Origin: a virus
Reading direction: 5' to 3' (one strand)
Length of the DNA stretch: 64,000 nt
IMG/VR virus record: IMGVR_UViG_3300005563_000030
Location: 32,001-96,000 of that record
The position numbers were made by a program, and so were the translations under genes. The notes beneath the pieces are model-generated. The model saw only the letters and a program-made list of their open reading frames with translations. It searched no databases and had not been told where the DNA came from. Below, one piece after another: positions 1-64,000 of the stretch (positions within the stretch are counted from its first letter, which is position 1; each line of letters begins with the position of its first letter).

Positions 1-3000
1 CAGTTCTGCCGCTAAGTCTTCCGGATTTTGATTAGTTAAATATCCTTGATAATCTGTATCTTGTTCAGCTATATCAGCAACAATACCTTTTACAGCCTTG
101 TTGTTTTTACCCATCCAGTCTTTATATTCAGCCCATTTTTCTTCACTTGTAGTGGCTGATCCATACTTTTTAAACTGAGTATTACCATTCTTATCCTTCT
201 CCATATAGAAGTCATAACGAGTAATAAAGAGTTTATCTATATCAAAGTCAGCGCCAGACAGGGCAATAAGTTCTTTAGGGAACATACCTGTACTTCCTAA
301 GTTTGCTGGTAAGAAGTCAACAAGTCTTAAGCTAATAAATGAGTGTTTATCCTGTGAAGGAATACGTACACCAAACATTTTAGCAATAGCTTCAGGAATA
401 GGCTGATCTCTAGGAAGACCTAACAACTCCTTGAAGTGAGCTGGAAGCATAAACTCTGAGTAGTATTGACCTGTAGGTTTACCATTCTCATCATACTCTG
501 AAACTTCGTGCTCCAGTTCGTGTTGGAATAATTGACCTACTTCAGTTACTTGCTCTTTAGTAACTACTCTCTCACTTTGAACACCATTATAGTTAGTGTC
601 CCAATGTTCTCTTGTTACATAATCCCACTCTACTACTCTACCATCTACAACTCTCTTAGCTCTCTTCATCATTTTGGTATCAATACCTGAGAACAGAGCT
701 ACTGTGTAACCCGGATTCTTCTGAGAAAGAATAGATTTAGAGAAATACGATAGGTATAACTGTTGAGACTTAGTTTTAACCGCAGATAAGTTAGCGTTAA
801 ATCTAATATTTCCATTATCATCTAGGCTAAAGAAGTCTAATAACTGAGCGTCAGAACCAGATGATTCTAATGTAGACGCTACACGTTTGTAGAATGTAGC
901 TAGTCTTGGTTGTACTTTACCTTCAGAGATAAGTTTATTAAGATCATCATTAAACTCAGTTATATCATATATTTCATTTAATGCTGCGTCAAAAGAGTTA
1001 CTTACTTTCTGAAGTACTGCATTCTGATATTCATCCTTAACTTGTCTAATTGTCTTTGTCACACCACTCATAACTACTTGTACATTATCTGACTGTTCAG
1101 AGTCAATCAATTGTAAAAGCTGAGTAGGGGTAGTGATTTCAAGCTTATTAGAAGGGTTCTCAGTCTGAAGACCAAAGTAGTTATTATCGTACAGGTGACC
1201 TTTTAAGTCAGAGAAATCAGCAGCTTTAGACACATCTAAAGTCATCATTTTAGAAGCAGATTCAGGAGCTGCAAAGTGTATACCATCAGCCTCCATCTTT
1301 CTTCTAAGAGTATCTAAAGTTTTCCAGTTAGGACGAGGTTTCCATTCACCTGTTTTAACATCCTTATAAGAAGTTAGGTCAGGTTGAAGAACAACTACCG
1401 ACATTTTGAAATAAGACTTACCATCTTTAAACACAAGTTTCAAAGAGTTAGTCATTTCATCCCAAGCTAAAATACCTTTTTCATCATCGAACACACCATC
1501 AAATCTTTTAACAATATCTTCACCTCTCTCGTTCTTAACTGTGTATTCTATGTTATGAATATCACCACCATCTTCCAGAACGTCTAAGAATTTAGCAAGA
1601 CGTGGAGATAATCTACCAAGTCCCCATAATGTATAACGAAGACCTTTCACAGTAGTATACATCTGAGCATCAGCTATCTTCGTACCATCTGCTGAAATAG
1701 GCTCTTTAAATATTGCTACTTTAGAGTGAGTAAATGCTTCAGTAATACCAAGTTCAGGTGCTAACAAATCAGTTCTAATAGATACAATAGCTGCGTTATC
1801 ACCTTTAGCACGTTTTACAGCATCAATACCACCATCATTCTTTAATGATAATGCTGGATCGCCATGCAATATCTGGTTGTAAGCTAGTGTATTAATATAG
1901 TCATTTAATAATACATGTCCAATATTTGTTTTGAAATGCTCATTTTTAGATACTGATTGAAGATTAAGATCAGCATCACCAACAACAAACTTTCTGTGAA
2001 GAAGTACATTGTTGTAGTCGCCATTCTGACCAACTTTGATAATACCTTCTTTAACCATCAGATTCATAGTATCATCTACCATCTTGTTGAGAGCGTTCTT
2101 CACTTCCTCTTTGATAGTAGCTTTATCTTCATCAGACAGAGCATCTCCATTACGTGCTTTTCTTTCAAGCAAGTTGGCTGTAGCTTTTGTTAATAAAGCA
2201 GTCATATTATCACTGAATTTCAAACCACGATAGCCTTTATTTACAGTAAAGCCATCTTCTTGGAATGAACCTGTGTGATAGTTTTCAACTATGTTATCTC
2301 TTAGTGTACCTATTTCACCTTGAACTCTTTGGATTCTATTGTACTCTTTTTCAACTTCACCCAGCATTATACCAAGTGTTTTCTCAGTAACAGTTCCTTC
2401 TCTATAAACGTCTAAGTTTATAGGCAGGTTTACTGTAGCTCCTGTTTTAGAAGCTTCAAGTACACGAATTAAGTGTGGAGTAGTTACAATATCTCCAGCA
2501 CCAGTCTTCTGTATCTTCTTATAAGAAACATAGAAGTTAAGGTTATTAATGAAGAACTCACGTGGAGAGTAGGAACCATAGGTTACACCTTCTTTTTGAT
2601 CTCTAAATTCTTGTGTAATTACTTGACCTTGTTTGTTTGTTTCAACTGCACGAAGACCGTCAATATTTTGATATTGTAGGTTATCAGCTACAGCTTCAAA
2701 GTCAGCAGAATTTAGAAGAAAATTTCGAGTAAGCCACTCAGCATCATAAGCATCCATAGCAGCACTAGCTTCTTCTCTATATCCTTGTTCTCTAAGTTGT
2801 CTTCTTGTATTAGCATCTCTTAATTGATATGAATATTTAACATTAAATGTACCATCTTGATGAGCAAATACAACTTTATTATCTGCTGTAGTAAATGATG
2901 ATTCTCCGACTGTTTCATCAAAGAACGCATTACCTTTAGCTACATTTAAGATACGTGTAACCATAGCTACATCAGCTCCTTCAGTTCCTTCTTCAGCAAC

Positions 3001-6000
3001 ATCTGGAACACCAGCTTCTTCGTCTTCTTCTTTAGTTCTTCTAAAGAATGGATTAGCATTAGTTGTCAAGGTCTTTGAAAGTTCATCCATGAAAGCTCTA
3101 TTTAGAGTGATTTCATCGGCGATTTTCATTACTTGAACATAATTATAGTTGCTCTTAGAGATGAAGATATTTTGAGGATCATCAAACTGTAACTCAGCTC
3201 CCTGAGCTTTGTATTGCTTGTTTAACTCATCAAATTTCTTAGCTCCTATACTAAGTAAAGAATACTTAACAAAGTCATGTGACATCTGAATGCCTATACT
3301 ACTAAGAATTGATCTTACTTCATTTACCCTCTGAGATAATTCCTCATCATTGATTCTTAAAGCTCTTCTTGGATCAAAGTAAGTGTTTCTTATTCTATCA
3401 ATTGCTCTACGAACAGTAGCTTGGTTCTCCTCACTCATTTCAGCATAACCATCAATGAAGTTATTAGACCATTTTTCAAACTGTACGTTCTCTACGTTTT
3501 TACGGTTAGCCGCATAAGAAACATATTGACCTTTTTTAGCATCGTAGTGTGTGAATACATAATCAATACGATATTTATTAAAACCTTTTTTAACCATCTC
3601 TAAAAGAGCTTGGTTTTTATTAGCTTCTATTCTATTCTCACCAAATAATACGTCTTCATTCAATCCTGTATCTTTGATGAATTTTTCAACAAAGTGACGA
3701 GATTGTTCATTATTGTCAGCAAAACGTATCATTCTCTGTAAGAATTTCACAGGATCATTAATATTTGCTGTAGCTCTTAATAATCCATAGTATACAGAAA
3801 TAGCGTCAATTGTAGCTATAACTGGTTTACCATTGGCTGTTTGAGTGTTTCCAAATCTGTCTGTTACTGGATAAGAAGTGAAGCCAATATAGTGACGCAG
3901 CATTCCCGGTAAGGATGAGAAACCACCAATGTTTTCAGTTTGGTTATCATATCCAGTTTTAGGAGAACCCGTATCTTGTTCTTCTTCTTCGAGACCGTTT
4001 TCAGCAAATTGCTCGAAGTAGTTCATTGAGTTAATGTACTTCTTAGCTGCATCCTTAATCACCTTTCTACTCTTCTCATCAGAATAAATAAAGTTCTCAT
4101 CAGAATTAGCTATAGCTGATAACTGTGCTTGACTAGCTCCAGCATATCTAATATTATTTGGATTATATGTTAGTTGAAGATCATTTAAGATTTCATCCAA
4201 TAATTTACTATCTGTTAATTTACTATATTCACCAGCCTTTCTGTACATTTCAAAATAAGCAGCTACATTCTGTATAACTTGTTTTGAAGTACGAGGATCA
4301 AGGTTTCTATTAATAATTCTTGTACCTGTTCCAACTGCTATCTGTGTAGGACGAGCTGGAATAAGCATGAATTTGAATTCCTGAGTTGTATTTTCGTCAG
4401 TAGTTTCTTGAGTGAAGGAGTTAGACGCAATATTAGAATACTTATATCCACCAGTGTTAATCTTGTTAAATACAGCATCCAATTGAGTACCGCTTCTTAA
4501 TAACCATTTGAAGAAACGTTCAATCATATCAAATAACTTCTGTAATGGACCAGCATTCTTTTTCTTATTGTTCCATTTACGAAACTCTTCAGCCATCCAT
4601 TCTTCAGCAGCCTTCTCTGTAGCTTGTTTTTCAGAAAGGTTAGTCCATTGACCATTAGCTTTCTGTTCTTTGATATGGTCTCTAATAGACTTTCCTTCTT
4701 TTTTCAATTGACTATACAATTGATCTGTAGCATATTTAAGAAGCTCTTGTTGCTCTTTAGCAGACATAAGTATATTAAATACTGCGTGGAAAGCTTCGTG
4801 ATATTCTTGACCAACTGCTGGAACTTGGCTGTTTAAATAGATTATACCATTTCTATAAGCACCCCATACATCAGTTTGTGGATTACCTACACCTTGTTGT
4901 TGTATTTGATTTATTACAGTTTCAAGGTCTTCAGTTTTGATAAATGAAGGCAGTACTGAAGATAAGTACATCTTAGCCTGCTCCATATCCATTAATTGAT
5001 TTAACTCTTTTACATTCTTATCAGAACGCATAAAGTCAAACTCAGCTCCGTTATTTGGTTGTTGCTGTTCTACTACTTTAAGTTTCATATCAGCAGCAAG
5101 TTCTTTGGGGCTCACTCCGGGAAGATCCATCATCTCACCAGTACTCATACTGAAGAATTGAACAGTATCTCCTTCTACGCGGTAATCAATACCTACTGAG
5201 TTCAAAGCATCTTTTACTGTAGGAAATGCAATTCCTTCCTGATCTTCTTGAGCTTGAGTAGAAGTCTCAGAAGTAACAGGAGCACCAGATTGATCTACTG
5301 GAACTGACGCAGTTTCAGCAAACATTCCACCTACTGCTGGCGTTGCACCAAATAAATCTTCAATAGGATTTACATTAGCATTAGTTACGTCTTCATAAAG
5401 TACCTGTCCATCAGCAGTACTAATTTTAGTAATACTATTAAAAGGCATCCAATGTTGTTCATCTGCACGGTCAAGTAACACTTGATTTTCTTGTTCATTC
5501 ACTCGAATAATTCTAAATGTACGACCATCTTGTGTATTTGCTGTAGTAGCATTACCACCAGTTAATGCTTGACCAACTCGTCTGTTTTTCTCCTGTTCTT
5601 CTGGAGTTATTGGTGCTTGAGTTGGCTGAGGCACTGGCTGACCTTGCTCTGTTCTCTCAGGAGCTGCTTGAGCTGTAGCTGCTCTATTTTCTTTGTTTGC
5701 AGCAGCCTGTATATTTTGTTCATTAGGAACAAATTTCATTGTTCCGTTTTTAAATACTTCAGGACCAGTTGCAGCAATTAATGAAGCGGCTAACGTATCA
5801 GCACTATCAACTTCAGCATCATCTAATACGCTCTGTTTAAAGTTGTTTTCTGCTATTGTAACACCAAGTTCTTTTAATACATCATCTTTCTCTTCTCTCT
5901 TTTTTACTTCCTTATTAATTGCTTCTACTAAGGCATCAAATGTGTTTATAGTAGCAAGCTTCTGTGGAGCAATAATCACACGACTTCTATAACCTGAAAC

Positions 6001-9000
6001 AGGTTCGTGAACGTCAAGACGTAATGCTCCAATAGGACTTAATGTAAGGTCATAAAACACCTTACCGTTTGGATCAGAGATAAACAGTTTATTATTTAAT
6101 TCTTCGTTATATTGTTTATTATAGTTTTTAGCTTCATCTGTAGGAAGTTTGTAATAGATTTCTCTATCCCCAATTAATAACTTCAGAGTAGACTCTTCTT
6201 TAGTAGACTCAATAAAGTTGGCATTAGCTGATTCTAAAGATCGTGCTTTTAATGAGTCAAGCATTTCATCTTTAGACTGTGTGGTCATCGTAGTTGGGTG
6301 AAGAGCTACTGGTTGAATAGTTCCATCTGGTTTCATAACCAGTCCAATATAACGACTATTTACATCTAGTAGTTTCTGGGCAGAAGAGGCTAGGTAGTCT
6401 AAAATCATTCTATCGTCAGCTCCCGGTGTTCTATAGAAATTAGCACCATATAAAGGAGTCATGAAGTCTGTTCTTTCTCTCACCATAGTATCTTCAACAA
6501 GACGTTTTGGTATAGAGATAATTACAGTAGTGTTGATAGGATTACCATTGGCTACAGGTAAAGAAACTGTATTATGCTTCACTTGACTATAGAAGCGAGG
6601 AGCTTGACCTCTTTCTAATAAGTCTAGTTCACCATATGTAATTACAGTGTCTACAAGTTCATTAAGTTCTTGTGGTGTAAGTGTGTATTCCTGAAGATTA
6701 TTATTTCTAAACTTCAGAGCTAAGTAATTTGTAAAAGCTACTTGTTTATTAAACTCATCTACGTCAGCCGCATGTTGAGCAGCAGGTTTACCTGTAAATT
6801 GTTGATACTGTTCAGGAGTAAGTCTGTCAATTGTAACAAAGTTATTTCCTACTTTGAATAGTAAGCGTTTAGGATAAGCAACCTTACCTATTTCTGCGCC
6901 ATTATGTGATACAGACAAGTCAATAGGAGCCCTTGACGCATACATTCCGGGGAATCCAGGTATTTGTGTGAATGATTGATCTGCTTGTTGTCTATTATAA
7001 GCCTCTTGATAATTTGGAGCAAGAGGTCTCACGGTAACACTAAGATTTTGTACTACTTGGTCTTTATTACCAGAGAATATAGCATCATTAAATGTACCTT
7101 TAAGGTCAGGAGCGACCCATACTTTACCCATAAAGTCACTGGTTCTAAACTCACTCTGTTCATTTACAGGTGGTGGAGTATTAGGTGTAACTGGTGGACC
7201 ACCAGCTTGGTTATCTGGTTGTTCTGGAGTATTTGGACTAGGTGTTTTCTGATTAGAAGTAGAGCCGACGCCTTCTAAGAAAGTCTTAGCTTGGTCAACT
7301 ACAGTATTAGGAACATAGAATTTCTTACCAGAAAGAGAAGTAACCATTGCATAGTCTTTTAAGTCTATGTTTGGATCTTCTAATTTTAGTTCGTCTATAG
7401 TTTGAAATCCTAATACTTGTAAACTGTCATCATCAAGTTTTGATTTACCTTCGATGGCAGCCATGAAATATCCTACTAGTCTAGCTCTTTCACTATCATC
7501 TTCAACAGGTTTATTTTCAACAAATCCTTCCTGTCCTTGTTGAACTGTTGGAGCTTGTGTTGCAGGATTTTGTTGTGTGTTTGTATTATTAGCTTGAGGC
7601 TGATTTGTTGTTTGTTGACCAGCATTTGCTTGTGAAGTATTGAAAGCAGCTTGTTGTTGAGCAGCTTGACCTTGTGTTTGGTCAGGAGCTAACTGAACAG
7701 GAGTTTCAATAGCTTCTTTTCTAGCTTTCTCAATAGCTTCAAATTGTTCTTTAAACCCACCTTTTGTAGTAAGACGAGCATATCTATCAATAGCTACGTT
7801 GTTTCTCATACCTAACTGCCAAATATCTTTAGCATATCCTTTCAATTCAGATACAAGATCAGGATGCATTAATTGATCTATGGTGATAGTGTCATCACCC
7901 ATATTCTTATAGAATGCTAATTTGTTTCTTCCTATTTCTGAATAGAAGTTAGCAACAAGCATATGGTATTTAGCATTTTGAAGCTTTTCATCCTTCTCAT
8001 TCAGAACATCTTCAATTTGGTCATGTTTAGCTTGTAATGCTTTTATTTTTTCCTTATTTGTTTCCGGTGTAGCCCTCAACTGAGAAGTTAGGAATTCAGC
8101 TTTTTCATATATTTCAGGAGAAATATTCTTATTCTGACTAAACTTACGTTTTATATCAGACATTTCTTCTTTAATAGACTTTACTTGGTCAGGTGTAAGC
8201 TGAGTTTTAGCTAATGAGTTTAGTATAGCTAATTGCTCTTTATACTTCTTTTTAAGCTCTTTTAGTCCATCTTCAGAAACCATCTGAATAGCTTCTTCTA
8301 CAGGAAAACCTATACCACCACGTAATGAAAGTTGCTCTCTAAGAGCTTTAGTACGATTAGCAGAATCTCTTGAAAGTGACATTGTACGAACTAAGTCTTC
8401 CTTAGCTTCTTCGTATGCAGCGTACTTTCCATTAATAATATCTTGTTTTTGTTTTTCTTCTTTGTTCTTGTAGTTACCAGTTCCTTTAAGTGTAAAAGGA
8501 TTAACGAATGTACGAGAAACTCTTTTATGTACATCATTAATGTACTCAGCATTTCTCACCATCGCATCTACATAGTCAGATACAGACTTCTTATTCTCAT
8601 CAGAAGCTGTAATGCCAAATGTTTTTTTGAACTCATCATTATCTAATTTTTTGAGTTCTTGTAATTGTTCCATACGTGTCTCAAACTTATTCTGTTTGAT
8701 ACCACTAATAACGAAACTTACAAACTGGTCATGCTTATAGTTTTTATAAGCAAATACATTACCATCAGCAGCAGCTTTTTGTAGGTCTTTCTGGATAGAA
8801 ATAGCCTCAACGCTTTCGCCATACTTGTTCTCAAATATACCACTAAGTGTATTAGTGTTAAGACCCTCTAATACATTATTAATTTGTTTTTTATAATCTG
8901 GATGTACATCTACGCCTCTTAGTTTGTAGTAAGCTCCTTCTACACCTTTATACATAGCACCACCAAGAAGACCATACACACTATTCTCCCATCCTTCACT

Positions 9001-10455
9001 AGTACCTAATGTTTCAGCCATACCAGTACCAAATGACTTTATGAAGTTGTTGGTAGTGGTAATATCTGGGTGATTATATTTTCTCTTATAGAAGTCATTG
9101 ACCCCTTTCTCAATCCAGTACTGAGAACCTTCCTCAAACATTTCTGAGCCAGATTCAATGAAGGCACTACCTACTTTACTATTAGCTATAGCTCTACCCC
9201 ATTTGGCTAATTTAGAACCTTTATCTACAGCTTCAAACAGGTCTATACTACCTTCTTTTAAGGCTATTTGAACACCTTGTTTTGCTTCAGCTTCTATAAG
9301 GTCTTTTGTAGCAGCTAATGGGCGTAACATATTACCCCATTGAATAGAGTTTGTTACAGCTAATAAAGCAGAGTTCATCAGGAAACGAGTGTTACCTGCC
9401 GCTCTGTTATTTCTATCAATCTTTTGATTTTCTTCGTAAGTAGGTATTCTACCATTCTCTTCATAGAACTGTTGTTGTAAGTCTTTATTCAACGCTCTAT
9501 AAGAGTCGATAGCTTCAAAGGCAGCTTCACCAATACCTGAAGTAATCATATTAGCTCCCCATAATCCTTTACGGAAAGCATAATTAAGTCTGTCAATTCC
9601 TTTTAATCCTTTTACAATATCATCTGCACTCTTAATAGAAGCCTTAAGGCCCCCAAGAGTATCTTCTCCAAGGTTGATTAGTTTACCTAATTTATATACA
9701 GCTTTGTTAATTTGCATAGCTGCAACAGGAACTTCACCAACACCACCAGTCATAGCACCAACAATAAGATCTTCAGCAACCGCACCACCAACGGCACCAA
9801 TTGTAAAACCTAAGTTTTCAAGTACTTTACCCCATCCATTACCTGAGTTACCAATGAATGGTGTCAAATTAGCAAATGGATGTTCACGTTCCCAGTTAGT
9901 CTCATAGTTTGGAAGATTCTTTTCACTCCAATCCATAAGATCAGTAGCCCAGTTATTTGTGGTGTTATCCCACATTTTATCAAGCTTACCCGCACCAACT
10001 GCACTAATCATATTAGGAATATCCATCATTGAGTTAGCGAAGCTACCTAACGCTTTAGTTCCTAATTTAGCAAAACGATTACCCCACTGATTAAGCCAGC
10101 TTTGGTTCTCTCCATACCAGTTCTCAAGATTCATATCATATGGATGATAACCACCAGACTCATTATTGCTATAACGCTCTGCCACCTTCTGATTAGTATA
10201 GTAAGGAGTACTTAAGAACTCTTGTTTTGCATTCTGGTTCTTAAGTGTATTAATATACAACGCATACATAGGGTTCACCTTACTTTGTCCATTTGGACCA
10301 GTAGGTGCAGTATTATCAAACAATAAATTAGGAGCTGTTGGAGGAGCAACATTTGGAAGATTATTAACTACTCTACCAGCTTCAGCATTTGGATCATATG
10401 TATTCTGTGGAATACTAGCTACTTGGCCCGGTTTGATGGGATCTTGTTGTGGCAT
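1..10455 (-). CDS. Giant virion-associated DNA-dependent RNA polymerase (crAss-like), C-terminus beyond the window edge; >3,480 aa, with internal zincin-like HExxH motif
   Basis: ATG at 10455 (MPQQDPIKPGQV...). In-frame motifs read by hand: LSGADFDIDKLF (~230-265), MFGVRIPSQDKHS (~340-380), QEYHEAFHAV (~4780-4810). The ORF track lists no closed minus-strand ORF here, consistent with one frame open to the edge. Confidence 0.9.
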   Translation of the reverse strand, partial: MPQQDPIKPGQVASIPQNTYDPNAEAGRVVNNLPNVAPPTAPNLLFDNTAPTGPNGQSKVNPMYALYINTLKNQNAKQEFLSTPYYTNQKVAERYSNNESGGYHPYDMNLENWYGENQSWLNQWGNRFAKLGTKALGSFANSMMDIPNMISAVGAGKLDKMWDNTTNNWATDLMDWSEKNLPNYETNWEREHPFANLTPFIGNSGNGWGKVLENLGFTIGAVGGAVAEDLIVGAMTGGVGEVPVAAMQINKAVYKLGKLINLGEDTLGGLKASIKSADDIVKGLKGIDRLNYAFRKGLWGANMITSGIGEAAFEAIDSYRALNKDLQQQFYEENGRIPTYEENQKIDRNNRAAGNTRFLMNSALLAVTNSIQWGNMLRPLAATKDLIEAEAKQGVQIALKEGSIDLFEAVDKGSKLAKWGRAIANSKVGSAFIESGSEMFEEGSQYWIEKGVNDFYKRKYNHPDITTTNNFIKSFGTGMAETLGTSEGWENSVYGLLGGAMYKGVEGAYYKLRGVDVHPDYKKQINNVLEGLNTNTLSGIFENKYGESVEAISIQKDLQKAAADGNVFAYKNYKHDQFVSFVISGIKQNKFETRMEQLQELKKLDNDEFKKTFGITASDENKKSVSDYVDAMVRNAEYINDVHKRVSRTFVNPFTLKGTGNYKNKEEKQKQDIINGKYAAYEEAKEDLVRTMSLSRDSANRTKALREQLSLRGGIGFPVEEAIQMVSEDGLKELKKKYKEQLAILNSLAKTQLTPDQVKSIKEEMSDIKRKFSQNKNISPEIYEKAEFLTSQLRATPETNKEKIKALQAKHDQIEDVLNEKDEKLQNAKYHMLVANFYSEIGRNKLAFYKNMGDDTITIDQLMHPDLVSELKGYAKDIWQLGMRNNVAIDRYARLTTKGGFKEQFEAIEKARKEAIETPVQLAPDQTQGQAAQQQAAFNTSQANAGQQTTNQPQANNTNTQQNPATQAPTVQQGQEGFVENKPVEDDSERARLVGYFMAAIEGKSKLDDDSLQVLGFQTIDELKLEDPNIDLKDYAMVTSLSGKKFYVPNTVVDQAKTFLEGVGSTSNQKTPSPNTPEQPDNQAGGPPVTPNTPPPVNEQSEFRTSDFMGKVWVAPDLKGTFNDAIFSGNKDQVVQNLSVTVRPLAPNYQEAYNRQQADQSFTQIPGFPGMYASRAPIDLSVSHNGAEIGKVAYPKRLLFKVGNNFVTIDRLTPEQYQQFTGKPAAQHAADVDEFNKQVAFTNYLALKFRNNNLQEYTLTPQELNELVDTVITYGELDLLERGQAPRFYSQVKHNTVSLPVANGNPINTTVIISIPKRLVEDTMVRERTDFMTPLYGANFYRTPGADDRMILDYLASSAQKLLDVNSRYIGLVMKPDGTIQPVALHPTTMTTQSKDEMLDSLKARSLESANANFIESTKEESTLKLLIGDREIYYKLPTDEAKNYNKQYNEELNNKLFISDPNGKVFYDLTLSPIGALRLDVHEPVSGYRSRVIIAPQKLATINTFDALVEAINKEVKKREEKDDVLKELGVTIAENNFKQSVLDDAEVDSADTLAASLIAATGPEVFKNGTMKFVPNEQNIQAAANKENRAATAQAAPERTEQGQPVPQPTQAPITPEEQEKNRRVGQALTGGNATTANTQDGRTFRIIRVNEQENQVLLDRADEQHWMPFNSITKISTADGQVLYEDVTNANVNPIEDLFGATPAVGGMFAETASVPVDQSGAPVTSETSTQAQEDQEGIAFPTVKDALNSVGIDYRVEGDTVQFFSMSTGEMMDLPGVSPKELAADMKLKVVEQQQPNNGAEFDFMRSDKNVKELNQLMDMEQAKMYLSSVLPSFIKTEDLETVINQIQQQGVGNPQTDVWGAYRNGIIYLNSQVPAVGQEYHEAFHAVFNILMSAKEQQELLKYATDQLYSQLKKEGKSIRDHIKEQKANGQWTNLSEKQATEKAAEEWMAEEFRKWNNKKKNAGPLQKLFDMIERFFKWLLRSGTQLDAVFNKINTGGYKYSNIASNSFTQETTDENTTQEFKFMLIPARPTQIAVGTGTRIINRNLDPRTSKQVIQNVAAYFEMYRKAGEYSKLTDSKLLDEILNDLQLTYNPNNIRYAGASQAQLSAIANSDENFIYSDEKSRKVIKDAAKKYINSMNYFEQFAENGLEEEEQDTGSPKTGYDNQTENIGGFSSLPGMLRHYIGFTSYPVTDRFGNTQTANGKPVIATIDAISVYYGLLRATANINDPVKFLQRMIRFADNNEQSRHFVEKFIKDTGLNEDVLFGENRIEANKNQALLEMVKKGFNKYRIDYVFTHYDAKKGQYVSYAANRKNVENVQFEKWSNNFIDGYAEMSEENQATVRRAIDRIRNTYFDPRRALRINDEELSQRVNEVRSILSSIGIQMSHDFVKYSLLSIGAKKFDELNKQYKAQGAELQFDDPQNIFISKSNYNYVQVMKIADEITLNRAFMDELSKTLTTNANPFFRRTKEEDEEAGVPDVAEEGTEGADVAMVTRILNVAKGNAFFDETVGESSFTTADNKVVFAHQDGTFNVKYSYQLRDANTRRQLREQGYREEASAAMDAYDAEWLTRNFLLNSADFEAVADNLQYQNIDGLRAVETNKQGQVITQEFRDQKEGVTYGSYSPREFFINNLNFYVSYKKIQKTGAGDIVTTPHLIRVLEASKTGATVNLPINLDVYREGTVTEKTLGIMLGEVEKEYNRIQRVQGEIGTLRDNIVENYHTGSFQEDGFTVNKGYRGLKFSDNMTALLTKATANLLERKARNGDALSDEDKATIKEEVKNALNKMVDDTMNLMVKEGIIKVGQNGDYNNVLLHRKFVVGDADLNLQSVSKNEHFKTNIGHVLLNDYINTLAYNQILHGDPALSLKNDGGIDAVKRAKGDNAAIVSIRTDLLAPELGITEAFTHSKVAIFKEPISADGTKIADAQMYTTVKGLRYTLWGLGRLSPRLAKFLDVLEDGGDIHNIEYTVKNERGEDIVKRFDGVFDDEKGILAWDEMTNSLKLVFKDGKSYFKMSVVVLQPDLTSYKDVKTGEWKPRPNWKTLDTLRRKMEADGIHFAAPESASKMMTLDVSKAADFSDLKGHLYDNNYFGLQTENPSNKLEITTPTQLLQLIDSEQSDNVQVVMSGVTKTIRQVKDEYQNAVLQKVSNSFDAALNEIYDITEFNDDLNKLISEGKVQPRLATFYKRVASTLESSGSDAQLLDFFSLDDNGNIRFNANLSAVKTKSQQLYLSYFSKSILSQKNPGYTVALFSGIDTKMMKRAKRVVDGRVVEWDYVTREHWDTNYNGVQSERVVTKEQVTEVGQLFQHELEHEVSEYDENGKPTGQYYSEFMLPAHFKELLGLPRDQPIPEAIAKMFGVRIPSQDKHSFISLRLVDFLPANLGSTGMFPKELIALSGADFDIDKLFITRYDFYMEKDKNGNTQFKKYGSATTSEEKWAEYKDWMGKNNKAVKGIVADIAEQDTDYQGYLTNQNPEDLAAEL

Positions 10456-10456
10456 A

Positions 10457-12988
10457 TTACTTGTTATATATTTGACCTCTCGCTACACCATCTAAAAGAG
10501 TAATAGCGTCGTCTAATGATGCTTGTTTTGTTGCCCCTTCCATGAATTGCATTGCGCTTTCTACGGAAGTGAATGGGTTATTATATAATGAGATTGGACC
10601 TGCTTTACCTTTAACAACTACAAATACAGAAGGATCATTATAGTCTTCTGGGTGATATTTCTTTATGTCATATTGTAGCTGATAAGAAGAGCCTGAGGTT
10701 GTACCAATATTCTTAGCTACTCCATTAGTATGTAAAGCAAATCTATATCCTGAAATGTCATGAATATCTTTACCAAATCCAAAAGTTGTGGCTTGCTGTG
10801 GCGATAATGGAACTTTAGCTATTTGAAAATCTTCAGGTTTAGTTCCTGTCTTTATTCTAAATGTCATTGTTGGCTGTTTAGCCATGTTACCACTAGCGTT
10901 GATATAGCTATACCCTACTGATACAGGTTCAATCATACTAGCGTTCAGAGTTTTTTTACCAAGAGGTTCTCCTGCTTCATTATAGTACTCCATAGTACCA
11001 GCATTAGCTGCAACCATTTTGGCTATATTATTCTCTTTGTCATCAGAAATGGTAAGACCGGGAAGATTGAATCTTACTGAACCTTGATTAATAAGACTTG
11101 TTCTTTCAGCTTCTCTATTTGTGAAATAATCCTGCATTTTTTTAGAATCAAACGGTAGCTTGTAGAAATTAGTACCGGGAACTGTCTGACCACCAGATAT
11201 TTCAGCTTGTACTTGATTAAATTTCTCCTCTGCACTAAGTGCTTTTGAAGTTGGATCAAGTGGATTTACTGGTGTTGGTTGATAAGATGTTCCATTAGCT
11301 CTAGCTCTTTGAAGCTCTTTTTGTGCATTTGTATACTTTGTATAAGCATCAAATGTTTGAGGATTAATACCATATTTTTCTCTAACTTGATTATCTACTT
11401 TCTTATAGAAATCATCTACAGCATCAATTTCAGCTCTGTTTTCTTGATACTTACCAATGAAGTTCTTAAATAATGGATCAAGGTAGTCAAAGTTAACTTT
11501 CTCTCCTCTCATCGAAGCTTCCCAAGCATTCTTATAATCTGTAGCCATTTTAATGGCTTGAGGATCATATTTTCCTTGTATGAAGCCATCATCTGTAGCA
11601 TCATTAATGAATGTTTCTGACCAACCCATTTTCCATCCAAGGTCTTTAATGAACTGATTGAATAACTGATCGTTAGCTTTTAAAAGACCAGTTTTTCTTT
11701 CATCAAGAGTTTTCTGTGTGAATGAAACATTTTGTTCAGCATTTGCATTATTCATCAAAGGTAAATTAGCATAAGGAGATTCTTTTCCTGTTCCATTCTT
11801 ACCTTTTCCTTTACCTCTTGGATTATTAGGATCATCTACGACTGTCTTATTACCATAGAAATCCACATCCCATTTAAGACCATCCTTAGCCATATCAATC
11901 TGTTGGTCAACTGCATCTTTCTTTTGTTGATATTCAAACTTAGCTTTCTGCATAGCATAGTTAAGATTGAACATTTTATCAGTAGCCGCTTGCATTGTTG
12001 AAGTTGCTTGAGAGAAGGAGTAGCGAGCTTGTAATCCCTTAAACTTCTCATCCAGATAGAGTTTTTCTCTCATCTGGTCAGCACTGTTTTTTATAGGAGC
12101 CATTAGCTTTGTTACTTCAGCTTCTTTCTCAGAAACTAACTTCTGATAATCTTGCTGATCTTTCAAAGACGTAGCACCTTTAAGCTTAGTTTTATAGTCA
12201 TTGAGTTCACCATTAGCTGCTCCTATTTGCTCATATAATTTAGAATCATAGGCTTTAGTAAGATCACCTAAAGGTACACCTTGGTAGGTATAACGTCCTT
12301 CAATAGCTAATTGTGTTCTTTGTTGAGGAGTAAGCATCATAGCTGCTGTAGCAGCAATACGATCAGGAGAAACGTATTTCTTACCGTCTTTCATGTACAT
12401 TAGTCCTCTATCATTCCACTGAACTTCCATATTAGCTGAGTTAGCTATTGTGCTAAATAGCTTTTCCCAATCTGCTTCATAATCATGGAAAGGTGTAGTA
12501 TTTCCAGCATCACCTGTGGGGTTTGTTCCTACTTGTCCATCATTGAGCCAAGATGAGAACTTACCCATATCATACCACTCATTGGCTGGGTTGTATTCCT
12601 TTGGTTTCTTCTCCTTCAGGTCTTTATAATAGCTCTGTACATAACGTAATTTCTTTGTATTACCTACAGCATTAATAATATTATCATCTCCATAAATCTG
12701 GGAAGAAAGCCCAGAGATTTGGTTCTGAATATTAGGATCAGAATAATCAACACCACCAATGTTATTGATAGTGTTGACTAGGTTATTTAATTTAGTATTT
12801 AGGTAATCTTTATCAGCTCCTTTTACAACATCAAGAGCTGCAATAGAGTCGATACCACTTTGTACTTTCTGTACACCTCTATCAAAATCAAGTTGCTCGT
12901 ATTGCAGTACCTTACCCAGAAGATTTAAGTCCACAGGTTGTGTGTATTCAAGCGGTTTATGTACTGTCGATCTATAACTTATGGGCAT
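10457..12988 (-). CDS. Putative virion cargo/ejection protein (843 aa)
   Basis: Long helical-looking ORF directly upstream of the virion RNAP, the position of cargo proteins in crAss-like phages. Confidence 0.6.
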   Translation of the reverse strand: MPISYRSTVHKPLEYTQPVDLNLLGKVLQYEQLDFDRGVQKVQSGIDSIAALDVVKGADKDYLNTKLNNLVNTINNIGGVDYSDPNIQNQISGLSSQIYGDDNIINAVGNTKKLRYVQSYYKDLKEKKPKEYNPANEWYDMGKFSSWLNDGQVGTNPTGDAGNTTPFHDYEADWEKLFSTIANSANMEVQWNDRGLMYMKDGKKYVSPDRIAATAAMMLTPQQRTQLAIEGRYTYQGVPLGDLTKAYDSKLYEQIGAANGELNDYKTKLKGATSLKDQQDYQKLVSEKEAEVTKLMAPIKNSADQMREKLYLDEKFKGLQARYSFSQATSTMQAATDKMFNLNYAMQKAKFEYQQKKDAVDQQIDMAKDGLKWDVDFYGNKTVVDDPNNPRGKGKGKNGTGKESPYANLPLMNNANAEQNVSFTQKTLDERKTGLLKANDQLFNQFIKDLGWKMGWSETFINDATDDGFIQGKYDPQAIKMATDYKNAWEASMRGEKVNFDYLDPLFKNFIGKYQENRAEIDAVDDFYKKVDNQVREKYGINPQTFDAYTKYTNAQKELQRARANGTSYQPTPVNPLDPTSKALSAEEKFNQVQAEISGGQTVPGTNFYKLPFDSKKMQDYFTNREAERTSLINQGSVRFNLPGLTISDDKENNIAKMVAANAGTMEYYNEAGEPLGKKTLNASMIEPVSVGYSYINASGNMAKQPTMTFRIKTGTKPEDFQIAKVPLSPQQATTFGFGKDIHDISGYRFALHTNGVAKNIGTTSGSSYQLQYDIKKYHPEDYNDPSVFVVVKGKAGPISLYNNPFTSVESAMQFMEGATKQASLDDAITLLDGVARGQIYNK

Positions 12989-13004
12989 AATCTATGTTAT
13001 TTAG

Positions 13005-13012
13005 CAAAGATA
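13005..13012 (-). promoter_or_regulatory. Bacteroidota primary-sigma -7 element TATCTTTG
   Basis: Matches TAnnTTTG 16 nt upstream of the 12988 start codon. Confidence 0.65.
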
Positions 13013-13056
13013 GTAATTTTAATTATTCCTTTTACAAAGGTAATTGAAGCTGGTTA

Positions 13057-16000
13057 TTATCGTTCTACCAGCTTAGTTCCATCAAAATAAAGAGTCTTAC
13101 CAGTCTTTCTATTATAATAAGATTTACCTGCTTGTACATTCTGAACACCACCTGCGGCAGTAGTTTTAGCACTACCAACTGTTGTTGGAGTTGTAGGCAT
13201 TCCCAAGGCAGGATTAACACTAAATAAAGGCTGATAACCATTATAGTCTCCGTATTGATCGAAGGCTCTTGAATATTTCATTATAAGGTTACCATTTCTA
13301 TTAAGAGCTCTATTGTCTGCAATAGTCTTATATAAAGCATCAAGTGATGTAAGTTTCTGTTCTTGTTGAGTAGCTTTAGACTGAAGAACTTTATTCTCAA
13401 ATACTTCACGTGCTTGCTGGTCTGCTAAAGAATTCTTATCTCTTACTTGTGTGTTGTAAGTGATTTCATTATTCTTAATCTGAGCATTTTGGTTCTCGTA
13501 GTTACCTAACACTTGATTATTAGCAGCGTACTTCTGAGCAGCCAAGTTAGCAACATTAGCGGCAGCTCCACCGGGATTATTTGCGGACATGTCTTGCACG
13601 CCTTGTACACTTGCATTAAAGTCAGCTTGGTTCTGTTGTAAAGCAGCAGTAGGATCAAGTAACTTGTAACGTAACTGGTTGAACTCCATTGGGTTATATT
13701 TACCCGGTTCACGCTCTAAAGCAGCTAAATATGAGTTAGTTGCAGAAGCAGTATCATACCAGCGTAAAGGCTCATAAAATCCACTTCTTTTTTGTTGTTT
13801 AATATTTATTGGAGTAATGCTGGTATCTAAGTCTTGAGCAACTGGAATATCCTTCGCCGGGGTATCATCAGGCCATGTGATTGTAGGCTTCTTATCAGGA
13901 GCTACAAGACGCATAGTTCTAGGTCCAAGAATACCATCAGGGTATAGTGTTTTTAACTTCTCAAGGTTCTTAGGATCATCTAATACACCAGGTTTGAAAA
14001 GACCTTTATCATCTACAAGTCCCATTTGTCTAGCTTGAGTCATGCCTTTCTGGTGCATACCTTCACCCCACATCTTTCTAATAGCATCAGGGTTATTTTT
14101 TAACTGATAGTCATACAAGGCTGTCTGGAAATCAGCAGCATTATTAATTCCTTCATACTTAAATCCTTTTGCTTTCAGTTCGTCTAAGTAGTTTTGGAAT
14201 GTAAAGTCCTGAGTAGCAGGGAATGCGTCAGAGTGACCAGCAGGAGTTTTCATACCTGTTTTGGACCCTGCATAACCAGCAAGTTGCATGTACTGTGGTT
14301 CTGTTGTATCTACACCATATTGAGCATGATGCCATTTAGCAGCATTACGTGCAAAGTTAGCCATCTGTCTAACATGGGGATCTTTCGAGTGAAGAGCTTC
14401 CTCAGTAGTTTTACCTGTTCTCTTCTTATAAGCAGTAAATTTACCTCTGTTCTCAGGCTTGATATGAATACCTGTTTTAGCTTCAGGAGTATCTTGTCCA
14501 TCTGTAGGAATACCTGTCGCAGCTTTAACCATTTCTTGACGGTTAAATAAACTATCAAATAATTGTTGCTGTGTAGGTAGAGATTTAAAATGATCCATAT
14601 TTAATCTAGTTGAAAGTTCAGCGTATTTGTCTAATGAGTCTCTACTCTTAGCGCCTAATTCTATTTTCTTTGTTATTTTATTTCTTTGGTCTTCGTAGTA
14701 ATCATTAGCGTTAACTAACGCTTCTGCGTGAGACATAGCCTTATTAGTAGGCATACCAGTTGTCTGCTCTACATCCTCAGGACTAAGTTTTAAGATTTTA
14801 GAATTTCTATCCTTTCTTATATTAGATGTATTCTCAAGTACACGATGTACATTAGGAAGAAATACTCCACCCTGTTCATGTGTATTAGCATCATTAGCTA
14901 CTTGTCCAATCTGACCATCATTTGTTTGAAAAGCTTCACCCTTTTCAGCTTCTACATTAGCAAGAGCCTTTCCACCTTCTTGTAAGCCATATGTTTTAGG
15001 CATTCCACCATTTTTCATAACATTTTTATTAGGAATAGTGAAATTAGATGGTCTTATTGATAAGTCTCCTGTTTCTGCAATATCTACATTTTGTGTAGCT
15101 GGATTGTACTTATAATCTCTACTATAACTAGTTCCTCTAGTTGTATTAGTTTGAGTATAACTAGGTGTTACTTGTAATGATGCAAAGCGTCTACCATAGT
15201 TTAACTTTGTAACATCATTCTGTCCTTCTTCAGTACCCCATAGAGGCTGTCTTCCTTGTGATACGTTGTAGTTGTTCACAGCCTGAAGACTTTTTAAATA
15301 ACGATCATAATCATCACCTAAAGTACTCTTTACTTCATCAGGTGTTAAGAAATCATTATACGCTGTACTTTGTACATAATTTTGCGCACCAGTTGTGTCA
15401 CCTTTACGTCTCAAATCAACAAGTCCTTTAAAGTAATCTTGAAATCCTTGTGGGTTTTTTGCTTTGAGTTGAGCGTTCAACTTATCTTTAAAGTATGCTA
15501 ATTGAGCGTTTGCTGAATAATATTGATCTGTTGGGTCTGGAGCTGGCGTGGAGTTAGCAGCTAATTGTCCACCAGTTTGCATTGTTCTATAACCTGCTGC
15601 GGTTCCAGTATTTGGTGTTTCTGAGGAAGATACTCCTGATAACGCACCAGAGTTTAGGAATCCTTGCCACGCACCTTTATTAGGAAAGTAAACGCTTTGT
15701 TGTCCTGAACCTGTTGGATAGGTAGCAGAAAAGTTAGTAGGTTGATTGAGATCCATTGGAGTATACCCATTATCTGGAATAGCTATATCATACCCACTTC
15801 TAAGAGTAGTCATAGGCATTAAATCTACACTACCAATATGTCGAACATCTCTATCACGAAATGTGCCTATTTGTTGAATTATTTTCTCTTTGTTATCCCA
15901 AGGAATGCGCCCTTGACTGTCTTTTACAGAAACAGCATTCAAATATCTATCGCCTTTAACTCCAGTTGTGTGTACATATTTTCCTGTACCTCCACCGTAT

Positions 16001-16434
16001 TGTGTAAATACAGGATTGGCATTAAGTCCATATCCTTCCATGTTTTCATAATACTTTGGAGTGATAGCTTTTAGTTGCTGATCTTTCTCATATTTTCTAT
16101 TATTCACTTCGTTTATCATGCTGGCAACACCTGTAACTCCTTGCATAACTGTATTAAGATTCTGGACAGCAGGGTTAAGGAGAGTTTTGTTAGTATTACC
16201 TAGTAAATCCCAAATATTTTTCTTGTTACCAATAGGAACAATATCGGGGTTATTTGTTGTAGGATCACCTGTTTCATCAGGCTTGAAGTACTGATTACCA
16301 TAAATATCAGTAGCTCCAGTAGCAGTTTGATTAACTACTGAAGGTGTGTTATCATCTGGAATACCCCAATTGTAATTATTGGTTGATCCCCCTAACTGAT
16401 AGGCATAATATTTGGGTTTCTTTCTCTTAGCCAT
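13057..16434 (-). CDS. Putative virion cargo/ejection protein (1125 aa)
   Basis: Contains an IHIKPENRGKFT...NFARNA segment that I recall from crAss-like internal proteins, repeated xQxGG motifs and a Q/A-rich C-terminal helix. Confidence 0.65.
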   Translation of the reverse strand: MAKRKKPKYYAYQLGGSTNNYNWGIPDDNTPSVVNQTATGATDIYGNQYFKPDETGDPTTNNPDIVPIGNKKNIWDLLGNTNKTLLNPAVQNLNTVMQGVTGVASMINEVNNRKYEKDQQLKAITPKYYENMEGYGLNANPVFTQYGGGTGKYVHTTGVKGDRYLNAVSVKDSQGRIPWDNKEKIIQQIGTFRDRDVRHIGSVDLMPMTTLRSGYDIAIPDNGYTPMDLNQPTNFSATYPTGSGQQSVYFPNKGAWQGFLNSGALSGVSSSETPNTGTAAGYRTMQTGGQLAANSTPAPDPTDQYYSANAQLAYFKDKLNAQLKAKNPQGFQDYFKGLVDLRRKGDTTGAQNYVQSTAYNDFLTPDEVKSTLGDDYDRYLKSLQAVNNYNVSQGRQPLWGTEEGQNDVTKLNYGRRFASLQVTPSYTQTNTTRGTSYSRDYKYNPATQNVDIAETGDLSIRPSNFTIPNKNVMKNGGMPKTYGLQEGGKALANVEAEKGEAFQTNDGQIGQVANDANTHEQGGVFLPNVHRVLENTSNIRKDRNSKILKLSPEDVEQTTGMPTNKAMSHAEALVNANDYYEDQRNKITKKIELGAKSRDSLDKYAELSTRLNMDHFKSLPTQQQLFDSLFNRQEMVKAATGIPTDGQDTPEAKTGIHIKPENRGKFTAYKKRTGKTTEEALHSKDPHVRQMANFARNAAKWHHAQYGVDTTEPQYMQLAGYAGSKTGMKTPAGHSDAFPATQDFTFQNYLDELKAKGFKYEGINNAADFQTALYDYQLKNNPDAIRKMWGEGMHQKGMTQARQMGLVDDKGLFKPGVLDDPKNLEKLKTLYPDGILGPRTMRLVAPDKKPTITWPDDTPAKDIPVAQDLDTSITPINIKQQKRSGFYEPLRWYDTASATNSYLAALEREPGKYNPMEFNQLRYKLLDPTAALQQNQADFNASVQGVQDMSANNPGGAAANVANLAAQKYAANNQVLGNYENQNAQIKNNEITYNTQVRDKNSLADQQAREVFENKVLQSKATQQEQKLTSLDALYKTIADNRALNRNGNLIMKYSRAFDQYGDYNGYQPLFSVNPALGMPTTPTTVGSAKTTAAGGVQNVQAGKSYYNRKTGKTLYFDGTKLVER

Positions 16435-17842
16435 ATATCGGTCTATTATTTGTGTTATTGTATGCTACGTGATTCATTAAGTAAATCAGATCTTCATCTG
16501 AATAGTTTTGGAAAAGTCTATTTACAATATTGTCATTTTTGTATAGTTCTTTAGCCTGTTTTAATAATTCAGGAGTAAGCTCTTGTGTTCCCGTGTTAAA
16601 TTTCAAATCTTTAAATAGTCTATATCTCAACGCGTTTAAGTCTGCGCTTGATTCAGACGGTCTTGAGTCATGTTCAACATCTAATTTTTGTTGTTCTGTC
16701 ATACCAGCAGTATTCACCTTACTTAGCTTGTTTCTGGTAAGAAAAGCATTCATTTCATTCTGATTAAGCTCTAAGTTAGGGTTGGTTAAATACTTACCTT
16801 GAGAAGCTCCTATTGTATGTCCATACTCATGTGCTAACACTGAGCGAAGTGGAAACCCAAACTCTTTGGCATCCTTGGAATTTACAACTACACTATAGTT
16901 TGGAGCATCATACATACTTCCTAGTAAGTCATCTGTAAAATGGGTTACTCCCTTTATATTAGCAAGTCTATCGAGTACTGCTTGATGTGGATCAGCATAC
17001 CCTTGTTCAGTGAGCCTTTTGGTGTAATTTGTACTATTTAAATAGTCATTATAGAAAGACTTTACATCATATTCATCCTGTTTTGTTAATGGTGTATCTA
17101 CTTCTCCACCCATTTGCATCTTCTGTTCATATACCTTTCCGCTAAACTTCGCTGTATCTTTTGGTCCATAAAGTACTTGATATTTCTTTCCATCTGTAAT
17201 AGCTACAGGCTGATGGTTATCAAGTCCTCTGAAAGTGTTAGTTCCTTTAGTATTAAATACTGCTGTATTATAATTAGGGTTATTAAGTCCTATTCTCTGT
17301 TGTTCATAGGTCTCAGCATACAAAGTTCCATCTCCACCAAATTGACGAGTTGCTGTGTTTTGAATATCATTAATGTCGGCAGCAGCATTAACACCTATTA
17401 CTTGATATTTTGGAACATGACCACCATACTGCCATATTCTAGGAGCAGTTCTTGTTACTCTACGCCCACTAGGAGCTGGTGTAGGAGCTGGAGTATCGTC
17501 TTCATCATCATCGTTTGATGGTGGTGCGGTATAACTCTTTGCTCTTGGTGCTGCTTCTGGTTCTTGTTCAAACATGGAGTTTAGTAGTTCCATGTCTACT
17601 TGAGGATTAGGGTCTTCTGGTAGATCATTTTCCTGAACAAAAGAGGTAAGGTCAGGTTGTTCAGACTCACTATTATCTTGTTGCTGTCCTGCCACTATCT
17701 CAATAAGATCACTATCAAAAGAAGTAGTATCAAATCCAGCTCCTAATGGTGTACTTTCTTCAGATGGTAAGAAAGCAGAAAAATCCCCTTGTGCAAGAGG
17801 ATCATTTGAGTATGTTGTGCTATTTAGAAAATCGTAAGCCAT
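16427..17842 (-). CDS. Virion protein with C-terminal zincin-like metallopeptidase domain
   Basis: VLAHEYGHTIG (HExxH) followed by PSESSAD; acidic low-complexity N-terminus. Confidence 0.6.
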   Translation of the reverse strand: MAYDFLNSTTYSNDPLAQGDFSAFLPSEESTPLGAGFDTTSFDSDLIEIVAGQQQDNSESEQPDLTSFVQENDLPEDPNPQVDMELLNSMFEQEPEAAPRAKSYTAPPSNDDDEDDTPAPTPAPSGRRVTRTAPRIWQYGGHVPKYQVIGVNAAADINDIQNTATRQFGGDGTLYAETYEQQRIGLNNPNYNTAVFNTKGTNTFRGLDNHQPVAITDGKKYQVLYGPKDTAKFSGKVYEQKMQMGGEVDTPLTKQDEYDVKSFYNDYLNSTNYTKRLTEQGYADPHQAVLDRLANIKGVTHFTDDLLGSMYDAPNYSVVVNSKDAKEFGFPLRSVLAHEYGHTIGASQGKYLTNPNLELNQNEMNAFLTRNKLSKVNTAGMTEQQKLDVEHDSRPSESSADLNALRYRLFKDLKFNTGTQELTPELLKQAKELYKNDNIVNRLFQNYSDEDLIYLMNHVAYNNTNNRPIYG

Positions 17843-20800
17843 TATCTATATGTTTTCACAGCGTTGTTTTGAAGCCATTTGAAAATCATCTTGTAATTTG
17901 TATGAACATCATTTATTAACATTACCTTGTTCCATTCCCCTCTTATACGCTTCTTATTCAGATCAGGAGTTTGGTAATTAATAGCCATAGGATTTGGAGT
18001 TTTCTCTGTATTTGAGCAGTTATTCAACCAAAGTGGAAGATTATTTGATCTCGAAGCGGCAAGATCATAAAACTGATTGAATCTCCATACGCCATCGCTA
18101 TTTGTAACGCGAATTGTAGTACTCTGAGCATTTGTTCTAGGATAGGTGCTTAGGAAATTGAGATTTTGTTTCGTATTATATTCTAATTCTAATAATCCTG
18201 AACTTTGAGATTGATTCGATACTACAGCCTTGTTAAATGTAACTTGATTATTGTAGAATGAATCGTACTCATTATGGTAACGAATTGCGTCCATAGAGTA
18301 CTCAACAGAGTTTAAGTGACTTTTTGAAGTATCATACTTACTGATTGTCTGAATAGTCCATGGATATACTTTTCCATAAAACACTTGATAAGACTTATTA
18401 GTAAGGTTGTGATCCCACAAACTACCATCACTATTTAATCCTGATGAGAAGTGGTCAATAGAGTCAATATAATAGTTAGGCTTATAAGAATGGAATGAGG
18501 TCCAAGCCTTTGTTAAGAAGCTAAATGATACAGTCCAACTCTTATTACAAAAGTACTTATTATTTGTGAGACTAACAACTTCATCACCTTTCTTAAATAT
18601 CTTCTCTTCAGAATCGTAAGTAACTGCCTTATCTAACAGTTTGTAGTCAAGTTTTGTGATAAGAATTCTACTGAAACGCTTATCAAAAGCCATGGTTATA
18701 CCAATGTTTTTGAAGTTGTTATCTAAATCTTCTGGAAGAATTTGAGGGAAATCTTTAGCTATATGGAAAGGAAGGTTTTCTTTAAACCAATTCTTCATAC
18801 CATATTTAGAGATTTCATCAAGTCCACCACCTGATAAATTAAGTACTTCACCTCTCTTAGCATCCACCCATACGTGACCAAATTCTGTATTTAAAATTGC
18901 TGAGTGTTGTGATCCACCATGACCAAGAGTTGTTTTAGCATATTCCTGTGGTTTTGATGCAAACATTCCACCAGTACCCACCTGAATAGACTGAGTGTTA
19001 GTTGGAATAGTGATATACGCATTAAATACTTGGAATGTATTCTCACATCTTATAAGTACTTTATCATTCTCTATACCATCTAATCCTGTAAGTCTACCAT
19101 TAATTAAAGGTACTGGGAAGAAGTCATTAGGTTTGTATTGCAGCCAATTAGCACCATTTGAGTAAATAATACCATTTGGATGACTTACTCTACATGATCT
19201 ACCCGGTTCAAATGAAGCGGGATAAACTAAGTAAGAATGCTCCTTATTTTGTTTAGAATAGGTGTTATTATAGAAATAGTAGTTTGGTTCTCTTATTTGC
19301 ACATTCTCCTGCTGTAGCCAGAAATCTAAGTCTGATTGAACAGGATAGAATGCTTTGTCTGTAAGATTCTCAGCGTAACGAAAATCAACGTTTACATCAC
19401 TTTCTACCAAGAAATTAGGAATACCATAGCTATACAAGTAGATATATCCATTTTGATAGAAGAATTTACTAGTAGCACCATCACGAATACTCTTAGGACG
19501 ACCTAAGAAGTTTCCTATACCTTCAGGTGTTACAAGACTTAATACATCACCAATACTATCAAACTCAGAAGCAATACCTGTTGTACTATTATAGTAGTGA
19601 CGAGGTACACCTAAGTTTGGAAATGCTGAGAAGTCAAAGTCTGTACCATTACCCATCTCAAAGGTATCAGCTAAGAAGTAAGGAACTTTTATTTTAAGAG
19701 CAAAACGATTTATGAATGTATCACCACCAAATACTGTCTTACATACACTATTTGAAGCGGTCATATTAAATACTTGTGATCCTGTAGAAATCCAGTCAAT
19801 ATTATATACATTACCATACTGATCTGGTCTATAGTTCTTAAGAGAAGCATAATAAGATGAGATGTTCTTAATAACATGCTTATCTAAAGTTTTACCTACA
19901 GCACCATCTTCAAACGTAAAGCGACTATTATCCTGAACACCAGAGAATGACCCAGCATTAGGAAAGTCTGTTCCCGCATAACGCAGATATAGAGAGTCTT
20001 CTCTATGCCAGTTATTCACCTTAGTATTCACAAATTGTGTAGGATCACTATCAGAAACCTCAGGAACTAAGCTATTCTCTCCTTTTAAGTATCTCCAAGA
20101 GTTAATTGATCTTATCTTATTACCGCTATTAGGTACTGGTTTATAGCTATTATATTTACCTACTGAGTTGTATTGAATACACCAATCTCTATAAGGAGTA
20201 AGAGATTTAATAAGATCAAGCACAATACCCGATTCATATAATACTGTAGATAAAAATCCAGATATTAGGTTAGCCAGCAATATTGGTAATAATGGTAGTA
20301 ACAAGGGCTTTCTAGTGGCTAAATACACTGGGTTACTCCAGTCTTTATCTCTACCACCAACAGTACGTGTTGTTACCTCTGTAGCAGCATTAATTGATGC
20401 CGCTTTCTGTGGATTAATAATAGTGTTAAGTACTGATTCTGGAACAATAGCCGAACCTGTACCTGTCTGATAAGGCAGGAATGGACCAAATATACCAGAT
20501 GCGATACCCATACCAGAAACAACAGAACCTTTAACTGTGTATTCAGTTATTTCTTTCTCTTCTGTTTTAGTAAGAGCTGCAACGATTCCCAAACCGAAAG
20601 CAATAGTATAAGAAGTATTAGATAGAAACTTTTGCTTTGCTTGTCTCTTTGATACTGTAAAATACCCTTCAGAAGTTCCATATTCAGCGGTTTCAAGCTT
20701 TAATTTAGTTCCAACAAATGGCTCAGAAAAGTGTGTATCTGGGCTATGGAATGTATATCTTTTTGAGAATATGAACGGAAGGTCAGAGCCTTTTTCAGTA

Positions 20801-23800
20801 TTATGTTCATCGTAGTTTCTAAAGTCATCAGTTACAAATGGATTTGATCTAAGGTCATTATATGGATAGTTAGGGAAGTATATTACTTCATTATCAAAGT
20901 ATGAGCTTCCACGCTTACGTCTATATTGATTGACATCAAATAAAAGACCTTTAGCTATCACTGACTTATTACCAAATCTATTACCACGCACAATCTTATA
21001 GCCCTTGATTCTATTCTTATCTTCAAGAGTTATCACTCCTTCTGTTACGGCTGTATCAATAGCAGCACGTACACTATCATGATCTACTTTAATACCTATT
21101 GGATAGATCATATTATTCTTAGTGTTATCTACACTAGCATTTAATCTGTCGTGGATGTGTGTAACTAAGCTATCTGGAAATTTATGGAATCGAATAGGCT
21201 GATTACACAAATCTCCCCATATTTCAGGATTATTTGGGTACTTTTCAGTACTTTCCCAGTAGGCAAATTCACCATATTCCCAGCATGTTTCCTCACAATC
21301 TACATATGGTTGATGAGGAGAAGCTGTAACAGAAGCAGTGTTATAGACTTCCCATTTCTGTCTGTCACATCCACTCACAGAAGATTCTGTAGGAGTTACA
21401 AACGTTCTATAGTATGCACTTGCGCCTACAGCAGGACCGGCAGCATTCTTTGGAACTACATACCAATTATAGATGGTATTAGGATCAAGACCTGTCAATG
21501 TGTAAGTAGATGTCAGAGCATTACCAACAAGACTATATGTAAAGCTATTTACAGCAAGATAAATATCATAAGATGTAGCACACGGTGCATCATCCCAATC
21601 AAGTATCACTGTAGCAAATGAGCTTGTCACAGAACCATTTACAGGGAATAATAGATTTACTGGATCAGGAACAGAGTCACACGGATTATTCTCAACATAA
21701 ATTTTTGTTGTGGCTTCTGTGTAACAATCCTTATCATCAGTTACTCTAAGTCTAAACACATAAGTACCTGCTACTAATCCAGATACAGCCGTATATGGAA
21801 TAATAGAGTTATCAATAGTGGCTGTGTTTGGACCACTATCTTGTGTCCATAGATAGGACGCAATATTTCTATCATCAGAGCTTCCACCAGCATTCAGGTA
21901 AGAAGTAGTCTGAGGTAATGTTACTAATTTATCTGGACCTGGATCAGCTATAGGAGCCTGATTTACAGGTATATTAATATTAAATTGTACAGTGTCACCT
22001 ATTACGTTTCCTTGAGAGTCACTAACAACTAATTGGAATACGTATGTACCAGCAATATATCCACCAAAGTATGTGTATAACGAAGTAGGGTTAGCAATTG
22101 TAATCTGTTTAGGACCAGATATTTGCTTCCAAAGAATTGTGGCAGTACCATTATGTGTTTCAGTACCTTGGAAGTTTACAATACCATCGTAGTTAATAGT
22201 TTGATCTGGTCCAGCATTTACTACAGGTGGAGTAGTAATTGGGATTATTACATTTGGTGTAAGCGAGTCAGAATAAGGTGTATATACGCAAGGATTATCT
22301 TGCTGTGAGTTATCTAACACTAATGTTGGTCCGCTACCACTAGGTGTGAAGGTAGCAGTATTTAATGATCCTGCATGTACTTGATCTGCTGAATCAGAAC
22401 TTCCGCAAGTATCACAACTATCTTCAATGATAGCATCATCATTTGTTATAATAACACGTTCAGCTTCTGTAGCTTCTCTGTTAGGAATAAGACCTACAGT
22501 GCTCTCTTCATCATTATCGTAAACAAGTACAAAACCTAATGGGTATACTTCATCACGCATATACCCTCTATAGAGATGAGCGTTTCTCATATCTCTATAA
22601 GCTGTTTCAGGTACTTGAGTTGTCTGCCAGTATAACTTTACATTATTAGCTATACGTTGAACGTTAAGCTTTTTAGTCTCTTCCAGACCATAAAAGAAAA
22701 GGAAGTTGTTAGATGTAGCTGTGCCCTTGCTCTTTGTGTAGTATGTTTTAGAAGCGAATATCTCTTGAGCACTTAAGTCTTTAAGACTCTTCTCGTTTCC
22801 AGTGTACATAATACGAATTGTGTTTATCGTATATGTTCCTACATACTCAAAGCTAGATGTATTGTTAATAGTTTTAACTACAGCAATATTAAAGTATTCA
22901 TAAGGACTATTTGCTTCTATTCCAGTTACGTTAAATACAATAGCTCTATCTGTTACATAGTCTGTGTCAAATGTAACTTCCCTTGTGAAGATTGGAATAG
23001 GATTTGTTACGTTCAGGTAAGGAGTACGGGTATTACCATCCTTATCAGAATAAGCAAAGAGGAATTGATAGTCTCCTGCTTTAAGTGAACCACCACCTAC
23101 AATATCTACAAGATCAATGTTTGGAACTGTGGCTACAGGATCAATTCTAAGCTTATTACAGTCTATTTGGCTTCCATAAATAGGAGCTTCACAATCTGGT
23201 GTATAACCAGTGATAACCTTGAATTTGTTTCTTACAACAAGATGTTTAGATGGGTCATCATCCACATAATCAAACTCAATATATCTATCGTAATTAAAGT
23301 TATCTGCAAAATATATAGATAACCCACAATCTTCAATGCGATACTGAGGTCTGATAGGATGGCTAAAATCAAAGTTAAAGCAAGTCTGCGTTGCAATAGA
23401 GATGTATTCACAGCACGGAGTTGGGTTTTGATTCTCTAATGGGCTTCTTTCAGGAGAGTAACCATCACCACAGTCTGAACAGAAACCTAATTCTTTATCA
23501 TAGTCAACCAATGAATCTCCGCAATCTAACCTACCTAGAATTTCTCCTATCTGACTAAAACCTGTATCAGGATTAACTAAAAATAATACTTTTCTATTCT
23601 GTTCTATTATATTAGCCGTACCTATTACTTTGTAGCCACTAGGGAAATTAGCACACTTTAGAGTACTAGATTCATTTTGTAGAATAGGAAATCCATTTCC
23701 ACTAAATTCTTCTACAACAGAGTTAAGGGAGTGATCGTAACCTTGTTCAGTAAGATTAGAAGGATGAACGTCCGTGTTCATCCCTTTAATCGGAACCGAA

Positions 23801-23823
23801 ATATTTGAGCGATTATCTTGCAT
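17842..23823 (-). CDS. Tail stabilisation/muzzle protein (P22 gp10-like, crAss type) with inserted PKD-PKD-FN3 domains
   Basis: KGMNTD N-terminus, GYMRDEVY and FGGDTFI motifs, beta-propeller-like C-terminus; VNAGPDQTI / PIADPGPDK / WTQDSGP PKD repeats. Confidence 0.75.
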   Translation of the reverse strand: MQDNRSNISVPIKGMNTDVHPSNLTEQGYDHSLNSVVEEFSGNGFPILQNESSTLKCANFPSGYKVIGTANIIEQNRKVLFLVNPDTGFSQIGEILGRLDCGDSLVDYDKELGFCSDCGDGYSPERSPLENQNPTPCCEYISIATQTCFNFDFSHPIRPQYRIEDCGLSIYFADNFNYDRYIEFDYVDDDPSKHLVVRNKFKVITGYTPDCEAPIYGSQIDCNKLRIDPVATVPNIDLVDIVGGGSLKAGDYQFLFAYSDKDGNTRTPYLNVTNPIPIFTREVTFDTDYVTDRAIVFNVTGIEANSPYEYFNIAVVKTINNTSSFEYVGTYTINTIRIMYTGNEKSLKDLSAQEIFASKTYYTKSKGTATSNNFLFFYGLEETKKLNVQRIANNVKLYWQTTQVPETAYRDMRNAHLYRGYMRDEVYPLGFVLVYDNDEESTVGLIPNREATEAERVIITNDDAIIEDSCDTCGSSDSADQVHAGSLNTATFTPSGSGPTLVLDNSQQDNPCVYTPYSDSLTPNVIIPITTPPVVNAGPDQTINYDGIVNFQGTETHNGTATILWKQISGPKQITIANPTSLYTYFGGYIAGTYVFQLVVSDSQGNVIGDTVQFNINIPVNQAPIADPGPDKLVTLPQTTSYLNAGGSSDDRNIASYLWTQDSGPNTATIDNSIIPYTAVSGLVAGTYVFRLRVTDDKDCYTEATTKIYVENNPCDSVPDPVNLLFPVNGSVTSSFATVILDWDDAPCATSYDIYLAVNSFTYSLVGNALTSTYTLTGLDPNTIYNWYVVPKNAAGPAVGASAYYRTFVTPTESSVSGCDRQKWEVYNTASVTASPHQPYVDCEETCWEYGEFAYWESTEKYPNNPEIWGDLCNQPIRFHKFPDSLVTHIHDRLNASVDNTKNNMIYPIGIKVDHDSVRAAIDTAVTEGVITLEDKNRIKGYKIVRGNRFGNKSVIAKGLLFDVNQYRRKRGSSYFDNEVIYFPNYPYNDLRSNPFVTDDFRNYDEHNTEKGSDLPFIFSKRYTFHSPDTHFSEPFVGTKLKLETAEYGTSEGYFTVSKRQAKQKFLSNTSYTIAFGLGIVAALTKTEEKEITEYTVKGSVVSGMGIASGIFGPFLPYQTGTGSAIVPESVLNTIINPQKAASINAATEVTTRTVGGRDKDWSNPVYLATRKPLLLPLLPILLANLISGFLSTVLYESGIVLDLIKSLTPYRDWCIQYNSVGKYNSYKPVPNSGNKIRSINSWRYLKGENSLVPEVSDSDPTQFVNTKVNNWHREDSLYLRYAGTDFPNAGSFSGVQDNSRFTFEDGAVGKTLDKHVIKNISSYYASLKNYRPDQYGNVYNIDWISTGSQVFNMTASNSVCKTVFGGDTFINRFALKIKVPYFLADTFEMGNGTDFDFSAFPNLGVPRHYYNSTTGIASEFDSIGDVLSLVTPEGIGNFLGRPKSIRDGATSKFFYQNGYIYLYSYGIPNFLVESDVNVDFRYAENLTDKAFYPVQSDLDFWLQQENVQIREPNYYFYNNTYSKQNKEHSYLVYPASFEPGRSCRVSHPNGIIYSNGANWLQYKPNDFFPVPLINGRLTGLDGIENDKVLIRCENTFQVFNAYITIPTNTQSIQVGTGGMFASKPQEYAKTTLGHGGSQHSAILNTEFGHVWVDAKRGEVLNLSGGGLDEISKYGMKNWFKENLPFHIAKDFPQILPEDLDNNFKNIGITMAFDKRFSRILITKLDYKLLDKAVTYDSEEKIFKKGDEVVSLTNNKYFCNKSWTVSFSFLTKAWTSFHSYKPNYYIDSIDHFSSGLNSDGSLWDHNLTNKSYQVFYGKVYPWTIQTISKYDTSKSHLNSVEYSMDAIRYHNEYDSFYNNQVTFNKAVVSNQSQSSGLLELEYNTKQNLNFLSTYPRTNAQSTTIRVTNSDGVWRFNQFYDLAASRSNNLPLWLNNCSNTEKTPNPMAINYQTPDLNKKRIRGEWNKVMLINDVHTNYKMIFKWLQNNAVKTYR

Positions 23824-23825
23824 AA

Positions 23826-24704
23826 TTACATTTGAAAGTACGTTCTAAGATTCTTTCTATCAACTCTAATTTTATTGATAACAGTCTGGAAGCTTGGTAA
23901 TTTAGCAATATATTGAGCTTGTGCAAATGATTTTTGATGCTCTGCTTCAACTACCTGATATTTTCTATCAAAGTCAGGAATTTCATTATTTAACCATAAA
24001 TCTTGAGTGGTTCTGAATATAATGTAATCTTCTATAGCTTTCTCAAAGAATGTATTATCTGGAATAAGAGGAAGTCCTGTTTCAGGGTCTAACGGAAGAG
24101 CATAATACTTCATTAGTACACCATCACTCTCAAAATTAGCATATAATGTTGACTTATCAATTGTTATTTCATCCTGACATTGACCTAATATTTGCTTATT
24201 TTTACAGTCTTTCGTACAGAAACTCTTAGCATTTGAACCCAATCTTAAAAGTGTAGGTTGTCTAAATTTGATGATAGTTGGCTCACCTTGAATATAAGTA
24301 CGAATTGTGTATTTCTCTCCCTCAATAAAGTCTCTTTTTGCTGAGTAACAGTTTGTACATTGTCTATATGGTTCATGTGTTTCATCTATATAGAATACAA
24401 AACCTGTCTGTGGAAATAATGTAGCTTTACTATCTGAATCTGCTGGTGTACATTTATACGCTGCATATAAGAAGGAGAAATCATCAGGCATCGGACCCTT
24501 ATAATTCTTCACCATTACAATAGCTTCCTTCTCTTCATACACAGACATACCTATCATATCTAGCATGTCCTTTATATACCAATACCAGTCACCCTCATCG
24601 AGTAGACCAGCATTATCGAATGATCTAAGTCTTCTTCTTATTCTCGCGAAGAGAGCATCATTCTTTTTAAATTGAAGATTATTTGCAGGATTTATGACAC
24701 TCAT
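23826..24704 (-). CDS. Putative tail tubular/ring protein
   Basis: LPLDPETGLPLIPD motif and position next to the stabiliser gene. Confidence 0.6.
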   Translation of the reverse strand: MSVINPANNLQFKKNDALFARIRRRLRSFDNAGLLDEGDWYWYIKDMLDMIGMSVYEEKEAIVMVKNYKGPMPDDFSFLYAAYKCTPADSDSKATLFPQTGFVFYIDETHEPYRQCTNCYSAKRDFIEGEKYTIRTYIQGEPTIIKFRQPTLLRLGSNAKSFCTKDCKNKQILGQCQDEITIDKSTLYANFESDGVLMKYYALPLDPETGLPLIPDNTFFEKAIEDYIIFRTTQDLWLNNEIPDFDRKYQVVEAEHQKSFAQAQYIAKLPSFQTVINKIRVDRKNLRTYFQM

Positions 24705-25216
24705 TTGTCTATTTTTAACTTTTTGTGAACTAGCTTTTCAAGCTTGTTTTGATTCCAGAAGTCCTTCAATGTCCATTCATGATATTCCTTCTGTTCTCTA
24801 ATTTTCTTCGATACTTCTGTGCGCATCATTCGTAATGGGGCAAACTTGAATACTTCATGAAACGCAAATCTGGAAATGCCTGTTTTGAACCATTTTATGT
24901 GATAACGGTAGCCAAAACTGTGAAGATTTAAGTAATATATTTTCTTTCCGTATTTCTTTGTATCAGCCCAGTTTATAGCTTTCTTCTTAGTCTTATACTT
25001 AATTATACACAGATAACCAAGATTCTCAGGGAGTTTAAATCCATTCTCATCATCTAACACAGTATCATAGATTTTCTTGTTAGATTCTTTAATTATCTTT
25101 GTGAAGTCAGCATAGGAAATATCTTTTCCTGATTTCTCCTTATACGCTTTCCACAACTCAGGAGTGAGAGCCTGATGTCTATCAGGAAAATTATAATGCG
25201 ATCCTTTAGCTGGCAT
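24701..25216 (-). CDS. HU/IHF-like DNA-binding protein (crAss type)
   Basis: Basic protein with FKLPENLGYLCI and INWADTKK motifs; crAss tail-region synteny. Confidence 0.65.
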   Translation of the reverse strand: MPAKGSHYNFPDRHQALTPELWKAYKEKSGKDISYADFTKIIKESNKKIYDTVLDDENGFKLPENLGYLCIIKYKTKKKAINWADTKKYGKKIYYLNLHSFGYRYHIKWFKTGISRFAFHEVFKFAPLRMMRTEVSKKIREQKEYHEWTLKDFWNQNKLEKLVHKKLKIDK

Positions 25217-25920
25217 TACTGTTGTTGGTTTACTTTTATGTTATTGTTCAAATCTGGATTTTCATCCGTAGTTACGCGTTTGTAGAACCCAAATAGGTCT
25301 TTCAAAGTCTCTTGCTTAACAATAGACACTAAATAGTCTGGACACACAAAAGGTTGATCTAATATACCTGAGCATTTATCTTCATTCTTATCAGCACATT
25401 CGCTAAGTTTCTTAGCAGCAGAAGGATCAGCAAATACTCCTCTTAGTGTTACAGTTTGTACCATACTATCAGGAATAATTAAGTAACCATTTGATAACCA
25501 GTAGTACTTAATTTTCTTGTCTTTGAATTCTCTCAGCTTGATATTCTTATAAGCCTTGGGTGTAGTCTGACGAAACTCCTTAGCGTAGATAGGATTATGT
25601 ACTTCCAGAAGCTCTCCATAGAATGTTTCGTATGTATCAGGAATCTTATGTATTGATTTCATGACAGTTGTACAGTCTGGAATATCTTCGTTACAGCAAT
25701 CCACAAGAGGTGTAGGACACAGAGGAACACAGTCTACATCTGTCCAAAGATCAGTAAGATTCATAAGACGTCTTGATTCAGCATCTCTCTTAATGAAAGT
25801 AGCTGCAAAAGATCGTAGCTTATTCAATATATATCGTTTACTGACTTTATCGTCCAGATTAGAAGCCCTGAGGTCTGAAACAATGTCAGATATTATTTGG
25901 CGATTTGTTAAGTTGGGCAT
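25216..25920 (-). CDS. Putative tail ring/tubular protein
   Basis: YYWLSNGYLII...VTLRGVFADP motif. Start moved to ATG 25920 because the TATATTTG promoter overlaps the longer ORF start. Confidence 0.6.
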   Translation of the reverse strand: MPNLTNRQIISDIVSDLRASNLDDKVSKRYILNKLRSFAATFIKRDAESRRLMNLTDLWTDVDCVPLCPTPLVDCCNEDIPDCTTVMKSIHKIPDTYETFYGELLEVHNPIYAKEFRQTTPKAYKNIKLREFKDKKIKYYWLSNGYLIIPDSMVQTVTLRGVFADPSAAKKLSECADKNEDKCSGILDQPFVCPDYLVSIVKQETLKDLFGFYKRVTTDENPDLNNNIKVNQQQ

Positions 25921-25935
25921 AAGAAAAAATAAGTA

Positions 25936-25943
25936 CAAATATA
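25936..25943 (-). promoter_or_regulatory. -7 element TATATTTG
   Basis: TAnnTTTG consensus upstream of ATG 25920. Confidence 0.6.
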
Positions 25944-25991
25944 ATAGAAATTTGTGACTTTTTAGCTGTTGTAATCGAAAGTGATTATAAC

Positions 25992-26016
25992 AAAAAACCC
26001 CTCTTTCGAGGGGCTC
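25992..26016 (-). terminator. Intrinsic terminator
   Basis: CCCCTC-GAAA-GAGGGG followed by TTTTTT on the minus strand. Confidence 0.8.
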
Positions 26017-26018
26017 TT

Positions 26019-27455
26019 TTAATTCTGATTCAAATAATAATAATTAGCGATAAGTCCTTTATCCTTATGGTAGAGGAAAGCCTCTGCCCCTTTGAGAGAG
26101 TTATATCCTTTTTCAGCGTGCCATGCGTCATTTGCTGATAAGGAATTTAATACTTTTACAGTAAAGCCCGGATATTCTTGAACATCTGTAAACTTAATCT
26201 GTTTAGAGTGGTGAAAGTGTCCGACATGCACTCTGCGGAATTTGGTGGCAGCCCATAAATGGGGTTGTTCAGTCGCACAAATAATGCCCAAGTCCTGCAA
26301 CTTCTCATTATGTCCATGACAATACATGAGTAAATTTAAGCCATACTGTAAATATTTTCTAGGCGTGTGAGTATTAATCACAGTTACCAATTCGTTATTG
26401 TGAAACCAAGCATCAAGTACTTCACCAAGTGTAAACATGGCTACAGTATCATGATTACCCGGTACAATTAATACTTCTACTGGAGCAATTTCTGATAGTT
26501 TAGTGATTGTGTCAATCAAAAGATCTTTAGCTGTCTGAAACATTTTACCAAAACGACTATCACAAGACACATTTGTTCCGGCTGTAGTTGTATTACCTTT
26601 ATTATCAACGTTAATCATATCATTACCAACAGGTAATATGATTTTCTCCAATTTAGCTGGATTGACTCTTGAAAGAAGCTCTCTGACAGCTTTTTTATAG
26701 CGATCAACAGCTATCTTAATATCATAGTCTTCACCTGTCTCTTTACCCCAAGCCAGTTTACCAATATGTAAATCAGGAATATTAATTTCTAATGCCGTAT
26801 CTCTTCCTTCACCATATTTTTTATCTAATGCATCAATAAAATCATTTACTGGCTCACCCACTCTTGCTTTCTTTTCAGAAGCTTTTCTGATTTCATTAAG
26901 GATAATATCTTTTTGTTTGCTAATATTATCGTCAACTCTCTTCAATTTAAGATTAGCACGAATTGCAAACAACTGTTGACTCTCAATAGCACCAGCTTCA
27001 TTCTTAATCCATGCGTTATAAGACTTTACTTCATAGTCTGCAATAGTGTATTTCTCAGTATCAATCTTACATACACGTACAAGATCAGACAGATTCTCTA
27101 TTTTCTCTCTAGTTGTTGCTTGTACAGAGCCTGTACCATTTGCATTGTATTTAACCACATGATCTCCTGTAGATACAGTTGAAGTGAGCGTGGAAATAGG
27201 TATTTTAACATCTCCAGTTTGTATAAAGTTTATATTTTTATCTACGTAAAATTCTTTATTATTTACTTCTATCTTCTTCTTACTAGGAATAATAGCTCCT
27301 TGACGTTGCAACATTCTCCAGCGTTTACGAGCTTTCTCAGGATGAATACCAAATAACTCAGCGATCTTTCCATAATAACCAACTTCATTTGGTGCTTTAG
27401 GGTTCGCTAATATCCATTTATCTATTTCATTGTTCTGATTCTTTCTTGGACTCAT
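26019..27455 (-). CDS. Calcineurin-like metallophosphoesterase with N-terminal HTH-like region
   Basis: DLHIG, GNDM, PGNHD, CHGH and GHFH motifs. Confidence 0.8.
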   Translation of the reverse strand: MSPRKNQNNEIDKWILANPKAPNEVGYYGKIAELFGIHPEKARKRWRMLQRQGAIIPSKKKIEVNNKEFYVDKNINFIQTGDVKIPISTLTSTVSTGDHVVKYNANGTGSVQATTREKIENLSDLVRVCKIDTEKYTIADYEVKSYNAWIKNEAGAIESQQLFAIRANLKLKRVDDNISKQKDIILNEIRKASEKKARVGEPVNDFIDALDKKYGEGRDTALEINIPDLHIGKLAWGKETGEDYDIKIAVDRYKKAVRELLSRVNPAKLEKIILPVGNDMINVDNKGNTTTAGTNVSCDSRFGKMFQTAKDLLIDTITKLSEIAPVEVLIVPGNHDTVAMFTLGEVLDAWFHNNELVTVINTHTPRKYLQYGLNLLMYCHGHNEKLQDLGIICATEQPHLWAATKFRRVHVGHFHHSKQIKFTDVQEYPGFTVKVLNSLSANDAWHAEKGYNSLKGAEAFLYHKDKGLIANYYYLNQN

Positions 27456-27475
27456 TAATTATTATTTTTGTTATA

Positions 27476-27483
27476 CAAATTTA
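27476..27483 (-). promoter_or_regulatory. -7 element TAAATTTG
   Basis: TAnnTTTG with upstream TTTGG, just before the phosphoesterase start. Confidence 0.6.
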
Positions 27484-27518
27484 GTTATATTATCGCATAT
27501 TTCCAAATAAAATTGAAT

Positions 27519-27545
27519 AAAAAAAGGCCGTGTAGAAACACAGCC
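27519..27545 (-). terminator. Intrinsic terminator
   Basis: GGCTGTG-TTTCTA-CACGGCC followed by TTTTTT. Confidence 0.7.
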
Positions 27546-27590
27546 ATAAACACTATGAAAAAACCAACAAAATCATAGTTTTTGAATTTA

Positions 27591-29924
27591 TTATGCAACT
27601 GCAACAAATGACACAATATTGTTATAAGTAGCAATAGGTGTACTTGATGCGTTTTTATATACAAGATCTACAACGATATTGTCACCTGTACTAATACCAG
27701 ATAATATTTGACTATCAAAGAAGGCATTAGTATTTGGAGTGTTTGGAATAGTCCAAACTTTAGTTCCAATAGTAGAGCTAGTTGTAGCATTCCTAATAGT
27801 AGCAGTAATGCTAGCTAATACAGGATTTTTAACCACATCATCATTTAATCCAAAGTCAATAGCGTAGCTATCATCTGTACTATGAGCACTTAATATGATA
27901 TTAGTAGGTGCGGCTAGCGTAAATGTTACAGGACACAATGTTGTATCTGTATGAGGAGCTATATAATCTGGATCACTTATATCATTAGGTTTAGTTTGTC
28001 CTGTTGGTACTAAAGTATCTTCGTTTACTTCTTTTAAGGTAAATACATCAATAATACCATTAGTAAGAGCAGCAGGATTTTGTTGATAAAACACAGCAGT
28101 ACCTATTGTAGTAGGGCTACTAATATTTATATCACCTATAGTACTTGTAATAACAGTACCATCAGTAAGCTGTAATAATGTAGTGGCTCTAGGTGAACCA
28201 ATGTATGTTTTCTTAATATCTAGTGTATTTCTATCAATCTTATAAGAAATCATCTGGTTCAATGGGGCATCATCTGAAGTAGAGGCATTAATACCACCAT
28301 ATATAATATCAACAAATAAATCACCTGTTACAGCATTGATACCAGGAGTAACTTGTGCTGTGGGATATTGTCTATTATTATCAAAATCAAAAGTCTTTAA
28401 TAATGCATACGTTGTAGTGTCATACACTTCCATCTTTCTTGCCATGTAGTCATTAAGATAGAATCTATTAAAGTCTTTGTCTATGAAACAAGACTGCCAA
28501 TACGAATCAGGGCTTGAATTAAATCCTACTGTAGAGATAGCAGGAACAATCTCAAGGATTAGGGTTAAGCTACTATTAAGAACCGCAATATTTGCATATC
28601 TACTTACGTTATTTCTGGCCACAAAGATTCTATCTCCTGAAGCTAAGAAACCACCCCAGTTAGATTCAAATGGGTTCTGAGTACCAGTAGTACCAGCCAT
28701 TGTGTAGCTTCCTGTAGCATCCAGTTCACTTATAAGAACTTTACTAGACTTACTAATAACAATAGCCATTCTATTTCTAGTTGCAACATCCATTCCCCAT
28801 CCTGTTACAATAAGATCAGAAGTAGGGTTAGAAAGCATTGTTCCATGTGTAAATGAATCACTTGTTGTTGTAGAGAGATAAGCGGAGCCTGTTGAACCCA
28901 TTCCTATTTTACCCCAAGTTCCTAAAGCAAAATCATAATAGTCACAACCATGTGATCTACGACTATGTATATATAATGTTCTAGTAGGCTTGTCATAGTA
29001 GTAGCCTTGTACATAAGTGCTACCTGATCCACCTGTCGCATCTGCTCTATATGGAACACCAGAAGTATAAGTACCACCAGAACCACCATAAGGGCTTCCT
29101 GAACGAGTTTCATTTAAGTAGACAATATCTCCAACGTTGGTAGCAGTAGCAGGATCGAGACTCCAAATAGTGCCAGTAACGTTATTAGCAGATATAAAAT
29201 ATACTCTTCCGCCATCTTCAAAGGAATAGGCAGGTTCAGGTAAGTTATTAATTGTCTTACTTTCAAGTAAGTCGAGGTCTTCTGATTGACATTCGTAAGT
29301 GTCAGCTATCCAGATGTAGTTAATACAATTAGATACAAGATTACAGAAGGCATCACCATATTGGTCTCTTATTTTATCAAGTAATGCTTGAATATTTAAT
29401 GTAGGTACAGCTACTAACAATCCACCTTGATTCTCCATAGTCACAGAAACAATACCATCTGAACCACCAATAAGTTGTTCTTCAAGATAGTCTGGTGTAT
29501 CTGTTGCATCTACTTTTAAGAGATAGTTCTCGTTATAAGCTTTAGCATAAACTCCATTAGCTCTTATTTCCAATTGGTTAAGAGGATCAGGAGAAACTTT
29601 TAAATCAGCTTTTATTGTGTGATTGGCAGTACCACTAGCTTGCATATCAATACTAGGAGTATCTACAGGAGTGATAGGAACGTTAGCACTATTACCAAGA
29701 AAATCATCAATAGCCTCAAAGATCTGCTCGGCAGTAGATCCATTTGGCATTCCTAGATTTTCTAGTTTTGAAGGTTCTGTTGTTGGAAGTGGATGATAAG
29801 TGACGCACTTTGAATTAACTTCATAATCACAAGGATTACCCTCTCCACATTGTTCGCAGAAGGGCTGCTGTGATTCGCAGTTGCATCTTAAATAATCATT
29901 ACCACATACTCCGCAATTAGGCAT
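27591..29924 (-). CDS. Putative tail fibre/receptor-binding protein with Cys-rich N-terminus and beta-propeller-like region
   Basis: CxxC N-terminus, module shared with the neighbouring gene, YVTN-like RFYLNDY...EVYDTTT segment. Confidence 0.55.
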   Translation of the reverse strand: MPNCGVCGNDYLRCNCESQQPFCEQCGEGNPCDYEVNSKCVTYHPLPTTEPSKLENLGMPNGSTAEQIFEAIDDFLGNSANVPITPVDTPSIDMQASGTANHTIKADLKVSPDPLNQLEIRANGVYAKAYNENYLLKVDATDTPDYLEEQLIGGSDGIVSVTMENQGGLLVAVPTLNIQALLDKIRDQYGDAFCNLVSNCINYIWIADTYECQSEDLDLLESKTINNLPEPAYSFEDGGRVYFISANNVTGTIWSLDPATATNVGDIVYLNETRSGSPYGGSGGTYTSGVPYRADATGGSGSTYVQGYYYDKPTRTLYIHSRRSHGCDYYDFALGTWGKIGMGSTGSAYLSTTTSDSFTHGTMLSNPTSDLIVTGWGMDVATRNRMAIVISKSSKVLISELDATGSYTMAGTTGTQNPFESNWGGFLASGDRIFVARNNVSRYANIAVLNSSLTLILEIVPAISTVGFNSSPDSYWQSCFIDKDFNRFYLNDYMARKMEVYDTTTYALLKTFDFDNNRQYPTAQVTPGINAVTGDLFVDIIYGGINASTSDDAPLNQMISYKIDRNTLDIKKTYIGSPRATTLLQLTDGTVITSTIGDINISSPTTIGTAVFYQQNPAALTNGIIDVFTLKEVNEDTLVPTGQTKPNDISDPDYIAPHTDTTLCPVTFTLAAPTNIILSAHSTDDSYAIDFGLNDDVVKNPVLASITATIRNATTSSTIGTKVWTIPNTPNTNAFFDSQILSGISTGDNIVVDLVYKNASSTPIATYNNIVSFVAVA

Positions 29925-29937
29925 ATTCTAAATTTTA

Positions 29938-30660
29938 TTATGATGTTGTAATAGTACGAGTAGTACCGTTAAGTCTGATTTTCAGACCTGTTGCAAGGCC
30001 AATATCTGTTCTATACCAGTATTGACCATCTAATGGAGTAGTAGGATCAGAAGTTACATTTCCTAAGAATCCTGATACTGGAGAGAAGAGAGCAGCGACG
30101 TTCACTGTATTACTTCCTACAAGACCAATTGTTTTGGCATTATAGTCAACTGTGAGAACCATTGGAGAAGCGAAAAGACCATCAGATTGAATTGAAAGTC
30201 TATTACCAGATCCAGCAGAAATCTTTACATCAGCTTGAAGTGTATGACTAAGTGAACCAGAAGCTGTTAGGTTAACTGATTGTGTATCTGTCACAGTGAT
30301 TGGAGTAGTAACCTCTCCTGCAACTGTGTCTATATCTGATGATAATTGACAAAGTTGTGTGTCTACTGCTTCAGCAAACTCCTTCATGGAGTTGATTGTA
30401 TAGTCAGCTCTTAAGCAAGGAAGATTAAAGTTAGCTGCTTTTATTTGACCAATATAAGGATCTACAGCTTCAGCGAACTGATTAAGAGTAGCTCCGTTTG
30501 TAAGAGCTAAGTTAGTAAGGTTAGTTACCTCATTATTATCTTTGTGGTAGATAGAGCAGTCCCAATCAAGCTGAATAGGACATCCTGTATTTGTATTACA
30601 AGGGTCACAGATTGAAACTGACTGATAAACTGGTTGAGAACCGCATCCGCATTCTGCCAT
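29938..30660 (-). CDS. Putative tail fibre-associated protein
   Basis: Cys-rich N-terminus; C-terminal SDPTTPLDGQYWYRTD motif typical of fibre proteins. Confidence 0.55.
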   Translation of the reverse strand: MAECGCGSQPVYQSVSICDPCNTNTGCPIQLDWDCSIYHKDNNEVTNLTNLALTNGATLNQFAEAVDPYIGQIKAANFNLPCLRADYTINSMKEFAEAVDTQLCQLSSDIDTVAGEVTTPITVTDTQSVNLTASGSLSHTLQADVKISAGSGNRLSIQSDGLFASPMVLTVDYNAKTIGLVGSNTVNVAALFSPVSGFLGNVTSDPTTPLDGQYWYRTDIGLATGLKIRLNGTTRTITTS

Positions 30661-30678
30661 TGTTATAAATTTTTATTG

Positions 30679-31137
30679 TTATATTCCTAGTTCTGTCTTA
30701 ATCGCACATATCTCATTCTTGAATAATGTAAGGATAGATATAAGCGAGTAGGTGTTTGTACCTTGCTGACATGGAGCAGCGGAAGGAGCCAAACATCCTA
30801 AATCAATTGTTATTAATTCGTTAGCTACATTAAGACTATTTAATTGTGTCTGAAGTGCTGTTACTGTTGCACTCAATGCACAGATCTTATCAGCATGAGC
30901 TTGAAGTATTGTCTTTACTGTTTTTGTAGTTGGTAAAGTACCACAAGTTAATGTTTGTGTAGCCATGTCTGTAGCTTGATTAAGATTATCTATTGCTATA
31001 GCAATCTTATCAAATACATCATTTATATCAGCGTCACATGCTGGTTGCTCATCTACTGATAAGAACTTTAAGTCTTTACCAGTAAACGGTATACAAGAAG
31101 AAGGTAAGATATTACCACATGAATATTTTCCAGGCAT
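30679..31137 (-). CDS. Cys-rich putative structural protein
   Basis: ORF in the structural operon; coiled coil plus Cys pattern. Confidence 0.5.
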   Translation of the reverse strand: MPGKYSCGNILPSSCIPFTGKDLKFLSVDEQPACDADINDVFDKIAIAIDNLNQATDMATQTLTCGTLPTTKTVKTILQAHADKICALSATVTALQTQLNSLNVANELITIDLGCLAPSAAPCQQGTNTYSLISILTLFKNEICAIKTELGI

Positions 31138-31139
31138 GA

Positions 31140-31304
31140 TTATTTTTGTTTTTTATAAAGAATCTTACAGATTTTCTTTATATTATTTTGATCGTTTATA
31201 AACTTCGCTTTCAAGAATTCTTCAGCTTTAAACCTACAATCATCTATCTCATACAAGTACTTACCTCGTATTCTTTCAGCGAAAGTGATTAGTTGTTGTT
31301 GCAT
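31140..31304 (-). CDS. Small hypothetical protein (54 aa), not in the ORF track
   Basis: MQQQLITFAERIRGKYLYEIDDCRF...KQK*; fills the gap between two operon genes exactly. Confidence 0.55.
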   Translation of the reverse strand: MQQQLITFAERIRGKYLYEIDDCRFKAEEFLKAKFINDQNNIKKICKILYKKQK

Positions 31305-31621
31305 AAGTTTAGTGCTGTAATTACGGTTATAAAGCTTTCGATTTCTTCTAGTTCTTTTTCAAAGTAGCAAGGTTTACTTGCATAGTTCTTGGCAGAAAGG
31401 AGATAGCTTACGTAGCTATTTATTTGTCTTGTTGTTATATTAGGTATTTGTGTGTAGAGCCCTTGAGTTCTAATGCAATTTACTTTATCTAACCACAAGT
31501 CAACCTGCTCCATTGTATACGGACATTCTGAATTTACTTGTATACTTAAAGTAGTCTGTATTGTTGGAGTTACTGTTCTAGCTAACCTAGTACTACTTCT
31601 TCCACATGTTGAGCATCCCAT
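31289..31621 (-). CDS. Hypothetical protein with MGCSTCG N-terminus
   Basis: ORF track; coupled to the upstream gene. Confidence 0.55.
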   Translation of the reverse strand: MGCSTCGRSSTRLARTVTPTIQTTLSIQVNSECPYTMEQVDLWLDKVNCIRTQGLYTQIPNITTRQINSYVSYLLSAKNYASKPCYFEKELEEIESFITVITALNLCNNN

Positions 31622-32172
31622 TATTTACAATTTTTATTGCAAATGCCTTCTTTTAATTCATTGATTAGCCTTTGCGCGGTTTGATAGAAGGAGTTAGCTT
31701 TCTTCTCATCTTTCTCTACCACAGCTTGAGCCCCAGTGATACAAGTATGTATTTCTACTAAGCTATACGATTTTATTCTATCTTCTTTGGTACTACAATC
31801 AGTGCTTTCTAATTGTAAGTAAAGATCATTTAGCTCCTTCTCTATCAGAGTGGTTCTAAAGTATTTCTTTACTATATAAGCATTTTCGTATGGACAGATT
31901 TTGTACTTGAAAGTATAAACACCATCTGGAAGATCAACTAGATATTCTTTATTCAGAATTTCTGTAAGTCCAATAGTATTAGAATTAAATGTATTTACTT
32001 TTCTAGCTACAACATTTACCAAGAAGTACTTATTGTAACCGGGAAGGGTAACTTCAAGAAGAGGCTTTTCAGGCTCTCTAAAATAATCAGATGAATCAAT
32101 AAAGACAAGAGTTTTTGGATTCCCCGTAGGGATTATTTCAAAATCCAATATATGTTGTCTAAATCCCTTCAT
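31621..32172 (-). CDS. Putative tail hub/structural protein
   Basis: DLPDGVYTFKY motif; structural-operon position. Confidence 0.5.
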   Translation of the reverse strand: MKGFRQHILDFEIIPTGNPKTLVFIDSSDYFREPEKPLLEVTLPGYNKYFLVNVVARKVNTFNSNTIGLTEILNKEYLVDLPDGVYTFKYKICPYENAYIVKKYFRTTLIEKELNDLYLQLESTDCSTKEDRIKSYSLVEIHTCITGAQAVVEKDEKKANSFYQTAQRLINELKEGICNKNCK

Positions 32173-32180
32173 AAAAAGTT

Positions 32181-32216
32181 AATGGCAGGCAGGTATTAGC
32201 ACCCACCTGCCATTTT
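32181..32216 (-). terminator. Stem-loop after the capsid-associated gene
   Basis: AATGGCAGG...CCTGCCATT inverted repeat. Confidence 0.5.
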
Positions 32217-32236
32217 ATTAAAGATGAATAATGGTA

Positions 32237-34123
32237 TTAGTCTAAGTCTATCTCTACATCATTACCAACACTTTCAGCGTAAGTAACAAGAGCTTGTTGT
32301 AAAGCTCCACCAGAACCTTCTGGTACGTAGATAGCCCAATGATAAGAGTCAGTGTAAGTTTGTGACCATCCACCTACCTTATAAGAGAAGTCAAACTCAA
32401 TAGTAAACTGATCGTAGTAAGTTTGAGGGTTAGTTTGAAGAGCATAACCTTCAGCTTCACGTACAGCAGGATCTACTGATCTTTCTTCTAAGAAGTAGGA
32501 TAGAGATTTCTTTTCTTCATCACGAACACGAGCACCAACACCTTGAGGATATTTAACACTCTGTATTTCGCTTACTGGCCATCTATTCTCACAAGGACTA
32601 GCGTTGTAGTCAGCGTTGTATTCAGAAACTTGTAAGTGAATAGTATCAGCTTCATAAGGGAAATAGTCATAAGTACAATCTCCAGTGATACGATTTACAA
32701 ATGCTGTTTCGATTAACACACCAGCTTGGATATTTGTAGCAGGAGTTACTGCTGCTTCAACCCATTGAGCATTTCCAAAAGAAGGAATTGGTGCATAAAC
32801 CAGTTCATCTACAGCACAATCTACAGCAGCAGGAGCAGAAAGGATTGTAGTAGTGTATTGGTGAATACAATCTACTGGACCATCAGCTTCTTGTGTAATT
32901 GTAAGATCAGGATAGTAAGCCTGTAATTCGGCAAGACGAGAAGTACCACAAACTGTATCTTGTAGAGTGATATGATATGTTTTAGGGAAAGCAAACAGAT
33001 CACCTACGTCAGACCATGCAGTAGTAGTTGGAGTAGTTAATACACAACGACCTTTAGCAGCACCTAAGAATTGAATACTATCATTAGCACCTATTGCAGC
33101 TTGGTTAGCAGTATTAGATATTAAGATGTAAGTTGATAAACCATTAGGAGCATCACGTAATACACGAGTTGTACTTTCACCAGCAGCAGAGATACCGTAG
33201 GCAGTGCTCACAGCGGTTAAGGCAGTACCATCACCTGCGTCAGCACGTACCAGTACGTAAATATAACCAGCAGCATTAGAAGTGTAACCAGCAGGACAAG
33301 TACCGCAATCATTGATTACGAACAATCCGGCATTAGTGAAGTTAGCAGGAGCACCACCAGTTTTGATAATCTGATAAGTACTGATGATACCATCACGAGA
33401 AATACGTGTTACACTTTGTCCAACATACTGTACTTGTACAGCAGCCAGAGAAGCATCGTCACCGTTGTCAGCGATAGCTAAGTTGTAAACGTTGTAAGTA
33501 GTAGCACCAGAAGTGTCCAGAGCTGAACTTAACACCTTACGAGCACGGAATAGTTGACCACCACCAGCGCTCCATTTAGGATCGTTGTTGATCTTCTCAA
33601 CCAGAATGTCAGCCAGAACTGAAGGATCTACGTCTGCACAAGAATCTCCACCACACTCATCGCAGCAACCTGTGTCGATACGATATTGACGGATGAAACC
33701 TTGATTGTTATAAAGTTTGTCAATTGGGTTACCTGTTGCTTTAACATACACTGTACGAACTTCACCGCAACGAGCAGATAAAGTTTTAGTTGTGTCAATA
33801 CCATCGAAACCTACAGCTACAACTTGGTTCTGACCACGAGAAGCTGATTTACGACGGATTTTCTTCAACAGTTTACCTTTAACCAACTTAGAAAGTTGAT
33901 TAGTTTGTGGGATTCCAGCCATTAAAGGCAAGTGACTTACATCGGGCATCCCTTGACCGATGTAGAGTGCTTTGTTATTCGCATAAGTGGGAGCTGAAGT
34001 AGCTGCGTAGGTATTTCCATCGAAAATACCAACTTGGCCTACTGCGAGATCCACGGTTGTACCTGATGCGAGTAAGACAGGAGTGTTTGTTACAAACACG
34101 CGTCTAAACGATTGATTCTGCAT
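32237..34123 (-). CDS. Auxiliary capsid/structural protein (crAss gene-74-like)
   Basis: Strongly biased codon usage like the MCP; downstream of the capsid cluster. Confidence 0.6.
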   Translation of the reverse strand: MQNQSFRRVFVTNTPVLLASGTTVDLAVGQVGIFDGNTYAATSAPTYANNKALYIGQGMPDVSHLPLMAGIPQTNQLSKLVKGKLLKKIRRKSASRGQNQVVAVGFDGIDTTKTLSARCGEVRTVYVKATGNPIDKLYNNQGFIRQYRIDTGCCDECGGDSCADVDPSVLADILVEKINNDPKWSAGGGQLFRARKVLSSALDTSGATTYNVYNLAIADNGDDASLAAVQVQYVGQSVTRISRDGIISTYQIIKTGGAPANFTNAGLFVINDCGTCPAGYTSNAAGYIYVLVRADAGDGTALTAVSTAYGISAAGESTTRVLRDAPNGLSTYILISNTANQAAIGANDSIQFLGAAKGRCVLTTPTTTAWSDVGDLFAFPKTYHITLQDTVCGTSRLAELQAYYPDLTITQEADGPVDCIHQYTTTILSAPAAVDCAVDELVYAPIPSFGNAQWVEAAVTPATNIQAGVLIETAFVNRITGDCTYDYFPYEADTIHLQVSEYNADYNASPCENRWPVSEIQSVKYPQGVGARVRDEEKKSLSYFLEERSVDPAVREAEGYALQTNPQTYYDQFTIEFDFSYKVGGWSQTYTDSYHWAIYVPEGSGGALQQALVTYAESVGNDVEIDLD

Positions 34124-34146
34124 CTGTTGTTATTGTTTTAAAATTA

Positions 34147-34821
34147 TTATTTTTTTTCTGCTAATATACGATCTTGAGCGAGTTGAAATCCTTCAGGATT
34201 TTCATATCTTCTTATAACTTCTCTTACGCAACGGTTTAAGATTTCATCAACATAAGTATCTGAAAGATCAGGATTCTTATTAGAAGAAGGTGTACCATCG
34301 AGTTTGATATATCCTTCGATGTCAATATCACCTACTGCTCTATAGTAAGATGCGAATACCTTATCTATATTAAAATCTTTTTTGTATACAAAGAGCTTAT
34401 TATCAGACAAATCTACGATAGTTTCTTCAAAGTCTAAAGAGGGCTGAGTATTAGTGCTCTCTAATAGCATATTTTCATTCTTAGGCTTAAATGGAATATT
34501 CCTAATTATGATACTTGGGCAATTAGTGCTAGAGCAGTAAGAATAAGAACTTATATAGTTGAAGAAATTATCAGGTAGGGCGAAAACATCAAACTCTACG
34601 TCGCTATATAAACGTTCTAATTCTTTACGTTTAATTTGTACCTCTTGAAGATCTTGGACATTATCTGAAGATTGATATTTTTCTATCTTTTCTTTAAGCC
34701 ACGCATCCTTCTGTTCACGATATAGAAGTACAAATTCACCTTTGTTAATATCAACGTCGGTGTTTGTATCATTCTTATTTACCTTGAGCTGAAAAGATTT
34801 GAAAGCTTCAATAGATGTCAT
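34147..34821 (-). CDS. Putative head-tail ring protein
   Basis: FALPDNFF and YYRAVGDIDIEGY motifs; synteny. Confidence 0.55.
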   Translation of the reverse strand: MTSIEAFKSFQLKVNKNDTNTDVDINKGEFVLLYREQKDAWLKEKIEKYQSSDNVQDLQEVQIKRKELERLYSDVEFDVFALPDNFFNYISSYSYCSSTNCPSIIIRNIPFKPKNENMLLESTNTQPSLDFEETIVDLSDNKLFVYKKDFNIDKVFASYYRAVGDIDIEGYIKLDGTPSSNKNPDLSDTYVDEILNRCVREVIRRYENPEGFQLAQDRILAEKK

Positions 34822-34832
34822 TCTTTATTATT

Positions 34833-35720
34833 TTATCCGAACATACGCTTCTCTTCCAGTTCTTCCTTAATAGAAGCGAATTCGTTGGCATTTTCTGGAG
34901 AACTTAAGAACTTGATTACGTCCTTCATATTCTTACCATAAGTAGCATTACCACGTTGGTAATAGTTATCTCTAATACGGATTACGTGTTTAGCTACAGC
35001 TTCATCAATGATTAATTTGTATTGCAGTTCTTCAATTGTCTTAGAAGTCGCTTCATTGAATCTACGTAGAATAGTACCTTCCTTATCATTAGTAAGACTT
35101 TCTCTGAGTATATTATAAATGGCGTCAGCACTCATTGAGTCTTTCACCTTGGTACCATGGACATATTTACCAATTACTACCAGTTTATTTTTATTCTCAG
35201 CCATGTTGTACAATGCTGCAATAGCCTTGTCACGTTCCTTACTCTTAATCGCTTTTGAGCCTTCTTCTGTTTCAGATCTGTGAACATAGAACTTAGTATT
35301 AGCAAGATCAGGATTATTACGTGCATCCAGTTCAGGAGCAGCATAATCGTTAGCTAATAAAACGTAGTACTTTATACGATCTGTAGCAAGGTCAAAATTA
35401 AGACCAAGTTTATCTATAATCTTTATGTAGTATGTGTCCCAGTACTTGGAAGTAGCAGAAAGGTCTAAGTTTGTCAGACGTTCCAACTCTTGTCTAAGTT
35501 CAAGAATTTCTTCTTTACGTTCAGCACGTAATACTGGATCATTAATACGATTTACTGAGAGAGCATTTTCATCAAGACCTGTAACCCATCTACCATCAGG
35601 GGTACGACCGGGTTGCATGATTTCAAATGTAGTAGGAAATTTACTCCTATTATATTTATCCAATCCTATTGATTGGGCGCTTTGGTCAGGAGTTTGTTTC
35701 ACTTCAATTAATGTACTCAT
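34833..35720 (-). CDS. Conserved crAss capsid-module protein (gene-75-like)
   Basis: GRWVTGLDE motif; immediately downstream of the MCP. Confidence 0.6.
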   Translation of the reverse strand: MSTLIEVKQTPDQSAQSIGLDKYNRSKFPTTFEIMQPGRTPDGRWVTGLDENALSVNRINDPVLRAERKEEILELRQELERLTNLDLSATSKYWDTYYIKIIDKLGLNFDLATDRIKYYVLLANDYAAPELDARNNPDLANTKFYVHRSETEEGSKAIKSKERDKAIAALYNMAENKNKLVVIGKYVHGTKVKDSMSADAIYNILRESLTNDKEGTILRRFNEATSKTIEELQYKLIIDEAVAKHVIRIRDNYYQRGNATYGKNMKDVIKFLSSPENANEFASIKEELEEKRMFG

Positions 35721-35806
35721 TATTTGTTTGGTTTTGAGGCATTACGCCAATAAGTTAAAAGAGAGTTGTTAGGCACAACTCTCAAAGCCAGTAATTATAA
35801 TCAAGA

Positions 35807-37435
35807 TTAAGACAACGTTCTTTTCTTCTCGATGATTACAGAACGAGTAGCGTCCTTCAGCCAGATAGAACTCATGTTCTTCATCCAGATGGCATAACCA
35901 TCACGTTGAGAGCTAGAGTAGATTGGACCTTTAGTACCCAGCGGAGAGTGTGTACCCAGTTCGTAACCCCAGATAGTATCTGAGTAACCTTCTGTTTTAA
36001 TCATCACCAAGTTAGAAGCGCTGTTAAAGCCATCTTCTACACGGTAATCAACTTCACGGATTTTACCAGCAGCGTTTGAAGTACCACCATCAGTAATATC
36101 TAAGATCATCAGAGTGTAAGACTCGATTGGGAATTCACCAATCAAACCGTCTTGAACACGATTGTAGTGGTTATCAAGAGCAGGGTTATACTCGAAAACA
36201 ACTTCACCAGCTACAGGGAAACGCTTAGATGTGAATCTGAATCCATAGCCCAGATTCATAGAGTTACCATATAAGTAACCTTTAACATCACCAGCAGTAA
36301 CCAAGAACGGATTTTGGTGTTTGAAGTCGTCAGCCAGTAATTTGCTGATCTCAATCATGGCACCAGTACCAACCATGATTTTAGTTCTACGTTGTTCAAA
36401 TGGAACACCTGAATTGTAGAATAAGTTAGAAAGAGTTTCTTCGATGAGAGCCAGTGTAAGGTTTGTGTATTGTACACGGTTACCATTTCTCATTTGCTCA
36501 TATAAACCAGTGTTTACACGAACAGAACGATTACCAGAACCAGTTACGATACCACCTTTGTTCCACATCAAGTCTTTTTCTTCCATCATTTTCATCTCAG
36601 CCCACAACATAGCTTCAACACGGTTCATCCATTTAGTAGAACCTGGAATACGATTACCATATTGGTCTTTGTTGAAGAATACAAGAGTAGAGTTGTTTCT
36701 ACGAAGGTCAGAGTATTGGTTCAGATAACCATAACGTGGATCACCACCGTCAACCTTCAGCATGTCAGCGTAAGCAGTAATCCAGTGGTAAACTGAACGT
36801 CCGCCTCCAAGTTGCATTTCGAGGTCCAAAGAACCTTGACGCAGCCAGATGCTAGATTTTTGAGTGTCGTTCTCACCGTTTACGTTAGTGATCTTACAGA
36901 ACTCTGTACCGGGTTGTAAGAAACGTTTAGGGAAAGACTTAGTCTTGTTAGAAGTAGGTATTGTTACTGTGTATACCCAACCGTCACTTTCTTCATAAAT
37001 TTCGTCTTCTGTAACGTAGAGGGTAACACCATCACGATAGTCGTAGGTAATAATGTCTGTATTAGTGAAACAGTTCTCACTAAGTTTGATCTTGAACTTC
37101 TGTCCGTCGATACCGGGACGTTCTACGTCACCAGTCATATCCTCTACTACATAGGGCATACCTAAGTCGTAAGGAATGCTATAACGGAATTTACCTTCAG
37201 CACCATTTACATAGGTTACAGAGTTGTTCATCTCAGTAAGAGAGATCAACGGAGTGTTCATCAGTTTACGCTGATTCCACAGATAGATCATACCCTTGTA
37301 AGTAGTGAAAGAATCTTTCTTGTACAGGCTATAAAGACTGTTCAAGTCGGTAAACTTGTTCACATCAAACTTAGTCTGGCCCACAACTACGGAGTTGTTA
37401 AAACCTGTCAGACTTGGTGTTTGAATCTTTGGCAT
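35807..37435 (-). CDS. Major capsid protein
   Basis: PGIDGQKFKIKL, FLQPGTEFCK and GLYEQMRNGN motifs of crAss-like MCPs; biased codons. Confidence 0.85.
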   Translation of the reverse strand: MPKIQTPSLTGFNNSVVVGQTKFDVNKFTDLNSLYSLYKKDSFTTYKGMIYLWNQRKLMNTPLISLTEMNNSVTYVNGAEGKFRYSIPYDLGMPYVVEDMTGDVERPGIDGQKFKIKLSENCFTNTDIITYDYRDGVTLYVTEDEIYEESDGWVYTVTIPTSNKTKSFPKRFLQPGTEFCKITNVNGENDTQKSSIWLRQGSLDLEMQLGGGRSVYHWITAYADMLKVDGGDPRYGYLNQYSDLRRNNSTLVFFNKDQYGNRIPGSTKWMNRVEAMLWAEMKMMEEKDLMWNKGGIVTGSGNRSVRVNTGLYEQMRNGNRVQYTNLTLALIEETLSNLFYNSGVPFEQRRTKIMVGTGAMIEISKLLADDFKHQNPFLVTAGDVKGYLYGNSMNLGYGFRFTSKRFPVAGEVVFEYNPALDNHYNRVQDGLIGEFPIESYTLMILDITDGGTSNAAGKIREVDYRVEDGFNSASNLVMIKTEGYSDTIWGYELGTHSPLGTKGPIYSSSQRDGYAIWMKNMSSIWLKDATRSVIIEKKRTLS

Positions 37436-37458
37436 TGTTTAAATTTTAATTTTTAGGT

Positions 37459-38742
37459 TTAAATATTTCTCTTTGGAACGCCAAAGTCAAAACCTGTGAC
37501 CTTGTCATTCTTTCTTATTTGTTCGTAAGATGAACCTTTTTTGTTGCTTACTGCGCCATTACCTTTAATGAAATTGTAAGCGTTTGCTGTAGCTTTATTT
37601 TTTTCTCTAGTTGCTACACGTTCGTTGTATTTAGCTTTGTCATTTACAAACATTACTAACTCAATATAGTCAGCAGGATTAGTTTGCATCTTAGCAAAGT
37701 TTACGTAGAACTTATTTACTAGATTACCATTTGGTAATTTCTGATCGTAACGTAAAAGTTGATCTTCTACCATTTTCTTTTCAGTAGGAGTAAGATCTTT
37801 ACGTTCCTTAATAGCAGAGCGAATGTTTGTTTCAAATGCTTGTTCTGCTTCTTTTTGACGTTGAACGTGATCTTCACGCTCTTTACTTAAACGACTTACT
37901 TCTTTTTGATAGTAAGCATTAAAGTGATCTTTTACTTCTTTAGCTTCGTCTTCAAGTTCATTTGAAAGAACTAAGTTAGAAATGAATTTATCAGCCTTCT
38001 CAGGTTTCCATCCCATTACTTCTGTGTAATAGTGTTTGATAATTCCTTTCTGACCGTCGATATTATCAATATCAATTGAATTCAATTGTTTCTGTTCTTT
38101 GAAGAGGTCGATTACTTCGTCTGGATTTCCACCATTCTTAGCAAACTCAATGATAGCTTTACCATAAGGTCCAGTACTATCTACCATCTCCTCGAACATA
38201 CTTTGTAGACGACGAGTATCTTGTTCAAGAACTAATTTAGCGTAGGTTTCTTCATCCAATTCGAGCTCTTCGCGACCTTCAAAGTCTTCCCAAGCTCCTT
38301 GCTGGATTAGGTAATCCATAGTGTTTTTTAGAACTGAGAGAACTCCTGTTTTTTCTTCCTGAGCCTGCTCTTGTTTTTCAGCACGCTTAGATTTTTTAGG
38401 CTTGTCTTCATCTTCAACTTCTTCATCCTCATCTACCTCAGCTTCTTCGTTCTCGTTGTAGTCATCAAATTCTTCAATATCTGTATCGGCAAATTCATCT
38501 TCAATGACATCTTCTTGTCTAGCTTTAGGTTGTTTAGGTACAGCCTCTTTCTTTTTCTTTTGAACTGGTACTTCTTCTTCAAATTCTTCATCATCTTCTA
38601 CTTCAGATTGAGCCTGTTTAGAAGGTTGACGCTTACTTCCAAGAAGTGTCTCAGCGTTTACTGTTTTATCTGGAGTTTCGTCAAACAATTGATCTAACGC
38701 GTCTTCCGAGATGTCAACAATTCTTGTTTCTAGTCCATCCAT
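37459..38742 (-). CDS. Acidic scaffold-like protein (crAss gene-77-like)
   Basis: Very D/E-rich N-terminus, lies between portal and MCP. Confidence 0.65.
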   Translation of the reverse strand: MDGLETRIVDISEDALDQLFDETPDKTVNAETLLGSKRQPSKQAQSEVEDDEEFEEEVPVQKKKKEAVPKQPKARQEDVIEDEFADTDIEEFDDYNENEEAEVDEDEEVEDEDKPKKSKRAEKQEQAQEEKTGVLSVLKNTMDYLIQQGAWEDFEGREELELDEETYAKLVLEQDTRRLQSMFEEMVDSTGPYGKAIIEFAKNGGNPDEVIDLFKEQKQLNSIDIDNIDGQKGIIKHYYTEVMGWKPEKADKFISNLVLSNELEDEAKEVKDHFNAYYQKEVSRLSKEREDHVQRQKEAEQAFETNIRSAIKERKDLTPTEKKMVEDQLLRYDQKLPNGNLVNKFYVNFAKMQTNPADYIELVMFVNDKAKYNERVATREKNKATANAYNFIKGNGAVSNKKGSSYEQIRKNDKVTGFDFGVPKRNI

Positions 38743-38773
38743 TGTATTAATTGGTTTTATAAATTACAGAATG

Positions 38774-38781
38774 CAAACTTA
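38774..38781 (-). promoter_or_regulatory. -7 element TAAGTTTG (capsid operon)
   Basis: TAnnTTTG in the portal-scaffold gap. Confidence 0.6.
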
Positions 38782-38839
38782 GATAATTATTTATGATTAC
38801 ACAAATCACGACACCATACTCACTAATACATAGCATTTC

Positions 38840-41524
38840 TTACTTTTTCTTCTTCGCAGGTGTCTTCTTATCGTATTTGTTTTTGTTTATTTTGGCTACT
38901 TTTACTTTTTCATTCTCTATTTTTTCACGTACAGCTAGCTCTTGTTGCTTCAAATTTAACTCACGAAGTTTGGTTTGATTGTCAAGAATTGCCTTCTCTC
39001 TTTCAAATTGTTGCTTCTCTCTTTGAAGCTGAACTTGAGATTGTTGAGCATCTACTTGTACTGAAAGTTTATCATATTCTAATAAGTCAGGTATTCCATC
39101 ACCATCCTCGTCAGCGTTGTTATCTTTCTGACGAGAGAAGCTATTGATGTAAGCAATCTGAACTTTGTTTTCTCTATCAAGCTGTTTCTGTTCAGCCTCG
39201 AATTCCATTTTAGCTTGCTCGATTTGTTTCTCTGTATCAATCTTCTGCTGTTCCATTTGCATTTGTTGTTGATACTTCTCTTCATTCTTAGCCATTGCTG
39301 TTTCAAGTTGAATCCTAATTTCAGCAGGACTATTAGAAGTGATAACAGTAGCAAGGTCTAATGGAGTGGCTCCTACATTATTATTAGTCATGAATAATTG
39401 ACGTAACATTTCAAGTTGACGAACATCTTCTTGAGAGTTTGATACATAAACATGCAGGTCTGCTAATAATAGGTCAATTCCATTCATCTTTATCCAAGCT
39501 CTGCTCATATCACTTTTAGCATAAGTGATGGTGATGTCTTGTTCTTTAGATTGAACGTATTGAGCTATATCCAGATTCATCTTAAGAGTACGTTTCTTAT
39601 ACTCAGCAAATCTAGTGAAGTAAGATTCTGTTTGAGCAAAAGACTGTGTTACAGCTTGCTGAGTACCTGTTGCTGTTTCAGAAGCAGCTACATTACCTAA
39701 CCTTTGCGGAGTAATACCTACTTGAGATAACGCACGTTGCTCAAAGAACTCCATTAATTTAGCTCTTGACATCATACGTGCAGACTCATCTAAGTCTACT
39801 TCTCTAGGCATTGTATTGGAGATGTTAGCTCCTTTAAGATTCTGGGGAGAAGTGTCAACAAAGGTCATACCAAGACTCTTGGCTACTAATAAGAACTTCT
39901 CATAACTATTCTCTCCACCCCAATCTTTCATACCAGTAAGCATGTTCACATCCATAATAAGGAATCTACCTACTTCACGTTGCATGATCTGATAGAGCTG
40001 GTTAGCAGCTACATTAAAGCCAATCTGCCATGGTTTCATCAAGTCCACTAAGGACATTGATTGAGCGTTACGATTATTAAATATCTGACCGCAAACTGGA
40101 AGTTTACAGTAGTAAGGATTATTATCTCCTTTAAACTGAAATGGAAGTGGAGCTACATCAAAGAATAAGTCATCTTCCATCTGAGTTCCATGCTTACATA
40201 TCTTTTTACCTTTCCATGTTTCATTTACCCATGTCCAGCAAACAGTATTTACAGCATTGTCATTATCGTAAAATGAAGAACTAACTTCTTTAAATCCTTC
40301 TGGTAAAACAAATGTTTCATCTACAAGCCCCTTAGTCATCATTCCAGTTTCAGGGTCAACGTAGCATATTTGTCCCACCATTCTTTGGGATTTCCAATAA
40401 GCCTCTACTACTTTTAAATAACCTCTAGTGTTTAAGTAGAAAGGATTATGTTCTGACATTTCTGTTAAGAAGGTGTCATCAAGAGTTGGAATTGGAGCAG
40501 CAGGATTAAATCCAAAAGCATCGGTCATTATCTTACCATCAGGATAGTTTTGATATGGAACAATTGATCCATAAGGAATTCCATATCCATCGCGTCCTAC
40601 TTCTTTACCAATAACATCACGTTCTTTCTCAAGTTTCTTGAGTTGTTTCTTTGTAAGAAGATGTCCGTAGCGATCAACAATATCTGAGGTAGTAAGGAAA
40701 AGAATACGTCCAACATAGTCTCCATTTTCAACTTCTGGAATTTCAGGAGACTTGTGGAAGAAAGTATTAACTGGGTTCCAAGTTTCTTGGTTATACCCAT
40801 TTGAAGTAAGGTAGTAGTGTCTGAAGCATCTATCAGCGACAAGCATATCCTCAAACTCCACTCTCTCCTTTTCAGGAATATTAAAGCGATGTCTGTCAAG
40901 CTCAATTTGGTGTTCACCCCAAATCTCAGCAGCATCTTGCCACTTATACTTCATATATTTCTCAATCTCTGGTGGAGTGAGAGCTTGACGTTGTTGTTGA
41001 ACTTCTTGTTGGTATTGTTGTGCTTCTTCAGGAGATTGAAAGTCTTGCTTGTTAGGGTCATATCCCATTTCTGATAAGCGAAGATCTATCTCCTTTTGAA
41101 TATCTTGTGCGACATACTCAGTAAGTAATCGCGATTTTTCACGTATATAGTTATTTGAGGTATTTTCATCAAACCCTTTGACACGGAAATTATCTGGACG
41201 CTTTTGAAATTCACCTGATAAGGTGTTGATTACCTGCGAGATAATATCATAATGACGTAAATAGTTTGGAATCTCAAACTCCCTTGATAATTGGTGTACC
41301 ATATCAGCATACTCATCTTGTTCAAGATAGTGTCTGAATATGAATCTACCTTTTATCATCTCATAGTTCTCTATTAAATAGAGATTATGAAGATATTGAA
41401 AGCTTCCTATGTTCTCTAAAGCATTTAGAGTGTCTTCCTTCCACGCATCTGTTTTCTTCGACAGAGGAATCATCTGTTGCGGAAGGCTTACATTAGGGTT
41501 TATATTAGCAAATGAACTTACCAT
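38840..41524 (-). CDS. Portal protein
   Basis: LRHYDII, SLVDLMKPWQI and GITPQRLG motifs, C-terminal coiled coil with DEDGDGIPD; adjacent to terminase. Confidence 0.85.
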   Translation of the reverse strand: MVSSFANINPNVSLPQQMIPLSKKTDAWKEDTLNALENIGSFQYLHNLYLIENYEMIKGRFIFRHYLEQDEYADMVHQLSREFEIPNYLRHYDIISQVINTLSGEFQKRPDNFRVKGFDENTSNNYIREKSRLLTEYVAQDIQKEIDLRLSEMGYDPNKQDFQSPEEAQQYQQEVQQQRQALTPPEIEKYMKYKWQDAAEIWGEHQIELDRHRFNIPEKERVEFEDMLVADRCFRHYYLTSNGYNQETWNPVNTFFHKSPEIPEVENGDYVGRILFLTTSDIVDRYGHLLTKKQLKKLEKERDVIGKEVGRDGYGIPYGSIVPYQNYPDGKIMTDAFGFNPAAPIPTLDDTFLTEMSEHNPFYLNTRGYLKVVEAYWKSQRMVGQICYVDPETGMMTKGLVDETFVLPEGFKEVSSSFYDNDNAVNTVCWTWVNETWKGKKICKHGTQMEDDLFFDVAPLPFQFKGDNNPYYCKLPVCGQIFNNRNAQSMSLVDLMKPWQIGFNVAANQLYQIMQREVGRFLIMDVNMLTGMKDWGGENSYEKFLLVAKSLGMTFVDTSPQNLKGANISNTMPREVDLDESARMMSRAKLMEFFEQRALSQVGITPQRLGNVAASETATGTQQAVTQSFAQTESYFTRFAEYKKRTLKMNLDIAQYVQSKEQDITITYAKSDMSRAWIKMNGIDLLLADLHVYVSNSQEDVRQLEMLRQLFMTNNNVGATPLDLATVITSNSPAEIRIQLETAMAKNEEKYQQQMQMEQQKIDTEKQIEQAKMEFEAEQKQLDRENKVQIAYINSFSRQKDNNADEDGDGIPDLLEYDKLSVQVDAQQSQVQLQREKQQFEREKAILDNQTKLRELNLKQQELAVREKIENEKVKVAKINKNKYDKKTPAKKKK

Positions 41525-41541
41525 ATTTAGTATTAAACCAG

Positions 41542-41549
41542 CAAATATA
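41542..41549 (-). promoter_or_regulatory. -7 element TATATTTG (portal)
   Basis: TAnnTTTG consensus. Confidence 0.6.
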
Positions 41550-41599
41550 AGAAATAATTACATCTTATTTTTTTATGTAATCAAAATAATACATTACTA

Positions 41600-43687
41600 T
41601 TACATTCTTGTTCCTAATGTGCGCATAGCATGTTGACTAGCTGCAAAAGGACTAGTTGATTTAGCAAATCCTGACATTGTCATAGCAAACGGAGAACTTA
41701 AGATTGGATTCTTTCTTTGATTGTCAGGTTTCTCAGGTTCTTTAATATTTATTATCGGATAATATTTATCAAGATGTCTAGCATAAGCCAGAGCGTGGCG
41801 GAAAGCCACAATGCGGTCGTAGTTACCTTCTTCAGGGTTGTATTTTATAATTTCTTGAAGTAATACAGGATCAAGAATACGAGTTACACCTAATTTATAT
41901 ATAGGTTCTCTTGTATCAGGGTGTGTACCCACTTGAATCTGTTCTTTACAATACTCAATCATTAGCGACATACAGTAGTTAATGTTTGGTAGTGTTGGAG
42001 ATAATCCATATATTTTACCACCTTGGTTAGCTCTGGTGTTTGGATTAATCTCTTTTGCAATGTTAAATCCTTGACCTAACATGTGTCCTTTATTCTTACG
42101 CTCAAAGTATTGAATAAATGTACCCGCAGCGTTCTCTGGAAAGCAGACGGCATTATAATATTCTAGTAGCATTTCTACTTGTTCATGCCAATCATTCATT
42201 GAGTTTGGACGTGAAGCTAGCGCAGCAACAGGCATGTCTTGATAGGTTTCTCCAGCCACATCTGTCATACGTTTCCATAGAACAACTGTACCTAAAGAGT
42301 CTGACCAGTCGGAAATGTCATTGTTGTAAGGGTCAGCTCCCGCAATATACAAACCTCGTGGTGCATTTGAGATAGGCTCTTCCCATATAACCACTGGACA
42401 ATCTTTTCCGAGATTCCCTTTGGTTGGAAATTCACTGATGGGTCTGTCATGAGATACTGCATAACTAGTTCTAACTTTTCCAGCCGAATCTCTGAAGAAT
42501 CTAACATATCTACCTGTAATATTATTTGCGTTTAAATAATCTAAGTGACTTCTAGCTGCTTCTATTGGGAATGGATTAATTGCATTAGATAAGAAACATT
42601 CTGCTGGAGTAAGTGGATAATACATTATCAACTTTTGGTACTCCACTTTATCAGGGTCTTTAGATTTCTCTTCGCGTTCTTTTAGAATGAGAGCCTTAGC
42701 TTTCTCCTTATCAGAAACCATCATAGGGATCTGATCTAAGTTAGGAGTAGCCCAGTCTATCTTCCCTTCTTTTCTGAGATAATCACCAAGTGTAGTGAGA
42801 TATTTACAGTCAATACGATATAATCCTGACATGAAAATAGCTGTCTCTCGTCCTGTCTCAGGATCAGTTACAGCTAATAAGTTGTTTGCACTAGGATTAA
42901 AGAAGAAACGTTCAGCATCAGCTCCTTTATCAAAGCTACCACCGGTTCCGAAAAGAAGAGGTACACATCTCCATCCGAACTTGGACTTAAATGCTGGTTT
43001 AGCAGCTTCAAATGATTGAGCAAAAGCAAATTTACCAACTTCATCGGTAGCATAGGCTTTCGCAGTAACACCCGCTGGACCTTCTGTTTTGTTACCTTCT
43101 GATACGTTACGAACAATTAAGTAAGACCAAACATGGTCATCACCACCTTTAGCTTTGAACCCTAAGCGGGTCATGTTCTTCTTAGTATCTTTATCTAGCT
43201 TTGGAATTTGTAATCCTTTCCAAAGATTCTTAATACCAAAATCAATCTTATCACGGATAAGTTGTAAGTCATCATCATTACCACCCACCACTACATTCTG
43301 TGTGTGTTCAAAGAGTTCAGCATGATAGCCCATATAAGAAGCCATAATCTCACTCTTTCCAAACTGACGCACTCCAATGTGCATATATCCTTTCTTCTCA
43401 ACACGACATTGTTCAAGATATTGACCTACTTCCCACTCATTATCTCTACAGGAAGCGAGCATTTTCTTTCTCTGTATATTACCATACTCATCCTCAACGT
43501 CATCACGAATATTCCAATGGTTTAAATGCCAATAGAGCCACCCCGATATATCTACATTATCGAGAGTGACTCCACCCATACACTTGTCTATTTCCCATTG
43601 AACTAGTTCTTCAAATTCAGGAGTACCTTCTACCGGAAGACTTTCCATCCTTGAAAAGAAGTCATTAATAGAATTAATCTTCAGCAT
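41600..43687 (-). CDS. terL: Terminase large subunit
   Basis: Walker A-like RQFGKS, Walker B ATDEVGK, FGTGG, nuclease YIAGADPY and NYDR motifs. Confidence 0.9.
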   Translation of the reverse strand: MLKINSINDFFSRMESLPVEGTPEFEELVQWEIDKCMGGVTLDNVDISGWLYWHLNHWNIRDDVEDEYGNIQRKKMLASCRDNEWEVGQYLEQCRVEKKGYMHIGVRQFGKSEIMASYMGYHAELFEHTQNVVVGGNDDDLQLIRDKIDFGIKNLWKGLQIPKLDKDTKKNMTRLGFKAKGGDDHVWSYLIVRNVSEGNKTEGPAGVTAKAYATDEVGKFAFAQSFEAAKPAFKSKFGWRCVPLLFGTGGSFDKGADAERFFFNPSANNLLAVTDPETGRETAIFMSGLYRIDCKYLTTLGDYLRKEGKIDWATPNLDQIPMMVSDKEKAKALILKEREEKSKDPDKVEYQKLIMYYPLTPAECFLSNAINPFPIEAARSHLDYLNANNITGRYVRFFRDSAGKVRTSYAVSHDRPISEFPTKGNLGKDCPVVIWEEPISNAPRGLYIAGADPYNNDISDWSDSLGTVVLWKRMTDVAGETYQDMPVAALASRPNSMNDWHEQVEMLLEYYNAVCFPENAAGTFIQYFERKNKGHMLGQGFNIAKEINPNTRANQGGKIYGLSPTLPNINYCMSLMIEYCKEQIQVGTHPDTREPIYKLGVTRILDPVLLQEIIKYNPEEGNYDRIVAFRHALAYARHLDKYYPIINIKEPEKPDNQRKNPILSSPFAMTMSGFAKSTSPFAASQHAMRTLGTRM

Positions 43688-44000
43688 TATTTCTCATTCT
43701 ATGAGGCACATCTCCACCACCACGTACTTCTTTTATGGCAGCAGCTTCTTTCTCACGAAGTTTTTCTACTACCTCGCACATAGCAAGGTATTCCTTCATG
43801 GTTTCACGTAGTGATTTTTGAATAGCCTCTTTAGTTTGTACTACAGCGTAATAAGCTCCACCATTTTTAGTTTTCATTAATTCCTTACGATCCTCTACTT
43901 CATTGTAGGGGTTATCTAGTAAGTATTGTTTCCAGCGAGCTAATTGTTCTTCTGCAAGTTCTAGCTCTGCTGATATGTATAAGTTTTTCTTAACAGCCAT
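43674..44000 (-). CDS. Hypothetical protein, candidate terminase small subunit
   Basis: Small helical ORF overlapping the terL start; ends in EVRGG. Confidence 0.4.
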   Translation of the reverse strand: MAVKKNLYISAELELAEEQLARWKQYLLDNPYNEVEDRKELMKTKNGGAYYAVVQTKEAIQKSLRETMKEYLAMCEVVEKLREKEAAAIKEVRGGGDVPHRMRNNAED

Positions 44001-44316
44001 ATGGTTTTACTTCAGTTACGCGATAATATTTAGTATTAAATTTCCTTACTTTGACTATTTTTCCATTATAGTAGTAGTCTTCTACCCAGTTTTTATTTTT
44101 CACAAAAAGTGGATCTGGTTGTTTTGGGAAGATTTGATAGTCTGTATTGATTTCATCTTTTTCAATTTCCATATCTTCTATATCTGAATAGAAGGAAGGA
44201 TCTTCAAGACGCATATCGTATTCGATAGCAAACTTCCCAATAGCCATCATAAACCCAGCATAGATAAAGTCATTATCCGTATAACTAGGTTTACACATTT
44301 CATGTATCTCTTCCAT
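43990..44316 (-). CDS. Hypothetical protein
   Basis: ORF track; overlaps the next gene start. Confidence 0.5.
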   Translation of the reverse strand: MEEIHEMCKPSYTDNDFIYAGFMMAIGKFAIEYDMRLEDPSFYSDIEDMEIEKDEINTDYQIFPKQPDPLFVKNKNWVEDYYYNGKIVKVRKFNTKYYRVTEVKPYGC

Positions 44317-44329
44317 TGGTTTTTATTTG

Positions 44330-44401
44330 AGCACATAGGAAGAATCGAACTTCCGCATAACTGTTTTGCAGACAGCGACCTTACCACTTGGCTATACGTG
44401 C
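44330..44401 (-). tRNA. trnC: tRNA-Cys(GCA)
   Basis: Cloverleaf; CTGT-CTGCAAA-ACAG anticodon arm; GTTCGATT T-loop. Confidence 0.85.
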
Positions 44402-44760
44402 TTATTTACGAATAGCTTTTTCTTAATAACATAATCGAATATCTTCTCATTTATAAATCCTGATAAGAAGGCTCTAGCTTCTCCATCATTTACATCCTTA
44501 TCTTCTAATATGTAATCTACTAAATGAGAAATTTCATGAGTTATTATATTTACATTTAAACTCTCTTCTGAAAAGAAGACATAGTAGGTATGAAAATTAT
44601 TTGGATTTATAGCCATTCCATGAAGATCATGGTCATCTTCTATATTAAATTCCCATTTCTCTCGCTTACTATATGAGTTTATCTTCTTACGAATGTCTTT
44701 GTCTATTATGACAATACACTTAAGTTGATAAACTTCTATCGGAATCACTAGTCTGAGCAT
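44392..44760 (-). CDS. Small zincin-like HExxH protein
   Basis: IITHEISH...GEARA; stop codon lies inside tRNA-Cys. Confidence 0.6.
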   Translation of the reverse strand: MLRLVIPIEVYQLKCIVIIDKDIRKKINSYSKREKWEFNIEDDHDLHGMAINPNNFHTYYVFFSEESLNVNIITHEISHLVDYILEDKDVNDGEARAFLSGFINEKIFDYVIKKKLFVNKHV

Positions 44761-44914
44761 CTTCTGATAAGTCTAAGATCATGAATTTATAACTTTCCAA
44801 AGGATACTTTGATTCTTCTTTAGGTTCACCAAATATAGCCTTTCTTGATTCAGGACTCATAAGTTCATAGAATAACCCCATAATTGCAGCCTGATCGTAT
44901 ATCTCTTCTTCCAT
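44720..44914 (-). CDS. Hypothetical protein
   Basis: ORF track. Confidence 0.4.
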   Translation of the reverse strand: MEEEIYDQAAIMGLFYELMSPESRKAIFGEPKEESKYPLESYKFMILDLSEDAQTSDSDRSLST

Positions 44915-44927
44915 GTAATTAGTTAAG

Positions 44928-45001
44928 TTGCGGGAGCGGGGATCGAACCCGCGTCATTTAGCTTATGAGACTAAGCTGGAACCTCTCCAGTCCACCCCGC
45001 A
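44928..45001 (-). tRNA. trnM: tRNA-Met(CAT)
   Basis: TTAGT-CTCATAA-GCTAA arm; GGTTCGATCC T-arm. Confidence 0.8.
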
Positions 45002-45005
45002 ATTT

Positions 45006-45218
45006 TTAATCTTCTAAATATTCTCTCCAAGTCTTCGGTTTGTATCTATCTATTGCTTCATCATTACGTTTCTTGAACTCCTCAGCAGAAATAATACCTA
45101 GCCGAAATCCCCATTCAACATTAGTGAGATACATATCTCTCATTAACATCTTCTCTTTGTTCTTTATGTGTGCTTGGGTCATCATAAAGAGTATATCGTA
45201 CTCCACTTTCTTTTCCAA
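45006..45218 (-). CDS. Hypothetical protein
   Basis: ORF track. Confidence 0.45.
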   Translation of the reverse strand: MEKKVEYDILFMMTQAHIKNKEKMLMRDMYLTNVEWGFRLGIISAEEFKKRNDEAIDRYKPKTWREYLED

Positions 45219-45363
45219 TTTCTTCTTGTAACATCATTTCTAAGAACCTCATTGCGTCATTGTACCTCGCAGTGAGTTGTTCAATAATATAATTCTCAGA
45301 CATACCTAAAGCTCTCCAATTATCAATTTCGTCTTGTAGGTAGTGGTTAACAATATTATTCAT
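45121..45363 (-). CDS. Hypothetical protein
   Basis: ORF track. Confidence 0.4.
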   Translation of the reverse strand: MNNIVNHYLQDEIDNWRALGMSENYIIEQLTARYNDAMRFLEMMLQEEIGKESGVRYTLYDDPSTHKEQREDVNERYVSH

Positions 45364-45577
45364 CTTCCTTAATATTATCTACTAACTCGTTCTCTAATTC
45401 ATCGCGATATTTCTCAAACTTCCTCAAAAGCTCTGTATCACTCCAGCCGTAACATCCTGTTTGTGGGCGAAGAATATGTACCATATGTTGCGCAATGGTA
45501 TACTGAGGAAACAATTCCACGATCTCTGCAAAGTTATGGAATATCTGTGACTTTGTCTGAATCTGTTTGTTGCTCAT
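45356..45577 (-). CDS. Hypothetical protein
   Basis: ORF track. Confidence 0.5.
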   Translation of the reverse strand: MSNKQIQTKSQIFHNFAEIVELFPQYTIAQHMVHILRPQTGCYGWSDTELLRKFEKYRDELENELVDNIKEDE

Positions 45578-45989
45578 TTTCTTGGTTTTTAAATGCGAAC
45601 CATTTAGGTTCCAGTGTTATATTGTTTTTTGTGTTGTACTCTTTTACGTTTGGTTTTGCACATCCGCATTCTGTTCCCGGATTGCAACATGATAATCCAC
45701 AATCTGATGATAATGATGATGTTTTTCTATTAATTGAACATCCACACATAACGCAATGCTCATCAATTCTGTTTGTTATATACCCATCACTAACTGCATT
45801 CGAGCTGCTGAACGGGCACGTCGAGCATATCAGTCTTCTCCTCACTATCTCCTGTTGTTCTTCCTCTGGTAACATCCCCAACTCGTTCTTCACTTGTGTT
45901 ATTGTCGCTTCCAAGATTGCTGGTGCGTTGCTCACTATTGTCGGCAGCAACGTCACGTACTCTACTAATCCTTTTAGTGTAATTTTCAT
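45534..45989 (-). CDS. Cys-rich putative zinc-binding protein
   Basis: RRLICSTCPF...HCVMCGC motifs. Confidence 0.55.
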   Translation of the reverse strand: MKITLKGLVEYVTLLPTIVSNAPAILEATITQVKNELGMLPEEEQQEIVRRRLICSTCPFSSSNAVSDGYITNRIDEHCVMCGCSINRKTSSLSSDCGLSCCNPGTECGCAKPNVKEYNTKNNITLEPKWFAFKNQENEQQTDSDKVTDIP

Positions 45990-46323
45990 AGAACTGTTTA
46001 GCTAATATATTTCTTTGTTTAAGAGCTTTTCTTAGCTTATCATAGTTTAATTCCAGAAGCAATTCAGTTGTTGATTGCTTATATCTGGTAGATTTTCGGA
46101 TATTCCTTATCTTTCTAATAAGAGTAATAATCATCTGGTCTACTTTACGCTTAGAAACTGTTATAGTTCCAATATGCTTAATAGAAACAGATGTATAGTC
46201 CATAGATGATAGAGCAGCTCTCACGCCAACCTTCCAGAAAAAAGCATTTACATCTTCTACAAGGTCAGGATCAAGGTTATTCTCTCTAGCTACCAACTTA
46301 GAAACTATATGAATATCCTTCAT
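45790..46323 (-). CDS. HU/IHF-like protein
   Basis: Helix-helix followed by VSIKHIGTITV strand pattern; crAss position near terminase. Confidence 0.5.
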   Translation of the reverse strand: MKDIHIVSKLVARENNLDPDLVEDVNAFFWKVGVRAALSSMDYTSVSIKHIGTITVSKRKVDQMIITLIRKIRNIRKSTRYKQSTTELLLELNYDKLRKALKQRNILAKQFYENYTKRISRVRDVAADNSEQRTSNLGSDNNTSEERVGDVTRGRTTGDSEEKTDMLDVPVQQLECS

Positions 46324-46664
46324 TAATTATTATCAATTTTAATAAGAACTCCCATAGTTGGAGTAAGCCCAAAGTCTAACTCTTTTCTAAGTGAGTATTC
46401 TTTACTGTCTACATTTCTAATCAGCATTCCAAATTTCTTCAACTTAGATAGAGTATTTTTAAGACTATCATCAGACTTTAGTATACCTGCATTTAGTATA
46501 AGGTCTTTAGTTTTTCTATTGATCTTATAAACCATAAAATATGCAAGTACTGTTAACTCTGTGTCTGAGAGCTTAACATTCATAAGTAAACAGAAGATAT
46601 TAATTAATACCTTAGCTTGTTCTACTTTACTATTGGTTTTCTTTTTTATCTTTACTAGTTGCAT
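46323..46664 (-). CDS. Winged-HTH (RepL-like) protein
   Basis: LSDTELTVLAY...SLKNTLSKLKKFGML pattern; ATG 46664 follows the TATATTTG promoter at 46673-46680. Confidence 0.5.
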   Translation of the reverse strand: MQLVKIKKKTNSKVEQAKVLINIFCLLMNVKLSDTELTVLAYFMVYKINRKTKDLILNAGILKSDDSLKNTLSKLKKFGMLIRNVDSKEYSLRKELDFGLTPTMGVLIKIDNN

Positions 46665-46875
46665 ATTCAGTACAAATATAGAGATATTATTGCAATTTAC
46701 CAAATTTATTTTATCTCCATCCCTTCTTCTCCAGAACTTTCTATTAGCTGCTCTCGCGAACAACGAATAGTAGGTGAGTCACTGAGCGTTACACTTCTGC
46801 TGCTCCGCGAAGTACGAAGCTACGAAAAATTTCTGACATTTTCATCAATTTCGTAAACTATTTTTTAAAATAAAT

Positions 46876-46898
46876 AAAAAAGCCCCAATTAAGGGGCT
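46876..46898 (-). terminator. Terminator closing tRNA operon 3
   Basis: AGCCCC-TTAATT-GGGGCT followed by TTTTT. Confidence 0.8.
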
Positions 46899-46902
46899 AT
46901 TG

Positions 46903-46974
46903 CACGGGATGATGGTCTCGAACCACCGACACAGGTTTTGGAGACTAGCATTTTACCAACTAAACTAATCCCGT
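46903..46974 (-). tRNA. trnW: tRNA-Trp(CCA), anticodon stem with two mismatches
   Basis: CTAGT-CTCCAAA-ACCTG; good acceptor, D and T arms. Confidence 0.7.
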
Positions 46975-46978
46975 AGGT

Positions 46979-47070
46979 AGCCTGCGTAATAAGATACTTT
47001 TCGCGTAGTCCCAGGTTTACGCTTGAAGGGTCAGGTAAATCCCACATATCTCCTATACTATTCTCAGGCT
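46979..47070 (-). ncRNA. Rod-shaped ~92-nt non-tRNA RNA inside tRNA operon 3
   Basis: AGCCUG/CAGGCU closing stem, AGAUA/UAUCU, UGUGG/CUACG and UUUAC/GUAAA helices separated by bulges. Confidence 0.45.
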
Positions 47071-47071
47071 C

Positions 47072-47142
47072 TGGGTGAAGTGCAGGATCGAACTGCTTCT
47101 CCAGCTTCACATGCTAGCGCTTTTCCAGTAAGCTATCTTCAC
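47072..47142 (-). tRNA. trnH: tRNA-His(GTG)
   Basis: CTAGC-ATGTGAA-GCTGG arm. Confidence 0.75.
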
Positions 47143-47144
47143 AG

Positions 47145-47215
47145 ATGCTCGTGATCGAATCGGACGACCTTCTCCGAGGTCAAAACTCGGTGTGATACCA
47201 ATATACCAACGAGCA
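47145..47215 (-). tRNA. trnQ: tRNA-Gln(TTG)
   Basis: CCGAG-TTTTGAC-CTCGG arm; atypical T-arm. Confidence 0.7.
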
Positions 47216-47223
47216 TTATATAG

Positions 47224-47296
47224 TGGGGTTCTCTGGTTACGATCCAGATCCTCCAGTTTTTCAGACTGGTGCTTCTACCAAGTTAGCTTGAACTCC
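47224..47296 (-). tRNA. trnF: tRNA-Phe(GAA)
   Basis: CCAGT-CTGAAAA-ACTGG arm. Confidence 0.85.
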
Positions 47297-47301
47297 AAAT
47301 G

Positions 47302-47375
47302 AGCCTGTGGTCGGAGTTGAACCGACAACCTTTCCCTTACAAGGGGACTGCTCCGCCAATTGAGCTACAGCAGGC
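47302..47375 (-). tRNA. trnT: tRNA-Thr(TGT)
   Basis: GTCCC-CTTGTAA-GGGAA arm. Confidence 0.8.
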
Positions 47376-47379
47376 ATTG

Positions 47380-47478
47380 TGCTAATGGGGTACGACTTGA
47401 ACGACAAGCGGAGGTTAATCCCTGATTCCGCGCCGGATAGACAATCCGGTATGTCTGCCAATTTCACCACCCATTAGT
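47380..47478 (-). tRNA. Atypical tRNA-like RNA: GTC (Asp) anticodon, long variable arm, 8-bp acceptor stem
   Basis: CCGGA-TTGTCTA-TCCGG arm; CTAATGGG/CCCATTAG acceptor; GGTGAAATTGGCAGAC D region; GCGGA...TCCGC variable arm. Confidence 0.6.
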
Positions 47479-47481
47479 GTG

Positions 47482-47553
47482 CGGGAACGGAAGGGGTCGA
47501 ACCTTCAACCTACCGGTTAACAGCCGGTTGCTCTACCATTGAGCTACATTCCC
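47482..47553 (-). tRNA. trnN: tRNA-Asn(GTT)
   Basis: ACCGG-CTGTTAA-CCGGT arm. Confidence 0.9.
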
Positions 47554-47605
47554 TGGTCGGCTCCGATTTTTTATACAGAACGTTGCCGAAGTAAACTGTT
47601 GATCG

Positions 47606-47681
47606 CCGACTATCACGGATTTGAACCGAGGATCTCCTCTTAGACAGAGAGGCAGGGACGACCAGACTCCCCTAATAGTCG
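47606..47681 (-). tRNA. trnD: tRNA-Asp(GTC)
   Basis: CCTCT-CTGTCTA-AGAGG arm (U at position 37). Confidence 0.8.
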
Positions 47682-47722
47682 AGGTGAAGGTTCCTTCCTG
47701 GAGTATACCTACAACTATGCAG

Positions 47723-47797
47723 TCAGGGTAGCTGGATTTGAACCAGCGAACACGTGCTTCCAAGGCACGCCCATATAGCCATCTGTGGAACACCCTG
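47723..47797 (-). tRNA. trnP: tRNA-Pro(TGG)
   Basis: CGTGC-CTTGGAA-GCACG arm. Confidence 0.85.
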
Positions 47798-47802
47798 ATA
47801 AT

Positions 47803-47832
47803 AAAAAACCCCCGGTGAAAACCGAGGGAAAC
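47803..47832 (-). terminator. Attenuator terminator of tRNA operon 3
   Basis: CCCTCGGT-TTTC-ACCGGGGG followed by TTTTTT; 5' arm also complementary to leader GATGAGGGAAC. Confidence 0.8.
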
Positions 47833-47858
47833 TTTCAATTATGACAAATTTTCTTGAA

Positions 47859-47945
47859 TTACTTATTTTGGCATAATGTTCCCTCATCGAGATCTTGTTG
47901 ATCCGGTGTGAAATTATTAAACGTATTATGCCAATTGTTAATCAT
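47859..47945 (-). CDS. Leader peptide 3, MINNWHNTFNNFTPDQQDLDEGTLCQNK
   Basis: Translated by hand; lies between promoter TATCTTTG (47950-47957) and the attenuator. Confidence 0.75.
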   Translation of the reverse strand: MINNWHNTFNNFTPDQQDLDEGTLCQNK

Positions 47946-47949
47946 AAAA

Positions 47950-47980
47950 CAAAGATAAGTAAAATATTTGAAACTACCAA
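47950..47980 (-). promoter_or_regulatory. Bacteroidota promoter for tRNA operon 3
   Basis: TTTG about 20 nt upstream of TATCTTTG. Confidence 0.75.
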
Positions 47981-47996
47981 ATATTCTTAAAAGAAG

Positions 47997-48080
47997 TCGA
48001 TGCAGAGAGATTTGAACTCCCATAGCCGAATGGCGACAGTTTTACAGACTGCTGATTTCAACCCACTTACCATTACATCG
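47997..48080 (-). tRNA. trnY: tRNA-Tyr(GTA)
   Basis: GCAGT-CTGTAAA-ACTGT arm; long variable arm. Confidence 0.8.
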
Positions 48081-48149
48081 AGATAGCTGTCTATTCCAGC
48101 TTGTCAAACCCTTTTTATTTCATACTACGTCGCCGAGATACACGACCTG

Positions 48150-48238
48150 CGGAAAGAAGAGGAACCGACCCCCACCCGATTTAACGAGACCTAGTTTTCA
48201 AGACTAGTCGGCGCTCCAATGCACCTGCTTTTCTTTCC
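48150..48238 (-). tRNA. trnS: tRNA-Ser(TGA)
   Basis: CTAGT-CTTGAAA-ACTAG arm; long variable arm; GGA...TCCG acceptor; atypical T-loop. Confidence 0.75.
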
Positions 48239-48242
48239 AGAG

Positions 48243-48328
48243 CGGAGAACAGTGGCCCTGATCCACATACGTTCGATGACGTACCACCTCTTTAGCAGAG
48301 AGGGCATACCCTAGTATGTCTATTCTCC
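48243..48328 (-). tRNA. trnS: tRNA-Ser(GCT)
   Basis: CCTCT-CTGCTAA-AGAGG arm; long variable arm; atypical T-loop. Confidence 0.75.
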
Positions 48329-48333
48329 AAATG

Positions 48334-48407
48334 TACTCCTAGTCAGATTTGAACTGACACTTGACAGATTTTAAGTCTGTTGACTCTCCCTGTTGGTCTA
48401 TAGGAGC
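48334..48407 (-). tRNA. trnL: tRNA-Leu(TAA), short variable arm
   Basis: ACAGA-CTTAAAA-TCTGT arm. Confidence 0.8.
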
Positions 48408-48483
48408 TGGTAGCTACGGTGAGATTTGAACTCACACTAAATAGTTTCTAAGACTATTGCCTCTCCCATTGGGCTACGTAGCC
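48408..48483 (-). tRNA. trnL: tRNA-Leu(TAG), short variable arm, encoded CCA
   Basis: ATAGT-CTTAGAA-ACTAT arm. Confidence 0.8.
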
Positions 48484-48490
48484 ATAAAAT

Positions 48491-48522
48491 AAAAAACCCC
48501 CACTTATGAATAAGCAGGGGGT
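48491..48522 (-). terminator. Attenuator terminator of tRNA operon 2
   Basis: ACCCCCTGCTTA-TTCA-TAAGTGGGGGT followed by TTTTT; 5' arm complementary to leader GCAGGGGG. Confidence 0.8.
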
Positions 48523-48547
48523 AAACTAAAAACGGAAAAAAGTATCT

Positions 48548-48631
48548 TTATATTCCGACAATAAGCCCCCCTGCCACAGGATAACTGAGACTAGATAAAT
48601 AGGAGAGTAAATATTGCTTCACGAATTTCAT
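48548..48631 (-). CDS. Leader peptide 2, MKFVKQYLLSYLSSLSYPVAGGLIVGI
   Basis: Translated by hand; lies between promoter TATCTTCG (48636-48643) and the attenuator. Confidence 0.75.
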   Translation of the reverse strand: MKFVKQYLLSYLSSLSYPVAGGLIVGI

Positions 48632-48635
48632 AACA

Positions 48636-48658
48636 CGAAGATAGGAAAACTTTTTCAA
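48636..48658 (-). promoter_or_regulatory. Bacteroidota-type promoter for tRNA operon 2
   Basis: TATCTTCG (one mismatch to TAnnTTTG) with upstream TTG. Confidence 0.6.
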
Positions 48659-48801
48659 TTTTCCAAATTTTCATTTATTGAATAAGTACGATCACATAAA
48701 TCGCAGTAATAAACTGGTCCTAGATTTTCTCCGAACACTCCAATCTCATCTATAATTATGAATTGTTCATTACATTCAGGACATCTGTTTTCTGATTTCA
48801 T
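48655..48801 (-). CDS. Small zinc-ribbon protein (48 aa)
   Basis: MKSENRCPECNE...YYCDLCD; true start follows tRNA-Ala. Confidence 0.55.
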   Translation of the reverse strand: MKSENRCPECNEQFIIIDEIGVFGENLGPVYYCDLCDRTYSINENLEN

Positions 48802-48803
48802 AG

Positions 48804-48873
48804 TGGACACAGTGGGAATCGAACCCAAAAGTTCTCCTTGCAAGGGAGACTGCCTACCGTTGGCATCTGGCCC
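48804..48873 (-). tRNA. trnA: tRNA-Ala(TGC)
   Basis: TCTCC-CTTGCAA-GGAGA arm; G3:U70. Confidence 0.75.
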
Positions 48874-48878
48874 AGAAG

Positions 48879-48951
48879 TAGGAAGTCTGAGAATCGAACT
48901 CAGGAGTCCACTTTGTAAGAGTGGCATATTAAACCTCTGTATGAACTTCCT
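48879..48951 (-). tRNA. trnV: tRNA-Val(TAC)
   Basis: CCACT-CTTACAA-AGTGG arm. Confidence 0.8.
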
Positions 48952-48954
48952 ATG

Positions 48955-49027
48955 TCGCTGAGGGAAGAGTCGAACTTCCAGTCTTACACGTATCAGGCGT
49001 CTGCGTTAACCATTACGCTACTCAGCG
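48955..49027 (-). tRNA. trnI: tRNA-Ile(GAT)
   Basis: ACGC-CTGATAC-GTGT arm. Confidence 0.8.
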
Positions 49028-49029
49028 GG

Positions 49030-49101
49030 TTGGCTCTAAGGGGGTTGAACCCTTATCCTTCTCGTTATGAGCGAGCTGCTCCACCTTTGAGCTAAGAGCC
49101 G
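49030..49101 (-). tRNA. tRNA with CAT anticodon, probably Ile2 (lysidine)
   Basis: CTCG-CTCATAA-CGAG arm; Ile2-like CTTAGCTCA 5' region; next to tRNA-Ile; leader 1 contains an ATA codon. Confidence 0.7.
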
Positions 49102-49106
49102 ATATG

Positions 49107-49178
49107 TACTCTCGAAGGGTTTCGATCCCTCTTCTACACCTTGAAAGGGTGTCATCCTAGCCACTAGACGACGAGAGC
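49107..49178 (-). tRNA. trnE: tRNA-Glu(TTC)
   Basis: ACACC-CTTTCAA-GGTGT arm. Confidence 0.85.
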
Positions 49179-49227
49179 TGGTGTACAGACTATCACTGAC
49201 CTTGGTAACTGACTTTCACAGATTTTG

Positions 49228-49298
49228 TGCGCTACTGGGGAGTCGAACCCCACCCCTCTGATTGGAAGTCAGATAGACTACCGAAATCCTTGTAACGC
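49228..49298 (-). tRNA. trnG: tRNA-Gly(TCC)
   Basis: TCTGA-CTTCCAA-TCAGA arm. Confidence 0.8.
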
Positions 49299-49305
49299 AT
49301 ATAAG

Positions 49306-49378
49306 AAGAGCTGGAGGGATTCAAACCCCCGACGTTCTGTTTAGAAAACAGACATTCTGTTCCCTGAATTACAGCTCT
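49306..49378 (-). tRNA. trnR: tRNA-Arg(TCT)
   Basis: TCTGT-TTTCTAA-ACAGA arm. Confidence 0.75.
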
Positions 49379-49379
49379 G

Positions 49380-49453
49380 AGGACTAGGAGCGAGTCGAAC
49401 GCTCATGTTCCCGCTTCGTAGGCGGGAGCTCTATCCAGTTAAGCTACCAGTCC
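49380..49453 (-). tRNA. trnR: tRNA-Arg(ACG)
   Basis: CCCGC-CTACGAA-GCGGG arm. Confidence 0.85.
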
Positions 49454-49462
49454 TTATTTATG

Positions 49463-49533
49463 TACCCCCGCACGGTAACGATCCGTGTTCTACTGGTTAA
49501 AAGCCAGTAGCTTCACCTTAAAGCTTCGAGGGT
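49463..49533 (-). tRNA. trnK: tRNA-Lys(TTT)
   Basis: ACTGG-CTTTTAA-CCAGT arm. Confidence 0.8.
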
Positions 49534-49535
49534 AT

Positions 49536-49576
49536 AAAAACCAAAACCCCCAAGCTTCTTTAAGGCTCAGGGGTTC
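49536..49576 (-). terminator. Attenuator terminator of tRNA operon 1
   Basis: CCCCTGAGC...GCTTGGGGG followed by TTTTGGTTTTT; 5' arm GAACCCCTGAGCC complementary to leader GGCTCAGGTGGTTC. Confidence 0.8.
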
Positions 49577-49604
49577 GATGTTATGACACACATTAATTAA
49601 GTCA

Positions 49605-49682
49605 TTAGCAAATAGAACCACCTGAGCCACATTTGACAATGCGCTCTGCTCCTCTACCCGCTATAATGACTAATAAACTCAT
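49605..49682 (-). CDS. Leader peptide 1, MSLLVIIAGRGAERIVKCGSGGSIC
   Basis: Translated by hand; lies between promoter TATATTTG (49700-49707) and the attenuator. Confidence 0.75.
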   Translation of the reverse strand: MSLLVIIAGRGAERIVKCGSGGSIC

Positions 49683-49699
49683 TTCTTTAAATTATAATA

Positions 49700-49724
49700 C
49701 AAATATACGAAAACTTTTTTACAA
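49700..49724 (-). promoter_or_regulatory. Bacteroidota promoter for tRNA operon 1
   Basis: TATATTTG with upstream TTG. Confidence 0.7.
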
Positions 49725-50117
49725 TTCCAAATCTTCTTCATCACCTTCTATACTTTCGTCTTCAGGAATGTCATCTTCATAATCCAAAGGTGTGCAATCC
49801 ATAATCTGTACACCCATTTGTTCCATATACAATTCCATGAAATCTGAGAAACCTGCTTTTACTATTAAAGAACTCTCAGCCTTTCTGAAATGAATTGTGA
49901 CATGATCCTTTTCTTTAGCTCTATTAAAGTGATGAATATCTTTTAAATCAAATACTACAGGACCATATTCATGCACAATATCCATCATAATCATGCTATC
50001 TTCTGGACCTTCATCTCCATTAATGAGACGGTTTAATTCTGCTTCTTCCCGGTTAGCTTGACTATTACGAGGAGCAAGCTCCGACCATCTCGCTAACATT
50101 TTTACAATTGTACTCAT
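49719..50117 (-). CDS. Hypothetical protein with acidic C-terminus
   Basis: ORF track. Confidence 0.55.
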   Translation of the reverse strand: MSTIVKMLARWSELAPRNSQANREEAELNRLINGDEGPEDSMIMMDIVHEYGPVVFDLKDIHHFNRAKEKDHVTIHFRKAESSLIVKAGFSDFMELYMEQMGVQIMDCTPLDYEDDIPEDESIEGDEEDLEL

Positions 50118-50314
50118 TTTTCTAAGTTTAATATTTTTGAAAGATCACCATCTGTTTTCTCTATAATCTCAATTAATGTATTAATATTTGATGAAGAAAT
50201 AGGCTCTTTCTTTCCATTAAAGTAATCGAGGTAATCCTCTCTAGTAAACGCACACCATTTATGGGTGTATATATTATAGTGGAATAACCACTTATAAAGG
50301 TTTGTATTATTCAT
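50114..50314 (-). CDS. Hypothetical protein (start uncertain; shorter than ORF-track call)
   Basis: WLFHYNIYTHKWCAF core; the upstream part of the ORF looks non-coding. Confidence 0.45.
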   Translation of the reverse strand: MNNTNLYKWLFHYNIYTHKWCAFTREDYLDYFNGKKEPISSSNINTLIEIIEKTDGDLSKILNLEK

Positions 50315-50612
50315 ATTTTGCTTATTCATATGATATTCAAGTAGTTCTAAAGACTTTCTATAAATATTGTAATTCATATACAAATGTACACAGAATAGTT
50401 GAAAACTCCAAATAAAAAAGGAAGTATTTCTACTTCCTACTGTACTATTAATAAATACATATCTTTTACACACTGTTCAGTGAGGGTGAATGGGTGGCAA
50501 TCCCCCACTCTAGTAAGTCTAAATAGCTTTCTCTCTTTGTCATAATCCTGTATTAGATAGTGTGTGTAATTGTCATCAATTACTACATCATTAATTCCTG
50601 CCTTTAGTTCAT

Positions 50613-51080
50613 TCATACTCCCACTAGTTTACAAATCGTTCTAAATGTGTTAATATCAGGACATTTTCCACAGAATAGTCGTTCTCCATCTAGGTTATAA
50701 ATAAATAATTGCTTATCGTATGGTCTATATGAAAGATCATAGTGTCCAGATACTACGAGCATATCATCCAGAAAGTACTCTCCATCTCTTTTTACTACTC
50801 TAGGATGTTCTCTATAGAACCCATTTTTTAAATACTTTGTCCATCCTTCAGCAACTATTTGCTCTTCTGATAAGAAAGGACAGCGTATTTCAGCACATCT
50901 ATCCCAAATAGCTAATGAAAGCACATCATCTATATTACAGTTCCATCCATCTCTAGCTTCTGCGTCAGGATAGAGGATAGTAATAGGTGTATATGTATCT
51001 TCATATCCTAGATTCCAGTTGATTTCTCCTTCCCATCCTACTCTTATTTCTTCTTTTGTAGGGTAATGATACTCAGCCAC
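50613..51080 (-). CDS. Hypothetical protein
   Basis: ORF track. Confidence 0.55.
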   Translation of the reverse strand: MAEYHYPTKEEIRVGWEGEINWNLGYEDTYTPITILYPDAEARDGWNCNIDDVLSLAIWDRCAEIRCPFLSEEQIVAEGWTKYLKNGFYREHPRVVKRDGEYFLDDMLVVSGHYDLSYRPYDKQLFIYNLDGERLFCGKCPDINTFRTICKLVGV

Positions 51081-51100
51081 TGCTTAAAATTTTTTCATTA

Positions 51101-52567
51101 TTAATTACCAAAAGGAATACAAAATCTAAACTTACCTATTTCTGTATTATTAATATAGAAGGGTTTAGATGCTATTTCATCCATTCTGGATAGAAGAGGG
51201 GTAGTGTTGAAGTGCGTTTGCCTGTACAGGCGCCACTTCACCTCGTCGAAATACAGCCCCTTTATTGATTTGCTATAGTAGGCGCGATCTCTCTCCAGCC
51301 ACTGTTTTAACACCTTATAGGGCTCTCTACGAATGGTTATGTGAGTCTCAGGTGCATTGTCAATTTCATCATATCTACTCGCCCAGTCGTTCACGCTCTC
51401 TGCGCTATTCTTCTCTCCTGTCATAACTTTCTAGTTCGTTTTTACATTTTAATACAACATCCTTTATGCTCTGGAATGTTACGTCCTTTAATTCCATTAG
51501 CTCAAATATTGCTACTTTATAAGAAGGATGCGAGTATTGCATCTCCATGTAAATCTTTAGCTTAGGCGCTTGTTCTGGTGTCTCCTTCATTCTTATATGG
51601 GATTGAATAGAACCACTTTTCAGCTTCAGCGTTTTGCTCAAACTCACCAGCAGTTCCGGTGATTAATAAGTTGTTTTTAAACTCTGGACTTATAGCTGGA
51701 AAACACATAGCCATTATTGCTGCTAAGAGCCTCTTTTCCGTATCTGATAATATTATTTCCTCCATATCTCTTATATAATTTACCTGTTATTGATTTTCTT
51801 AGTTTTAAGAACCTAAGTGCTTTTTTCACATAAATCCTTTCATATCCAAGTTCTCTCTCCATAGCTTCATCTAGTAATTCATATCCACCTACTCCTGTGT
51901 AGAGTCTTATTTTACGTTGTGGTGGTTCCTTCTGAAACATCTCTTCCAGTGCCTGTCTCATCCATTCCAAGCTTATATTCTCCATCTGTTTTTTCATCTA
52001 GTTGTCTTAATAATTCCCAAAGTTCATTCATCGGAATACCGCTAGGCTCTCCTTCTATATGCTCTATTTCCACTATATAAGGAACTCTCATATCTGGTGG
52101 TATTTCCCACCCCCATCTTTCAACCTCATCTTTATTAATATATAATGTATGTGTAATAGAATCTGAATTCCTAATTCTTTCTCCTATTTCATTACATCTA
52201 CAAGGTGTGTAGTCACAATACGAACAGTGTGTCATGGTAACGGTTTTCCTACTTTTAAATTAATATAAGCTTCATAGAGCATTTCTTCTGTCATGCTATT
52301 TAATCTTACTTGATTCCATCTCCATTTCTCGTTAGGAAATCCGTCTAACTGACCATATCCTTTCTTATAAGCAACTTCACAGTCCTGATAAGAAGAAGGA
52401 CTTCTTGAACTTAACAAATGAATAAGATCGTCCTTGTCTAAATTTACTGTTAACATTTTTGGTGTGCGTTTAAACGCTTGAAACACTCCACCAGAAGTAC
52501 GCTGGTCTATCTTATTCCAAGCATCAATTGTTCTGTTAATAAAATCCTCAGTTTCTTGGTTTGTCAT
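51101..52567 (-). CDS. Chain of six small overlapping hypothetical ORFs (51101-51424, 51405-51647, 51562-51765, 51677-51997, 51912-52235, 52232-52567)
   Basis: ORF track; co-oriented, individual starts uncertain. Confidence 0.45.
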
Positions 52568-52934
52568 TTTTCTTTAACTTTGGCGCTTTTTCAAAAGCTT
52601 CATTAAAAGCTAGCATTCCTCCTTTCGTACCATAAGACCTATAATCTCCTTGATCTATCCTATACGTATGAGGCGCTATTTTAACTACTCTCATATCAAC
52701 AAACATTTGTTTTCTACTTTTCATTTTATCAATTTTAATAGTGAATCTAATTCTTCTAAATTATCTAATACTATTATAAGAAGTTTAATTCATTTACTAA
52801 ATCCATATTATCTCAATTTTATCATAACCCTTAGGAAGAACAATTCGCTTTAGCGCTTCTACAAAGAGCCAACTTCCAGTGCGGTATTTCATCCTTACAT
52901 AAAGTGTTTTCATACAACAAATTTACAATATTTC

Positions 52935-53459
52935 CTAGAATTTATCAAATTTATTTTCTTCTAAATATTTAATAGCTTCTTGCATAAGTATTATATTATC
53001 TTTAAATTTACCGAGCCCTCCATTACAATCTGTACATAGTAAGCCTCTTACTTTACCAGTAGTATGACAATGATCTACATCTAATAGCTGTCTTGTTACT
53101 TGTAAATAATGAGTACCACATATTTTACAACACTCATTCTGTTCTTTTAAGAGATTATCATAACCTTCTAAAGTAAGTCCGTACTTTCTAAGTGTGTGTT
53201 TTCTGCTTATAATTTTTCTAGCTTCAAGGTTTTTCTTAGACCAGTTATTACTTCTTTCTCTCATACGAGTTATTCTCTGAGAATTTCCCGAATAACCTCT
53301 TACTTTTCGTCTTGCATCCTTCGCTTTATTGTCACACCTCTTACAAGTAGATCTATAAAAATAACTTCTTGTACCATCCTTTAATATATTAAAACTTCTC
53401 ACCATTTTATCAAGCTCTTTCTCTTCACCACATTTGGCGCATAATTTTTTTTCGCACAT
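52935..53459 (-). CDS. Endonuclease VII-family (HNH-like) endonuclease, probably homing type
   Basis: CAKC...CKRC zinc finger; KYGLT..Y..L...Q..CCKIC and DVDHCHTTGKVRGLLCTDCNGGLG motifs. Confidence 0.85.
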   Translation of the reverse strand: MCEKKLCAKCGEEKELDKMVRSFNILKDGTRSYFYRSTCKRCDNKAKDARRKVRGYSGNSQRITRMRERSNNWSKKNLEARKIISRKHTLRKYGLTLEGYDNLLKEQNECCKICGTHYLQVTRQLLDVDHCHTTGKVRGLLCTDCNGGLGKFKDNIILMQEAIKYLEENKFDKF

Positions 53460-53630
53460 TTTTATTTTTTTGTTTTTTAAAAATACTACTAATTTTTTAT
53501 ATTTCCAAGCCGGGGAGGTAATTTTTTTCATTTTTTTTATATATACCCCCTCTTAGGCCCAGTAACAACCACTCCCCGCCTTAAATCTAGCGGTGCGATA
53601 GGGCCCCGTAGACTTAAAAAACTCTACTTT

Positions 53631-53984
53631 ATGAAATTACAATTCACAATTGAGAACATCACTGAATCAAATGGTGGAAAGACATTAGTTTTAAAGCTTA
53701 CTCAGAAGATTGCAATGTTTGGAATTGCAGATGCTAAAAAGCAGACATTCTATCTGGGTGGTGTTAACATTGCTGCCAAGGATAAGATTGCAGTTGGACA
53801 GGTTGTTGAGGAAGACCTCACGAGGTTTTGGATTGTTGAGCGTGAGACTATGCTAATTGAAGAGAATGGTAAAGGCACCTTCATGACTCTTGAAGAAGCT
53901 GAGAAGTCTGGTAAGAAAGGCATTGTCATGAAAATGAAATGGCTGCATGATAAAATGATGTACCCTGAAAAGCCTGCTGCATAA
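53631..53984 (+). CDS. Hypothetical early protein, first gene of the plus-strand block
   Basis: ORF track; clean ORF after the strand switch. Confidence 0.65.
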   Translation: MKLQFTIENITESNGGKTLVLKLTQKIAMFGIADAKKQTFYLGGVNIAAKDKIAVGQVVEEDLTRFWIVERETMLIEENGKGTFMTLEEAEKSGKKGIVMKMKWLHDKMMYPEKPAA

Positions 53985-54173
53985 GCAGCTTTTCTTTTAA
54001 TTCATATTGGACAGTTGCAGACTAGTGACTGTCCTTTTATTCTTAAAGTCGAGTCGCAGAGTACACATTCTATGTTGTAGTGAATGTGTGCGTCTGTATT
54101 ATTAATCAACAAATTGCTTGTTATGAACAAAGATATTATGCTTGAGAATGACTTATATGAGCATTCAGCAGAA

Positions 54174-54224
54174 TAATTAGAAATTATCTAATTTAGGTCG
54201 GCACCTAATTAGAAATTATCTAAT
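54174..54224. repeat. 19-bp direct repeat TAATTAGAAATTATCTAAT x2
   Basis: Copies at 54174-54192 and 54206-54224, each with ATTAGA/TCTAAT dyad symmetry. Confidence 0.85.
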
Positions 54225-55127
54225 ATAAACGCATTCAATTGGACGGTTTCTAACCAAATGGTTTATTTCGGGAGAAAAATGAGAGTGATAACACATGAAA
54301 GAAGTCCTATTCTTAGGCTAGTGAGATGTGTTATCCTCTTTATTCTTTACTATTCTTATAAGAAACAAACAGATTAATATGAAAGTATTAGCTATTTGGC
54401 TGACTATTATTGCAATTGTGTTCATATTTAGTTGGTTAATCATGAGAAAGGTGAAGAATGATGATGACGAATAAGTTTTTGTGGGTGTGGAGTGGTTGAG
54501 ACTGAGTAAAACACACTCTAATAGACATATTTCTACCTGTGTAGGAATAAGCACTAACAATAATTAATTCTATTGCATTTATGAAACATATTTGTTATAA
54601 ATCCAGAAAACAATTAGTCTCTATATACGGAGAGAGTATTGGTAATATATTACATAAAGTAATAGTTAATAGGAGAGAAAGAAATAGAATATCTGGTGTA
54701 GTAGAGAATTGGTTTAGTTTCAGTCTCTATCCTGAGTCAGGACATTTACTATTGGCTTCATTCTGTAAATAATTAGAGAGCTATTAATTTAGCTCTCTTT
54801 AAATACTATTAAATATATGTTTATACACACTAAAAGTGGAGAAGTTTACAAGACAGGTGAAATATTTATTAATATAGAAGATAATTCTATTTCATTTGAG
54901 GATTATTATAGTGAAGTGGCTCCTCAGAAGAATATAGCGCTTGTAAACATCGAGAAAATCATTGATCACACAGTCTAAATTGTCTCCTATATGAAGAAAT
55001 GGATTCCTATTTATGGGCTCTATAAGTATGTTCATTTAGAGCATTCTAATCTCAGAGGCCCATTTATTTCCTATCATTTACTCTGTTTTGCACTGTTAGT
55101 TGTAGCGATATTTGCAGGCATTCAGGT

Positions 55128-55556
55128 ATGGGTGTATTATTTAACTCACCACTAATCTCTTCTATTATGGACTTTAACAGAATAGGTATTAATGACACAC
55201 ATATATATGGTAGTTTGTTCATTAATACTCGAATGGTCATAGATATGAATAATATGATTGTTCATTCTATTGAATGTGAAGTTTATGATAATGAGGGGCA
55301 TAAGGTGGTATTTAATGGTACATACGAAGAGTGTTATAACTATATTCTCAATCTTAATAAAGGGGTTGAGAATGTGGTTAATGCTATAGCACGAGGCCCA
55401 GTAACGCCGTATGAATTCGGGTTTGAAGCTGGGCTTAATCAAAGTAACGATCCCAATCCTTGGCAGGTTGATACAATTGAATGGGATGATTGGAATATGG
55501 GATATAAAGACGGATTACATGAACACGAAAGCGAGGACAATCCAAGAGAGGATTAA
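55128..55556 (+). CDS. Hypothetical protein(s)
   Basis: ORF track; start uncertain. Confidence 0.4.
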   Translation: MGVLFNSPLISSIMDFNRIGINDTHIYGSLFINTRMVIDMNNMIVHSIECEVYDNEGHKVVFNGTYEECYNYILNLNKGVENVVNAIARGPVTPYEFGFEAGLNQSNDPNPWQVDTIEWDDWNMGYKDGLHEHESEDNPRED

Positions 55557-55992
55557 ACAATTGCTAGAACGCAATAACATATCCTACTCTCGCCATACAG
55601 CAGATATTGGGGAGTATTATATGGTGATAGGATCAATAAGAGGCAGGGATTCACGGATTCCTGCTTCTATTGTACAAGAACTATTACATATGACTGTTCA
55701 TTCTGCTGTTAAGATTGGGGCTGTAATAGACCCAATTGACAAAACACGTGCTAATATAGCAATTTATTTCTAAATTATGTATTATGTACGAATTGACATT
55801 AGAGGAGATTAATTTCCTCAGATGGCTATTGGATAGAAACCAATCAGCTAGTAGTGAGTTAGATGTGGAAATTAAAGTTCTACTGTCTGATTATCAAGCA
55901 GAGCTGTTGGCTTCTATCCAGAACAAGTTAAAATGGTTATCATCTTATTAATCAAAAGCCACTAGGAATGGTGGATAAACTATTCAACTCTC

Positions 55993-56355
55993 ATGAATCT
56001 CGATACTATTTTACGGATTCTCTATGCTAATAACATGACAGAAGTTATTGTATTAGCTACAAAGATTGACAACAATGTTACTAGTCCAGAAGATAAAATG
56101 GCTGGTCAAACTGTTAGTGTTCGCGTTAATAAGGAGGATCTTGCTAAATTAGGTTTGAAACCAAAAGACCCTAATAGCAGAGAACATTGGTTCAATGTTG
56201 AATTTCCTGTTCTTGCAGTTAATCAATACGCTCTGAAAGAGAAGTATTTGGTTGAAGTGTTGGGAAAGGCCAAGTGGGTAAGTGATGAAGAGATTGGATA
56301 TGGTGTTGCTGAACCTGTTGAAGAATACGCCGCTAATATTGCACCAATTAATTAA
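55993..56355 (+). CDS. Hypothetical early protein
   Basis: ORF track. Confidence 0.55.
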   Translation: MNLDTILRILYANNMTEVIVLATKIDNNVTSPEDKMAGQTVSVRVNKEDLAKLGLKPKDPNSREHWFNVEFPVLAVNQYALKEKYLVEVLGKAKWVSDEEIGYGVAEPVEEYAANIAPIN

Positions 56356-56622
56356 TATTCTTTTGATTAACCCAATATCCAGAAATGGTGAGGGTTAATC
56401 TCCCTATTATTATGGAAACACAAAAAGATATTATTAGTTATCTCAATAAGAATGGAATAATATATAATGAAGCTAGACACACTCAGCGTGCATTATTATT
56501 ATCTGTTGACACAATAAATCGTTCTAGGACTAAGAAATTATTAGACCTTGGCGTTACTGAATTCACGGCAGTATCAGACCGTGGAGTTATCAAGATTTGT
56601 ATAACATTTTAACAGAAATGCT

Positions 56623-56874
56623 ATGTTAGACAATAAAGACGATAATATTGAAACTCGTTCAGTTTCTGAATTAGTAGGATATGAAAATCTACCAGAAGCC
56701 AATTATGGTAGTTACAGTGACATATCGGACATTCAAGGACGTATTTGTGAGATTGATGATATGTTGAATGATTTACACATTCAGTATGATTATGAGTATA
56801 ATACTGAAATAGGTGAACAAATTCAAAAGTTAGAAGCTGAACGTAGGGAACTCGTTGCAAAGACATTAAGATAA
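56623..56874 (+). CDS. Hypothetical acidic coiled-coil protein
   Basis: ORF track. Confidence 0.5.
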   Translation: MLDNKDDNIETRSVSELVGYENLPEANYGSYSDISDIQGRICEIDDMLNDLHIQYDYEYNTEIGEQIQKLEAERRELVAKTLR

Positions 56875-57054
56875 TAAAGAATTTTTCATATGGCAAGCAA
56901 TCGTTGAGTCCCGGTGTGTCTACATTGGGGCTATTTCTTTTAAGCTTGTTAAAACTAATTGCGGTGGCGAACTACTAGTATTCCTGTGTAAACCTGTCCA
57001 ACATAGAGAGTATTGATTAGATAGGCTGCCGCATTTTTTTCTTTTAATCCTCAA

Positions 57055-57387
57055 ATGTACATTATGTACCTTATAACTCCCGATCAGAAAAACTTCTTAC
57101 GCGTGTTCGACAGAGAAATAGCTGAAAGACTCGCGGATAATATTGGTGGTACGATAATGACTACCATTAAGCCTACTGAAATAACTGTCATTAGTTATAA
57201 TGGCGAGGATATTCATTTGGCTATTTTTAAGCGTGATGAAGGTGTTACCTATGCACATATGAATAAATTAGAGTACACCACTAACTTCGGAGAGACAATT
57301 GATGGTAAATACTATCACTTCGGAGAAAAAGTCGTGCTAAGAGTGAACAAAACTGATTTTCCTGAAATTAAGCGTAAAAATAGTTAG
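57055..57387 (+). CDS. Hypothetical protein
   Basis: ORF track. Confidence 0.5.
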   Translation: MYIMYLITPDQKNFLRVFDREIAERLADNIGGTIMTTIKPTEITVISYNGEDIHLAIFKRDEGVTYAHMNKLEYTTNFGETIDGKYYHFGEKVVLRVNKTDFPEIKRKNS

Positions 57388-57388
57388 T

Positions 57389-57712
57389 ATGAAAGATTTA
57401 ATAATCAGCGCATTAGCTTGTGTATTTGTAATGTCTTTGGCTTTTATTATGGGACAAGCATGGACAAATCAGCAATGGAAAGAACGCATTTACCAATGGG
57501 ATTGTAATGATCTCAACAACTTCTATTCAAATAGTTCATGGAAATATCAGGAGGGACATAAATTAGATCTTCCTGAAGAAATATCTCAATTAGAAGTTTA
57601 CGATTGTGATAGTGTAGATCTCATGGCATCATTTATTGATGACGTTGGAGATATACGTTTTTTATATACTGGGAAGAAATATCCTAGTGATTCCTTACTT
57701 TTAACCCGTTAA
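57389..57712 (+). CDS. Hypothetical membrane-anchored protein
   Basis: N-terminal hydrophobic helix. Confidence 0.5.
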   Translation: MKDLIISALACVFVMSLAFIMGQAWTNQQWKERIYQWDCNDLNNFYSNSSWKYQEGHKLDLPEEISQLEVYDCDSVDLMASFIDDVGDIRFLYTGKKYPSDSLLLTR

Positions 57713-57715
57713 GTT

Positions 57716-57910
57716 ATGTATGTAGTATTCGACGATGGCACAGTCCATGAAACAGATGATTTGAAATTGGATCATAAAGAAAATATTGCTGCGTATACCG
57801 CAAAGCATGATAATGATCCAAGACAGGTGGATATTGGTAGAATTGAGTCGTTCTCAAATATCTACGTTGCACCTGTTCGCAAGATAGATCCTGATCTTGT
57901 GCATGGTTAA
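57716..57910 (+). CDS. Hypothetical protein
   Basis: ORF track. Confidence 0.45.
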   Translation: MYVVFDDGTVHETDDLKLDHKENIAAYTAKHDNDPRQVDIGRIESFSNIYVAPVRKIDPDLVHG

Positions 57911-57966
57911 GTCTTTAAGTAATTCATAAAGTATATATTGTAGGGGAGCCATTTCTATGGTTCCCA

Positions 57967-58022
57967 TCTGTATGTGGACTATTGTTCACACTGATGATGG
58001 CGTAATTGAGCGCCGAAACAGA
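57967..58022 (+). ncRNA. Type III hammerhead ribozyme
   Basis: Stem III UCUGU/ACAGA, cleavage triplet GUA (57970-57972), stem I UGUGGA/UUCACA, core CUGAUGA, stem II GGCG/CGCC, core GAAA. Confidence 0.85.
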
Positions 58023-58040
58023 AATATTCAAACCATTAAG

Positions 58041-58427
58041 ATGAAAAAGCTATTGTTGCTTTTAACTATGTTTATCTCTTTAGTAGTTATTGCTAAACCA
58101 TTACCACAGAACAAGCATGTAGCATTCAAAACGCGGGAAGTACCAACGGTAGACGTGTGGTATGAAACAAGTGAACGTCGTGTTGATATAACAGTCAGAC
58201 GCGCATTCGCATACACTACATGTGAGTATACAACAGTTCAGGTAAGGTTGTATACTAGTTTTAAGTATGGGTGGCCAAGACAAACTTATTGGACGTGGCT
58301 TTGGTGTTCATGTTCTGTCACTATTCCTGCTGGTTCAGACACAGGTTATTTCTCGTTCTATTTAAAGGATGGGGAACAAATTGATGTCAATCAGTACATG
58401 GTAGATCCATTACAGTATTGTTACTAA
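58041..58427 (+). CDS. Secreted hypothetical protein (signal peptide MKKLLLLL...)
   Basis: Start moved to ATG 58041 because the upstream ORF extension is the ribozyme. Confidence 0.6.
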   Translation: MKKLLLLLTMFISLVVIAKPLPQNKHVAFKTREVPTVDVWYETSERRVDITVRRAFAYTTCEYTTVQVRLYTSFKYGWPRQTYWTWLWCSCSVTIPAGSDTGYFSFYLKDGEQIDVNQYMVDPLQYCY

Positions 58428-58659
58428 CTTGGTAAGAGGTATGATATAGTTCTTAAAAAATCCATCAATCAATAATCAATGACAAGCAACGGTACATTAG
58501 CGGTTTCCTTGTATTTCTTGATAGCAGCCGTACTACTGGCTGTTGTGTTAAGAATTTCGAGGAAAAAATGAAAAACAACCTAATAGGCTACATTTTGATA
58601 GCTATTGCCATCGTAATTTATTCAATCCTGATTTGTAATTTCTAAACCCATTATAAACA

Positions 58660-59373
58660 ATGAGAAAGATTCTTTTAATCCTAGCCCTTATAGTATCTAT
58701 TGCTTCTTGTAAGAAGAGCATGGATTCTACACCTAAAGATCATCAGCGAGCTGCATACTTTGTGGGAGCTATTGGATCTGGTGGTGATACTGTATTTACC
58801 CCCGGAATGTGGGCTCGTGTCGAAACTGTAGGCTTAGTTGTAGCTGAAGACAGCAAGTTGAGAGCTGAACTGATGTCCTATCAAAATATCGGTGGGATTG
58901 CTTATTACACAGTTAGAATGACTAATAAGCAACCATATCAAGTAATCTTGAGATGGGGATGGGATAACATTAATCCTACTAGCATTCAACCGAATGATAG
59001 TACTGCTAATACAGATCAAAGTGATGTACTGAAACCAAGTCAGGTTAAAGTATATACTGTGATTGGATTACCTAAGATTGGTAGAATTAAGGTACAGGCT
59101 CAACATATTAATAATGATGGAGCTAACTCAAGTACCTTGATAGTAGAGATCACAGCGGCTGTATTACCTGTCACATATTTAGCTCATAAAGCTTCATATG
59201 ATGATGTATTACACATTGTAACATTATCATTTACAGTGGATGATCCAACTCAGGCGGACACATATGTCATTCAAAGACAAACAAACGGTCCACGTGAGGT
59301 GATATATCAATTCACTTCTGATAAGAAAACTAAATCTTACAACATTCCCATTTTCACAGATGAAAACAATTAA
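58660..59373 (+). CDS. Putative lipoprotein
   Basis: Lipobox IASC-KK; C-terminal VLPVTY...TLSF...YVIQR Ig-like module. Confidence 0.65.
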   Translation: MRKILLILALIVSIASCKKSMDSTPKDHQRAAYFVGAIGSGGDTVFTPGMWARVETVGLVVAEDSKLRAELMSYQNIGGIAYYTVRMTNKQPYQVILRWGWDNINPTSIQPNDSTANTDQSDVLKPSQVKVYTVIGLPKIGRIKVQAQHINNDGANSSTLIVEITAAVLPVTYLAHKASYDDVLHIVTLSFTVDDPTQADTYVIQRQTNGPREVIYQFTSDKKTKSYNIPIFTDENN

Positions 59374-59944
59374 AATTATTATTGCAGCTACATTGCTGTT
59401 GATCGGTATGTCCTGTTTTATTTCTTGTACTGGTGCCCGTCACGGGTGTTACGCAACGAGACATTTCTCAGGATATTAACTAATGATGGATGCCACAATA
59501 ACGCTAAGACCAGTTCATGTGTACATATGGAGTGGCATCCATCTTTCTTTAATCTTAAAGTTATGCCTCAAATTCAAAAGTATTTGGTAACTTATACAAG
59601 TTCTAAGCCAAACGAGCCTGCTATCAAAACTTATGGTATTTTCGCCAAAAAGTATAATCAGGCTATCAGTGAAGTACGTGTTTATATTAATAAGCATGGC
59701 TTACACAATTCCACTACTCACACATTTAATCTTGAAGCAGCTCCTTCTAATAAGAAAGCTGATGTAGAGATTGAAGATATTTCGGAAGAGGAATAGTTTA
59801 TGTGCATACAGGAAACACTCAGAGAGGTTCCCTGTAGGTCTATGTATAGAGCAATAGCTGAGACACTTTACGGAGAGTGTCAAGGCTATTGTTCTTTATG
59901 TAGGTTTAGGTCTATACGACGCTGAAACATAAACCTGTTTAATT

Positions 59945-60187
59945 ATGAAGAGACTCTTGTTGATCTGCGGAGTCTTTTTGTTCTGCACTGCTATAGCGCA
60001 GGATAAAAAGCCGTTGCCTAGCAATCACTGTCTAGGTCTTACGAAAAAGGGTGATTCTTGTCGAACTGTACCCAAAGAAGGCAAGTATTGCAAATGGCAT
60101 GACCCAAATGCAATGCGATGTGCTAAACAGGGCTGTCATATGCTAGTGTCCCACAAAGGAGACTATTGCATATATCACTTAAAATGA
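59945..60187 (+). CDS. Secreted Cys/His-rich small protein
   Basis: Signal peptide, C..TKKG..C......YC.WH motif and a second YC.YH. Confidence 0.5.
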   Translation: MKRLLLICGVFLFCTAIAQDKKPLPSNHCLGLTKKGDSCRTVPKEGKYCKWHDPNAMRCAKQGCHMLVSHKGDYCIYHLK

Positions 60188-60501
60188 GTAGCTATGAGTA
60201 TAGTTGTTGACGACCACTATGCTATATTTATTCATTGTGATACCACAAATATTCAAATACCCATCGTCACTAAAGTTAATTCTGCACTCCATAAGTTCCT
60301 TGAACAGATGGGGAAACAGTACCTCGTAGGCTCATTAGAAGACTGCGAGAGGTTAGCCAATGATATTATAGCTGATGAGAAAGGAGAGTAATCTCCTTTC
60401 TCTTTAATGTTAATAGAACTAAAAGCCTGACAAGTAGAGAAAGAAATTGCTTAGAGATAAGCAAGTATGTTCTATTTATTAACATTAAAAACAGTTCAGT
60501 T

Positions 60502-61077
60502 ATGATTAAAGTGTTAAGACACGGGAATGTTATTTCCGTACAGAATCCAATCACGGGCGAGTACAACGAAATGATTAATGTCACATTTGTTGAAGAAGGA
60601 AGAGCTGGTGCAGATAAGGGGATGTTTGAAACATCTGCTTTCTTATCAGCTTTGACTGGAGAACAGGTAGGGCTTAGTCAATTAAGAACGCACACACATC
60701 CTGTGCTTTCTACTAAGATAGGATTATTTCCTGTCGGTCAGGAATTCCCTGGTCATATCAATCGTGGTATGTACAGTACACCGCAGATTCGTCAGCAACT
60801 TGACAAAGATGCTCGACTTATTGATGGTAGACCTACGTACTTCAAGACATGGATTTCTGAAAGAGCTGAGGATGATGTAGACATGCGTATGGATAATAAT
60901 ATATTTGTGCAAGCAAACTCAAATGCATTATTTACTGCGAATGTTGGAGCCGCCAATGTGAATGTGGTTAAAGCAAACCGGCCTGAGGGTGGAAATCCGA
61001 GCAATACGGATGTAGAAGGTGCTAATTATGGACCTGCTAACGTGCTCGGAGATGCATTACAGAAAGGTCAACAATAA
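60502..61077 (+). CDS. Hypothetical early protein
   Basis: ORF track; followed by a terminator. Confidence 0.6.
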   Translation: MIKVLRHGNVISVQNPITGEYNEMINVTFVEEGRAGADKGMFETSAFLSALTGEQVGLSQLRTHTHPVLSTKIGLFPVGQEFPGHINRGMYSTPQIRQQLDKDARLIDGRPTYFKTWISERAEDDVDMRMDNNIFVQANSNALFTANVGAANVNVVKANRPEGGNPSNTDVEGANYGPANVLGDALQKGQQ

Positions 61078-61083
61078 CCCGCA

Positions 61084-61122
61084 GTAGAGGGAGAGTTTTT
61101 AAGTCCTCTCCCTCTACATTTT
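61084..61122 (+). terminator. Intrinsic terminator
   Basis: GTAGAGGGAGAG...CTCTCCCTCTAC followed by ATTTTT. Confidence 0.7.
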
Positions 61123-61621
61123 TAAACCAAAACCAATGATCTGGTACTATCTGATTGAAACACTATCAGAGGAGGAACTTCGTCGATGTTCGATAGAGCT
61201 TATATATAATAAATATAACTCTTCAGCATGGATGCAAGCTTTGATAGAGGGATCTGCTATTATGAAACGTGAATCTTTTCCATTCAATCCCAATTAACTA
61301 CCTGATTCTATTTTTTTCGCACCTAATGTTTTCTAAAACATCCATTATGATAAGCAAAACAAACAGAGTAGCGTTATTCTCTGATATTGGAAAGACCAAT
61401 ATGTTTGTTTCTTCTAAGCCTCTGCATACCCGTGAAAACTGTCCGCTATGGAAAGACCCGGCACCAAAGGAAGAAGAGCACATCTATCAAAAGATTGGCC
61501 CTAATAAAGCTATTACTTTTGATAAGCGAACCGTAGTTCATTTTCTCGCAAACGAAGAGGTTATTCCTTGCGTAATTGAAAACAATGTAGCGTTATAATC
61601 ATTTTAATCAATTTTAATTCT

Positions 61622-62101
61622 ATGGAACTAAAACGAAGCATTTGGCTTGCTTCTACTAAGAGTATTGGCTCATATAGAAAGTTTAAGTTACACCACATTC
61701 CGAAAGATGTGAAGTTGGAACTAGCTCGCTATTCAACATTTGATGGCATTCCAAGAGCTGTTTTAGAAGACAGGATATTGAAAACCATTAAGCAGTCTTT
61801 ACGAGTACGTGGAATTAATTGGTTAGCGAAGATGCGCACTAGTTTTCTTAAGTATGAGAGTAAACTCACTCAACAAATTCGTGCCTTGGAAGGAGAGGTA
61901 ATACGAACCAAGAACATTTTGAAGGACCACTGGCCTAGTCTGGAAGATCCTAATACAAGTGTTGAAAGTGTTATCAGATATTACAAGTTGCGCGAAGATT
62001 ACCTAAAAGCTAAGATAAAACTGGAAAGTTTTGTTGAACATCGTAAGAATATCAAAAAGCGTTTAGAAACCGATGCTGATGGTATCTTACTGGAAAAGTA
62101 A
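61622..62101 (+). CDS. Hypothetical basic coiled-coil protein
   Basis: ORF track. Confidence 0.55.
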   Translation: MELKRSIWLASTKSIGSYRKFKLHHIPKDVKLELARYSTFDGIPRAVLEDRILKTIKQSLRVRGINWLAKMRTSFLKYESKLTQQIRALEGEVIRTKNILKDHWPSLEDPNTSVESVIRYYKLREDYLKAKIKLESFVEHRKNIKKRLETDADGILLEK

Positions 62102-62355
62102 TACTAACCAGTTTAATCTATGTCATGCAGTTCCACACTCCACAAAAAATAATGCGAGTAGAAGTTCCGACATTCGCCAAGAAAGGCGATGAAATCGTAT
62201 GTCCTGAAAAGATATTCACAAAAGAAGAATATCCCCATTTAAAAAATGATCTGGTAAAAATTACAGGTCAGAATGGTCAGAAGATATATGTTAATCGGAA
62301 AAAGATTAGCGCTATGGATGTGTAATTCTTTTTAAATTTTATTCAATTGTCAATT

Positions 62356-62961
62356 ATGAATCTGAATTCCTTTATTGGATCTAAGAGTCCTGTTATTCTC
62401 GTAGCAAATGATACCCTCGAAGGTAAACCACTGATTACGCCATTTAAAGATGCCCAAGGTAACCCCAAAACTGATAACAATGGTAACCCTATCGGTAGCA
62501 TCCGTTTGGAACAGAGCCAGAACACGCTCAATGGTGGCTTCCTGAATGCTAGTACTCGTGTTGCATTCCTTGGTGCTTCTATCAAGGTTCTTGAAAAAAT
62601 TATCAACGATAACAAGCTTAAAGCTGGTTCACAAGTACCCGGTAAAATTGTGATTGAAGAGGCTTTGGAACCATTCCATCCCAATCAAAAGCCCAAAATC
62701 AATCCACAGTCTGGTATGATAATCCAGATTGAAGTTGATGGTAAGCTGCACGACATTTATATGCGTATGCGCTATACAGATAAAGAAACTGAAACTGATT
62801 CATTACTGCGTACAGCAGGAGCTGTGCGAAACGTGTTAAACGCTAGTGTGGTCAACAAAGCAGTAAATGAGATTCAGAATAAACCCGTCCCTGAACAAGC
62901 TGGCATTCCTGGGAATGACAAACCTGCTGAAGCTCCAGCAATGGAGAAAGTAGGTGGTTAA
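62356..62961 (+). CDS. Hypothetical protein (possibly OB-fold/ssDNA-binding-like)
   Basis: GSIRLEQ...PGKIVIEE...PKINP pattern; ATG 62356. Confidence 0.5.
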   Translation: MNLNSFIGSKSPVILVANDTLEGKPLITPFKDAQGNPKTDNNGNPIGSIRLEQSQNTLNGGFLNASTRVAFLGASIKVLEKIINDNKLKAGSQVPGKIVIEEALEPFHPNQKPKINPQSGMIIQIEVDGKLHDIYMRMRYTDKETETDSLLRTAGAVRNVLNASVVNKAVNEIQNKPVPEQAGIPGNDKPAEAPAMEKVGG

Positions 62962-63017
62962 TCCGCCTGATATAACAAATATTTATTAACAAGTTGTGGT
63001 GTATAAGCTGGTACTGA

Positions 63018-63290
63018 ATGCTACCAGCTTATATTTTTCCATCAAATTTCAATGCAAATGTTATGTTAGTATTTGTAAGAAAAGATAAGAAGAAAGCTAG
63101 TAGATTTTACAGCTTTACACAAATAAGTAATTATCTCCGCGACGAGATATTAACTAAACAAGAGCAGGATGAATTAGCTAGACGAGCCTTAAAACTCCTA
63201 GATGCTTCTCATCTGGAATTTGATTTGATTGAATATTACAAGAATATATTTAATCACTACTTAAATTGTGAAGCATGTTCAAATTCCTAG
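63018..63290 (+). CDS. Hypothetical protein
   Basis: ORF track. Confidence 0.4.
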   Translation: MLPAYIFPSNFNANVMLVFVRKDKKKASRFYSFTQISNYLRDEILTKQEQDELARRALKLLDASHLEFDLIEYYKNIFNHYLNCEACSNS

Positions 63291-63488
63291 CAATGATATT
63301 AGTTACTACACTGGTAGCTTATGGTGTTGCTTATGCAATTGTTCTTATAACTATGGGGTTGTTGGGATGTATTGTGGGATTGATATTAGTGGCATTAGCA
63401 CTAGCCTTCTTCATATTCATAACGAACAAACTTAAACCTTAACCCTTTTTTTTAACAGAAATTGTTTTAATCTCAAACATTAATAAAC

Positions 63489-64000
63489 ATGAAAAAGTTA
63501 ATCCCTGTATTAATTATCCTCTTTATTTTAGGTCTTGGTGGCTATAAGTACTATTCTTTTAAGCATCCGCAACCCGTAGAAATGAACACCATAACTGTTC
63601 CTGCTACGGATGGTACTAAAGTGAATACTACAGCTCTTACCGGTGGCGATATTGCTAAAGCCAATGCTTCCAGCCTGAATATTCAGATGGACCCTGTCAT
63701 GAATGGTACCTATAAAGGTGTCGTTGAAGTAGGTGCCAGTGGGTTCAACGCCTTCGTTGTAAATATTGACAAAGACAAGAATTGGGAACTCGTGTCAAAA
63801 GAATTTGGTTCTTCTCTCGCATGGGAAGGCTTTGCTAATACGTCTGATATTTACACACAGTTGAAAACATACATTGGCTCCATTGCAAATAAAGGTGTAG
63901 CTGGTCGTAATATCCAGTTTGTAGTGTCATCTGGTGCCCTGAAGGTAAAGAATATTGAAATGGTGATGAAAGCTATTGAAGAGAAGGGATTTGTGGTAAA
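63489..64000 (+). CDS. Membrane-anchored protein with ASKHA/Ppx-GppA-like N-terminal motif, truncated by the window end
   Basis: MKKLIPVLIILFILGLGG..., then GVVEVGASGFNAFVV (phosphate-1-like) and FVVSSGA. Confidence 0.5.
   Translation, partial: MKKLIPVLIILFILGLGGYKYYSFKHPQPVEMNTITVPATDGTKVNTTALTGGDIAKANASSLNIQMDPVMNGTYKGVVEVGASGFNAFVVNIDKDKNWELVSKEFGSSLAWEGFANTSDIYTQLKTYIGSIANKGVAGRNIQFVVSSGALKVKNIEMVMKAIEEKGFVV

Follow-up and report, generated by a model that had tools for sequence, protein, structure and literature searches.

What decides whether the tRNA genes of a crAss-like phage are transcribed, when each block of them lies behind a short ORF and a terminator? The window, that is, the whole 64,000-nucleotide stretch of phage DNA analysed here, carries three units on its minus strand, each running from a promoter through a leader ORF and a GC hairpin with U-tract to a tRNA block. 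This threefold layout had been described in a first-pass annotation, and motif, ORF, hairpin and tRNA analyses re-found it. All three promoters have the form TTTG-N20-TAnnTT[T/C]G. There is a single promoter-like element per tRNA block, which lies upstream of the terminator, and the tRNAs would therefore be made only via read-through. We give a probability of roughly 0.8 to the reading that each of the three phage tRNA operons is preceded by a transcription attenuator of the ribosome-mediated (leader-peptide) kind; a block would then probably be made only when its own codons are decoded slowly by ribosomes.

Promoters were located by computed motif and spacing, leader ORFs from the ORF list, comparison and folding, terminators by hairpin search and folding, and tRNAs with ARAGORN at default settings, Rfam and relaxed ARAGORN. 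All positions given here are on the minus strand. Promoter 1 (49700..49731) has TTTG at 49731-49728, a 20-nt spacer and TATATTTG at 49707-49700, and the ATG lies 17 nt downstream of this box. Leader ORF 1 (L1; 49605..49682) encodes 25 aa plus a stop, MSLLVIIAGRGAERIVKCGSGGSIC. Its sensor run of 13 codons, VIIAGRGAERIVK, occupies codons 5-17 (49670-49632), and the antiterminator strand GGCUCAGGUGG lies at about 49627-49615. Terminator 1 (49545..49575; AACCCCTGAGCC...GCTTGGGGGTT, then a T-run) ends 11 nt ahead of tRNA-Lys. Block 1 (48804..49533) holds tRNAs Lys ttt, Arg acg, Arg tct, Gly tcc, Glu ttc, CAT, Ile gat, Val tac and Ala tgc, the last being a weak call made by Rfam (38.4 bits) and by ARAGORN at the 80% threshold only.

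In unit 2, promoter 2 (48636..48667) consists of TTTG at 48667-48664, a 20-nt spacer and TATCTTCG at 48643-48636. The ATG is 4 nt downstream of the box, and a leaderless mRNA is therefore predicted. Leader ORF 2 (L2; 48548..48631; 27 aa plus stop, MKFVKQYLLSYLSSLSYPVAGGLIVGI) has the 11-codon sensor run YLLSYLSSLSY at codons 7-17 (48613-48581) and the antiterminator strand GCAGGGGGG at about 48575-48567. Terminator 2 (48497..48520; CCCCTGCTTATTCATAAGTGGGGG, then TTTTTT) ends 13 nt ahead of tRNA-Leu, the first gene of block 2 (47996..48483; Leu tag, Leu taa, Ser gct, Ser tga, Tyr gta). Ser tga (48238-48151) is again a weak call, made by relaxed ARAGORN only, with a sub-threshold tRNA-Sec-like match of 31 bits in Rfam; it and Ala tgc are the two window tRNAs that required Rfam or relaxed ARAGORN.

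Promoter 3 (47950..47981) has TTTG at 47981-47978, a 20-nt spacer and TATCTTTG at 47957-47950, and here too an ATG 4 nt downstream of the box leads to the prediction of a leaderless mRNA. Leader ORF 3 (L3; 47859..47945; 28 aa plus stop, MINNWHNTFNNFTPDQQDLDEGTLCQNK) contains the 16-codon sensor run NNWHNTFNNFTPDQQD at codons 3-18 (47939-47892) and an antiterminator strand at about 47893-47881. Terminator 3 (47809..47828; CCCTCGGTTTTCACCGGGGG, then TTTTTT) ends 11 nt ahead of tRNA-Pro. Block 3 (46902..47797) comprises Pro tgg, Asp gtc, Asn gtt, Thr tgt, Phe gaa, Gln ttg, His gtg and Trp cca; a 96-nt class-II-like 'Asp gtc' call stands between Asn and Thr, and a 98-nt stretch to which no tRNA was assigned separates His from Trp. 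After tRNA-Trp the hairpin search returned a terminator-like hairpin that closes the array, AGCCCCTTAATTGGGGCT followed by TTTTT (46881..46898).

The codon runs had been claimed to contain only, and all of, the amino acids whose tRNAs follow. A recount agreed on the run lengths and on 7+3+8 = 18 non-overlapping amino acids, and the three runs do match their own blocks; the exception is the CAT tRNA (Met or Ile2) of block 1, which has no leader counterpart unless it reads the ATA codon of L1. In block 1 the match also depends on the weakly scoring Ala tRNA. Among 20,000 random same-length peptides drawn from the window's own ORFs, and with run length plus coverage as criterion, none equalled L1, L2 or L3 when relaxed tRNA calls were used (p = 5e-5 each). 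When the tRNA set was restricted to default ARAGORN calls, the loss of Ala raised the L1 value to p = 0.028.

The comparative test that the first-pass annotation had proposed was positive, leaders tracking the tRNA content of their operons. It covered 14 non-redundant contigs with 28 leader/operon pairs between them, namely the window and 13 related ones (L001, L009, L012, Leptolyngbya phage Lbo-JY46 (L008), L025, L028, L037, L038, L043, L083, L085, L088 and L093). The cultured Cellulophaga phage phi4:1 has the layout three times as well (each p = 5e-5), which brings the architecture to 31 leaders in 15 phages, whose TerL proteins are as little as 28% identical. Over the 28 pairs the longest in-set runs summed to 315 codons, versus 112±18 (maximum 198) for permuted pairings (0/20,000), and default ARAGORN calls alone gave 229 versus 96±15 (0/20,000). 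A sensor zone delimited by structure only, as the part of the leader that precedes the antiterminator strand, contained 173 of the 177 operon amino acids, and 345 of its 463 residues (75%) belonged to the leader's own operon set, versus 154±21 for permuted pairings (0/20,000) and versus 83 of 238 residues (35%) in the rest of the ORF. These permutation p-values overstate independence, since the 28 pairs share phylogeny; the independent support is a handful of rearrangement events plus phi4:1. In L012 and Lbo-JY46, Asn, Asp and Cys tRNAs are found in operon 1 and N, D and C in leader 1, with N and D absent from leader 3, while Arg(acg) is in operon 3 and leader 3 has gained a CGT codon. Other tRNA partitions with concordant leaders occur in L037, L038, L043, L093, L025 and L088.

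The co-variation of leader and operon extends to codon boxes. A strict-wobble cognate tRNA is encoded in the same operon for 255 of the 315 run codons; a further 57 depend on U34 reading a whole four-codon box, and for 3 the operon offers no tRNA. Where Arg(tct) is the sole Arg tRNA of an operon, its leader writes Arg as AGR; where Arg(acg) is, the leader has CGY (one terminal AGG excepted); and where Leu(tag) is the sole Leu tRNA, the Leu codons are CTN only. Across the sensor zones there were also 91 out-of-set amino-acid types, many of the residues lying, by eye, in the first 2-5 codons. Several of the tRNAs that complete a match are weak calls (relaxed ARAGORN only or Rfam only). L028 has a run of only 3 (p = 0.10), leader 1 of L001 has kept V and A with no Val or Ala tRNA found, and leader 2 of Lbo-JY46 has kept Y and AGT codons with no Tyr or Ser(gct) tRNA detected.

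The same attenuator hardware might instead gauge general translation capacity or infection time, through ribosome availability or transcription-translation coupling, with the codon match as a by-product of preferred codons read by phage tRNAs. The structures would respond to any ribosome slowing, and since phage tRNAs cover 18-20 amino acids overall, some codons of any phage ORF will be ones that they read. However, the leaders of one genome use non-overlapping sets that each match their own block and not the others, the codon boxes follow the isoacceptor present, the match drops after the sensor zone and permuted pairings never equal it, which leaves this explanation little chance of being right. 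We regard it as very improbable that the attenuators answer host amino-acid starvation, as in classic biosynthetic operons, with the tRNA blocks co-regulated otherwise, for example as a buffer for uncharged tRNA. A leader ribosome senses charged tRNA, as in trp and his, and lack of an amino acid is to this sensor the same as lack of a tRNA; but amino-acid shortage is not relieved by more tRNA, and isoacceptor tracking (Arg CGN versus AGR, Leu CTN versus TTR) is purposeless if the amino acid alone matters. The first of these points also bears on the attenuation reading, against which it counts that extra tRNA would not help wherever the amino acid, and not the tRNA, is short.

Conservation is frame-specific. 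The run sum was 323 in the ORF frame, versus 71 and 77 in the other two, and all 28 leaders are open in the ORF frame, versus 27 and 66 internal stops in the others. An AUG opens every run, and in 15 of the 28 leaders it stands at 4-7 nt from the -7 box. These properties, together with a stop codon within reach of the antiterminator strand (strand 2), argue against ribosome-free sensing, in which anticodons of charged or uncharged tRNAs would pair directly with leader RNA triplets, as in a multi-specifier T-box, and shift the balance between terminator and antiterminator. The match does hold at the codon/anticodon level, and T-box elements control termination by codon-anticodon pairing; yet Rfam gave no match to a T-box, another known riboswitch or a leader family at window positions 44000-50200 (E<=1), and we hold this mechanism to be extremely improbable.

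The 3' part of the leader ORF had also been said to be complementary to the 5' arm of its terminator. The duplexes were indeed stronger than dinucleotide shuffles in L1 (-20.8 versus a mean of -7.5 kcal/mol, p = 0.002), L2 (-20.4 versus -12.1, p = 0.004) and L3 (-9.6 versus -5.1, p = 0.03), as they were at p<=0.05 in 22 of the 28 leaders (Fisher 6e-24), with no advantage over shuffles in the other 6. Antiterminators paired better with their own terminator arms than with permuted ones (-379 versus -232±13 kcal/mol; 0/2,000 permutations). Predicted minimum-energy folds have a 1:2 hairpin inside the ORF together with the terminator. The antiterminator strand lies after the codon run and before the stop codon, a position in which it would be masked by a ribosome at the stop and freed by one stalled mid-run. 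When a ribosome was represented in the folding by masking the middle of the run, all 28 leaders were predicted to pair 6 nt or more of the terminator 5' arm with the ORF 3' part; masking at the stop codon left such pairing in 2 of 28. A ribosome halted at one of the last ~3 run codons would cover part of strand 2. Counting against the attenuation reading, naked RNA up to the terminator loop already takes the antiterminator fold in 18 of the 28 leaders. The alternative that nothing is regulated, the hairpins terminating transcription constitutively but leakily or serving RNA processing and the small ORFs being open by chance in AT-rich spacers, is disfavoured by the controls and has a close to negligible probability: hairpins and small ORFs are indeed frequent (the 3-kb array stretch is overlapped by 54 ORFs of at least 20 aa), but the architecture recurs across distant phages, its signal is frame-specific, the permutation and random-peptide controls were passed and antiterminator co-varies with terminator.

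The logic of ribosome-mediated attenuation put forward in the first-pass annotation is thus supported, every sequence-level prediction that could be computed having been borne out. A Bacteroidota-type promoter would drive each unit, with transcription of units 2 and 3 starting at or a few bases from the leader AUG, if the box position relative to the start is taken from the relevant part of PMC9723704. A ribosome would translate the leader while polymerase moves ahead. With fast decoding of all run codons, it would cover strand 2; after its passage strand 2 would be recaptured by the run region (1:2), and the GC hairpin with U-tract (3:4) would form and stop transcription ~11-13 nt before the first tRNA. 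A ribosome waiting at any run codon for a charged cognate tRNA would leave strand 2 free to pair with the terminator 5' arm (2:3), and polymerase would read into the block, which would supply tRNAs for the very codons of the run. The predicted outcome is negative feedback, the block being made until phage or host tRNAs decode the test ORF fast enough. Leader translation, the polarity of the switch in vivo and its physiological trigger are here putative, as are the polymerase and its response to hairpin/U-tract terminators; the same promoter type in a phage with a cyanobacterium as recorded host counts in this respect against the attenuation reading. A link to host tRNA-cleaving defences such as PrrC is conjecture.

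Among enterobacterial multivalent leaders, thrL senses Thr and Ile and the ilvGMEDA leader Ile, Val and Leu; trpL, hisL, pheL and leuL are further attenuators. The pheL leader is mentioned in PMC3082878. The phage units resemble these systems in promoter, short ORF with regulatory codons, 1:2, 2:3 and 3:4 pairings and intrinsic terminator before the genes, in the predicted preference for the antiterminator upon a stall at regulatory codons and, as in the thrL and ilv leaders, in several amino acids per leader. Unlike them, they control tRNA genes and not enzymes, and the product therefore feeds back directly on the sensor. Between 3 and 13 amino acids are represented in a phage leader, each by one to a few codons and none by a long single-codon run; the codon boxes agree with the isoacceptors of the operon, a leaderless form is predicted for many of the mRNAs, and the element is phage-borne and matches no Rfam leader family. 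T-box riboswitches work without a ribosome, sense uncharged tRNA with one specifier codon and control aaRS and amino-acid genes. They share with the predicted phage switch that tRNA status, read via codon-anticodon recognition, sets the choice between terminator and antiterminator, whereas the phage leaders are predicted to be ribosome-dependent, have many codons and lack an Rfam T-box match.

In the literature searched, we found no description of leader-peptide attenuation for tRNA genes. For Flavobacteriia, the part of PMC9723704 considered here gives a sigma-A -7 box TAnnTTTG at -12 to -5 and reports clues to attenuation upstream of amino-acid operons in Flavobacterium psychrophilum, which makes the mechanism plausible in such hosts. 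Promoter type and host phylum are those implied for the phage units, whereas the cases in this source precede bacterial amino-acid biosynthesis operons. The trn operon of Anabaena sp. PCC 7120 is an inducible long tRNA array whose control is ascribed to the repressor TrcR in the available text of PMC8421152 and PMC10272220. As is predicted for the phage units, this accessory array is silent until translation is impaired, so that tRNA supply answers translational stress; unlike them, it has, as described there, TrcR in place of a codon-matched ORF, and a word search of that text returned neither 'attenuat' nor 'leader'. Passages in PMC10264068 and PMC11555353 treat phage tRNAs as a counter to the depletion or cleavage of host tRNAs; these passages cover phage tRNA function and not, as here, transcriptional control. 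Such depletion or cleavage would give the phage a motive for on-demand resupply of particular tRNAs.

The virus record to which the window belongs measures 125,101 bp, and the window itself encodes a crAss-type terminase, portal and major head protein together with very long ORFs. ARAGORN predicted 23 tRNAs in the window, all on the minus strand, and the 20 above-threshold tRNA matches of the whole record all fell within window positions 44330-49533. One extra tRNA was found with Rfam at 48873-48804 and called Ala(tgc) by ARAGORN at an 80% threshold (hereafter relaxed calls), and a weak tRNA-Sec-like Rfam match at 48238-48151 was called Ser(tga) at the same setting. The array (49533-46902) consists of three blocks that are divided by two spacers, with a third spacer preceding the whole array. 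All three spacers have the same order, namely a TTTG-N20-TAnnTT[T/C]G promoter-like element, an ATG ORF, and a GC-rich hairpin with a T-run. The leader ORFs (leader 1, 49682-49605; leader 2, 48631-48548; leader 3, 47945-47859; minus strand) comprise 25, 27 and 28 codons, and each has its own start and stop between the promoter-like element and the terminator. The terminator-like hairpins and their T-runs end 11-13 nt upstream of the first tRNA with no promoter in between. The threefold layout of promoter, leader ORF, terminator and tRNAs that was proposed in the first-pass annotation was thereby borne out by tRNA, ORF, hairpin and motif calls. According to ARAGORN and Rfam, the genes under control are tRNA genes, and not genes for amino-acid biosynthesis, amino-acid transport or aminoacyl-tRNA synthetases.

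Each leader contains a sensor run, a stretch of 13, 11 and 16 codons, respectively, that matches the tRNAs behind it. Run 1, VIIAGRGAERIVK, precedes tRNAs for Lys, Arg, Arg, Gly, Glu, a tRNA with anticodon CAT, Ile, Val and Ala; run 2, YLLSYLSSLSY, precedes Leu, Leu, Ser, Ser and Tyr; and run 3, NNWHNTFNNFTPDQQD, precedes Pro, Asp, Asn, Thr, Phe, Gln, His and Trp. These runs had been described as holding only, and all of, the amino acids of the tRNAs that follow, and they read exactly so, with the reservation that the CAT tRNA has a leader match only if it is a tRNA-Ile2 reading the ATA codon of the leader. As a chance test we drew, for each leader, 20,000 random peptides of the same length from the window's own long ORFs. 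None of them equalled the run length and coverage of any of the three leaders with relaxed tRNA calls; with default ARAGORN calls alone leader 1 fell to p = 0.028, because Ala is then missed. A strict-wobble cognate is present in the own block for 33 of the 40 run codons, and the other seven (GTC, GGT, CTC, TCC, TCT) need a U34 tRNA that reads a whole four-codon box. Where both isoacceptors are present, the leaders sample both Arg, both Leu and both Ser boxes.

Additional relaxed matches were accepted only if their anticodon type occurs among the default calls, a rule that is blind to the leaders. Under this rule 'Tyr ata', 'Pyl cta' and other matches were not accepted, and a relaxed 'Leu caa' call on the leader-1 hairpin (49599-49671, minus strand) was treated as a false positive; relaxed tRNA finders can thus mis-annotate such leaders. 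Alternative reading frames were also rejected: a 36-aa form with a TTG start at 48658 and an ORF at 48674-48591 would start ahead of the -7 box (48643-48636) or straddle it, and a 54-aa form of leader 3 starts inside tRNA-Tyr.

Several other features of the array were recorded. Block 3 additionally carries a class-II-like tRNA-like gene of 96 nt (47381-47476, minus strand) with a long variable arm and anticodon GTC, next to a normal tRNA-Asp, and a similar counterpart lies at the same place, between Asn and Thr, in two related contigs (L001 and L009). The same block holds a 98-nt stretch without a tRNA call between tRNA-His and tRNA-Trp (46975-47072, minus strand), for which the sole Rfam match was at chance level (SpF41, E 0.35) and which may represent another processed small RNA. 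Directly after the last tRNA of block 1 starts a 48-aa ORF with two CxxC pairs (MKSENRCPEC...CDLCDR...; 48655-48801, minus strand), the 3' end of which overlaps the unit 2 promoter; a PHROG match to this ORF was not found. Two further tRNAs are found among protein genes, away from the gated blocks (44927-45001 and 44329-44401, minus strand; ARAGORN/Rfam). One, in which the anticodon loop is aberrant (ARAGORN '???'; Rfam 35.4 bits), occupies the place of tRNA-Met(cat) in L001 and L009, and the other is a tRNA-Cys that overlaps ORF 44392-44760 at its end. The window's sensor runs lack just two amino acids, Met and Cys. The tRNAs of block 2 (47996-48483, minus strand) are exactly those for Leu, Ser and Tyr, which are the bacterial tRNAs with a long variable arm, and this grouping is retained in the window, L001, L009, L012, L083 and L085.

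Relatives were found through the terminase. A blastn search of the 3-kb stretch against GenBank phages gave single-tRNA matches only, nowhere covering at least 80% of the query, and a search of viral contigs with the upstream 132-aa protein found no relative. The terminase search yielded one IMG/VR relative (L001, 64% identity), and tblastn with the terminase found Leptolyngbya phage Lbo-JY46 (PP438436.1; 44.6%) and Cellulophaga phages (∼28%). An alignment of three terminases was then used to draw in further viral loci and 80 metagenome loci, 13 of which have tRNA arrays upstream of TerL according to ARAGORN. Leader-terminator units were present in 14 non-redundant contigs, amounting to 28 leader/operon pairs. 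Two loci were dropped as duplicates on the basis of tRNA layout and coordinates rather than computed identity (L017 = L001; L011 = L009), two others (L026, L027) were dropped as partial arrays at contig ends in which no leader-terminator unit was found, and operon 1 of L083 and L085 was left unscored, being outside or at the edge of the DNA examined. The records of three TerL relatives (L010, L013, L014) gave no tRNA match and that of a fourth (L015) gave one, and these four did not contribute to the comparison. A degenerate 21-nt pattern derived from leader 3 hit five stretches, one of them in the L001 contig; the other four have no adjoining tRNA and were treated as chance.

The partition of tRNAs among operons varies by lineage, and the leaders vary accordingly. 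In L012 and Lbo-JY46, Asn, Asp and Cys tRNAs lie within operon 1 and leader 1 reads ...VIDNIRNAEGCKKA... or ...IDIRNIDIVCAEGVNKC..., with Cys thus found in both operon and leader; leader 3 of the same two phages has lost N and D and gained a CGT codon, and tRNA-Arg(acg) is in operon 3. In L037 the leader MIQNIHSYRPQQLLQ..., with R codon CGC and L codons CTA/CTC only, precedes Pro, Gln, His, Arg(acg), Leu(tag) and Tyr, and the leader MKRNNWFNNAAAFTTTDCGKG..., with R codon AGA, precedes Ala, Gly, Asp, Asn, Trp, Thr, Arg(tct), Phe and Cys. Further arrangements are found in L093, where ...LQHYQPACLYLY... precedes Ala, Gln, His, Leu(tag), Pro, Tyr and Cys, in L025, where ...TNHTTNQPNPQD... precedes Pro, Asp, Asn, Thr, Gln and His, and in L088, where ...HPQPQH... 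precedes Pro, Gln and His. Homing-endonuclease-like ORFs lie inside some tRNA operons (L038:2526-2969, L085:6717-7101, Lbo-JY46 6925-7752), and the leaders still carry codons for the tRNAs beyond these insertions.

Three leader-tRNA units also occur in Cellulophaga phage phi4:1 (NC_021788.1), the terminase of which is ∼28% identical to that of the window. Here QRLHLQELEQP precedes Pro, Glu, Gln, His, Leu, Leu and Arg(acg); TKTGITVIDKTKGARA precedes Ala, Lys, Ile, Gly, CAT, Asp, Thr, Val and Arg(tct); and YNNSNWSFSY precedes Tyr, Ser, Ser, Asn, Trp and Phe (p = 5e-5 for every unit when compared with random phi4:1 peptides). Two of these leader ORFs (87989-88108 and 90117-90218) are annotated as hypothetical proteins gp075 and gp076, and leaders of this type may therefore already be in databases as orphan small proteins.

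For the family statistics the sensor zone was set from RNA structure alone, from codon 2 to the point where the strand with the best pairing to the terminator 5' arm begins, because choosing the run by its match was to be avoided. Of the 177 (leader, operon amino acid) pairs, 173 are found within these zones. Own-set residues account for 345 of 463 zone positions, whereas the remainder of the ORF has 83 of 238. When leaders and operons were re-paired by permutation, the in-set zone residues numbered 154±21 (maximum 257) and none of 20,000 permutations reached 345, which upholds the expectation of the first-pass annotation that leader codons follow operon content across relatives. The longest in-set runs sum to 315 with relaxed calls versus 112±18 for permuted pairings (maximum 198; 0/20,000), and to 229 versus 96±15 with default ARAGORN calls alone (0/20,000). 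Against random peptides, p = 5e-5 was obtained for 25 of the 28 leaders with relaxed calls (the others being L038-2, p = 0.006; L008-1 of Lbo-JY46, 0.052; and L028-1, 0.099) and for 16 of the 28 with default calls. Because the sequences are related, none of these p-values, those from permuted pairings included, is a probability of independent events. The independent support is provided by the distinct tRNA relocations among the relatives and by phi4:1. Across the family 255 run codons have a strict-wobble cognate, 57 an extended one only, and three have none. Conservation is specific to the reading frame: the run sum is 323 in the ORF frame versus 71 and 77 in the other two, and the 28 leaders contain no internal stops in the ORF frame versus 27 and 66 in the other frames.

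We then considered the RNA structures into which these leaders could fold. Minimum-energy folds of the 28 leaders mostly consist of a long hairpin within the ORF (1:2), formed by the run codons and the 3' part of the ORF, plus the terminator (3:4). When the nascent RNA was folded in silico as far as the terminator loop, with a ribosome mask that extended to 13 nt beyond a mid-run codon, at least 6 nt of the terminator 5' arm paired with a strand in the 3' part of the ORF in 28 of 28 leaders, and with the mask at the stop codon such pairing was kept in 2 of 28 only. This antiterminator strand starts between -3 and +21 nt from the end of the run, and its end falls in the interval from 37 nt upstream to 7 nt downstream of the stop codon's first base. 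The complementarity between the leader 3' part and the terminator 5' arm that had been reported for the window extends to the family: the duplex outperformed 500 dinucleotide-shuffled controls (p ≤ 0.05) for 22 of the 28 leaders (Fisher 6e-24). Covariation of the two elements is seen as well, the own arms giving -379 kcal/mol versus -232±13 kcal/mol for permuted arms (0/2,000). Running against a clean picture, 18 of the 28 naked RNAs folded to the terminator loop already sequester the arm.

Passages in PMC7366714 and PMC9723704 give the Bacteroidota sigma-A promoter consensus as a -7 box TAnnTTTG with TTTG at -33. A -7 box is present upstream of 22 of the 28 leaders, in 19 of these 22 with TTTG 19-20 nt farther upstream; the promoter-like elements thus fit this consensus and are regarded as putative promoters. 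The six leaders without a -7 box are preceded either by another short gene or by a lone tRNA-Glu with its own promoter. In 15 leaders the ATG starts 4-7 nt past the -7 box. Since the sigma-A box of Flavobacterium spans -12 to -5 (PMC9723704), a gap of 4 nt would place the A of the ATG at +1, and many leaders are therefore predicted to be leaderless mRNAs. TTTG-N20-TAnnTTTG, typical of Bacteroidota, precedes all three leaders of Lbo-JY46 (PP438436.1 5190-9540, minus strand); the record names a cyanobacterial host (Leptolyngbya boryana), which puts into question the polymerase or sigma factor that would use it.

The lone tRNA-Glu genes show a different arrangement. They have their own TTTG/TAnnTTTG promoter and a Glu-rich ORF of 20-24 codons (e.g. 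...QEQEIEGEEL...; L037:5515-5643, L038:3890-4016 and L043:660-785, all plus strand). The last codons and the stop of this ORF fall inside the tRNA gene with no terminator between, and in the predicted fold its GAGGAG part pairs with the tRNA-Glu 5' acceptor strand. Such an arrangement may represent another kind of control, coupled to translation and acting on the folding or processing of the tRNA. The leader that follows downstream of the lone tRNA-Glu in L043 and L038 is without a Glu codon in its sensor zone.

Taken together, the units contain an ORF, clustered codons, a terminator before the genes, and a predicted, mutually exclusive antiterminator that a ribosome would mask. Classic ribosome-mediated attenuation, the logic put forward in the first-pass annotation, is the best-supported reading and agrees with every test that could be computed from sequence. 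A ribosome stalled in the run would leave strand 2 free to capture the terminator 5' arm, and transcription would enter the tRNA block; smooth translation would leave strand 2 masked or recaptured, and the terminator would form. Such a loop would be self-limiting, since the tRNAs that decode the run are the products of the controlled genes. This reading presupposes that the leaders are translated, that stalling favours read-through in vivo, and that the polymerase responds to the hairpins as proposed; candidate triggers are host tRNA scarcity, codon-usage mismatch and tRNA-cleaving defences. We assign a probability of roughly 0.35 to the full proposal that an entire clade of crAss-like phages, among them cultured phages of Cellulophaga and Leptolyngbya, operates a multiplexed tRNA homeostat in which failed decoding of an own-codon test ORF opens each operon codon by codon, and which could replenish exactly the tRNAs that a particular host lacks or a tRNA-cleaving defence has just destroyed.

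Leaders of the trp/his/thr/ilv type are ribosome-mediated attenuators, and the phage units share their hardware. Unlike these leaders, the phage units control tRNA genes, sample 3-13 amino acids per leader, show matching at the isoacceptor level, and have predicted leaderless starts. To our knowledge, known attenuators all control genes for amino-acid biosynthesis, transport or aminoacyl-tRNA synthetases, and tRNA genes as the controlled class are what sets the phage element apart as new among leader-peptide attenuators. Neither a T-box riboswitch nor any Rfam leader family (His, Trp, Thr, Leu etc.) was among the 28 cmscan matches in window 44000-50200 at E ≤ 1, which comprised tRNAs and weak chance hits. 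A full-text search of the main text of open-access papers returned no account of leader-peptide or attenuator control of tRNA genes. The nearest physiological parallel found is the trn operon of Anabaena, which responds to translational stress by induction and is ascribed to control by the repressor TrcR (PMC8421152, PMC10272220), as opposed to the attenuators proposed for the phages; the words 'attenuat' and 'leader' occur in neither paper.

The layout is present in the cultured pairs Cellulophaga baltica/phi4:1 and Leptolyngbya boryana/Lbo-JY46, and the idea is therefore directly testable. Accounts of how tRNA transcription is regulated usually invoke growth-rate or stringent control, and we know of little on how phage tRNA arrays are regulated. 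If the proposal is true, these would be the first tRNA genes that are feedback-controlled through the decoding of their own codons, and the first leader peptides to serve as a readable inventory of the genes they precede. The leaders would also be compact, modular parts for sensing charged-tRNA levels, and would allow tRNA identity and operon boundaries to be predicted from sequence only, for example a CAT tRNA as Ile2, or which tRNAs lie before or after a gate. For the phages, a codon-matched attenuator would link decoding speed directly to tRNA synthesis in a self-correcting manner. It would explain the grouping of phage tRNAs, and would bear on the debate over whether their role is codon compensation or counter-defence.

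What the first reader, a model, noticed from the sequence alone, without database searches (positions are those of the whole stretch)
47803..47957. Attenuator 3: NNWHNTFNNFTPDQQD run upstream of Pro/Asp/Asn/Thr/Phe/Gln/His/Trp tRNAs
Sixteen consecutive codons (3-18) use only the eight amino acids of the downstream operon, and all eight appear, including rare Trp and His. Leader GATGAGGGAAC (47888-47878) can pair with GTTTCCCTC of the terminator CCCTCGGT-TTTC-ACCGGGGG-U6. The ATG is again 4 nt past TATCTTTG.
Basis: partly seen in the sequence, partly recalled or inferred. Interest (0 to 1): 0.85.

Follow-up and report, generated by a model that had tools for sequence, protein, structure and literature searches.

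The report
Codon-sensing switch before phage tRNA genes
A tiny translated test gene, spelled almost entirely in the codons read by the nine transfer-RNA genes that follow it and joined to a switchable transcription stop, probably lets this phage make that tRNA set only when ribosomes run short of it, a kind of control not described for tRNA genes.

Summary
On the minus strand, 47981-47803 holds a Bacteroidota-type promoter, a probably leaderless 28-codon ORF and an intrinsic terminator that ends 5 nt before tRNA-Pro. Codons 3-18 use only the eight amino acids of the downstream tRNAs. All eight occur, and 16 of 16 codons are readable by the downstream anticodons.

This is the longest set-limited run in all six frames of the window (16; next longest 11). 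Two sister units gate the other two tRNA blocks.

The main evidence is comparative. I compiled 21 such units from 11 phage records, including the cultured Cellulophaga phage phi4:1 and Leptolyngbya phage Lbo-JY46. The tRNAs are grouped differently in these phages, and each leader peptide follows its own grouping (0 of 100,000 permutations reach the observed match). Arg codon choice follows the Arg anticodon present in 8 of 8 units.

In the 15 units tested, each ORF's 3' part is complementary to its own terminator's 5' arm (0 of 100,000 permutations). The sensor run ends about where a stalled ribosome stops permitting that antiterminator.

I read it as classical ribosome-mediated attenuation applied to tRNA operons. 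No RNA data exist. I found no paper describing this. Earlier notes of this scan report the same on other DNA.

The parts
47978..47981 (-). -33 element TTTG of promoter P3
   Evidence: The pattern TTTG-N17-22-TAnnTTTG matches 47981-47950. The window holds 11 such matches against 2.8 +/- 1.6 in shuffles, and 9 of the 11 lie on the coding (minus) strand.
47950..47957 (-). -7 box TATCTTTG (Bacteroidota sigma-A type); the predicted transcription start is the A of the ATG
   Evidence: Passages of PMC9723704 place TAnnTTTG at -12 to -5, so +1 falls at 47945. The start site is inferred, not mapped.
47859..47945 (-). Leader ORF of 28 codons plus stop, MINNWHNTFNNFTPDQQDLDEGTLCQNK
   Evidence: No Pfam or PHROG family matches at E<=1.
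47892..47939 (-). Sensor run, codons 3-18, using only the amino acids of the downstream tRNAs (N5 F2 T2 Q2 D2 W H P)
   Evidence: longest set-limited run in six frames; 8 of 8 amino acids covered, and 16 of 16 codons readable by the downstream anticodons under strict wobble rules.
47925..47934 (-). Region 1, UUGGCAUAAU (the Trp-His-Asn codons), 5' strand of the 1:2 hairpin
   Evidence: It forms a perfect 10-bp complement with 47877-47868. The ORF-only MFE is -18.8, z = -3.5, and 2 of 500 shuffles reach it.
47868..47885 (-). Region 2, GAGGGAAC-AUUAUGCCAA (codons 21-26), which pairs either with region 1 or with region 3
47824..47843 (-). Region 3, CAUAAU...GUUUCCCUC, the 3' strand of the antiterminator; it overlaps the terminator's 5' arm
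   Evidence: with a ribosome on codons 2-16 the nascent RNA folds region 2 onto region 3 (-12.9 kcal/mol), and 5 to 8 of the 8 arm bases are paired.
47803..47828 (-). Intrinsic terminator: CCCUCGGU, loop UUUC, ACCGGGGG, then U6
   Evidence: and (-12.6 kcal/mol). It ends 5 nt before tRNA-Pro, which leaves no room for another promoter.
46902..47797 (-). Regulated block: tRNA-Pro(tgg), Asp(gtc), Asn(gtt), a 96-nt Asp-like gene, Thr(tgt), Phe(gaa), Gln(ttg), His(gtg), Trp(cca)
   Evidence: The two Asp calls are ARAGORN only. One search lists no terminator-like site inside the block.
46881..46898 (-). Terminator that closes the operon after tRNA-Trp
48484..48643 (-). Sister unit 2: TATCTTCG, 4 nt, ORF 48631-48548 (run YLLSYLSSLSY), terminator 48520-48497, then Leu, Leu, Ser, Ser, Tyr
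49534..49731 (-). Sister unit 1: promoter 49731-49700, ORF 49682-49605 (run VIIAGRGAERIVK), terminator about 49576-49544, then Lys, Arg, Arg, Gly, Glu, Met, Ile, Val, Ala

Best explanation
This is a ribosome-mediated (leader-peptide) transcription attenuator that gates a nine-gene tRNA operon of an uncultured large phage. The phage probably infects a Bacteroidota host.

Proposed sequence of events:
1. Transcription starts at or next to the AUG, and a ribosome translates the 28-codon leader.
2. Codons 3-18 are a multivalent sensor. Each is read by one of the tRNA species encoded downstream (Asn, Trp, His, Thr, Phe, Pro, Asp, Gln).
3. If any of these charged tRNAs is scarce, the ribosome stalls inside the run. 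Region 2 (GAGGGAAC-AUUAUG) is then free to pair with region 3 (CAUAAU...GUUUCCCUC), which occupies the terminator's 5' arm. RNA polymerase reads through into the tRNA genes.
4. If decoding is fast, the ribosome runs over region 2 to the stop codon. After release, region 1 pairs with region 2. The terminator forms and transcription stops 5 nt before tRNA-Pro.

The result would be negative feedback on tRNA supply at the level of the isoacceptor. Two sister units do the same for the other two tRNA blocks.

Shown by computation: the sequence elements, the codon-to-tRNA match, its co-variation across phages, the complementarities and the geometry.

Inferred: the transcription start, translation of the ORF, stalling, and the direction and size of the effect.
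For: 1. Composition. The run of 16 is the longest in six frames, covers 8 of 8 amino acids and has 16 of 16 codons readable by the downstream anticodons.

2. Co-variation. I compiled 21 leader-plus-terminator units from 11 phage records. In 17 of 21, the longest set-limited run covers every amino acid of its own downstream set, leaving Met aside. The summed score is 388.9 bits against 132.0 +/- 24.8 for permuted pairings (maximum 261.6), and 0 of 100,000 permutations reach it (for the first 15 units). Where Arg, Leu, Tyr, Cys, Ala, Gly, Glu, Met, Lys, Ile or Val tRNAs sit in a different block, those residues appear in that block's leader. Examples are RNNWFNNAAAFTTTDCG before Ala Gly Asp Asn Trp Thr Arg Phe Cys in L013, and QRLHLQELEQP before Pro Glu Gln His Leu Leu Arg in phi4:1.

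3. Isoacceptor level. Eight units have one Arg tRNA and an Arg codon in the run. In all 8 the codon fits the anticodon: CGN with acg in 5 and AGA with tct in 3.

4. Antiterminator. For the 15 units tested, the duplex energy between each ORF's 3' part and its own terminator's 5' arm sums to -235.7, against -149.5 +/- 11.4 for permuted pairs. None of 100,000 permutations reaches it.

5. Geometry. In WIN_3, a ribosome on codons 2-16 gives the antiterminator, a ribosome on codons 17-27 leaves the arm free, and ribosome-free RNA folds the 1:2 hairpin and leaves the arm free. In 17 of 21 units the last stall position that permits antitermination lies within 3 codons of the end of the run. In 21 of 21 units the terminator ends 3-13 nt before the first tRNA.

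6. Promoter. TTTG-N20-TAnnTTTG lies directly upstream, and the pattern is enriched in the window at 11 matches against 2.8 +/- 1.6. Passages of PMC9723704 place this -7 box at -12 to -5 and report clues of leader-peptide attenuation before amino-acid operons in a flavobacterium.
Against: - There is no expression evidence of any kind. No RNA run holds the region.
- For this unit alone the 2:3 pairing is only modestly better than chance (22 of 500 shuffles).
- At equilibrium the full-length RNA always folds the terminator, so antitermination must be kinetic.
- The last two run codons (17, 18) lie outside the modelled antitermination window. The footprint I assumed is uncertain by about one codon.
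- The Asp member of the tRNA set rests on ARAGORN-only calls that Rfam did not find at E<=1.
- Leaderless mRNAs are rare in the one flavobacterium for which I read figures (5.5%).
- Some relatives do not fit. L038 has a Pro/Gln/His/Arg/Leu/Ser/Tyr-type leader but only Pro, Val and Gly tRNAs downstream. The L002_1 leader has Val and Ala codons but no such tRNAs were found. L013_A covers 5 of 6 amino acids and JY46_1 covers 5 of 9.
- Four of 21 units miss the geometry rule as I automated it. I explain these by the rule's definition, not by a new test.
- The units are related by descent, so they are not 21 independent events.
Confidence: 0.8

Rival explanations
1. The ORF does sense decoding of these codons, but the output is not intrinsic termination. 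The stalled or moving ribosome instead controls Rho access, RNase cleavage, or the folding and RNase P processing of the first tRNA. The hairpin would then serve mainly as a processing or stability element.
For: The hairpin ends only 3-13 nt before the first tRNA in 21 of 21 units. In L013 and L015 a Glu-rich leaderless ORF runs into tRNA-Glu with no terminator at all, so translation-linked control without termination may exist in this phage group.
Against: All 21 hairpins are G+C-rich stems followed by U-tracts, the form of intrinsic terminators. Each ORF is specifically complementary to its own terminator's 5' arm, which is what an antiterminator needs.
Confidence: 0.08
2. The logic is reversed: efficient translation of the run, with the tRNAs plentiful, promotes read-through, and stalling promotes termination. 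This would be a feed-forward or timing device rather than a feedback.
For: Direction was never measured. In several units the ribosome-free RNA is predicted to fold the antiterminator by default. Thermodynamic models of co-transcriptional folding are crude.
Against: With a ribosome placed beyond the run, region 2 is covered and the terminator arm is free. With a ribosome inside the run, the antiterminator forms. The run ends where stalls stop permitting the antiterminator, which has no rationale under the reverse logic.
Confidence: 0.04
3. An unrelated small gene with its own terminator happens to lie before the tRNA block, and the match of its composition to the tRNAs is chance or compositional bias.
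For: The ORF is short, has no detectable homologue family and has no expression data.
Against: 0 of 100,000 permutations reach the observed leader-to-set match. The run is the longest in six frames. The tRNAs would have no promoter, because the terminator ends 5 nt before tRNA-Pro.
Confidence: 0.02
4. The peptide itself is the functional product, for example a small protein that acts on tRNAs or synthetases.
For: Some leader peptides act in trans in other systems. I saw only search-listing abstracts on peTrpL.
Against: Between the window and L002 (terminase large subunit, TerL, 64% identical) only the set-limited run is kept, and the C-terminal halves are unrelated: LDEGTLCQNK against IVGRGYIISR. 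Across phages only the composition follows the tRNA set, not the sequence.
Confidence: 0.02

Closest known systems
Multivalent leader-peptide attenuators of enterobacterial amino-acid operons (thrL: Thr and Ile codons; ilvL of ilvGMEDA: Ile, Leu, Val). Recalled from textbook knowledge; no paper on them was read here.
   Same: A short ORF with regulatory codons for more than one amino acid. Alternative 1:2, 2:3 and 3:4 hairpins. An intrinsic terminator directly before the regulated genes. A stall in the run favours the antiterminator.
   Different: The regulated genes are tRNAs, not biosynthetic enzymes. The sensor reads 8 amino acids here and up to 13 in L015_B, mostly one to a few codons each rather than long same-codon runs. 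Codon choice follows the isoacceptor (Arg AGA against CGN). The mRNA is probably leaderless. The element is phage-borne. No Rfam leader family matches.
pheST (pheM leader) attenuator controlling phenylalanyl-tRNA synthetase in E. coli (recalled)
   Same: Leader-peptide attenuation applied to a gene of the translation apparatus, sensing supply of the charged cognate tRNA.
   Different: It senses a single amino acid and its target is a protein gene. Here the product that relieves the stall is the tRNA itself, which gives a direct feedback loop.
T-box riboswitches (Rfam RF00230)
   Same: They sense tRNA status and act through a terminator/antiterminator choice.
   Different: A T-box binds uncharged tRNA directly and needs no ORF. 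No T-box match was found in 44000-50400 at E<=1. Nothing here resembles a specifier loop.
Leaderless polycysteine short ORFs acting as cysteine-responsive attenuators in mycobacteria (bioRxiv 10.1101/834739; search listing and start of the abstract only)
   Same: A leaderless short ORF as first cistron whose codon content senses amino-acid or tRNA supply.
   Different: That system senses a single amino acid in a different phylum and regulates protein-coding operons. I did not read its mechanism.

Membership tests
Ribosome-mediated (leader-peptide) transcription attenuator | A short ORF in the 5' leader of the regulated transcript, downstream of a promoter | tested here: met
   The 28-codon ORF lies 4 nt after a TTTG-N20-TAnnTTTG promoter match. 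The promoter is a consensus match only.
Ribosome-mediated (leader-peptide) transcription attenuator | Regulatory codons in the ORF that correspond to the product of the regulated genes | tested here: met
   Sixteen of 16 run codons are readable by the downstream anticodons, and 8 of 8 amino acids are covered. The match co-varies across 21 units, with 0 of 100,000 permutations reaching it.
Ribosome-mediated (leader-peptide) transcription attenuator | An intrinsic terminator between the ORF and the regulated genes | tested here: met
   An 8-bp stem with 6 G-C pairs, followed by U6, ends 5 nt before tRNA-Pro.
Ribosome-mediated (leader-peptide) transcription attenuator | A mutually exclusive antiterminator whose 5' strand lies where a translating ribosome covers it and a stalled ribosome does not | tested here: met
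   Folding with ribosome masks. Specificity of each ORF for its own terminator across 15 units, 0 of 100,000 permutations. For this unit alone the support is modest, 22 of 500 shuffles.
Ribosome-mediated (leader-peptide) transcription attenuator | An anti-antiterminator (1:2) hairpin that involves the regulatory codons | tested here: met
   A 10-bp perfect pairing between 47934-47925 and 47877-47868. ORF MFE z = -3.5, and 2 of 500 shuffles reach it.
Ribosome-mediated (leader-peptide) transcription attenuator | The leader is translated, and read-through rises when cognate charged tRNA is limiting | not testable with these tools
   No RNA-seq, ribosome profiling or reporter data were available.
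Rfam amino-acid operon leader families (Thr_leader, His_leader, Trp_leader, Leu_leader and others) | A match to the covariance model | tested here: not met
   cmscan of 44000-50400 at E<=1 lists only tRNA-clan matches (the weakest to tRNA-Sec) and a few sub-threshold matches to unrelated families (Plastid-ycf2, SpF41 sRNA, Cripavirus IRES). It lists no leader family.
T-box riboswitch | A match to RF00230 (specifier loop and T-box sequence) | tested here: not met
   No match.

The most novel reading that the evidence does not exclude
Phages of this large clade carry a built-in demand sensor for tRNA supply. Each tRNA block is transcribed only when ribosomes stall for want of one of the very isoacceptors that the block encodes. 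The phage would therefore detect tRNA depletion, whether from host shut-off, codon mismatch or host anticodon nucleases, and replace exactly what is missing. This would be the first case of tRNA genes controlled by leader-peptide attenuation. Its sensor is multiplexed over 8 to 13 amino acids. It would also explain why phage tRNA arrays are split into blocks.
Probability: 0.65. Interest if true: 0.92.

Novelty: new variant of a known kind. Interest (0 to 1): 0.87.

Why it matters
How and when phages express their tRNA genes, and what those tRNAs are for, are open questions. A sensor written in the codons of the downstream tRNAs would mean the phage measures decoding speed per isoacceptor and tops up only what is short.

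This would bear on three things:
- It gives a testable link between phage tRNA arrays and tRNA depletion during infection.
- It extends leader-peptide attenuation from amino-acid metabolism to the tRNA pool itself.
- It offers compact natural parts that report the availability of many tRNAs at once.

The leaders also predict which tRNAs belong to a block. One example is the low-scoring Asp tRNAs here. Another is a Tyr tRNA in L034 that was found only at a relaxed threshold.

The same units occur in cultured Cellulophaga phage phi4:1, so the idea can be tested directly.

Tried and rejected
- **DNA search of the array against the phage collection.** Only scattered tRNA-to-tRNA matches, no close relative.
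- **Relatives through the 132-aa upstream protein.** None found.
- **Pattern ATGATTNNNAATTGGCATAAT in viral contigs.** Five stretches matched. One is the contig of L002. The other four have no adjacent tRNA array and no comparable leader ORF (three are cut by a stop within 8-12 codons), so I treat them as chance matches. No further close homologues of this particular leader were found, and I made no covariation alignment for it.
- **Public sequencing runs.** No RNA holder is listed. I laid no reads.
- **Five relatives with large contigs.** They hold 0 or 1 tRNA each, so the array, and with it the leaders, is present in only part of the clade.
- **Full-length equilibrium folding with ribosome masks.** The terminator always wins, so equilibrium folding cannot separate the two states. 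I used nascent, truncated transcripts instead.
- **Two scripts hit the time limit.** I replaced them with simpler ones. The shuffles therefore preserve mononucleotide content, not dinucleotide content.
- **Pfam and PHROGs on the three leader peptides.** No family at E<=1.
- **Rejected: the ORF extended upstream to the ATG at 48023.** That version would start inside tRNA-Tyr and upstream of the promoter.
- **Rejected: a relaxed-threshold 'tRNA-Leu(caa)' that overlaps leader ORF 1.** I dropped it from the tRNA sets before the counts as a probable artefact of the leader hairpin.

Full report
**Observation**

TTTG lies at 47981-47978 and TATCTTTG at 47957-47950. Four T follow, then ATG at 47945. 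The 28-codon ORF MINNWHNTFNNFTPDQQDLDEGTLCQNK ends with a stop at 47861-47859. GATGAGGGAAC lies at 47888-47878. A hairpin CCCTCGGT-TTTC-ACCGGGGG at 47828-47809 is followed by T6 at 47808-47803 (8 pairs, 6 G-C). tRNA-Pro starts at 47797.

ARAGORN and Rfam place Pro, Asn, Thr, Phe, Gln, His and Trp downstream. ARAGORN alone adds an Asp(gtc) at 47681-47605 and a 96-nt Asp-like gene at 47476-47381. A second terminator closes the block at 46898-46881.

Codons 3-18 use only D, F, H, N, P, Q, T and W, and all eight occur. These eight make up 36.4% of residues in the window's long ORFs. The run of 16 is the longest of 90 set-limited runs of 6 or more residues in the six frames. The next longest is 11. 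All 16 codons can be read by a downstream anticodon under strict wobble rules. Of 20,000 random eight-amino-acid sets, 1 scores as well on this peptide.

**Surroundings**

The window is part of a 125-kb IMG/VR virus record. Its 20 Rfam-supported tRNA genes all lie within window positions 44330-49533. Eighteen of them, together with four ARAGORN-only calls (Ser gct, Ser tga and the two Asp calls), make up the three blocks at 46902-49533. The other two, tRNA-Cys and a probable tRNA-Met, stand alone further downstream.

The array falls into three blocks, and each lies behind the same kind of unit:
- ORF 49682-49605, with the run VIIAGRGAERIVK, then a terminator, then Lys, Arg(acg), Arg(tct), Gly, Glu, Met, Ile, Val, Ala.
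- ORF 48631-48548, with the run YLLSYLSSLSY, then terminator 48520-48497, then Leu, Leu, Ser, Ser, Tyr.
- The unit of this finding.

The Leu/Ser/Tyr run is also the longest of its kind in six frames. The first run is the second longest of its kind.

**Relatives and co-variation**

A scan of viral contigs with the large terminase subunit found one relative at 64% identity, L002. A scan with the alignment of the two found 50 loci in all, counting L002 again.

Among the newly found loci, eight carry part of a tRNA array of three or more genes within the stretch fetched: L008, L013, L015, L016, L034, L035, L037 and L039. A ninth, L038, has two adjacent tRNAs and a separate Cys. Five relatives with large contigs hold 0 or 1 tRNA. 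By protein search, the nearest cultured phages are Leptolyngbya phage Lbo-JY46 (45% identity) and Cellulophaga phages phi4:1 and phi17:2 (about 29%). I fetched the arrays of Lbo-JY46 and phi4:1.

The tRNAs are grouped differently in these phages, and the short ORF before each block changes with the grouping. Examples:

| Locus | Run in the leader | tRNAs that follow |
|---|---|---|
| L002 | QNWHNNTFNFQPDT | same set as here |
| L013 | YRPQQLLQ | Pro Gln His Arg(acg) Leu Tyr |
| L013 | RNNWFNNAAAFTTTDCG | Ala Gly Asp Asn Trp Thr Arg(tct) Phe Cys |
| L015 | MMNNWFNIIDTAFATRNCGKVGI | block of 14 tRNAs for 13 amino acids |
| L037 | FQHTRFWFTQPT | Pro Thr Phe Gln Gln His Arg(acg) Trp |
| Lbo-JY46 | TRQHTQFWFPT | Pro Thr Phe Gln His Arg Trp |
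| phi4:1 | QRLHLQELEQP | Pro Glu Gln His Leu Leu Arg |
| phi4:1 | TKTGITVIDKTKGARA | Ala Lys Ile Gly Met Asp Thr Val Arg(tct) Met |
| phi4:1 | YNNSNWSFSY | Tyr Ser Ser Asn Trp Phe |

I compiled 21 units from 11 records. L016 and L035 are near-duplicates of L015 and L034 and were left out. L008 starts inside its array and gave no unit. The tRNA sets come from ARAGORN at 85-90% of its default thresholds. I removed one call that overlaps leader ORF 1.

In 17 of 21 units the longest set-limited run contains every amino acid of its own set, leaving Met aside. The summed surprise for cognate pairs is 388.9 bits. Permuted leader-to-set pairings give 132.0 +/- 24.8 with a maximum of 261.6, and none of 100,000 reaches the observed value. 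For the first 15 units the figures are 282.9 against 106.7 +/- 23.5. The units descend from common ancestors, so they are not independent events. The informative part is that residues move between leaders when their tRNAs move between blocks.

**Codon level**

Eight units have a single Arg tRNA and an Arg codon in the run. In all 8 the codon fits the anticodon: CGN with acg in 5 and AGA with tct in 3. Unit 1 of the window has both tRNAs and both codons. This points to sensing of tRNA species rather than of amino acids alone.

**RNA structure**

Every unit has a G+C-rich hairpin with a U-tract. It ends 3-13 nt before the first tRNA, and it begins 13-43 nt after the stop codon (21 of 21 units). 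There is no room for a separate promoter, so the tRNAs can be transcribed only by read-through.

In the 15 units of the first set, the 3' part of each ORF is complementary to the 5' arm of its own terminator. The summed duplex energy is -235.7, against -149.5 +/- 11.4 for permuted ORF-terminator pairs (minimum -206.3). None of 100,000 permutations reaches it.

For this unit, the nascent RNA up to the terminator loop folds as follows:
- **No ribosome.** A 1:2 hairpin forms (UUGGCAUAAU with AUUAUGCCAA, plus GUUU with GAAC; -20.9 kcal/mol). None of the 8 arm bases is paired.
- **Ribosome with its A site on codons 2-16.** A bipartite antiterminator forms (GAGGGAAC-AUUAUG with CAUAAU...GUUUCCCUC; -12.9 kcal/mol). 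Five to 8 of the 8 arm bases are paired.
- **Ribosome on codons 17-27.** Region 2 is covered and the arm is free.

Across the units, the last stall position that still permits the antiterminator lies within 3 codons of the end of the run in 17 of 21 by an automatic rule. The four misses are L002_2, JY46_1, phi41_1 and L038_A. On inspection they reflect how I defined the run or the contiguous window. In L038, for example, the boundary at codon 17 coincides with the end of a Pro/Gln/His/Arg/Leu/Ser/Tyr-type run. I did not retest them.

For this unit alone the statistics are weaker. The ORF hairpin has z = -3.5, and 2 of 500 mononucleotide shuffles reach it. The antiterminator is matched in both energy and arm pairing by 22 of 500 shuffles. 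At equilibrium the full-length RNA always folds the terminator, so any antitermination must be kinetic, as in the classical systems.

**Promoter and start**

The pattern TTTG-N17-22-TAnnTTTG occurs 11 times in the window, against 2.8 +/- 1.6 in shuffles. Nine of the 11 lie on the coding strand, including the sites before units 1 and 3.

The regular expression accepts TAnnTTTG and the one-base variants TAnnTTCG and TAnnTTTC. By that search, 13 of 21 units have a -7 box within 32 nt upstream of the start codon, and 11 of the 13 also have TTTG exactly 20 nt further up. The gap to the start codon is 4 nt in five units.

Passages of PMC9723704 give TAnnTTTG as the sigma-A -7 box of Flavobacterium psychrophilum at -12 to -5. 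That places +1 on the A of the ATG here, which would make the mRNA leaderless. The same passages say leaderless mRNAs are 5.5% of those analysed, and that there are strong clues of leader-peptide attenuation before amino-acid operons in that bacterium.

The host of this phage is unknown. The promoter type and the cultured relatives (Cellulophaga, Flavobacterium and Bacteroides phages) suggest Bacteroidota. The nearest cultured relative, however, is recorded on a cyanobacterium.

**Mechanism**

The anatomy is that of a classical ribosome-mediated attenuator with regions 1 to 4. Scarcity of any of the eight charged tRNA kinds stalls the ribosome in the run, the antiterminator forms, and the nine tRNA genes are transcribed. 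Fast decoding leads to termination. This would be a negative feedback on tRNA supply, one for each block.

- Shown by computation: the elements, the codon match, its co-variation, the complementarities and the geometry.
- Inferred: the start site, translation, stalling, direction and magnitude.

**Results against**

- There are no RNA data.
- The antiterminator of this unit is only modestly significant on its own.
- Run codons 17-18 fall outside the modelled window.
- The Asp tRNAs are low-confidence calls.
- L038 has a leader without the matching tRNAs. L002_1 has Val and Ala codons without such tRNAs. L013_A and JY46_1 cover their sets only partly. In L034 a Tyr tRNA is found only at a 75% threshold.

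**Comparison with known systems**

In mechanism the nearest systems are the multivalent attenuators of the thr and ilv operons and the pheST leader. I recall these and did not read papers on them.

No Rfam leader family or T-box matches the region. No Pfam or PHROG family matches the peptides. All sequence-level defining features of a leader-peptide attenuator are met. The functional feature cannot be tested here.

The differences from known attenuators are these:
- The regulated genes are tRNAs.
- The sensor spans 8 to 13 amino acids, with isoacceptor-specific codons.
- The mRNA is probably leaderless.
- The element is phage-borne.

**Novelty**

Six full-text searches found no paper that describes leader peptides or attenuation before tRNA genes or phage tRNA arrays. 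I saw only listings and abstract starts, and subscription journals are largely missing from that library. phi4:1 annotates two of its leaders as hypothetical proteins gp075 and gp076.

Earlier notes of this scan describe the same arrangement on other DNA. I saw them after reaching this reading. They are not independent evidence.

Noticed in passing
window 49731-49534 and 48643-48484 (minus strand): Two sister units of the same kind gate the other two tRNA blocks. Leader MSLLVIIAGRGAERIVKCGSGGSIC precedes Lys Arg Arg Gly Glu Met Ile Val Ala. Leader MKFVKQYLLSYLSSLSYPVAGGLIVGI precedes Leu Leu Ser Ser Tyr. In unit 1 both Arg codon families (AGA, CGC) occur, matching the two Arg tRNAs.
   Followed up: yes
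L013 5515-5583 and L015 2584-2664: A probably leaderless ORF rich in Glu codons (EQEIEGEE, EDKTEAEE) runs into the 5' end of tRNA-Glu with no terminator. The GAG-GAG codons can pair with the tRNA's acceptor 5' strand. This may be a different translation-sensing device that acts on tRNA folding or processing.
   Followed up: partly
window 47381-47476 (minus); L002 about 6271-6424: A 96-nt tRNA-like gene with a long variable arm. ARAGORN reads its anticodon loop as GUC (Asp), with U at position 37. Rfam does not find it at E<=1. The syntenic sequence in L002 has a different anticodon loop. Its identity is unexplained.
   Followed up: partly
window 47605-47681 (minus): tRNA-Asp(gtc) called by ARAGORN but not by Rfam, again with U37. 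The Asp codons in the leader, and their absence from leaders of blocks without an Asp tRNA (L037_B, JY46_3), argue that it is functional.
   Followed up: partly
window 44927-45001 (minus): A tRNA that ARAGORN cannot name (Rfam 35.4 bits). Its anticodon loop reads CTCATAA, so it is probably tRNA-Met(CAU). It is syntenic with Met(cat) at L002 9122-9196. Like tRNA-Cys at 44329-44401, it stands alone among protein genes without a leader unit.
   Followed up: partly
window 48658-48801 (minus): A 48-aa ORF with two CxxC pairs lies inside the tRNA array, between tRNA-Ala and promoter 2. It has sub-threshold zinc-ribbon and zinc-finger Pfam matches.
   Followed up: partly
window 46975-47073 (minus): A 99-nt spacer separates tRNA-His from tRNA-Trp, with no promoter or terminator match. 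In L002 the two genes are adjacent. It may be a decayed tRNA.
   Followed up: no
L038 6212-6650: The leader MNTFLRPSLSLYSQHLYAGQGNSV is of the Pro/Gln/His/Arg/Leu/Ser/Tyr type and has an intact terminator and antiterminator. Only Pro, Val and Gly tRNAs follow. The array looks decayed or rearranged behind a retained leader.
   Followed up: partly
L037 6772-7101; L052 (Lbo-JY46) 3562-4389: Homing-endonuclease-like genes are inserted inside tRNA blocks, downstream of the leader. The leader still lists the tRNAs on both sides of the insertion.
   Followed up: no
L052 (PP438436.1) 1715-6255: A phage recorded on the cyanobacterium Leptolyngbya boryana carries the same TTTGGTAG-N-TAnnTTTG promoters and leader units as the Bacteroidota-type phages. 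This raises a question about its promoter recognition or its true host.
   Followed up: no
L037 5516-5629 and 6326-6385; L039 185-313: In some relatives the leader is the second cistron. A short ORF follows the promoter (a hydrophobic 37-42 aa peptide in two cases), and its stop overlaps the leader's ATG.
   Followed up: no

Follow-up and report, generated by a model that had tools for sequence, protein, structure and literature searches.

How phages control the tRNA genes that they carry, and why they carry them at all, are open questions. The locus described here poses the first of these in a concrete form. The DNA analysed is a window of 64,000 nt (the whole stretch under study) inside a virus record of 125,101 bases. 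On its minus strand, between tRNA-Ala and tRNA-Leu, the row of tRNA genes is interrupted by a short element, which we call attenuator 2. What would an ORF built around Leu, Ser and Tyr codons, and followed by a terminator, do in front of tRNA genes for the same three amino acids? The parts of the element all lie on the minus strand, in the order promoter, ORF, codon run, antiterminator, stop codon, terminator and tRNA genes:

48636..48667, minus strand: promoter P2 (TTTG at 48667-48664, 20-nt spacer, -7 type 8-mer at 48643-48636)
48548..48631, minus strand: leader ORF 2 (ATG at 48631, stop codon ending at 48548; 27 codons plus stop)
48581..48613, minus strand: regulatory run, codons 7-17, with Leu, Ser and Tyr codons only, from both Leu and both Ser boxes
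48566..48576, minus strand: antiterminator segment, codons 19-22, 11 nt pairing with the terminator 5' arm
48486..48522, minus strand: intrinsic terminator 2 from a consensus scan (hairpin 48522-48496, T tract to 48486; -14.0 kcal/mol)
48408..48483, minus strand: tRNA-Leu (anticodon UAG), ARAGORN default and Rfam
48333..48407, minus strand: tRNA-Leu (anticodon UAA), ARAGORN default and Rfam
48242..48328, minus strand: tRNA-Ser (anticodon GCU), ARAGORN default
48149..48234, minus strand: tRNA-Ser (anticodon UGA), relaxed ARAGORN only, weak Rfam match
47996..48080, minus strand: tRNA-Tyr (anticodon GUA), last gene of block 2, ARAGORN default and Rfam

Reading the codons off 48613-48581 returns, as codons 7-17, the eleven Leu, Ser and Tyr codons named in an earlier note on this DNA, and with them the sampling of both Leu boxes, both Ser boxes and Tyr that it had described. 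All 11 codons of the run specify one of these three amino acids and all five downstream anticodon classes are sampled. With the residue frequencies of the same phage, the probability of an 11-residue run drawn from Leu, Ser and Tyr in a 26-residue peptide has an upper bound of 1.3e-7. The window has 438 ATG-initiated ORFs of 15-60 codons over all six frames, and leader ORF 2 is the only one with such a run of at least 11, the next best reaching 7. Leader ORF 2 and the terminator are 25 nt apart. Just upstream, at 48655-48792 on the minus strand, a 45-codon ORF with a zinc-ribbon-like set of two CxxC pairs starts right after tRNA-Ala and ends inside P2; nothing in PHROG matches it, and the corresponding place in a related locus, L003, lacks it.

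The Leu/Leu/Ser/Ser/Tyr genes that the same note had placed downstream are there: four are default ARAGORN calls, and the fifth, Ser(UGA), found at the relaxed threshold, can be aligned with the Ser(tga) genes of three relatives, in which the anticodon loop is invariant and a stem covaries. The remark that this operon groups exactly the amino acids whose bacterial tRNAs are class II holds for the amino acids, a long variable arm being typical of bacterial tRNA-Leu, and fails for the two Leu genes themselves, which are 75-76 nt as called and therefore have no long variable arm of their own. Their homologues in L003 (of the genes at 48333-48483 in the window) measure 81 and 86 nt. Over the whole record, Rfam gives 20 tRNA matches above cut-off, all on the minus strand at 44330-49533 of the window, and cmscan over 43500-50500 at E <= 0.1 lists 21 tRNAs, one weak tRNA-Sec (the Ser tRNA) and one weak plastid-UTR on the other strand.

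Some members of this gene row stand apart. An element at 44927-45001 (minus strand), unassigned by ARAGORN ('ct'), aligns with tRNA-Met(CAT) of L003 and has a CAT anticodon loop, and is therefore an ordinary CAT-anticodon tRNA. Between tRNA-Asn and tRNA-Thr lies a conserved tRNA-like element of 96-102 nt with a long extra arm (window 47381-47476, minus strand; L003:6275-6376). In the window ARAGORN reads it as Asp(gtc), in L003 as nothing but an intron-bearing Glu. Rfam has no match for it, and its acceptor and T arms are conserved between the two phages while its middle is not. The 98-nt spacer from tRNA-His to tRNA-Trp (46975-47072, minus strand) carries no tRNA call; the two genes adjoin in L003.

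Also in the window, and likewise on the minus strand, are genes for the terminase, the portal and the major head protein. An ORF of more than 3,485 codons on the same strand (1-10455) runs off the window edge, with ORFs of 1,993, 1,125 and 843 codons nearby.

Attenuator 2 has two sisters, each ahead of another block of tRNA genes:

49540..49731, minus strand: sister attenuator 1, before Lys, Arg, Arg, Gly, Glu, Met, Ile, Val and Ala (49533-48804)
Parts of attenuator 1, minus strand: promoter 49731-49700; ORF 49682-49605; run 49670-49632; antiterminator 49628-49614; terminator 49579-49540
47809..47981, minus strand: sister attenuator 3, before Pro, Asp, Asn, Thr, Phe, Gln, His and Trp (47797-46902)
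Parts of attenuator 3, minus strand: promoter 47981-47950; ORF 47945-47859; run 47939-47892; antiterminator 47887-47880; terminator 47828-47809
46881..46898, minus strand: terminator closing the tRNA region after tRNA-Trp, from the terminator consensus scan

The 25-codon ORF of attenuator 1 holds a 13-residue run drawn solely from Val, Ile, Ala, Gly, Arg, Glu and Lys, and the 28-codon ORF of attenuator 3 a 16-residue run with all eight amino acids of its block and no other. Scored against their own blocks, the longest runs of attenuators 1, 2 and 3 are 13, 11 and 16 residues; against the other blocks they do not exceed 4, and none of the other 435 of the 438 small ORFs reaches these values. 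Since the same device stands before all three blocks, together they would report on 19 amino acids in three channels. The tRNAs of the window without an attenuator-type leader are Cys and one CAT-anticodon tRNA; among the relatives introduced below, the same is found for Asp/Ile/Ile/Ala in L045 and L043.

Relatives of this phage allow the match between leader and tRNA block to be followed through differently arranged genomes. Several direct routes gave little: a blastn comparison of the leader region with phage records returned tRNA-Leu as the sole match, a search with the 132-residue product of a neighbouring gene found no relatives, and contigs from four public DNA runs yielded identical pieces of the phage and unrelated tRNA-like matches, with no informative variants. 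The public runs listed as containing this DNA included no RNA run. The terminase of the window phage shares 25-31% identity with those of crAss-like and Cellulophaga phages and 44.6% with that of Leptolyngbya phage Lbo-JY46, and a terminase profile retrieved 50 IMG/VR loci, 10 of them with three or more tRNAs by ARAGORN. L023 and L044 were left out as near-duplicates of L021 and L043, with identical tRNA lists, and L020 has four tRNAs behind an HNH-like ORF at the contig end and no leader. Nine related phages contributed 18 further leaders (12 in seven IMG/VR loci, three in Lbo-JY46 and three in Cellulophaga phage phi17:2, one of the latter with a GTG start). The full set comprises 21 leaders in 10 phages (the window, L003, L021, L031, L041, L043, L045, L049, L053 and L054).

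The grouping of tRNA genes differs among these phages, with arrangements such as Pro-Gln-His-Arg-Leu-Ser-Tyr, a 13-amino-acid block starting with Ala-Asp-Asn-Trp, or Pro-Thr-Phe-Gln-His-Arg-Trp, and the composition of each leader follows its own block. A run of at least six residues from the block's own set is present in 19 of the 21 leaders, and in 15 the run holds every amino acid of its block, one run spelling as many as 13 different ones. The matched run lengths sum to 234 over the 21 leaders, against 77.4 (sd 14.6, maximum 156) for random assignments of leaders to blocks; none of 100,000 random assignments reaches 234, and when leaders are permuted within phages only the true assignment, out of 1,728, reaches the observed sum. 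The peptide sequences themselves are not conserved; what is conserved is the composition rule. Every run is in frame with a start codon (ATG for 20, GTG for one), and an in-frame stop codon follows past the antiterminator.

Three leaders depart from the rule. In L049, a leader suited to Leu/Arg/Pro/Ser/Tyr/Gln/His nevertheless has Pro, Val and Gly genes downstream, which looks like a rearrangement. The first leader of L003 includes Val, Ala and Asn although no such tRNAs were called in its block, and the Leu/Ser leader of Lbo-JY46 uses AGT although Ser(gct) was not called. ORFs resembling HNH or homing endonucleases lie in or beside some tRNA blocks of the relatives (L045:6717-7101; L053:3562-4389; L020:322-505), and such insertions split blocks that still share one leader. 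In PhiCrAssBcn18, a crAss001-like Bacteroides phage with 21-22 tRNAs, the leader-plus-terminator unit was not found, and the device is therefore not general in Crassvirales. That phage (L056, OQ221553.1 at about 69440-69470, minus strand) has a -7 type promoter followed after 4 nt by a mini-ORF of four codons, Met-Ile-Arg-Arg, without a terminator; its Arg codons are AGA and it lies directly before tRNA-Gln and tRNA-Arg(tct).

The match extends below the level of the amino acid. Where a block encodes a single Arg tRNA, the Arg codons ahead of the antiterminator belong to the box of that tRNA in nine of nine cases (CGN with ACG, AGA with UCU), and the two blocks with both Arg tRNAs use both Arg boxes; the rule does not extend to Arg codons past the antiterminator. 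All seven blocks that encode the two Leu tRNAs have leaders drawing on both Leu boxes, and the corresponding count for the two Ser boxes is six of six, while the sole block with Leu(UAG) alone uses only CTN. Because the codon box follows the isoacceptor encoded downstream, this pattern points to sensing of tRNAs and not merely of amino acids.

Codon use within the boxes is also unusual. C-ending codons make up 28 of the 84 family-box codons of the leader runs, compared with 7.8% in the long ORFs of the same loci (p=1.6e-11), whereas T-ending codons are depleted (11 of 84, compared with 49.8%). Such a bias sets the runs apart from ordinary coding sequence. CTC, rare in genes, is the commonest CTN codon in the runs. 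In the three runs of the window alone, a preference for wobble-read codons was not significant (12 Watson-Crick-read codons of 39, against 17 expected). The excess of C-ending codons could stem from selection for RNA pairing or for codons that are decoded slowly; C-ending codons should be those read worst by the phage's own U34 tRNAs. Because the codon box follows the encoded isoacceptor and C-ending family-box codons are over-used, the data suggest a run that may be tuned to the slowest-read codons or to host tRNAs that the phage does not encode.

The pairings required for an RNA switch are present. The pairing between leader and terminator proposed in the earlier note proved exact over eight nucleotides, 48574-48567 being the reverse complement of 48521-48514 in the 5' arm. 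The antiterminator segment (48576-48566), which starts 5 nt past the run, pairs with this arm at -20.4 kcal/mol, a value equalled by none of 500 shuffles, and among the 21 leaders that of attenuator 2 ranks first as partner of its own 5' arm. In 17 of the 21 leaders the best duplex with the 5' arm is better than 95% of shuffles; in the four weak cases 43, 66, 71 and 214 of 500 shuffles are as good. The duplex starts 2-17 nt past the run in 18 of 21. For nine arms the own leader is the best of the 21 partners and for 14 it is among the top three, and the energies of the own pairs sum to -284.4, against -190.5 (sd 10.5) for permuted pairs, with none of 20,000 permutations reaching the observed sum. 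Gly-rich tails of the peptides coincide with G-rich antiterminator segments. Between attenuator 1 and its L003 homologue, a compensatory three-way change in antiterminator, 5' arm and 3' arm keeps both pairings. Part order, codon match and the two pairings, conserved with covariation, can all be read directly from these sequences.

The behaviour of the switch was modelled on transcripts of 18 leaders cut before the 3' arm, with pairing of the 5' arm to the leader at P>0.5 as the criterion; these truncated-transcript models took the place of equilibrium folding of full-length leaders with masked ribosome sites. In the truncated transcripts, a ribosome masking the middle of the run leaves the antiterminator formed in all 18 leaders, a ribosome at the last run codon in five of 18, and a ribosome on the antiterminator segment in one of 18 (partly by construction); with no ribosome it forms in 11 of 18. 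For attenuator 2 the modelled probability is 0.74 for a mid-run stall, 0.23 when the ribosome is at the last run codon and 0.30 when it sits on the antiterminator segment. Full-length equilibrium folding gives a ribosome-dependent switch in just five of 18 leaders, and in attenuator 2 the antiterminator then wins even when the ribosome has reached the stop codon, where the terminator has P=0.02. Since the antiterminator wins at equilibrium, termination at attenuator 2 would need a well-timed ribosome on codons 15-27.

Attenuators 1 and 3 also have the trp-like 1:2 pairing. Attenuator 2 has no clear 1:2 (anti-antiterminator) pairing, and its free RNA forms the antiterminator; of the five features of a leader-peptide attenuator that were tested by sequence it has the other four. 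Such 1:2 pairing is not universal among leader-peptide attenuators. As the antiterminator wins unless it is covered by a ribosome, attenuator 2 looks, in these models, to be on by default and off only when a ribosome follows the polymerase closely.

The promoter sets the geometry of this leader. The -7 element of P2 (48643-48636) has one mismatch to TAnnTTTG, and over 43 nt P2 is 79% identical to the promoter of attenuator 1. Of 18 leaders, 10 have the motif TTTG, 18-21 nt, TAnnTT(N)G directly upstream; in its strict form the motif occurs eight times in the window, against 1.85 expected, seven of the eight on the gene strand. A scan for sigma-70 promoters gave no site at the leaders, which a Bacteroidota-type consensus fits instead. 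The TTTG/TAnnTTTG motif fits the housekeeping promoter of Bacteroidota, and the host may belong to that group, although the nearest named relative, Lbo-JY46, is recorded on a cyanobacterium. The claim that the ATG stands only 4 nt past the -7 element agrees with the coordinates, the 8-mer ending at 48636 and the ATG lying at 48631. A spacing of exactly 4 nt is seen in four of the 10 leaders with the motif, and the first phi17:2 leader makes a fifth case. An mRNA with almost no 5' leader would fit this spacing.

On this evidence, attenuator 2 probably controls its phage tRNA block by ribosome-mediated (leader-peptide) attenuation of transcription. This had been the reading of the earlier note, and it has gained support from the sister units, the leaders of the relatives (18 in all), the codon-box match and the complementarity of each arm to its own leader. 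From the arrangement of the parts we infer a start site, translation of the leader, coupling of ribosome and polymerase, and the direction and size of the response, along the following lines. A host-type RNA polymerase would initiate at P2 and make the nearly leaderless mRNA, and a ribosome would translate the 27-codon ORF as the polymerase advances. If Leu, Ser and Tyr codons are decoded fast, the ribosome would stand over the G-rich codons 19-22 when the terminator is made, so that the hairpin could form and transcription stop before the tRNA genes. If a tRNA reading the run is scarce, the ribosome would wait in the first two thirds of the run and leave the G-rich segment free; this segment could then pair with the 5' arm of the terminator and let the polymerase read through into Leu, Leu, Ser, Ser and Tyr. 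The new tRNAs would speed translation of the leader and turn the block off again, closing a negative feedback loop.

Could a leader of this kind sense the same tRNAs and act at a step other than termination? Ribosomes on it might gate the access of an RNase or the folding of the first tRNA, and so affect tRNA processing or transcript stability, with the hairpin mainly ending the upstream block. Indeed, neither the stretch from block 1 to P2 nor that from block 2 to P3 contains a terminator, so transcripts arriving from upstream would be stopped by each hairpin too. In two relatives (L021:2584-2708; L031:5515-5643), moreover, a lone tRNA-Glu gene comes with a -7 type promoter of its own and a small Glu-rich ORF reaching into the 5' half of the tRNA gene, with no terminator. 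This suggests a terminator-free mode, and in these two loci translation may gate the folding or processing of tRNA-Glu. Each 5' arm, however, is specifically complementary to its own leader just past the run, for which a terminator at an operon end has no need, and the promoter lies upstream of the hairpin, so that a constitutive stop would leave the block untranscribed. We therefore regard an action on processing or stability alone as unlikely for attenuator 2.

A ribosome-free switch is also conceivable, since the run is a codon string for the downstream tRNAs and their anticodons might pair with it directly, in the manner of a T-box specifier. We consider this very improbable: no T-box or other riboswitch family was matched at E <= 0.1, the runs keep the frame of an ATG (or, once, a GTG) and are closed by a stop past the antiterminator, five leaders place the ATG exactly 4 nt past the -7 element, and up to 13 amino acids in one run go beyond what one tRNA-binding fold would accommodate. 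Still less credible is the view that the terminators are leaky constitutive spacers and the small ORFs either chance or small proteins with roles of their own. It could draw on the hydrophobic or Gly-rich tails of the peptides and on the relative whose leader misfits its tRNAs, but it leaves without explanation a composition that tracks the tRNA set in 19 of 21 leaders and that no random assignment equalled, the fit of the Arg box in every one of nine cases, and a composition rule conserved where peptide sequence is not; and the Gly-rich tails are where the G-rich antiterminators lie.

If ribosome-mediated attenuation is the correct reading, a tRNA block would be on only when its own codons are decoded slowly, giving direct feedback on tRNA supply, and the grouping of large tRNA sets into blocks would be accounted for. 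The three leaders might even serve jointly as a gauge of decoding capacity with isoacceptor resolution and three channels for 19 amino acids, by which the phage detects the loss of tRNAs during infection and re-supplies the affected class alone, from its own genes, until recovery. This wider proposal is tentative and, in our estimate, rather doubtful. The loss could come from host anticodon nucleases, from other tRNA-cutting defences or from the phage's own shut-off of its host, and the device would connect the tRNAs of phages with the contest of defence and counter-defence over tRNA cleavage. It would also provide, in a natural and compact form that can be programmed, a measure of how fast chosen codons are decoded, and the known range of classical attenuation would grow to include nearly leaderless mRNAs and phages of Bacteroidota-like hosts. 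Since the element is present in cultured phages (Cellulophaga phi17:2 and Leptolyngbya Lbo-JY46), the proposed attenuation can be tested directly.

Described cases of leader-peptide attenuation concern genes for amino-acid biosynthesis and for synthetases. No account of leader-peptide attenuation of tRNA genes was found in a literature search of titles and the beginnings of abstracts, nor in passages of PMC4833913, and passages of a genome-wide attenuator survey (PMC2965389) do not mention tRNA genes.

The closest known systems differ from the phage units in what they sense or in what they control. Among the Rfam leader families, none (Leu_leader, His_leader, Thr_leader, Trp_leader and others) was matched by cmscan over 43500-50500 at E <= 0.1, and the T-box model gave no match in the same range and at the same threshold. 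T-box riboswitches bind one uncharged tRNA directly through a conserved fold. As the phage units would, they respond to tRNA status and act on an intrinsic terminator ahead of genes with roles in translation, but they do so by direct tRNA binding, whereas in the phage units the translated ORF would be the sensor. The aminoacyl-tRNA synthetase genes pheST are controlled by a leader-peptide attenuator. The same has been reported for the synthetase gene hisS, in the part of the survey consulted (PMC2965389). These attenuators resemble the phage units in applying leader-peptide attenuation to the translation apparatus and not to amino-acid synthesis; they serve a synthetase for one amino acid, whereas the phage units would act on tRNA genes that cover 3 to 13.

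Attenuators of enterobacterial amino-acid operons include trp, his, leu and pheA as well as the multivalent leaders of ilvGMEDA (Ile/Leu/Val) and thr (Thr/Ile). They share with the phage units a promoter, a short ORF with a run of regulatory codons, and an antiterminator and terminator with a common arm; in the enterobacterial operons the position of the ribosome reads the supply of aminoacyl-tRNA, as it would in the phage units, and in both a leader may respond to more than one amino acid. The phage units differ in covering 3 to 13 amino acids per leader, in a codon box that follows the downstream isoacceptor, and in being phage-borne, with a predicted, nearly leaderless mRNA behind a Bacteroidota-type promoter. 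Above all, the enterobacterial attenuators regulate biosynthetic enzymes, whereas the phage units would regulate the tRNAs themselves, so that the product feeds back directly on the sensor.

Follow-up and report, generated by a model that had tools for sequence, protein, structure and literature searches.

It is common to regard the tRNA arrays of phages as patches for codon usage that are expressed constitutively, and we know of little on how phages control their own tRNA genes. The window, that is, the whole stretch of 64,000 nucleotides that was analysed, is part of a virus record of 125,101 bases with an estimated completeness of 81%, and carries a tRNA array at positions 44329-49533 on the minus strand. 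Directly ahead of this array, between the end of a gene for a 132-amino-acid protein (49719) and the start of tRNA-Lys (49533), lies a short ORF, and the question raised by the locus is what such an ORF does at the head of a set of tRNA genes. The sequence there holds the parts by which an attenuator is recognized: a short 5' ORF, a run of codons cognate to the tRNAs downstream, an intrinsic terminator and a mutually exclusive antiterminator. Probably, the element attenuates transcription by way of a leader peptide and its ribosome, and so controls entry into a phage tRNA operon that is referred to below as unit 1.

The leader of unit 1 and its codon run

The features of the leader and of the genes that it would regulate are as follows.

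49731-49700, minus strand: predicted promoter of unit 1, Bacteroidota sigma-A type (TTTG at 49731-49728, a 20-nt spacer, and TAnnTTTG at 49707-49700)
49682-49605, minus strand: leader ORF, 25 codons and a TAA stop
49670-49632, minus strand: regulatory codon run, codons 5-17 (Val twice, Ile three times, Ala twice, Gly twice, Arg twice, Glu and Lys, and no other amino acid)
49533-48805, minus strand: regulated unit 1, with Lys(ttt), Arg(acg), Arg(tct), Gly(tcc), Glu(ttc), a CAT tRNA, Ile(gat), Val(tac) and Ala(tgc)

The ORF begins 17 nt past the promoter motif and ends 71 nt ahead of the first tRNA, and the nine tRNAs of unit 1 follow the leader without a long gap. ARAGORN at its default settings reports 23 tRNA genes in the array of the window; Rfam adds one at 48804-48873, read as Ala(tgc) by ARAGORN with relaxed thresholds, which also adds Ser(tga) at 48149-48234. 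The Ala(tgc) gene of unit 1 is thus detected by Rfam and relaxed ARAGORN only. Over the whole window, Rfam gives only tRNA matches at the gathering score, and when matches at E up to 10 are admitted for 49534-49760, no leader family or T-box appears except for a Pseudomonas rnk leader at 14.5 bits (gathering score 55).

The promoter motif overlaps the stop codon of the upstream 132-amino-acid gene. TAnnTTTG is described as the sigma-A box of Flavobacterium, located at -12 to -5, in a paper that also describes clues to leader-peptide attenuation upstream of Flavobacterium amino-acid operons (PMC9723704). With a gap of 17 nt between motif and ATG, transcription of unit 1 is predicted to start near 49695, which would leave a 5' UTR of 13 nt.

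Read at 49682-49605, the ORF has exactly the codons 5-17 listed in the initial annotation, including AGA, CGC, ATT and ATA. The run covers all seven amino acids of the unit-1 tRNAs, and it does so with two codons for Arg (AGA and CGC) and two for Ile (ATT and ATA), which match Arg(tct) and Arg(acg), and Ile(gat) and the CAT tRNA, respectively. A strictly cognate codon is present for eight of the nine tRNAs if ATA is counted for the CAT tRNA, a count that assumes this tRNA to be Ile2. Extended U34 wobble is required for Val GTC, which occurs twice, and for Gly GGT; the other Gly codon, GGA, is strictly cognate.

Taken alone, the unit-1 leader is moderately significant and not compelling, as a six-frame scan of the whole 125-kb genome (250,198 codons) suggests. 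The run of 13 codons is the second longest that is built from its seven amino acids; the longest, of 15 codons, lies inside a real protein. By a looser measure, the matching fraction over 17 codons, 19 of 5000 random windows equal the unit-1 leader. Because its amino-acid set is large and common (34% of six-frame codons), this leader is by itself the weakest of the three that are present in the window.

Sister units and relatives

Two further units of the same build follow on the same strand.

48667-48497, minus strand: sister attenuator 2 (promoter motif 48667-48636, ATG 48631, ORF 48631-48548, terminator 48520-48497)
48483-47996, minus strand: tRNAs of sister unit 2, Leu(tag), Leu(taa), Ser(gct), Ser(tga) and Tyr(gta)
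47981-47809, minus strand: sister attenuator 3 (promoter motif 47981-47950, ATG 47945, ORF 47945-47859, terminator 47828-47809)
47797-46902, minus strand: tRNAs of sister unit 3, Pro, Asp, Asn, Asp, Thr, Phe, Gln, His and Trp

The ORF of sister 2 has a run of 11 codons for Leu, Ser and Tyr only, and that of sister 3 a run of 16 codons that includes all eight amino acids of its own unit and nothing else; in both, the ATG is placed as in a leaderless mRNA. Genome-wide, the former is the longest run made of Leu, Ser and Tyr, and it lies directly upstream of the Leu/Leu/Ser/Ser/Tyr block. The latter is the longest run for Pro, Asp, Asn, Thr, Phe, Gln, His and Trp (the next best has 11 codons), and it too lies directly upstream of the tRNA block that it matches.

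Relatives of the phage were reached by way of its terminase, because the 132-amino-acid protein had no relatives in phage records or viral contigs. The terminase places the phage among the relatives of crAss-like and Cellulophaga/Flavobacterium phages, the best cultured match being phage Lbo-JY46 (44.6% identity), and searches guided by it gave one close and several distant viral contigs together with 80 metagenome loci. A near-identity DNA search of the phage collection returned no match, and four DNA runs left the leader uncovered by independent samples and offered no useful variants. About 17 of the 90 fetched loci of relatives hold at least three tRNAs on the right strand, the remainder being uninformative. 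Leaders were detected without regard to composition, as an ATG-initiated ORF of 15-61 codons with a hairpin and T-run 18-70 nt past its stop and a tRNA within 215 nt. After two loci were dropped as identical to others (L006 to L004, and L012 to L002), the survey comprised 27 leaders at 14 distinct loci. At one locus, L033, a second leader was missed and two units were merged; its leader is left out of the Arg, amino-acid and frame counts and is still among the 27.

Across this set, the composition of each leader follows the tRNAs of its own unit. The longest matching run has a mean of 11.8 codons against the own unit and 2.1 against other units of the same genome, and the matching fraction over codons 2-18 is 0.69 and 0.13, respectively. 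The own unit scores best for 20 of 21 leaders, the exception arising because the unit-2 ORF of L002 was given an in-frame ATG further upstream as its start. Amino acids of the unit are present in leader codons 2-18 in 151 of 158 instances (26 leaders, L033 excluded). The match at the level of isoacceptors claimed in the initial annotation, already visible in unit 1, is borne out in the relatives, where the Arg codon box corresponds to the Arg anticodon of the own unit in 17 of 19 cases; the relatives being homologous, these counts and the Fisher test are not to be read as independent events. The distance from stop codon to T-run lies between 45 and 68 nt in all 27 leaders.

The correspondence is also kept where tRNA genes are found in different units. 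Asp and Asn tRNAs, together with their codons, belong to unit 3 in the window, L002 and L004, and to unit 1 in L003 and L007. Arg(acg) and CGY codons are in unit 1 in the window, L002 and L004, and in unit 3 in L003 and L007, in which Arg(tct) and AGA stay in unit 1. The same two loci have Cys tRNAs in unit 1, and the leaders there carry six (L003) and five (L007) Cys codons. Loci at a greater distance have very different sets of tRNAs, again with leaders to match; L038, for example, has a run of 22 codons that covers a unit of 13 amino acids, and L032 a run of 17 codons. Some leaders match poorly: the longest run in L023 is of three codons, and L083 and one leader of L078 have fractions of 0.41-0.47. 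Cellulophaga phage phi17:2, the host of which is known and the terminase of which is 28.7% identical, has three such units with other assortments of tRNAs. All 11 run codons of its first unit are strictly cognate to the seven downstream tRNAs, both Leu isoacceptors included; this phage was read by eye and with ARAGORN and stands outside the statistics of the 27 leaders. Considered together, the unit-1 leader, its two sister units and the relatives form a pattern that, judged from the sequences, is far beyond chance.

A promoter motif is found upstream of 21 of the 27 leaders when the last two letters of the -7 box are relaxed; the background rate of one per 14,751 nt in the fetched loci was counted for the strict motif only. 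The ATG lies 4-8 nt past the motif in 14 of the 27 leaders, the mRNAs of which would be leaderless; a gap of 4 nt would make the A of the ATG the first nucleotide of the mRNA. The type of promoter and the hosts of the relatives point to a host in Bacteroidota, and to transcription by the polymerase of that host.

The relatives also bear on the CAT tRNA of unit 1, for which the initial annotation saw in the ATA codon an independent hint of an Ile2 identity. The window has two CAT tRNAs, one in unit 1 (49027-49102) and one standing alone (44927-45001), and these are different species. The solo gene is Met-like, has a CAT anticodon loop misparsed by ARAGORN, and resembles the solo CAT tRNAs of L002 and L004. 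Six leaders of the unit-1 type belong to units in which Ile(gat) is accompanied by a CAT or TAT tRNA. Every one of the six contains ATA, and the two tRNA genes are adjacent in five of these units; in L007, it is a TAT tRNA that fills the slot before Ile(gat). The link between ATA and the CAT tRNA, and the presence of a separate Met-like CAT tRNA, thus agree with that proposal; the identity of the unit-1 CAT tRNA as Ile2 (a lysidine-containing CAU anticodon, modified by TilS, that reads ATA) is plausible and falls short of proof.

Antiterminator, terminator and competing explanations

The second half of the element is formed by RNA segments that could pair in alternative ways, segment 1 being the codon run itself.

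49628-49614, minus strand: segment 2, antiterminator strand, at ORF codons 19-23 (ORF nt 55-69), the best upstream partner of the terminator 5' arm
49577-49565, minus strand: segment 3, terminator 5' arm and also the partner of segment 2 (from folding and covariation)
49555-49534, minus strand: segment 4, terminator 3' arm (49555-49544) and T-rich tail (49543-49534)

The predicted terminator has 12 pairs (49576-49565 with 49555-49544) and starts 28 nt after the ORF. Its stem ends 10 nt ahead of tRNA-Lys, and the T-rich tail, which is broken by two G residues (GG), reaches to just before the tRNA. The antiterminator strand and the terminator 5' arm had been placed by the initial annotation at 49628-49615 and 49576-49564, and both were recovered there: the duplex of segments 2 and 3 has a predicted energy of -20.8 to -21.0 kcal/mol, a value reached by none of 300 dinucleotide shuffles of the upstream RNA and by none of 26 pairs in which leader and arm were swapped. 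When the RNA is left untranslated, segment 2 pairs instead with segment 1 in a long hairpin at about 49678-49592. The full unit-1 leader folds into this long ORF hairpin and the terminator at -51.4 kcal/mol (z = -3.94), with none of 200 shuffles as good.

A similar arrangement is predicted in the relatives. At most four of 300 shuffles are as good as the antiterminator duplex in 12 of the first 15 leaders, and in 22 of 27 the terminator 5' arm has its best partner around codons 16-25. Over the 27 leaders, the own duplex has a mean of -13.5 kcal/mol, as against -8.7 for swapped pairs; the own pair of leader and arm is better than all 26 swaps in 10 of the 27, and is among the best three in 17. 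Alignment of the unit-1 leaders shows an antiterminator core of eight pairs that is intact in the window, L004 and L002. In this alignment, window position 49569 would have 49623 as its antiterminator partner and 49551 as its terminator partner, and all three differ in L002 with both helices kept; 49572 behaves likewise in L004 with its partners 49619 and 49548. The alternative pairing proposed for unit 1 is thereby upheld, both by its conserved place in the ORF and by compensatory changes that include these two three-way covariations.

Equilibrium folding with a ribosome footprint, meant as the main test, gave mixed results. For the unit-1 leader, the probability of the terminator is 0.89 at the outset; placing the A site at codons 5-7 or 9-14 lowers it to 0.01-0.52, codon 8 gives 0.73, and at later codons the value is 0.89 again. 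Among 15 full-length leaders, such a dip goes below 0.5 during the run in only eight, unit 1 included; in the other seven the terminator stays dominant. Because equilibrium folding backs only eight of 15 leaders, the structural case leans on positional conservation, swap controls and covariation. When the unit-1 transcript is cut before the 3' arm, segments 2 and 3 pair with a probability of 1.00 as long as the A site is at codons 2-14; a ribosome over segment 2 brings this down to 0.20-0.54. Such a drop is seen in all 15 truncated leaders, a result that is partly true by construction. In 10 of these 15, the antiterminator forms even without a ribosome, which is a difference from the trp model. 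Since the terminator is dominant at equilibrium in seven of 15 leaders, the switch would have to be kinetic, as in classical systems, and termination in many members may need a ribosome that crosses segment 2. A ribosome stalled at codons 15-17 of the run (Ile, Val and Lys) would cover part of segment 2; owing to this closeness, sensing of Lys by unit 1 is doubtful.

The seven leaders without a switch at equilibrium, and the 10 in which the antiterminator is free of the need for a ribosome, also suit another explanation, namely that the unit is functional and reads tRNA supply by a different route or with the opposite sign, for example through protection from Rho or RNase, through processing of the precursor, or by stalling that favours termination. 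This is unlikely. The complementarity between codons 19-23 and the terminator arm is conserved in position, beats swaps and shuffles, and is kept by three-way covariation; a choice between antiterminator and terminator predicts such complementarity, and the other routes need none. The run, moreover, lies upstream of segment 2, so that a stall there would free segment 2.

That the hairpin merely ends the 132-amino-acid gene or a short transcript, and that the 25-codon ORF is a chance frame, would be in keeping with the common amino-acid set of unit 1, with the random windows that equal it and with the longer run inside a protein. Against this stand the separate promoter motif between the 132-amino-acid gene and the ORF, the recurrence of the build three times in the window and in 27 leaders at 14 loci, and a composition that tracks the tRNAs in the reading frame: the other two frames of the same DNA have matching fractions of 0.31 and 0.33, and the reverse complement 0.23, with frame 0 best in 24 of 26 leaders. 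A chance frame is thus very improbable. The conserved position of the ORF could equally be expected of micro-proteins with a function of their own, independent of the codons used, and some of these ORFs are annotated as hypothetical proteins in phi17:2 (gp077). The peptide sequence, however, drifts among the relatives and is not conserved, composition follows the tRNA set of the own unit, and ORF lengths range from 19 to 42 codons, all of which makes a micro-protein hard to credit. A degenerate tRNA or other small structured RNA over the ORF, suggested by the good folding of the region and by a weak tRNA-Leu(caa) that ARAGORN reports at 49599-49671 with thresholds at 85%, is rejected, because a search of 49534-49760 at E up to 10 yields no match to the tRNA covariance model (RF00005) and leaves every other family well short of its threshold, default ARAGORN and Rfam at the gathering score are blank there, and the equivalent leaders of L002, L003, L004 and L007 lack such an ARAGORN call.

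A proposed circuit and its place among known systems

In the attenuator that is favoured here, host RNA polymerase would start at the promoter of Bacteroidota sigma-A type about 13 nt ahead of the leader ATG, and a ribosome would translate the 25-codon leader as the polymerase advances. When decoding is fast, the ribosome would be on segment 2 at the time that the terminator is made, or would have passed it with segment 2 paired again to segment 1; segments 3 and 4 would then form the terminator, and transcription would stop 10 nt ahead of tRNA-Lys. When charged tRNA is scarce for Arg (AGA), Arg (CGC), Ile (ATT), Ile (ATA), Ala, Gly, Glu or Val, the ribosome would stall in the run and leave segment 2 free to pair with the terminator 5' arm, which would let the polymerase continue into all nine tRNA genes. 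Since the tRNAs so made are those that read the run, their supply would be held in check by negative feedback. That the ORF is translated, that transcription terminates, which way the switch works and what triggers it physiologically are deduced from sequence; the trigger could be a codon-usage mismatch, decay or cleavage of host tRNAs, or amino-acid starvation. A bolder and more tentative proposal, to which we lean less than halfway, is that the leaders act as multiplexed sensors of the tRNA pool at the level of isoacceptors, such that each operon carries an inventory of its tRNAs and is expressed only if one of these decoders runs short. On this bolder view, phages could detect and repair depletion of host tRNAs unit by unit, whether caused by anticodon nucleases, host shut-off or codon mismatch, and ambiguous tRNAs (CAT as Ile2) could be assigned from the text of the leader. 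The way in which large phages of Bacteroidota control their tRNA genes would then follow a general principle that has yet to be published.

The closest counterparts are the attenuators of enterobacteria, in which a single amino acid is sensed by the trp, his, leu and phe leaders, and several by the multivalent leaders of ilvGMEDA (Ile, Val and Leu codons) and thr (Thr and Ile codons). Shared with the phage element are a short ORF with a regulatory run, an intrinsic terminator before the regulated genes, and a strand in or just past the ORF that pairs with the terminator 5' arm, so that a stall upstream favours read-through; the multivalent leaders also share the sensing of more than one amino acid by one leader. 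Enterobacterial leaders, on the other hand, control biosynthetic enzymes, whereas the phage element would control tRNAs, so that the molecule sensed and the product are of the same class and the loop is direct. Enterobacterial runs are repeats of one to three amino acids, whereas phage runs sample up to 13, usually with each tRNA of the unit represented at least once. The phage element differs further in being carried by a phage, in its Bacteroidota-type promoters, in the many mRNAs that are predicted to be leaderless, and in having no match to the leader families of Rfam. T-box riboswitches, which control aminoacyl-tRNA synthetase and amino-acid genes, bind uncharged tRNA through a specifier codon and the T-box sequence without a ribosome. 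They have in common with the phage element a leader in cis that couples tRNA status to the choice between terminator and antiterminator; they differ in the direct binding of uncharged tRNA and the dispensability of the ribosome, and no T-box is matched here.

The general principle of leader-peptide attenuation is set out in PMC1183508. As described in a mycobacterial study (bioRxiv 10.1101/834739), leaderless short ORFs encoding polycysteine act as Cys-responsive attenuators; as in the phage element, the operon opens with a short leaderless ORF whose codon content couples downstream expression to the speed of decoding. By that account, the mycobacterial ORFs sense one amino acid and belong to cellular Cys-related operons, whereas the phage element has phage tRNA genes as its target. 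Anabaena PCC 7120 is described as having a long and silent tRNA array, the trn operon, that is induced under translational stress (PMC8421152, PMC10272220) and controlled by the RHH repressor TrcR (PMC10272220). This is the nearest published case in the literature searched, and it shares with the phage element an accessory set of tRNA genes that is turned on by impaired translation; as these papers present it, the Anabaena array differs in being cellular, plasmid-borne and under a repressor, and a term search of the text of PMC8421152 gave no occurrence of attenuat-, leader peptide or terminator. Two candidate precedents were discarded. An attenuator-like leader at E. coli pheV was dropped, since about 105 nt of upstream sequence in K-12 hold no leader ORF or terminator, and in PMC3082878 'tRNA operon' is used in another sense. 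No description of the control of tRNA genes by a leader peptide was found in the literature searched.

The phage elements are best read as classical attenuation newly applied to tRNA operons; what would be new are the tRNA targets, a text of one codon per tRNA, the phage setting and an often leaderless start. If this reading is true, it would be the first case found of tRNA genes controlled by the decoding speed of their own codons, in a direct homeostatic loop. It would explain why tRNA genes are grouped in fixed blocks, would make it possible to predict from sequence which tRNAs are transcribed together and what ambiguous anticodons read, and would provide a testable link between phage tRNA arrays and host defences that target tRNAs. 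Two cultured phages, Cellulophaga phage phi17:2 and phage Lbo-JY46, carry the element and make it directly testable.

Minor features of the minus-strand tRNA array

Two tRNA genes of the array are missed by ARAGORN at its default settings, namely tRNA-Ala(tgc), which closes the first unit and is recovered as an Rfam match, and tRNA-Ser(tga), which is seen only at relaxed thresholds. Among the relatives, several tRNAs (Lys, His, Arg(acg) and Trp) also escape the default settings. These two genes and two further features, all on the minus strand, lie in the window as follows.

48805-48873, minus: tRNA-Ala(tgc)
48655-48801, minus: ORF of 48 aa bearing two zinc-ribbon-like Cys-x-x-Cys pairs
48149-48234, minus: tRNA-Ser(tga)
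47381-47476, minus: second tRNA-Asp(gtc), 96 nt

The 48-aa ORF lies between the first and second units; its start directly adjoins the 3' end of tRNA-Ala, and its final codons overlap the promoter motif of the second attenuator. The second tRNA-Asp(gtc) greatly exceeds the length of a class I tRNA. For the solo tRNA at 44927-45001 (minus strand), ARAGORN returns a two-letter, unreadable anticodon; in the alignment its CAT anticodon loop is normal, and the tRNA clusters with the solo, Met-like CAT tRNAs of two relatives' loci (L002 and L004).

Promoter motif across the genome

In its strict form (TTTG, 18–22 nt, TAnnTTTG), the promoter motif occurs 17 times in total on the two strands of the 125-kb genome, split six versus 11 between them, and it may flag a gene set transcribed by the host polymerase.

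Annotation of related phages

The tRNA leaders of phage Lbo-JY46 (PP438436.1, 1800-6260) are preceded by promoter motifs of the Bacteroidota type, and the recorded host assignment, which is cyanobacterial, may be worth re-checking. The hosts of its terminase relatives are Bacteroidota. Gene insertions, including an annotated homing endonuclease, split the first tRNA unit of this phage.

Three sites are concerned in Cellulophaga phage phi17:2 (NC_021798.1, 13335-13436, 14969-15041 and 15258-15377), one of which is an unannotated tRNA gene.

14969-15041: tRNA-Lys(ttt)

In the same phage, a tRNA-Ser(tga) called by relaxed ARAGORN is overlapped by the annotated CDS gp078, and in the second tRNA unit the leader ORF is the annotated CDS gp077.
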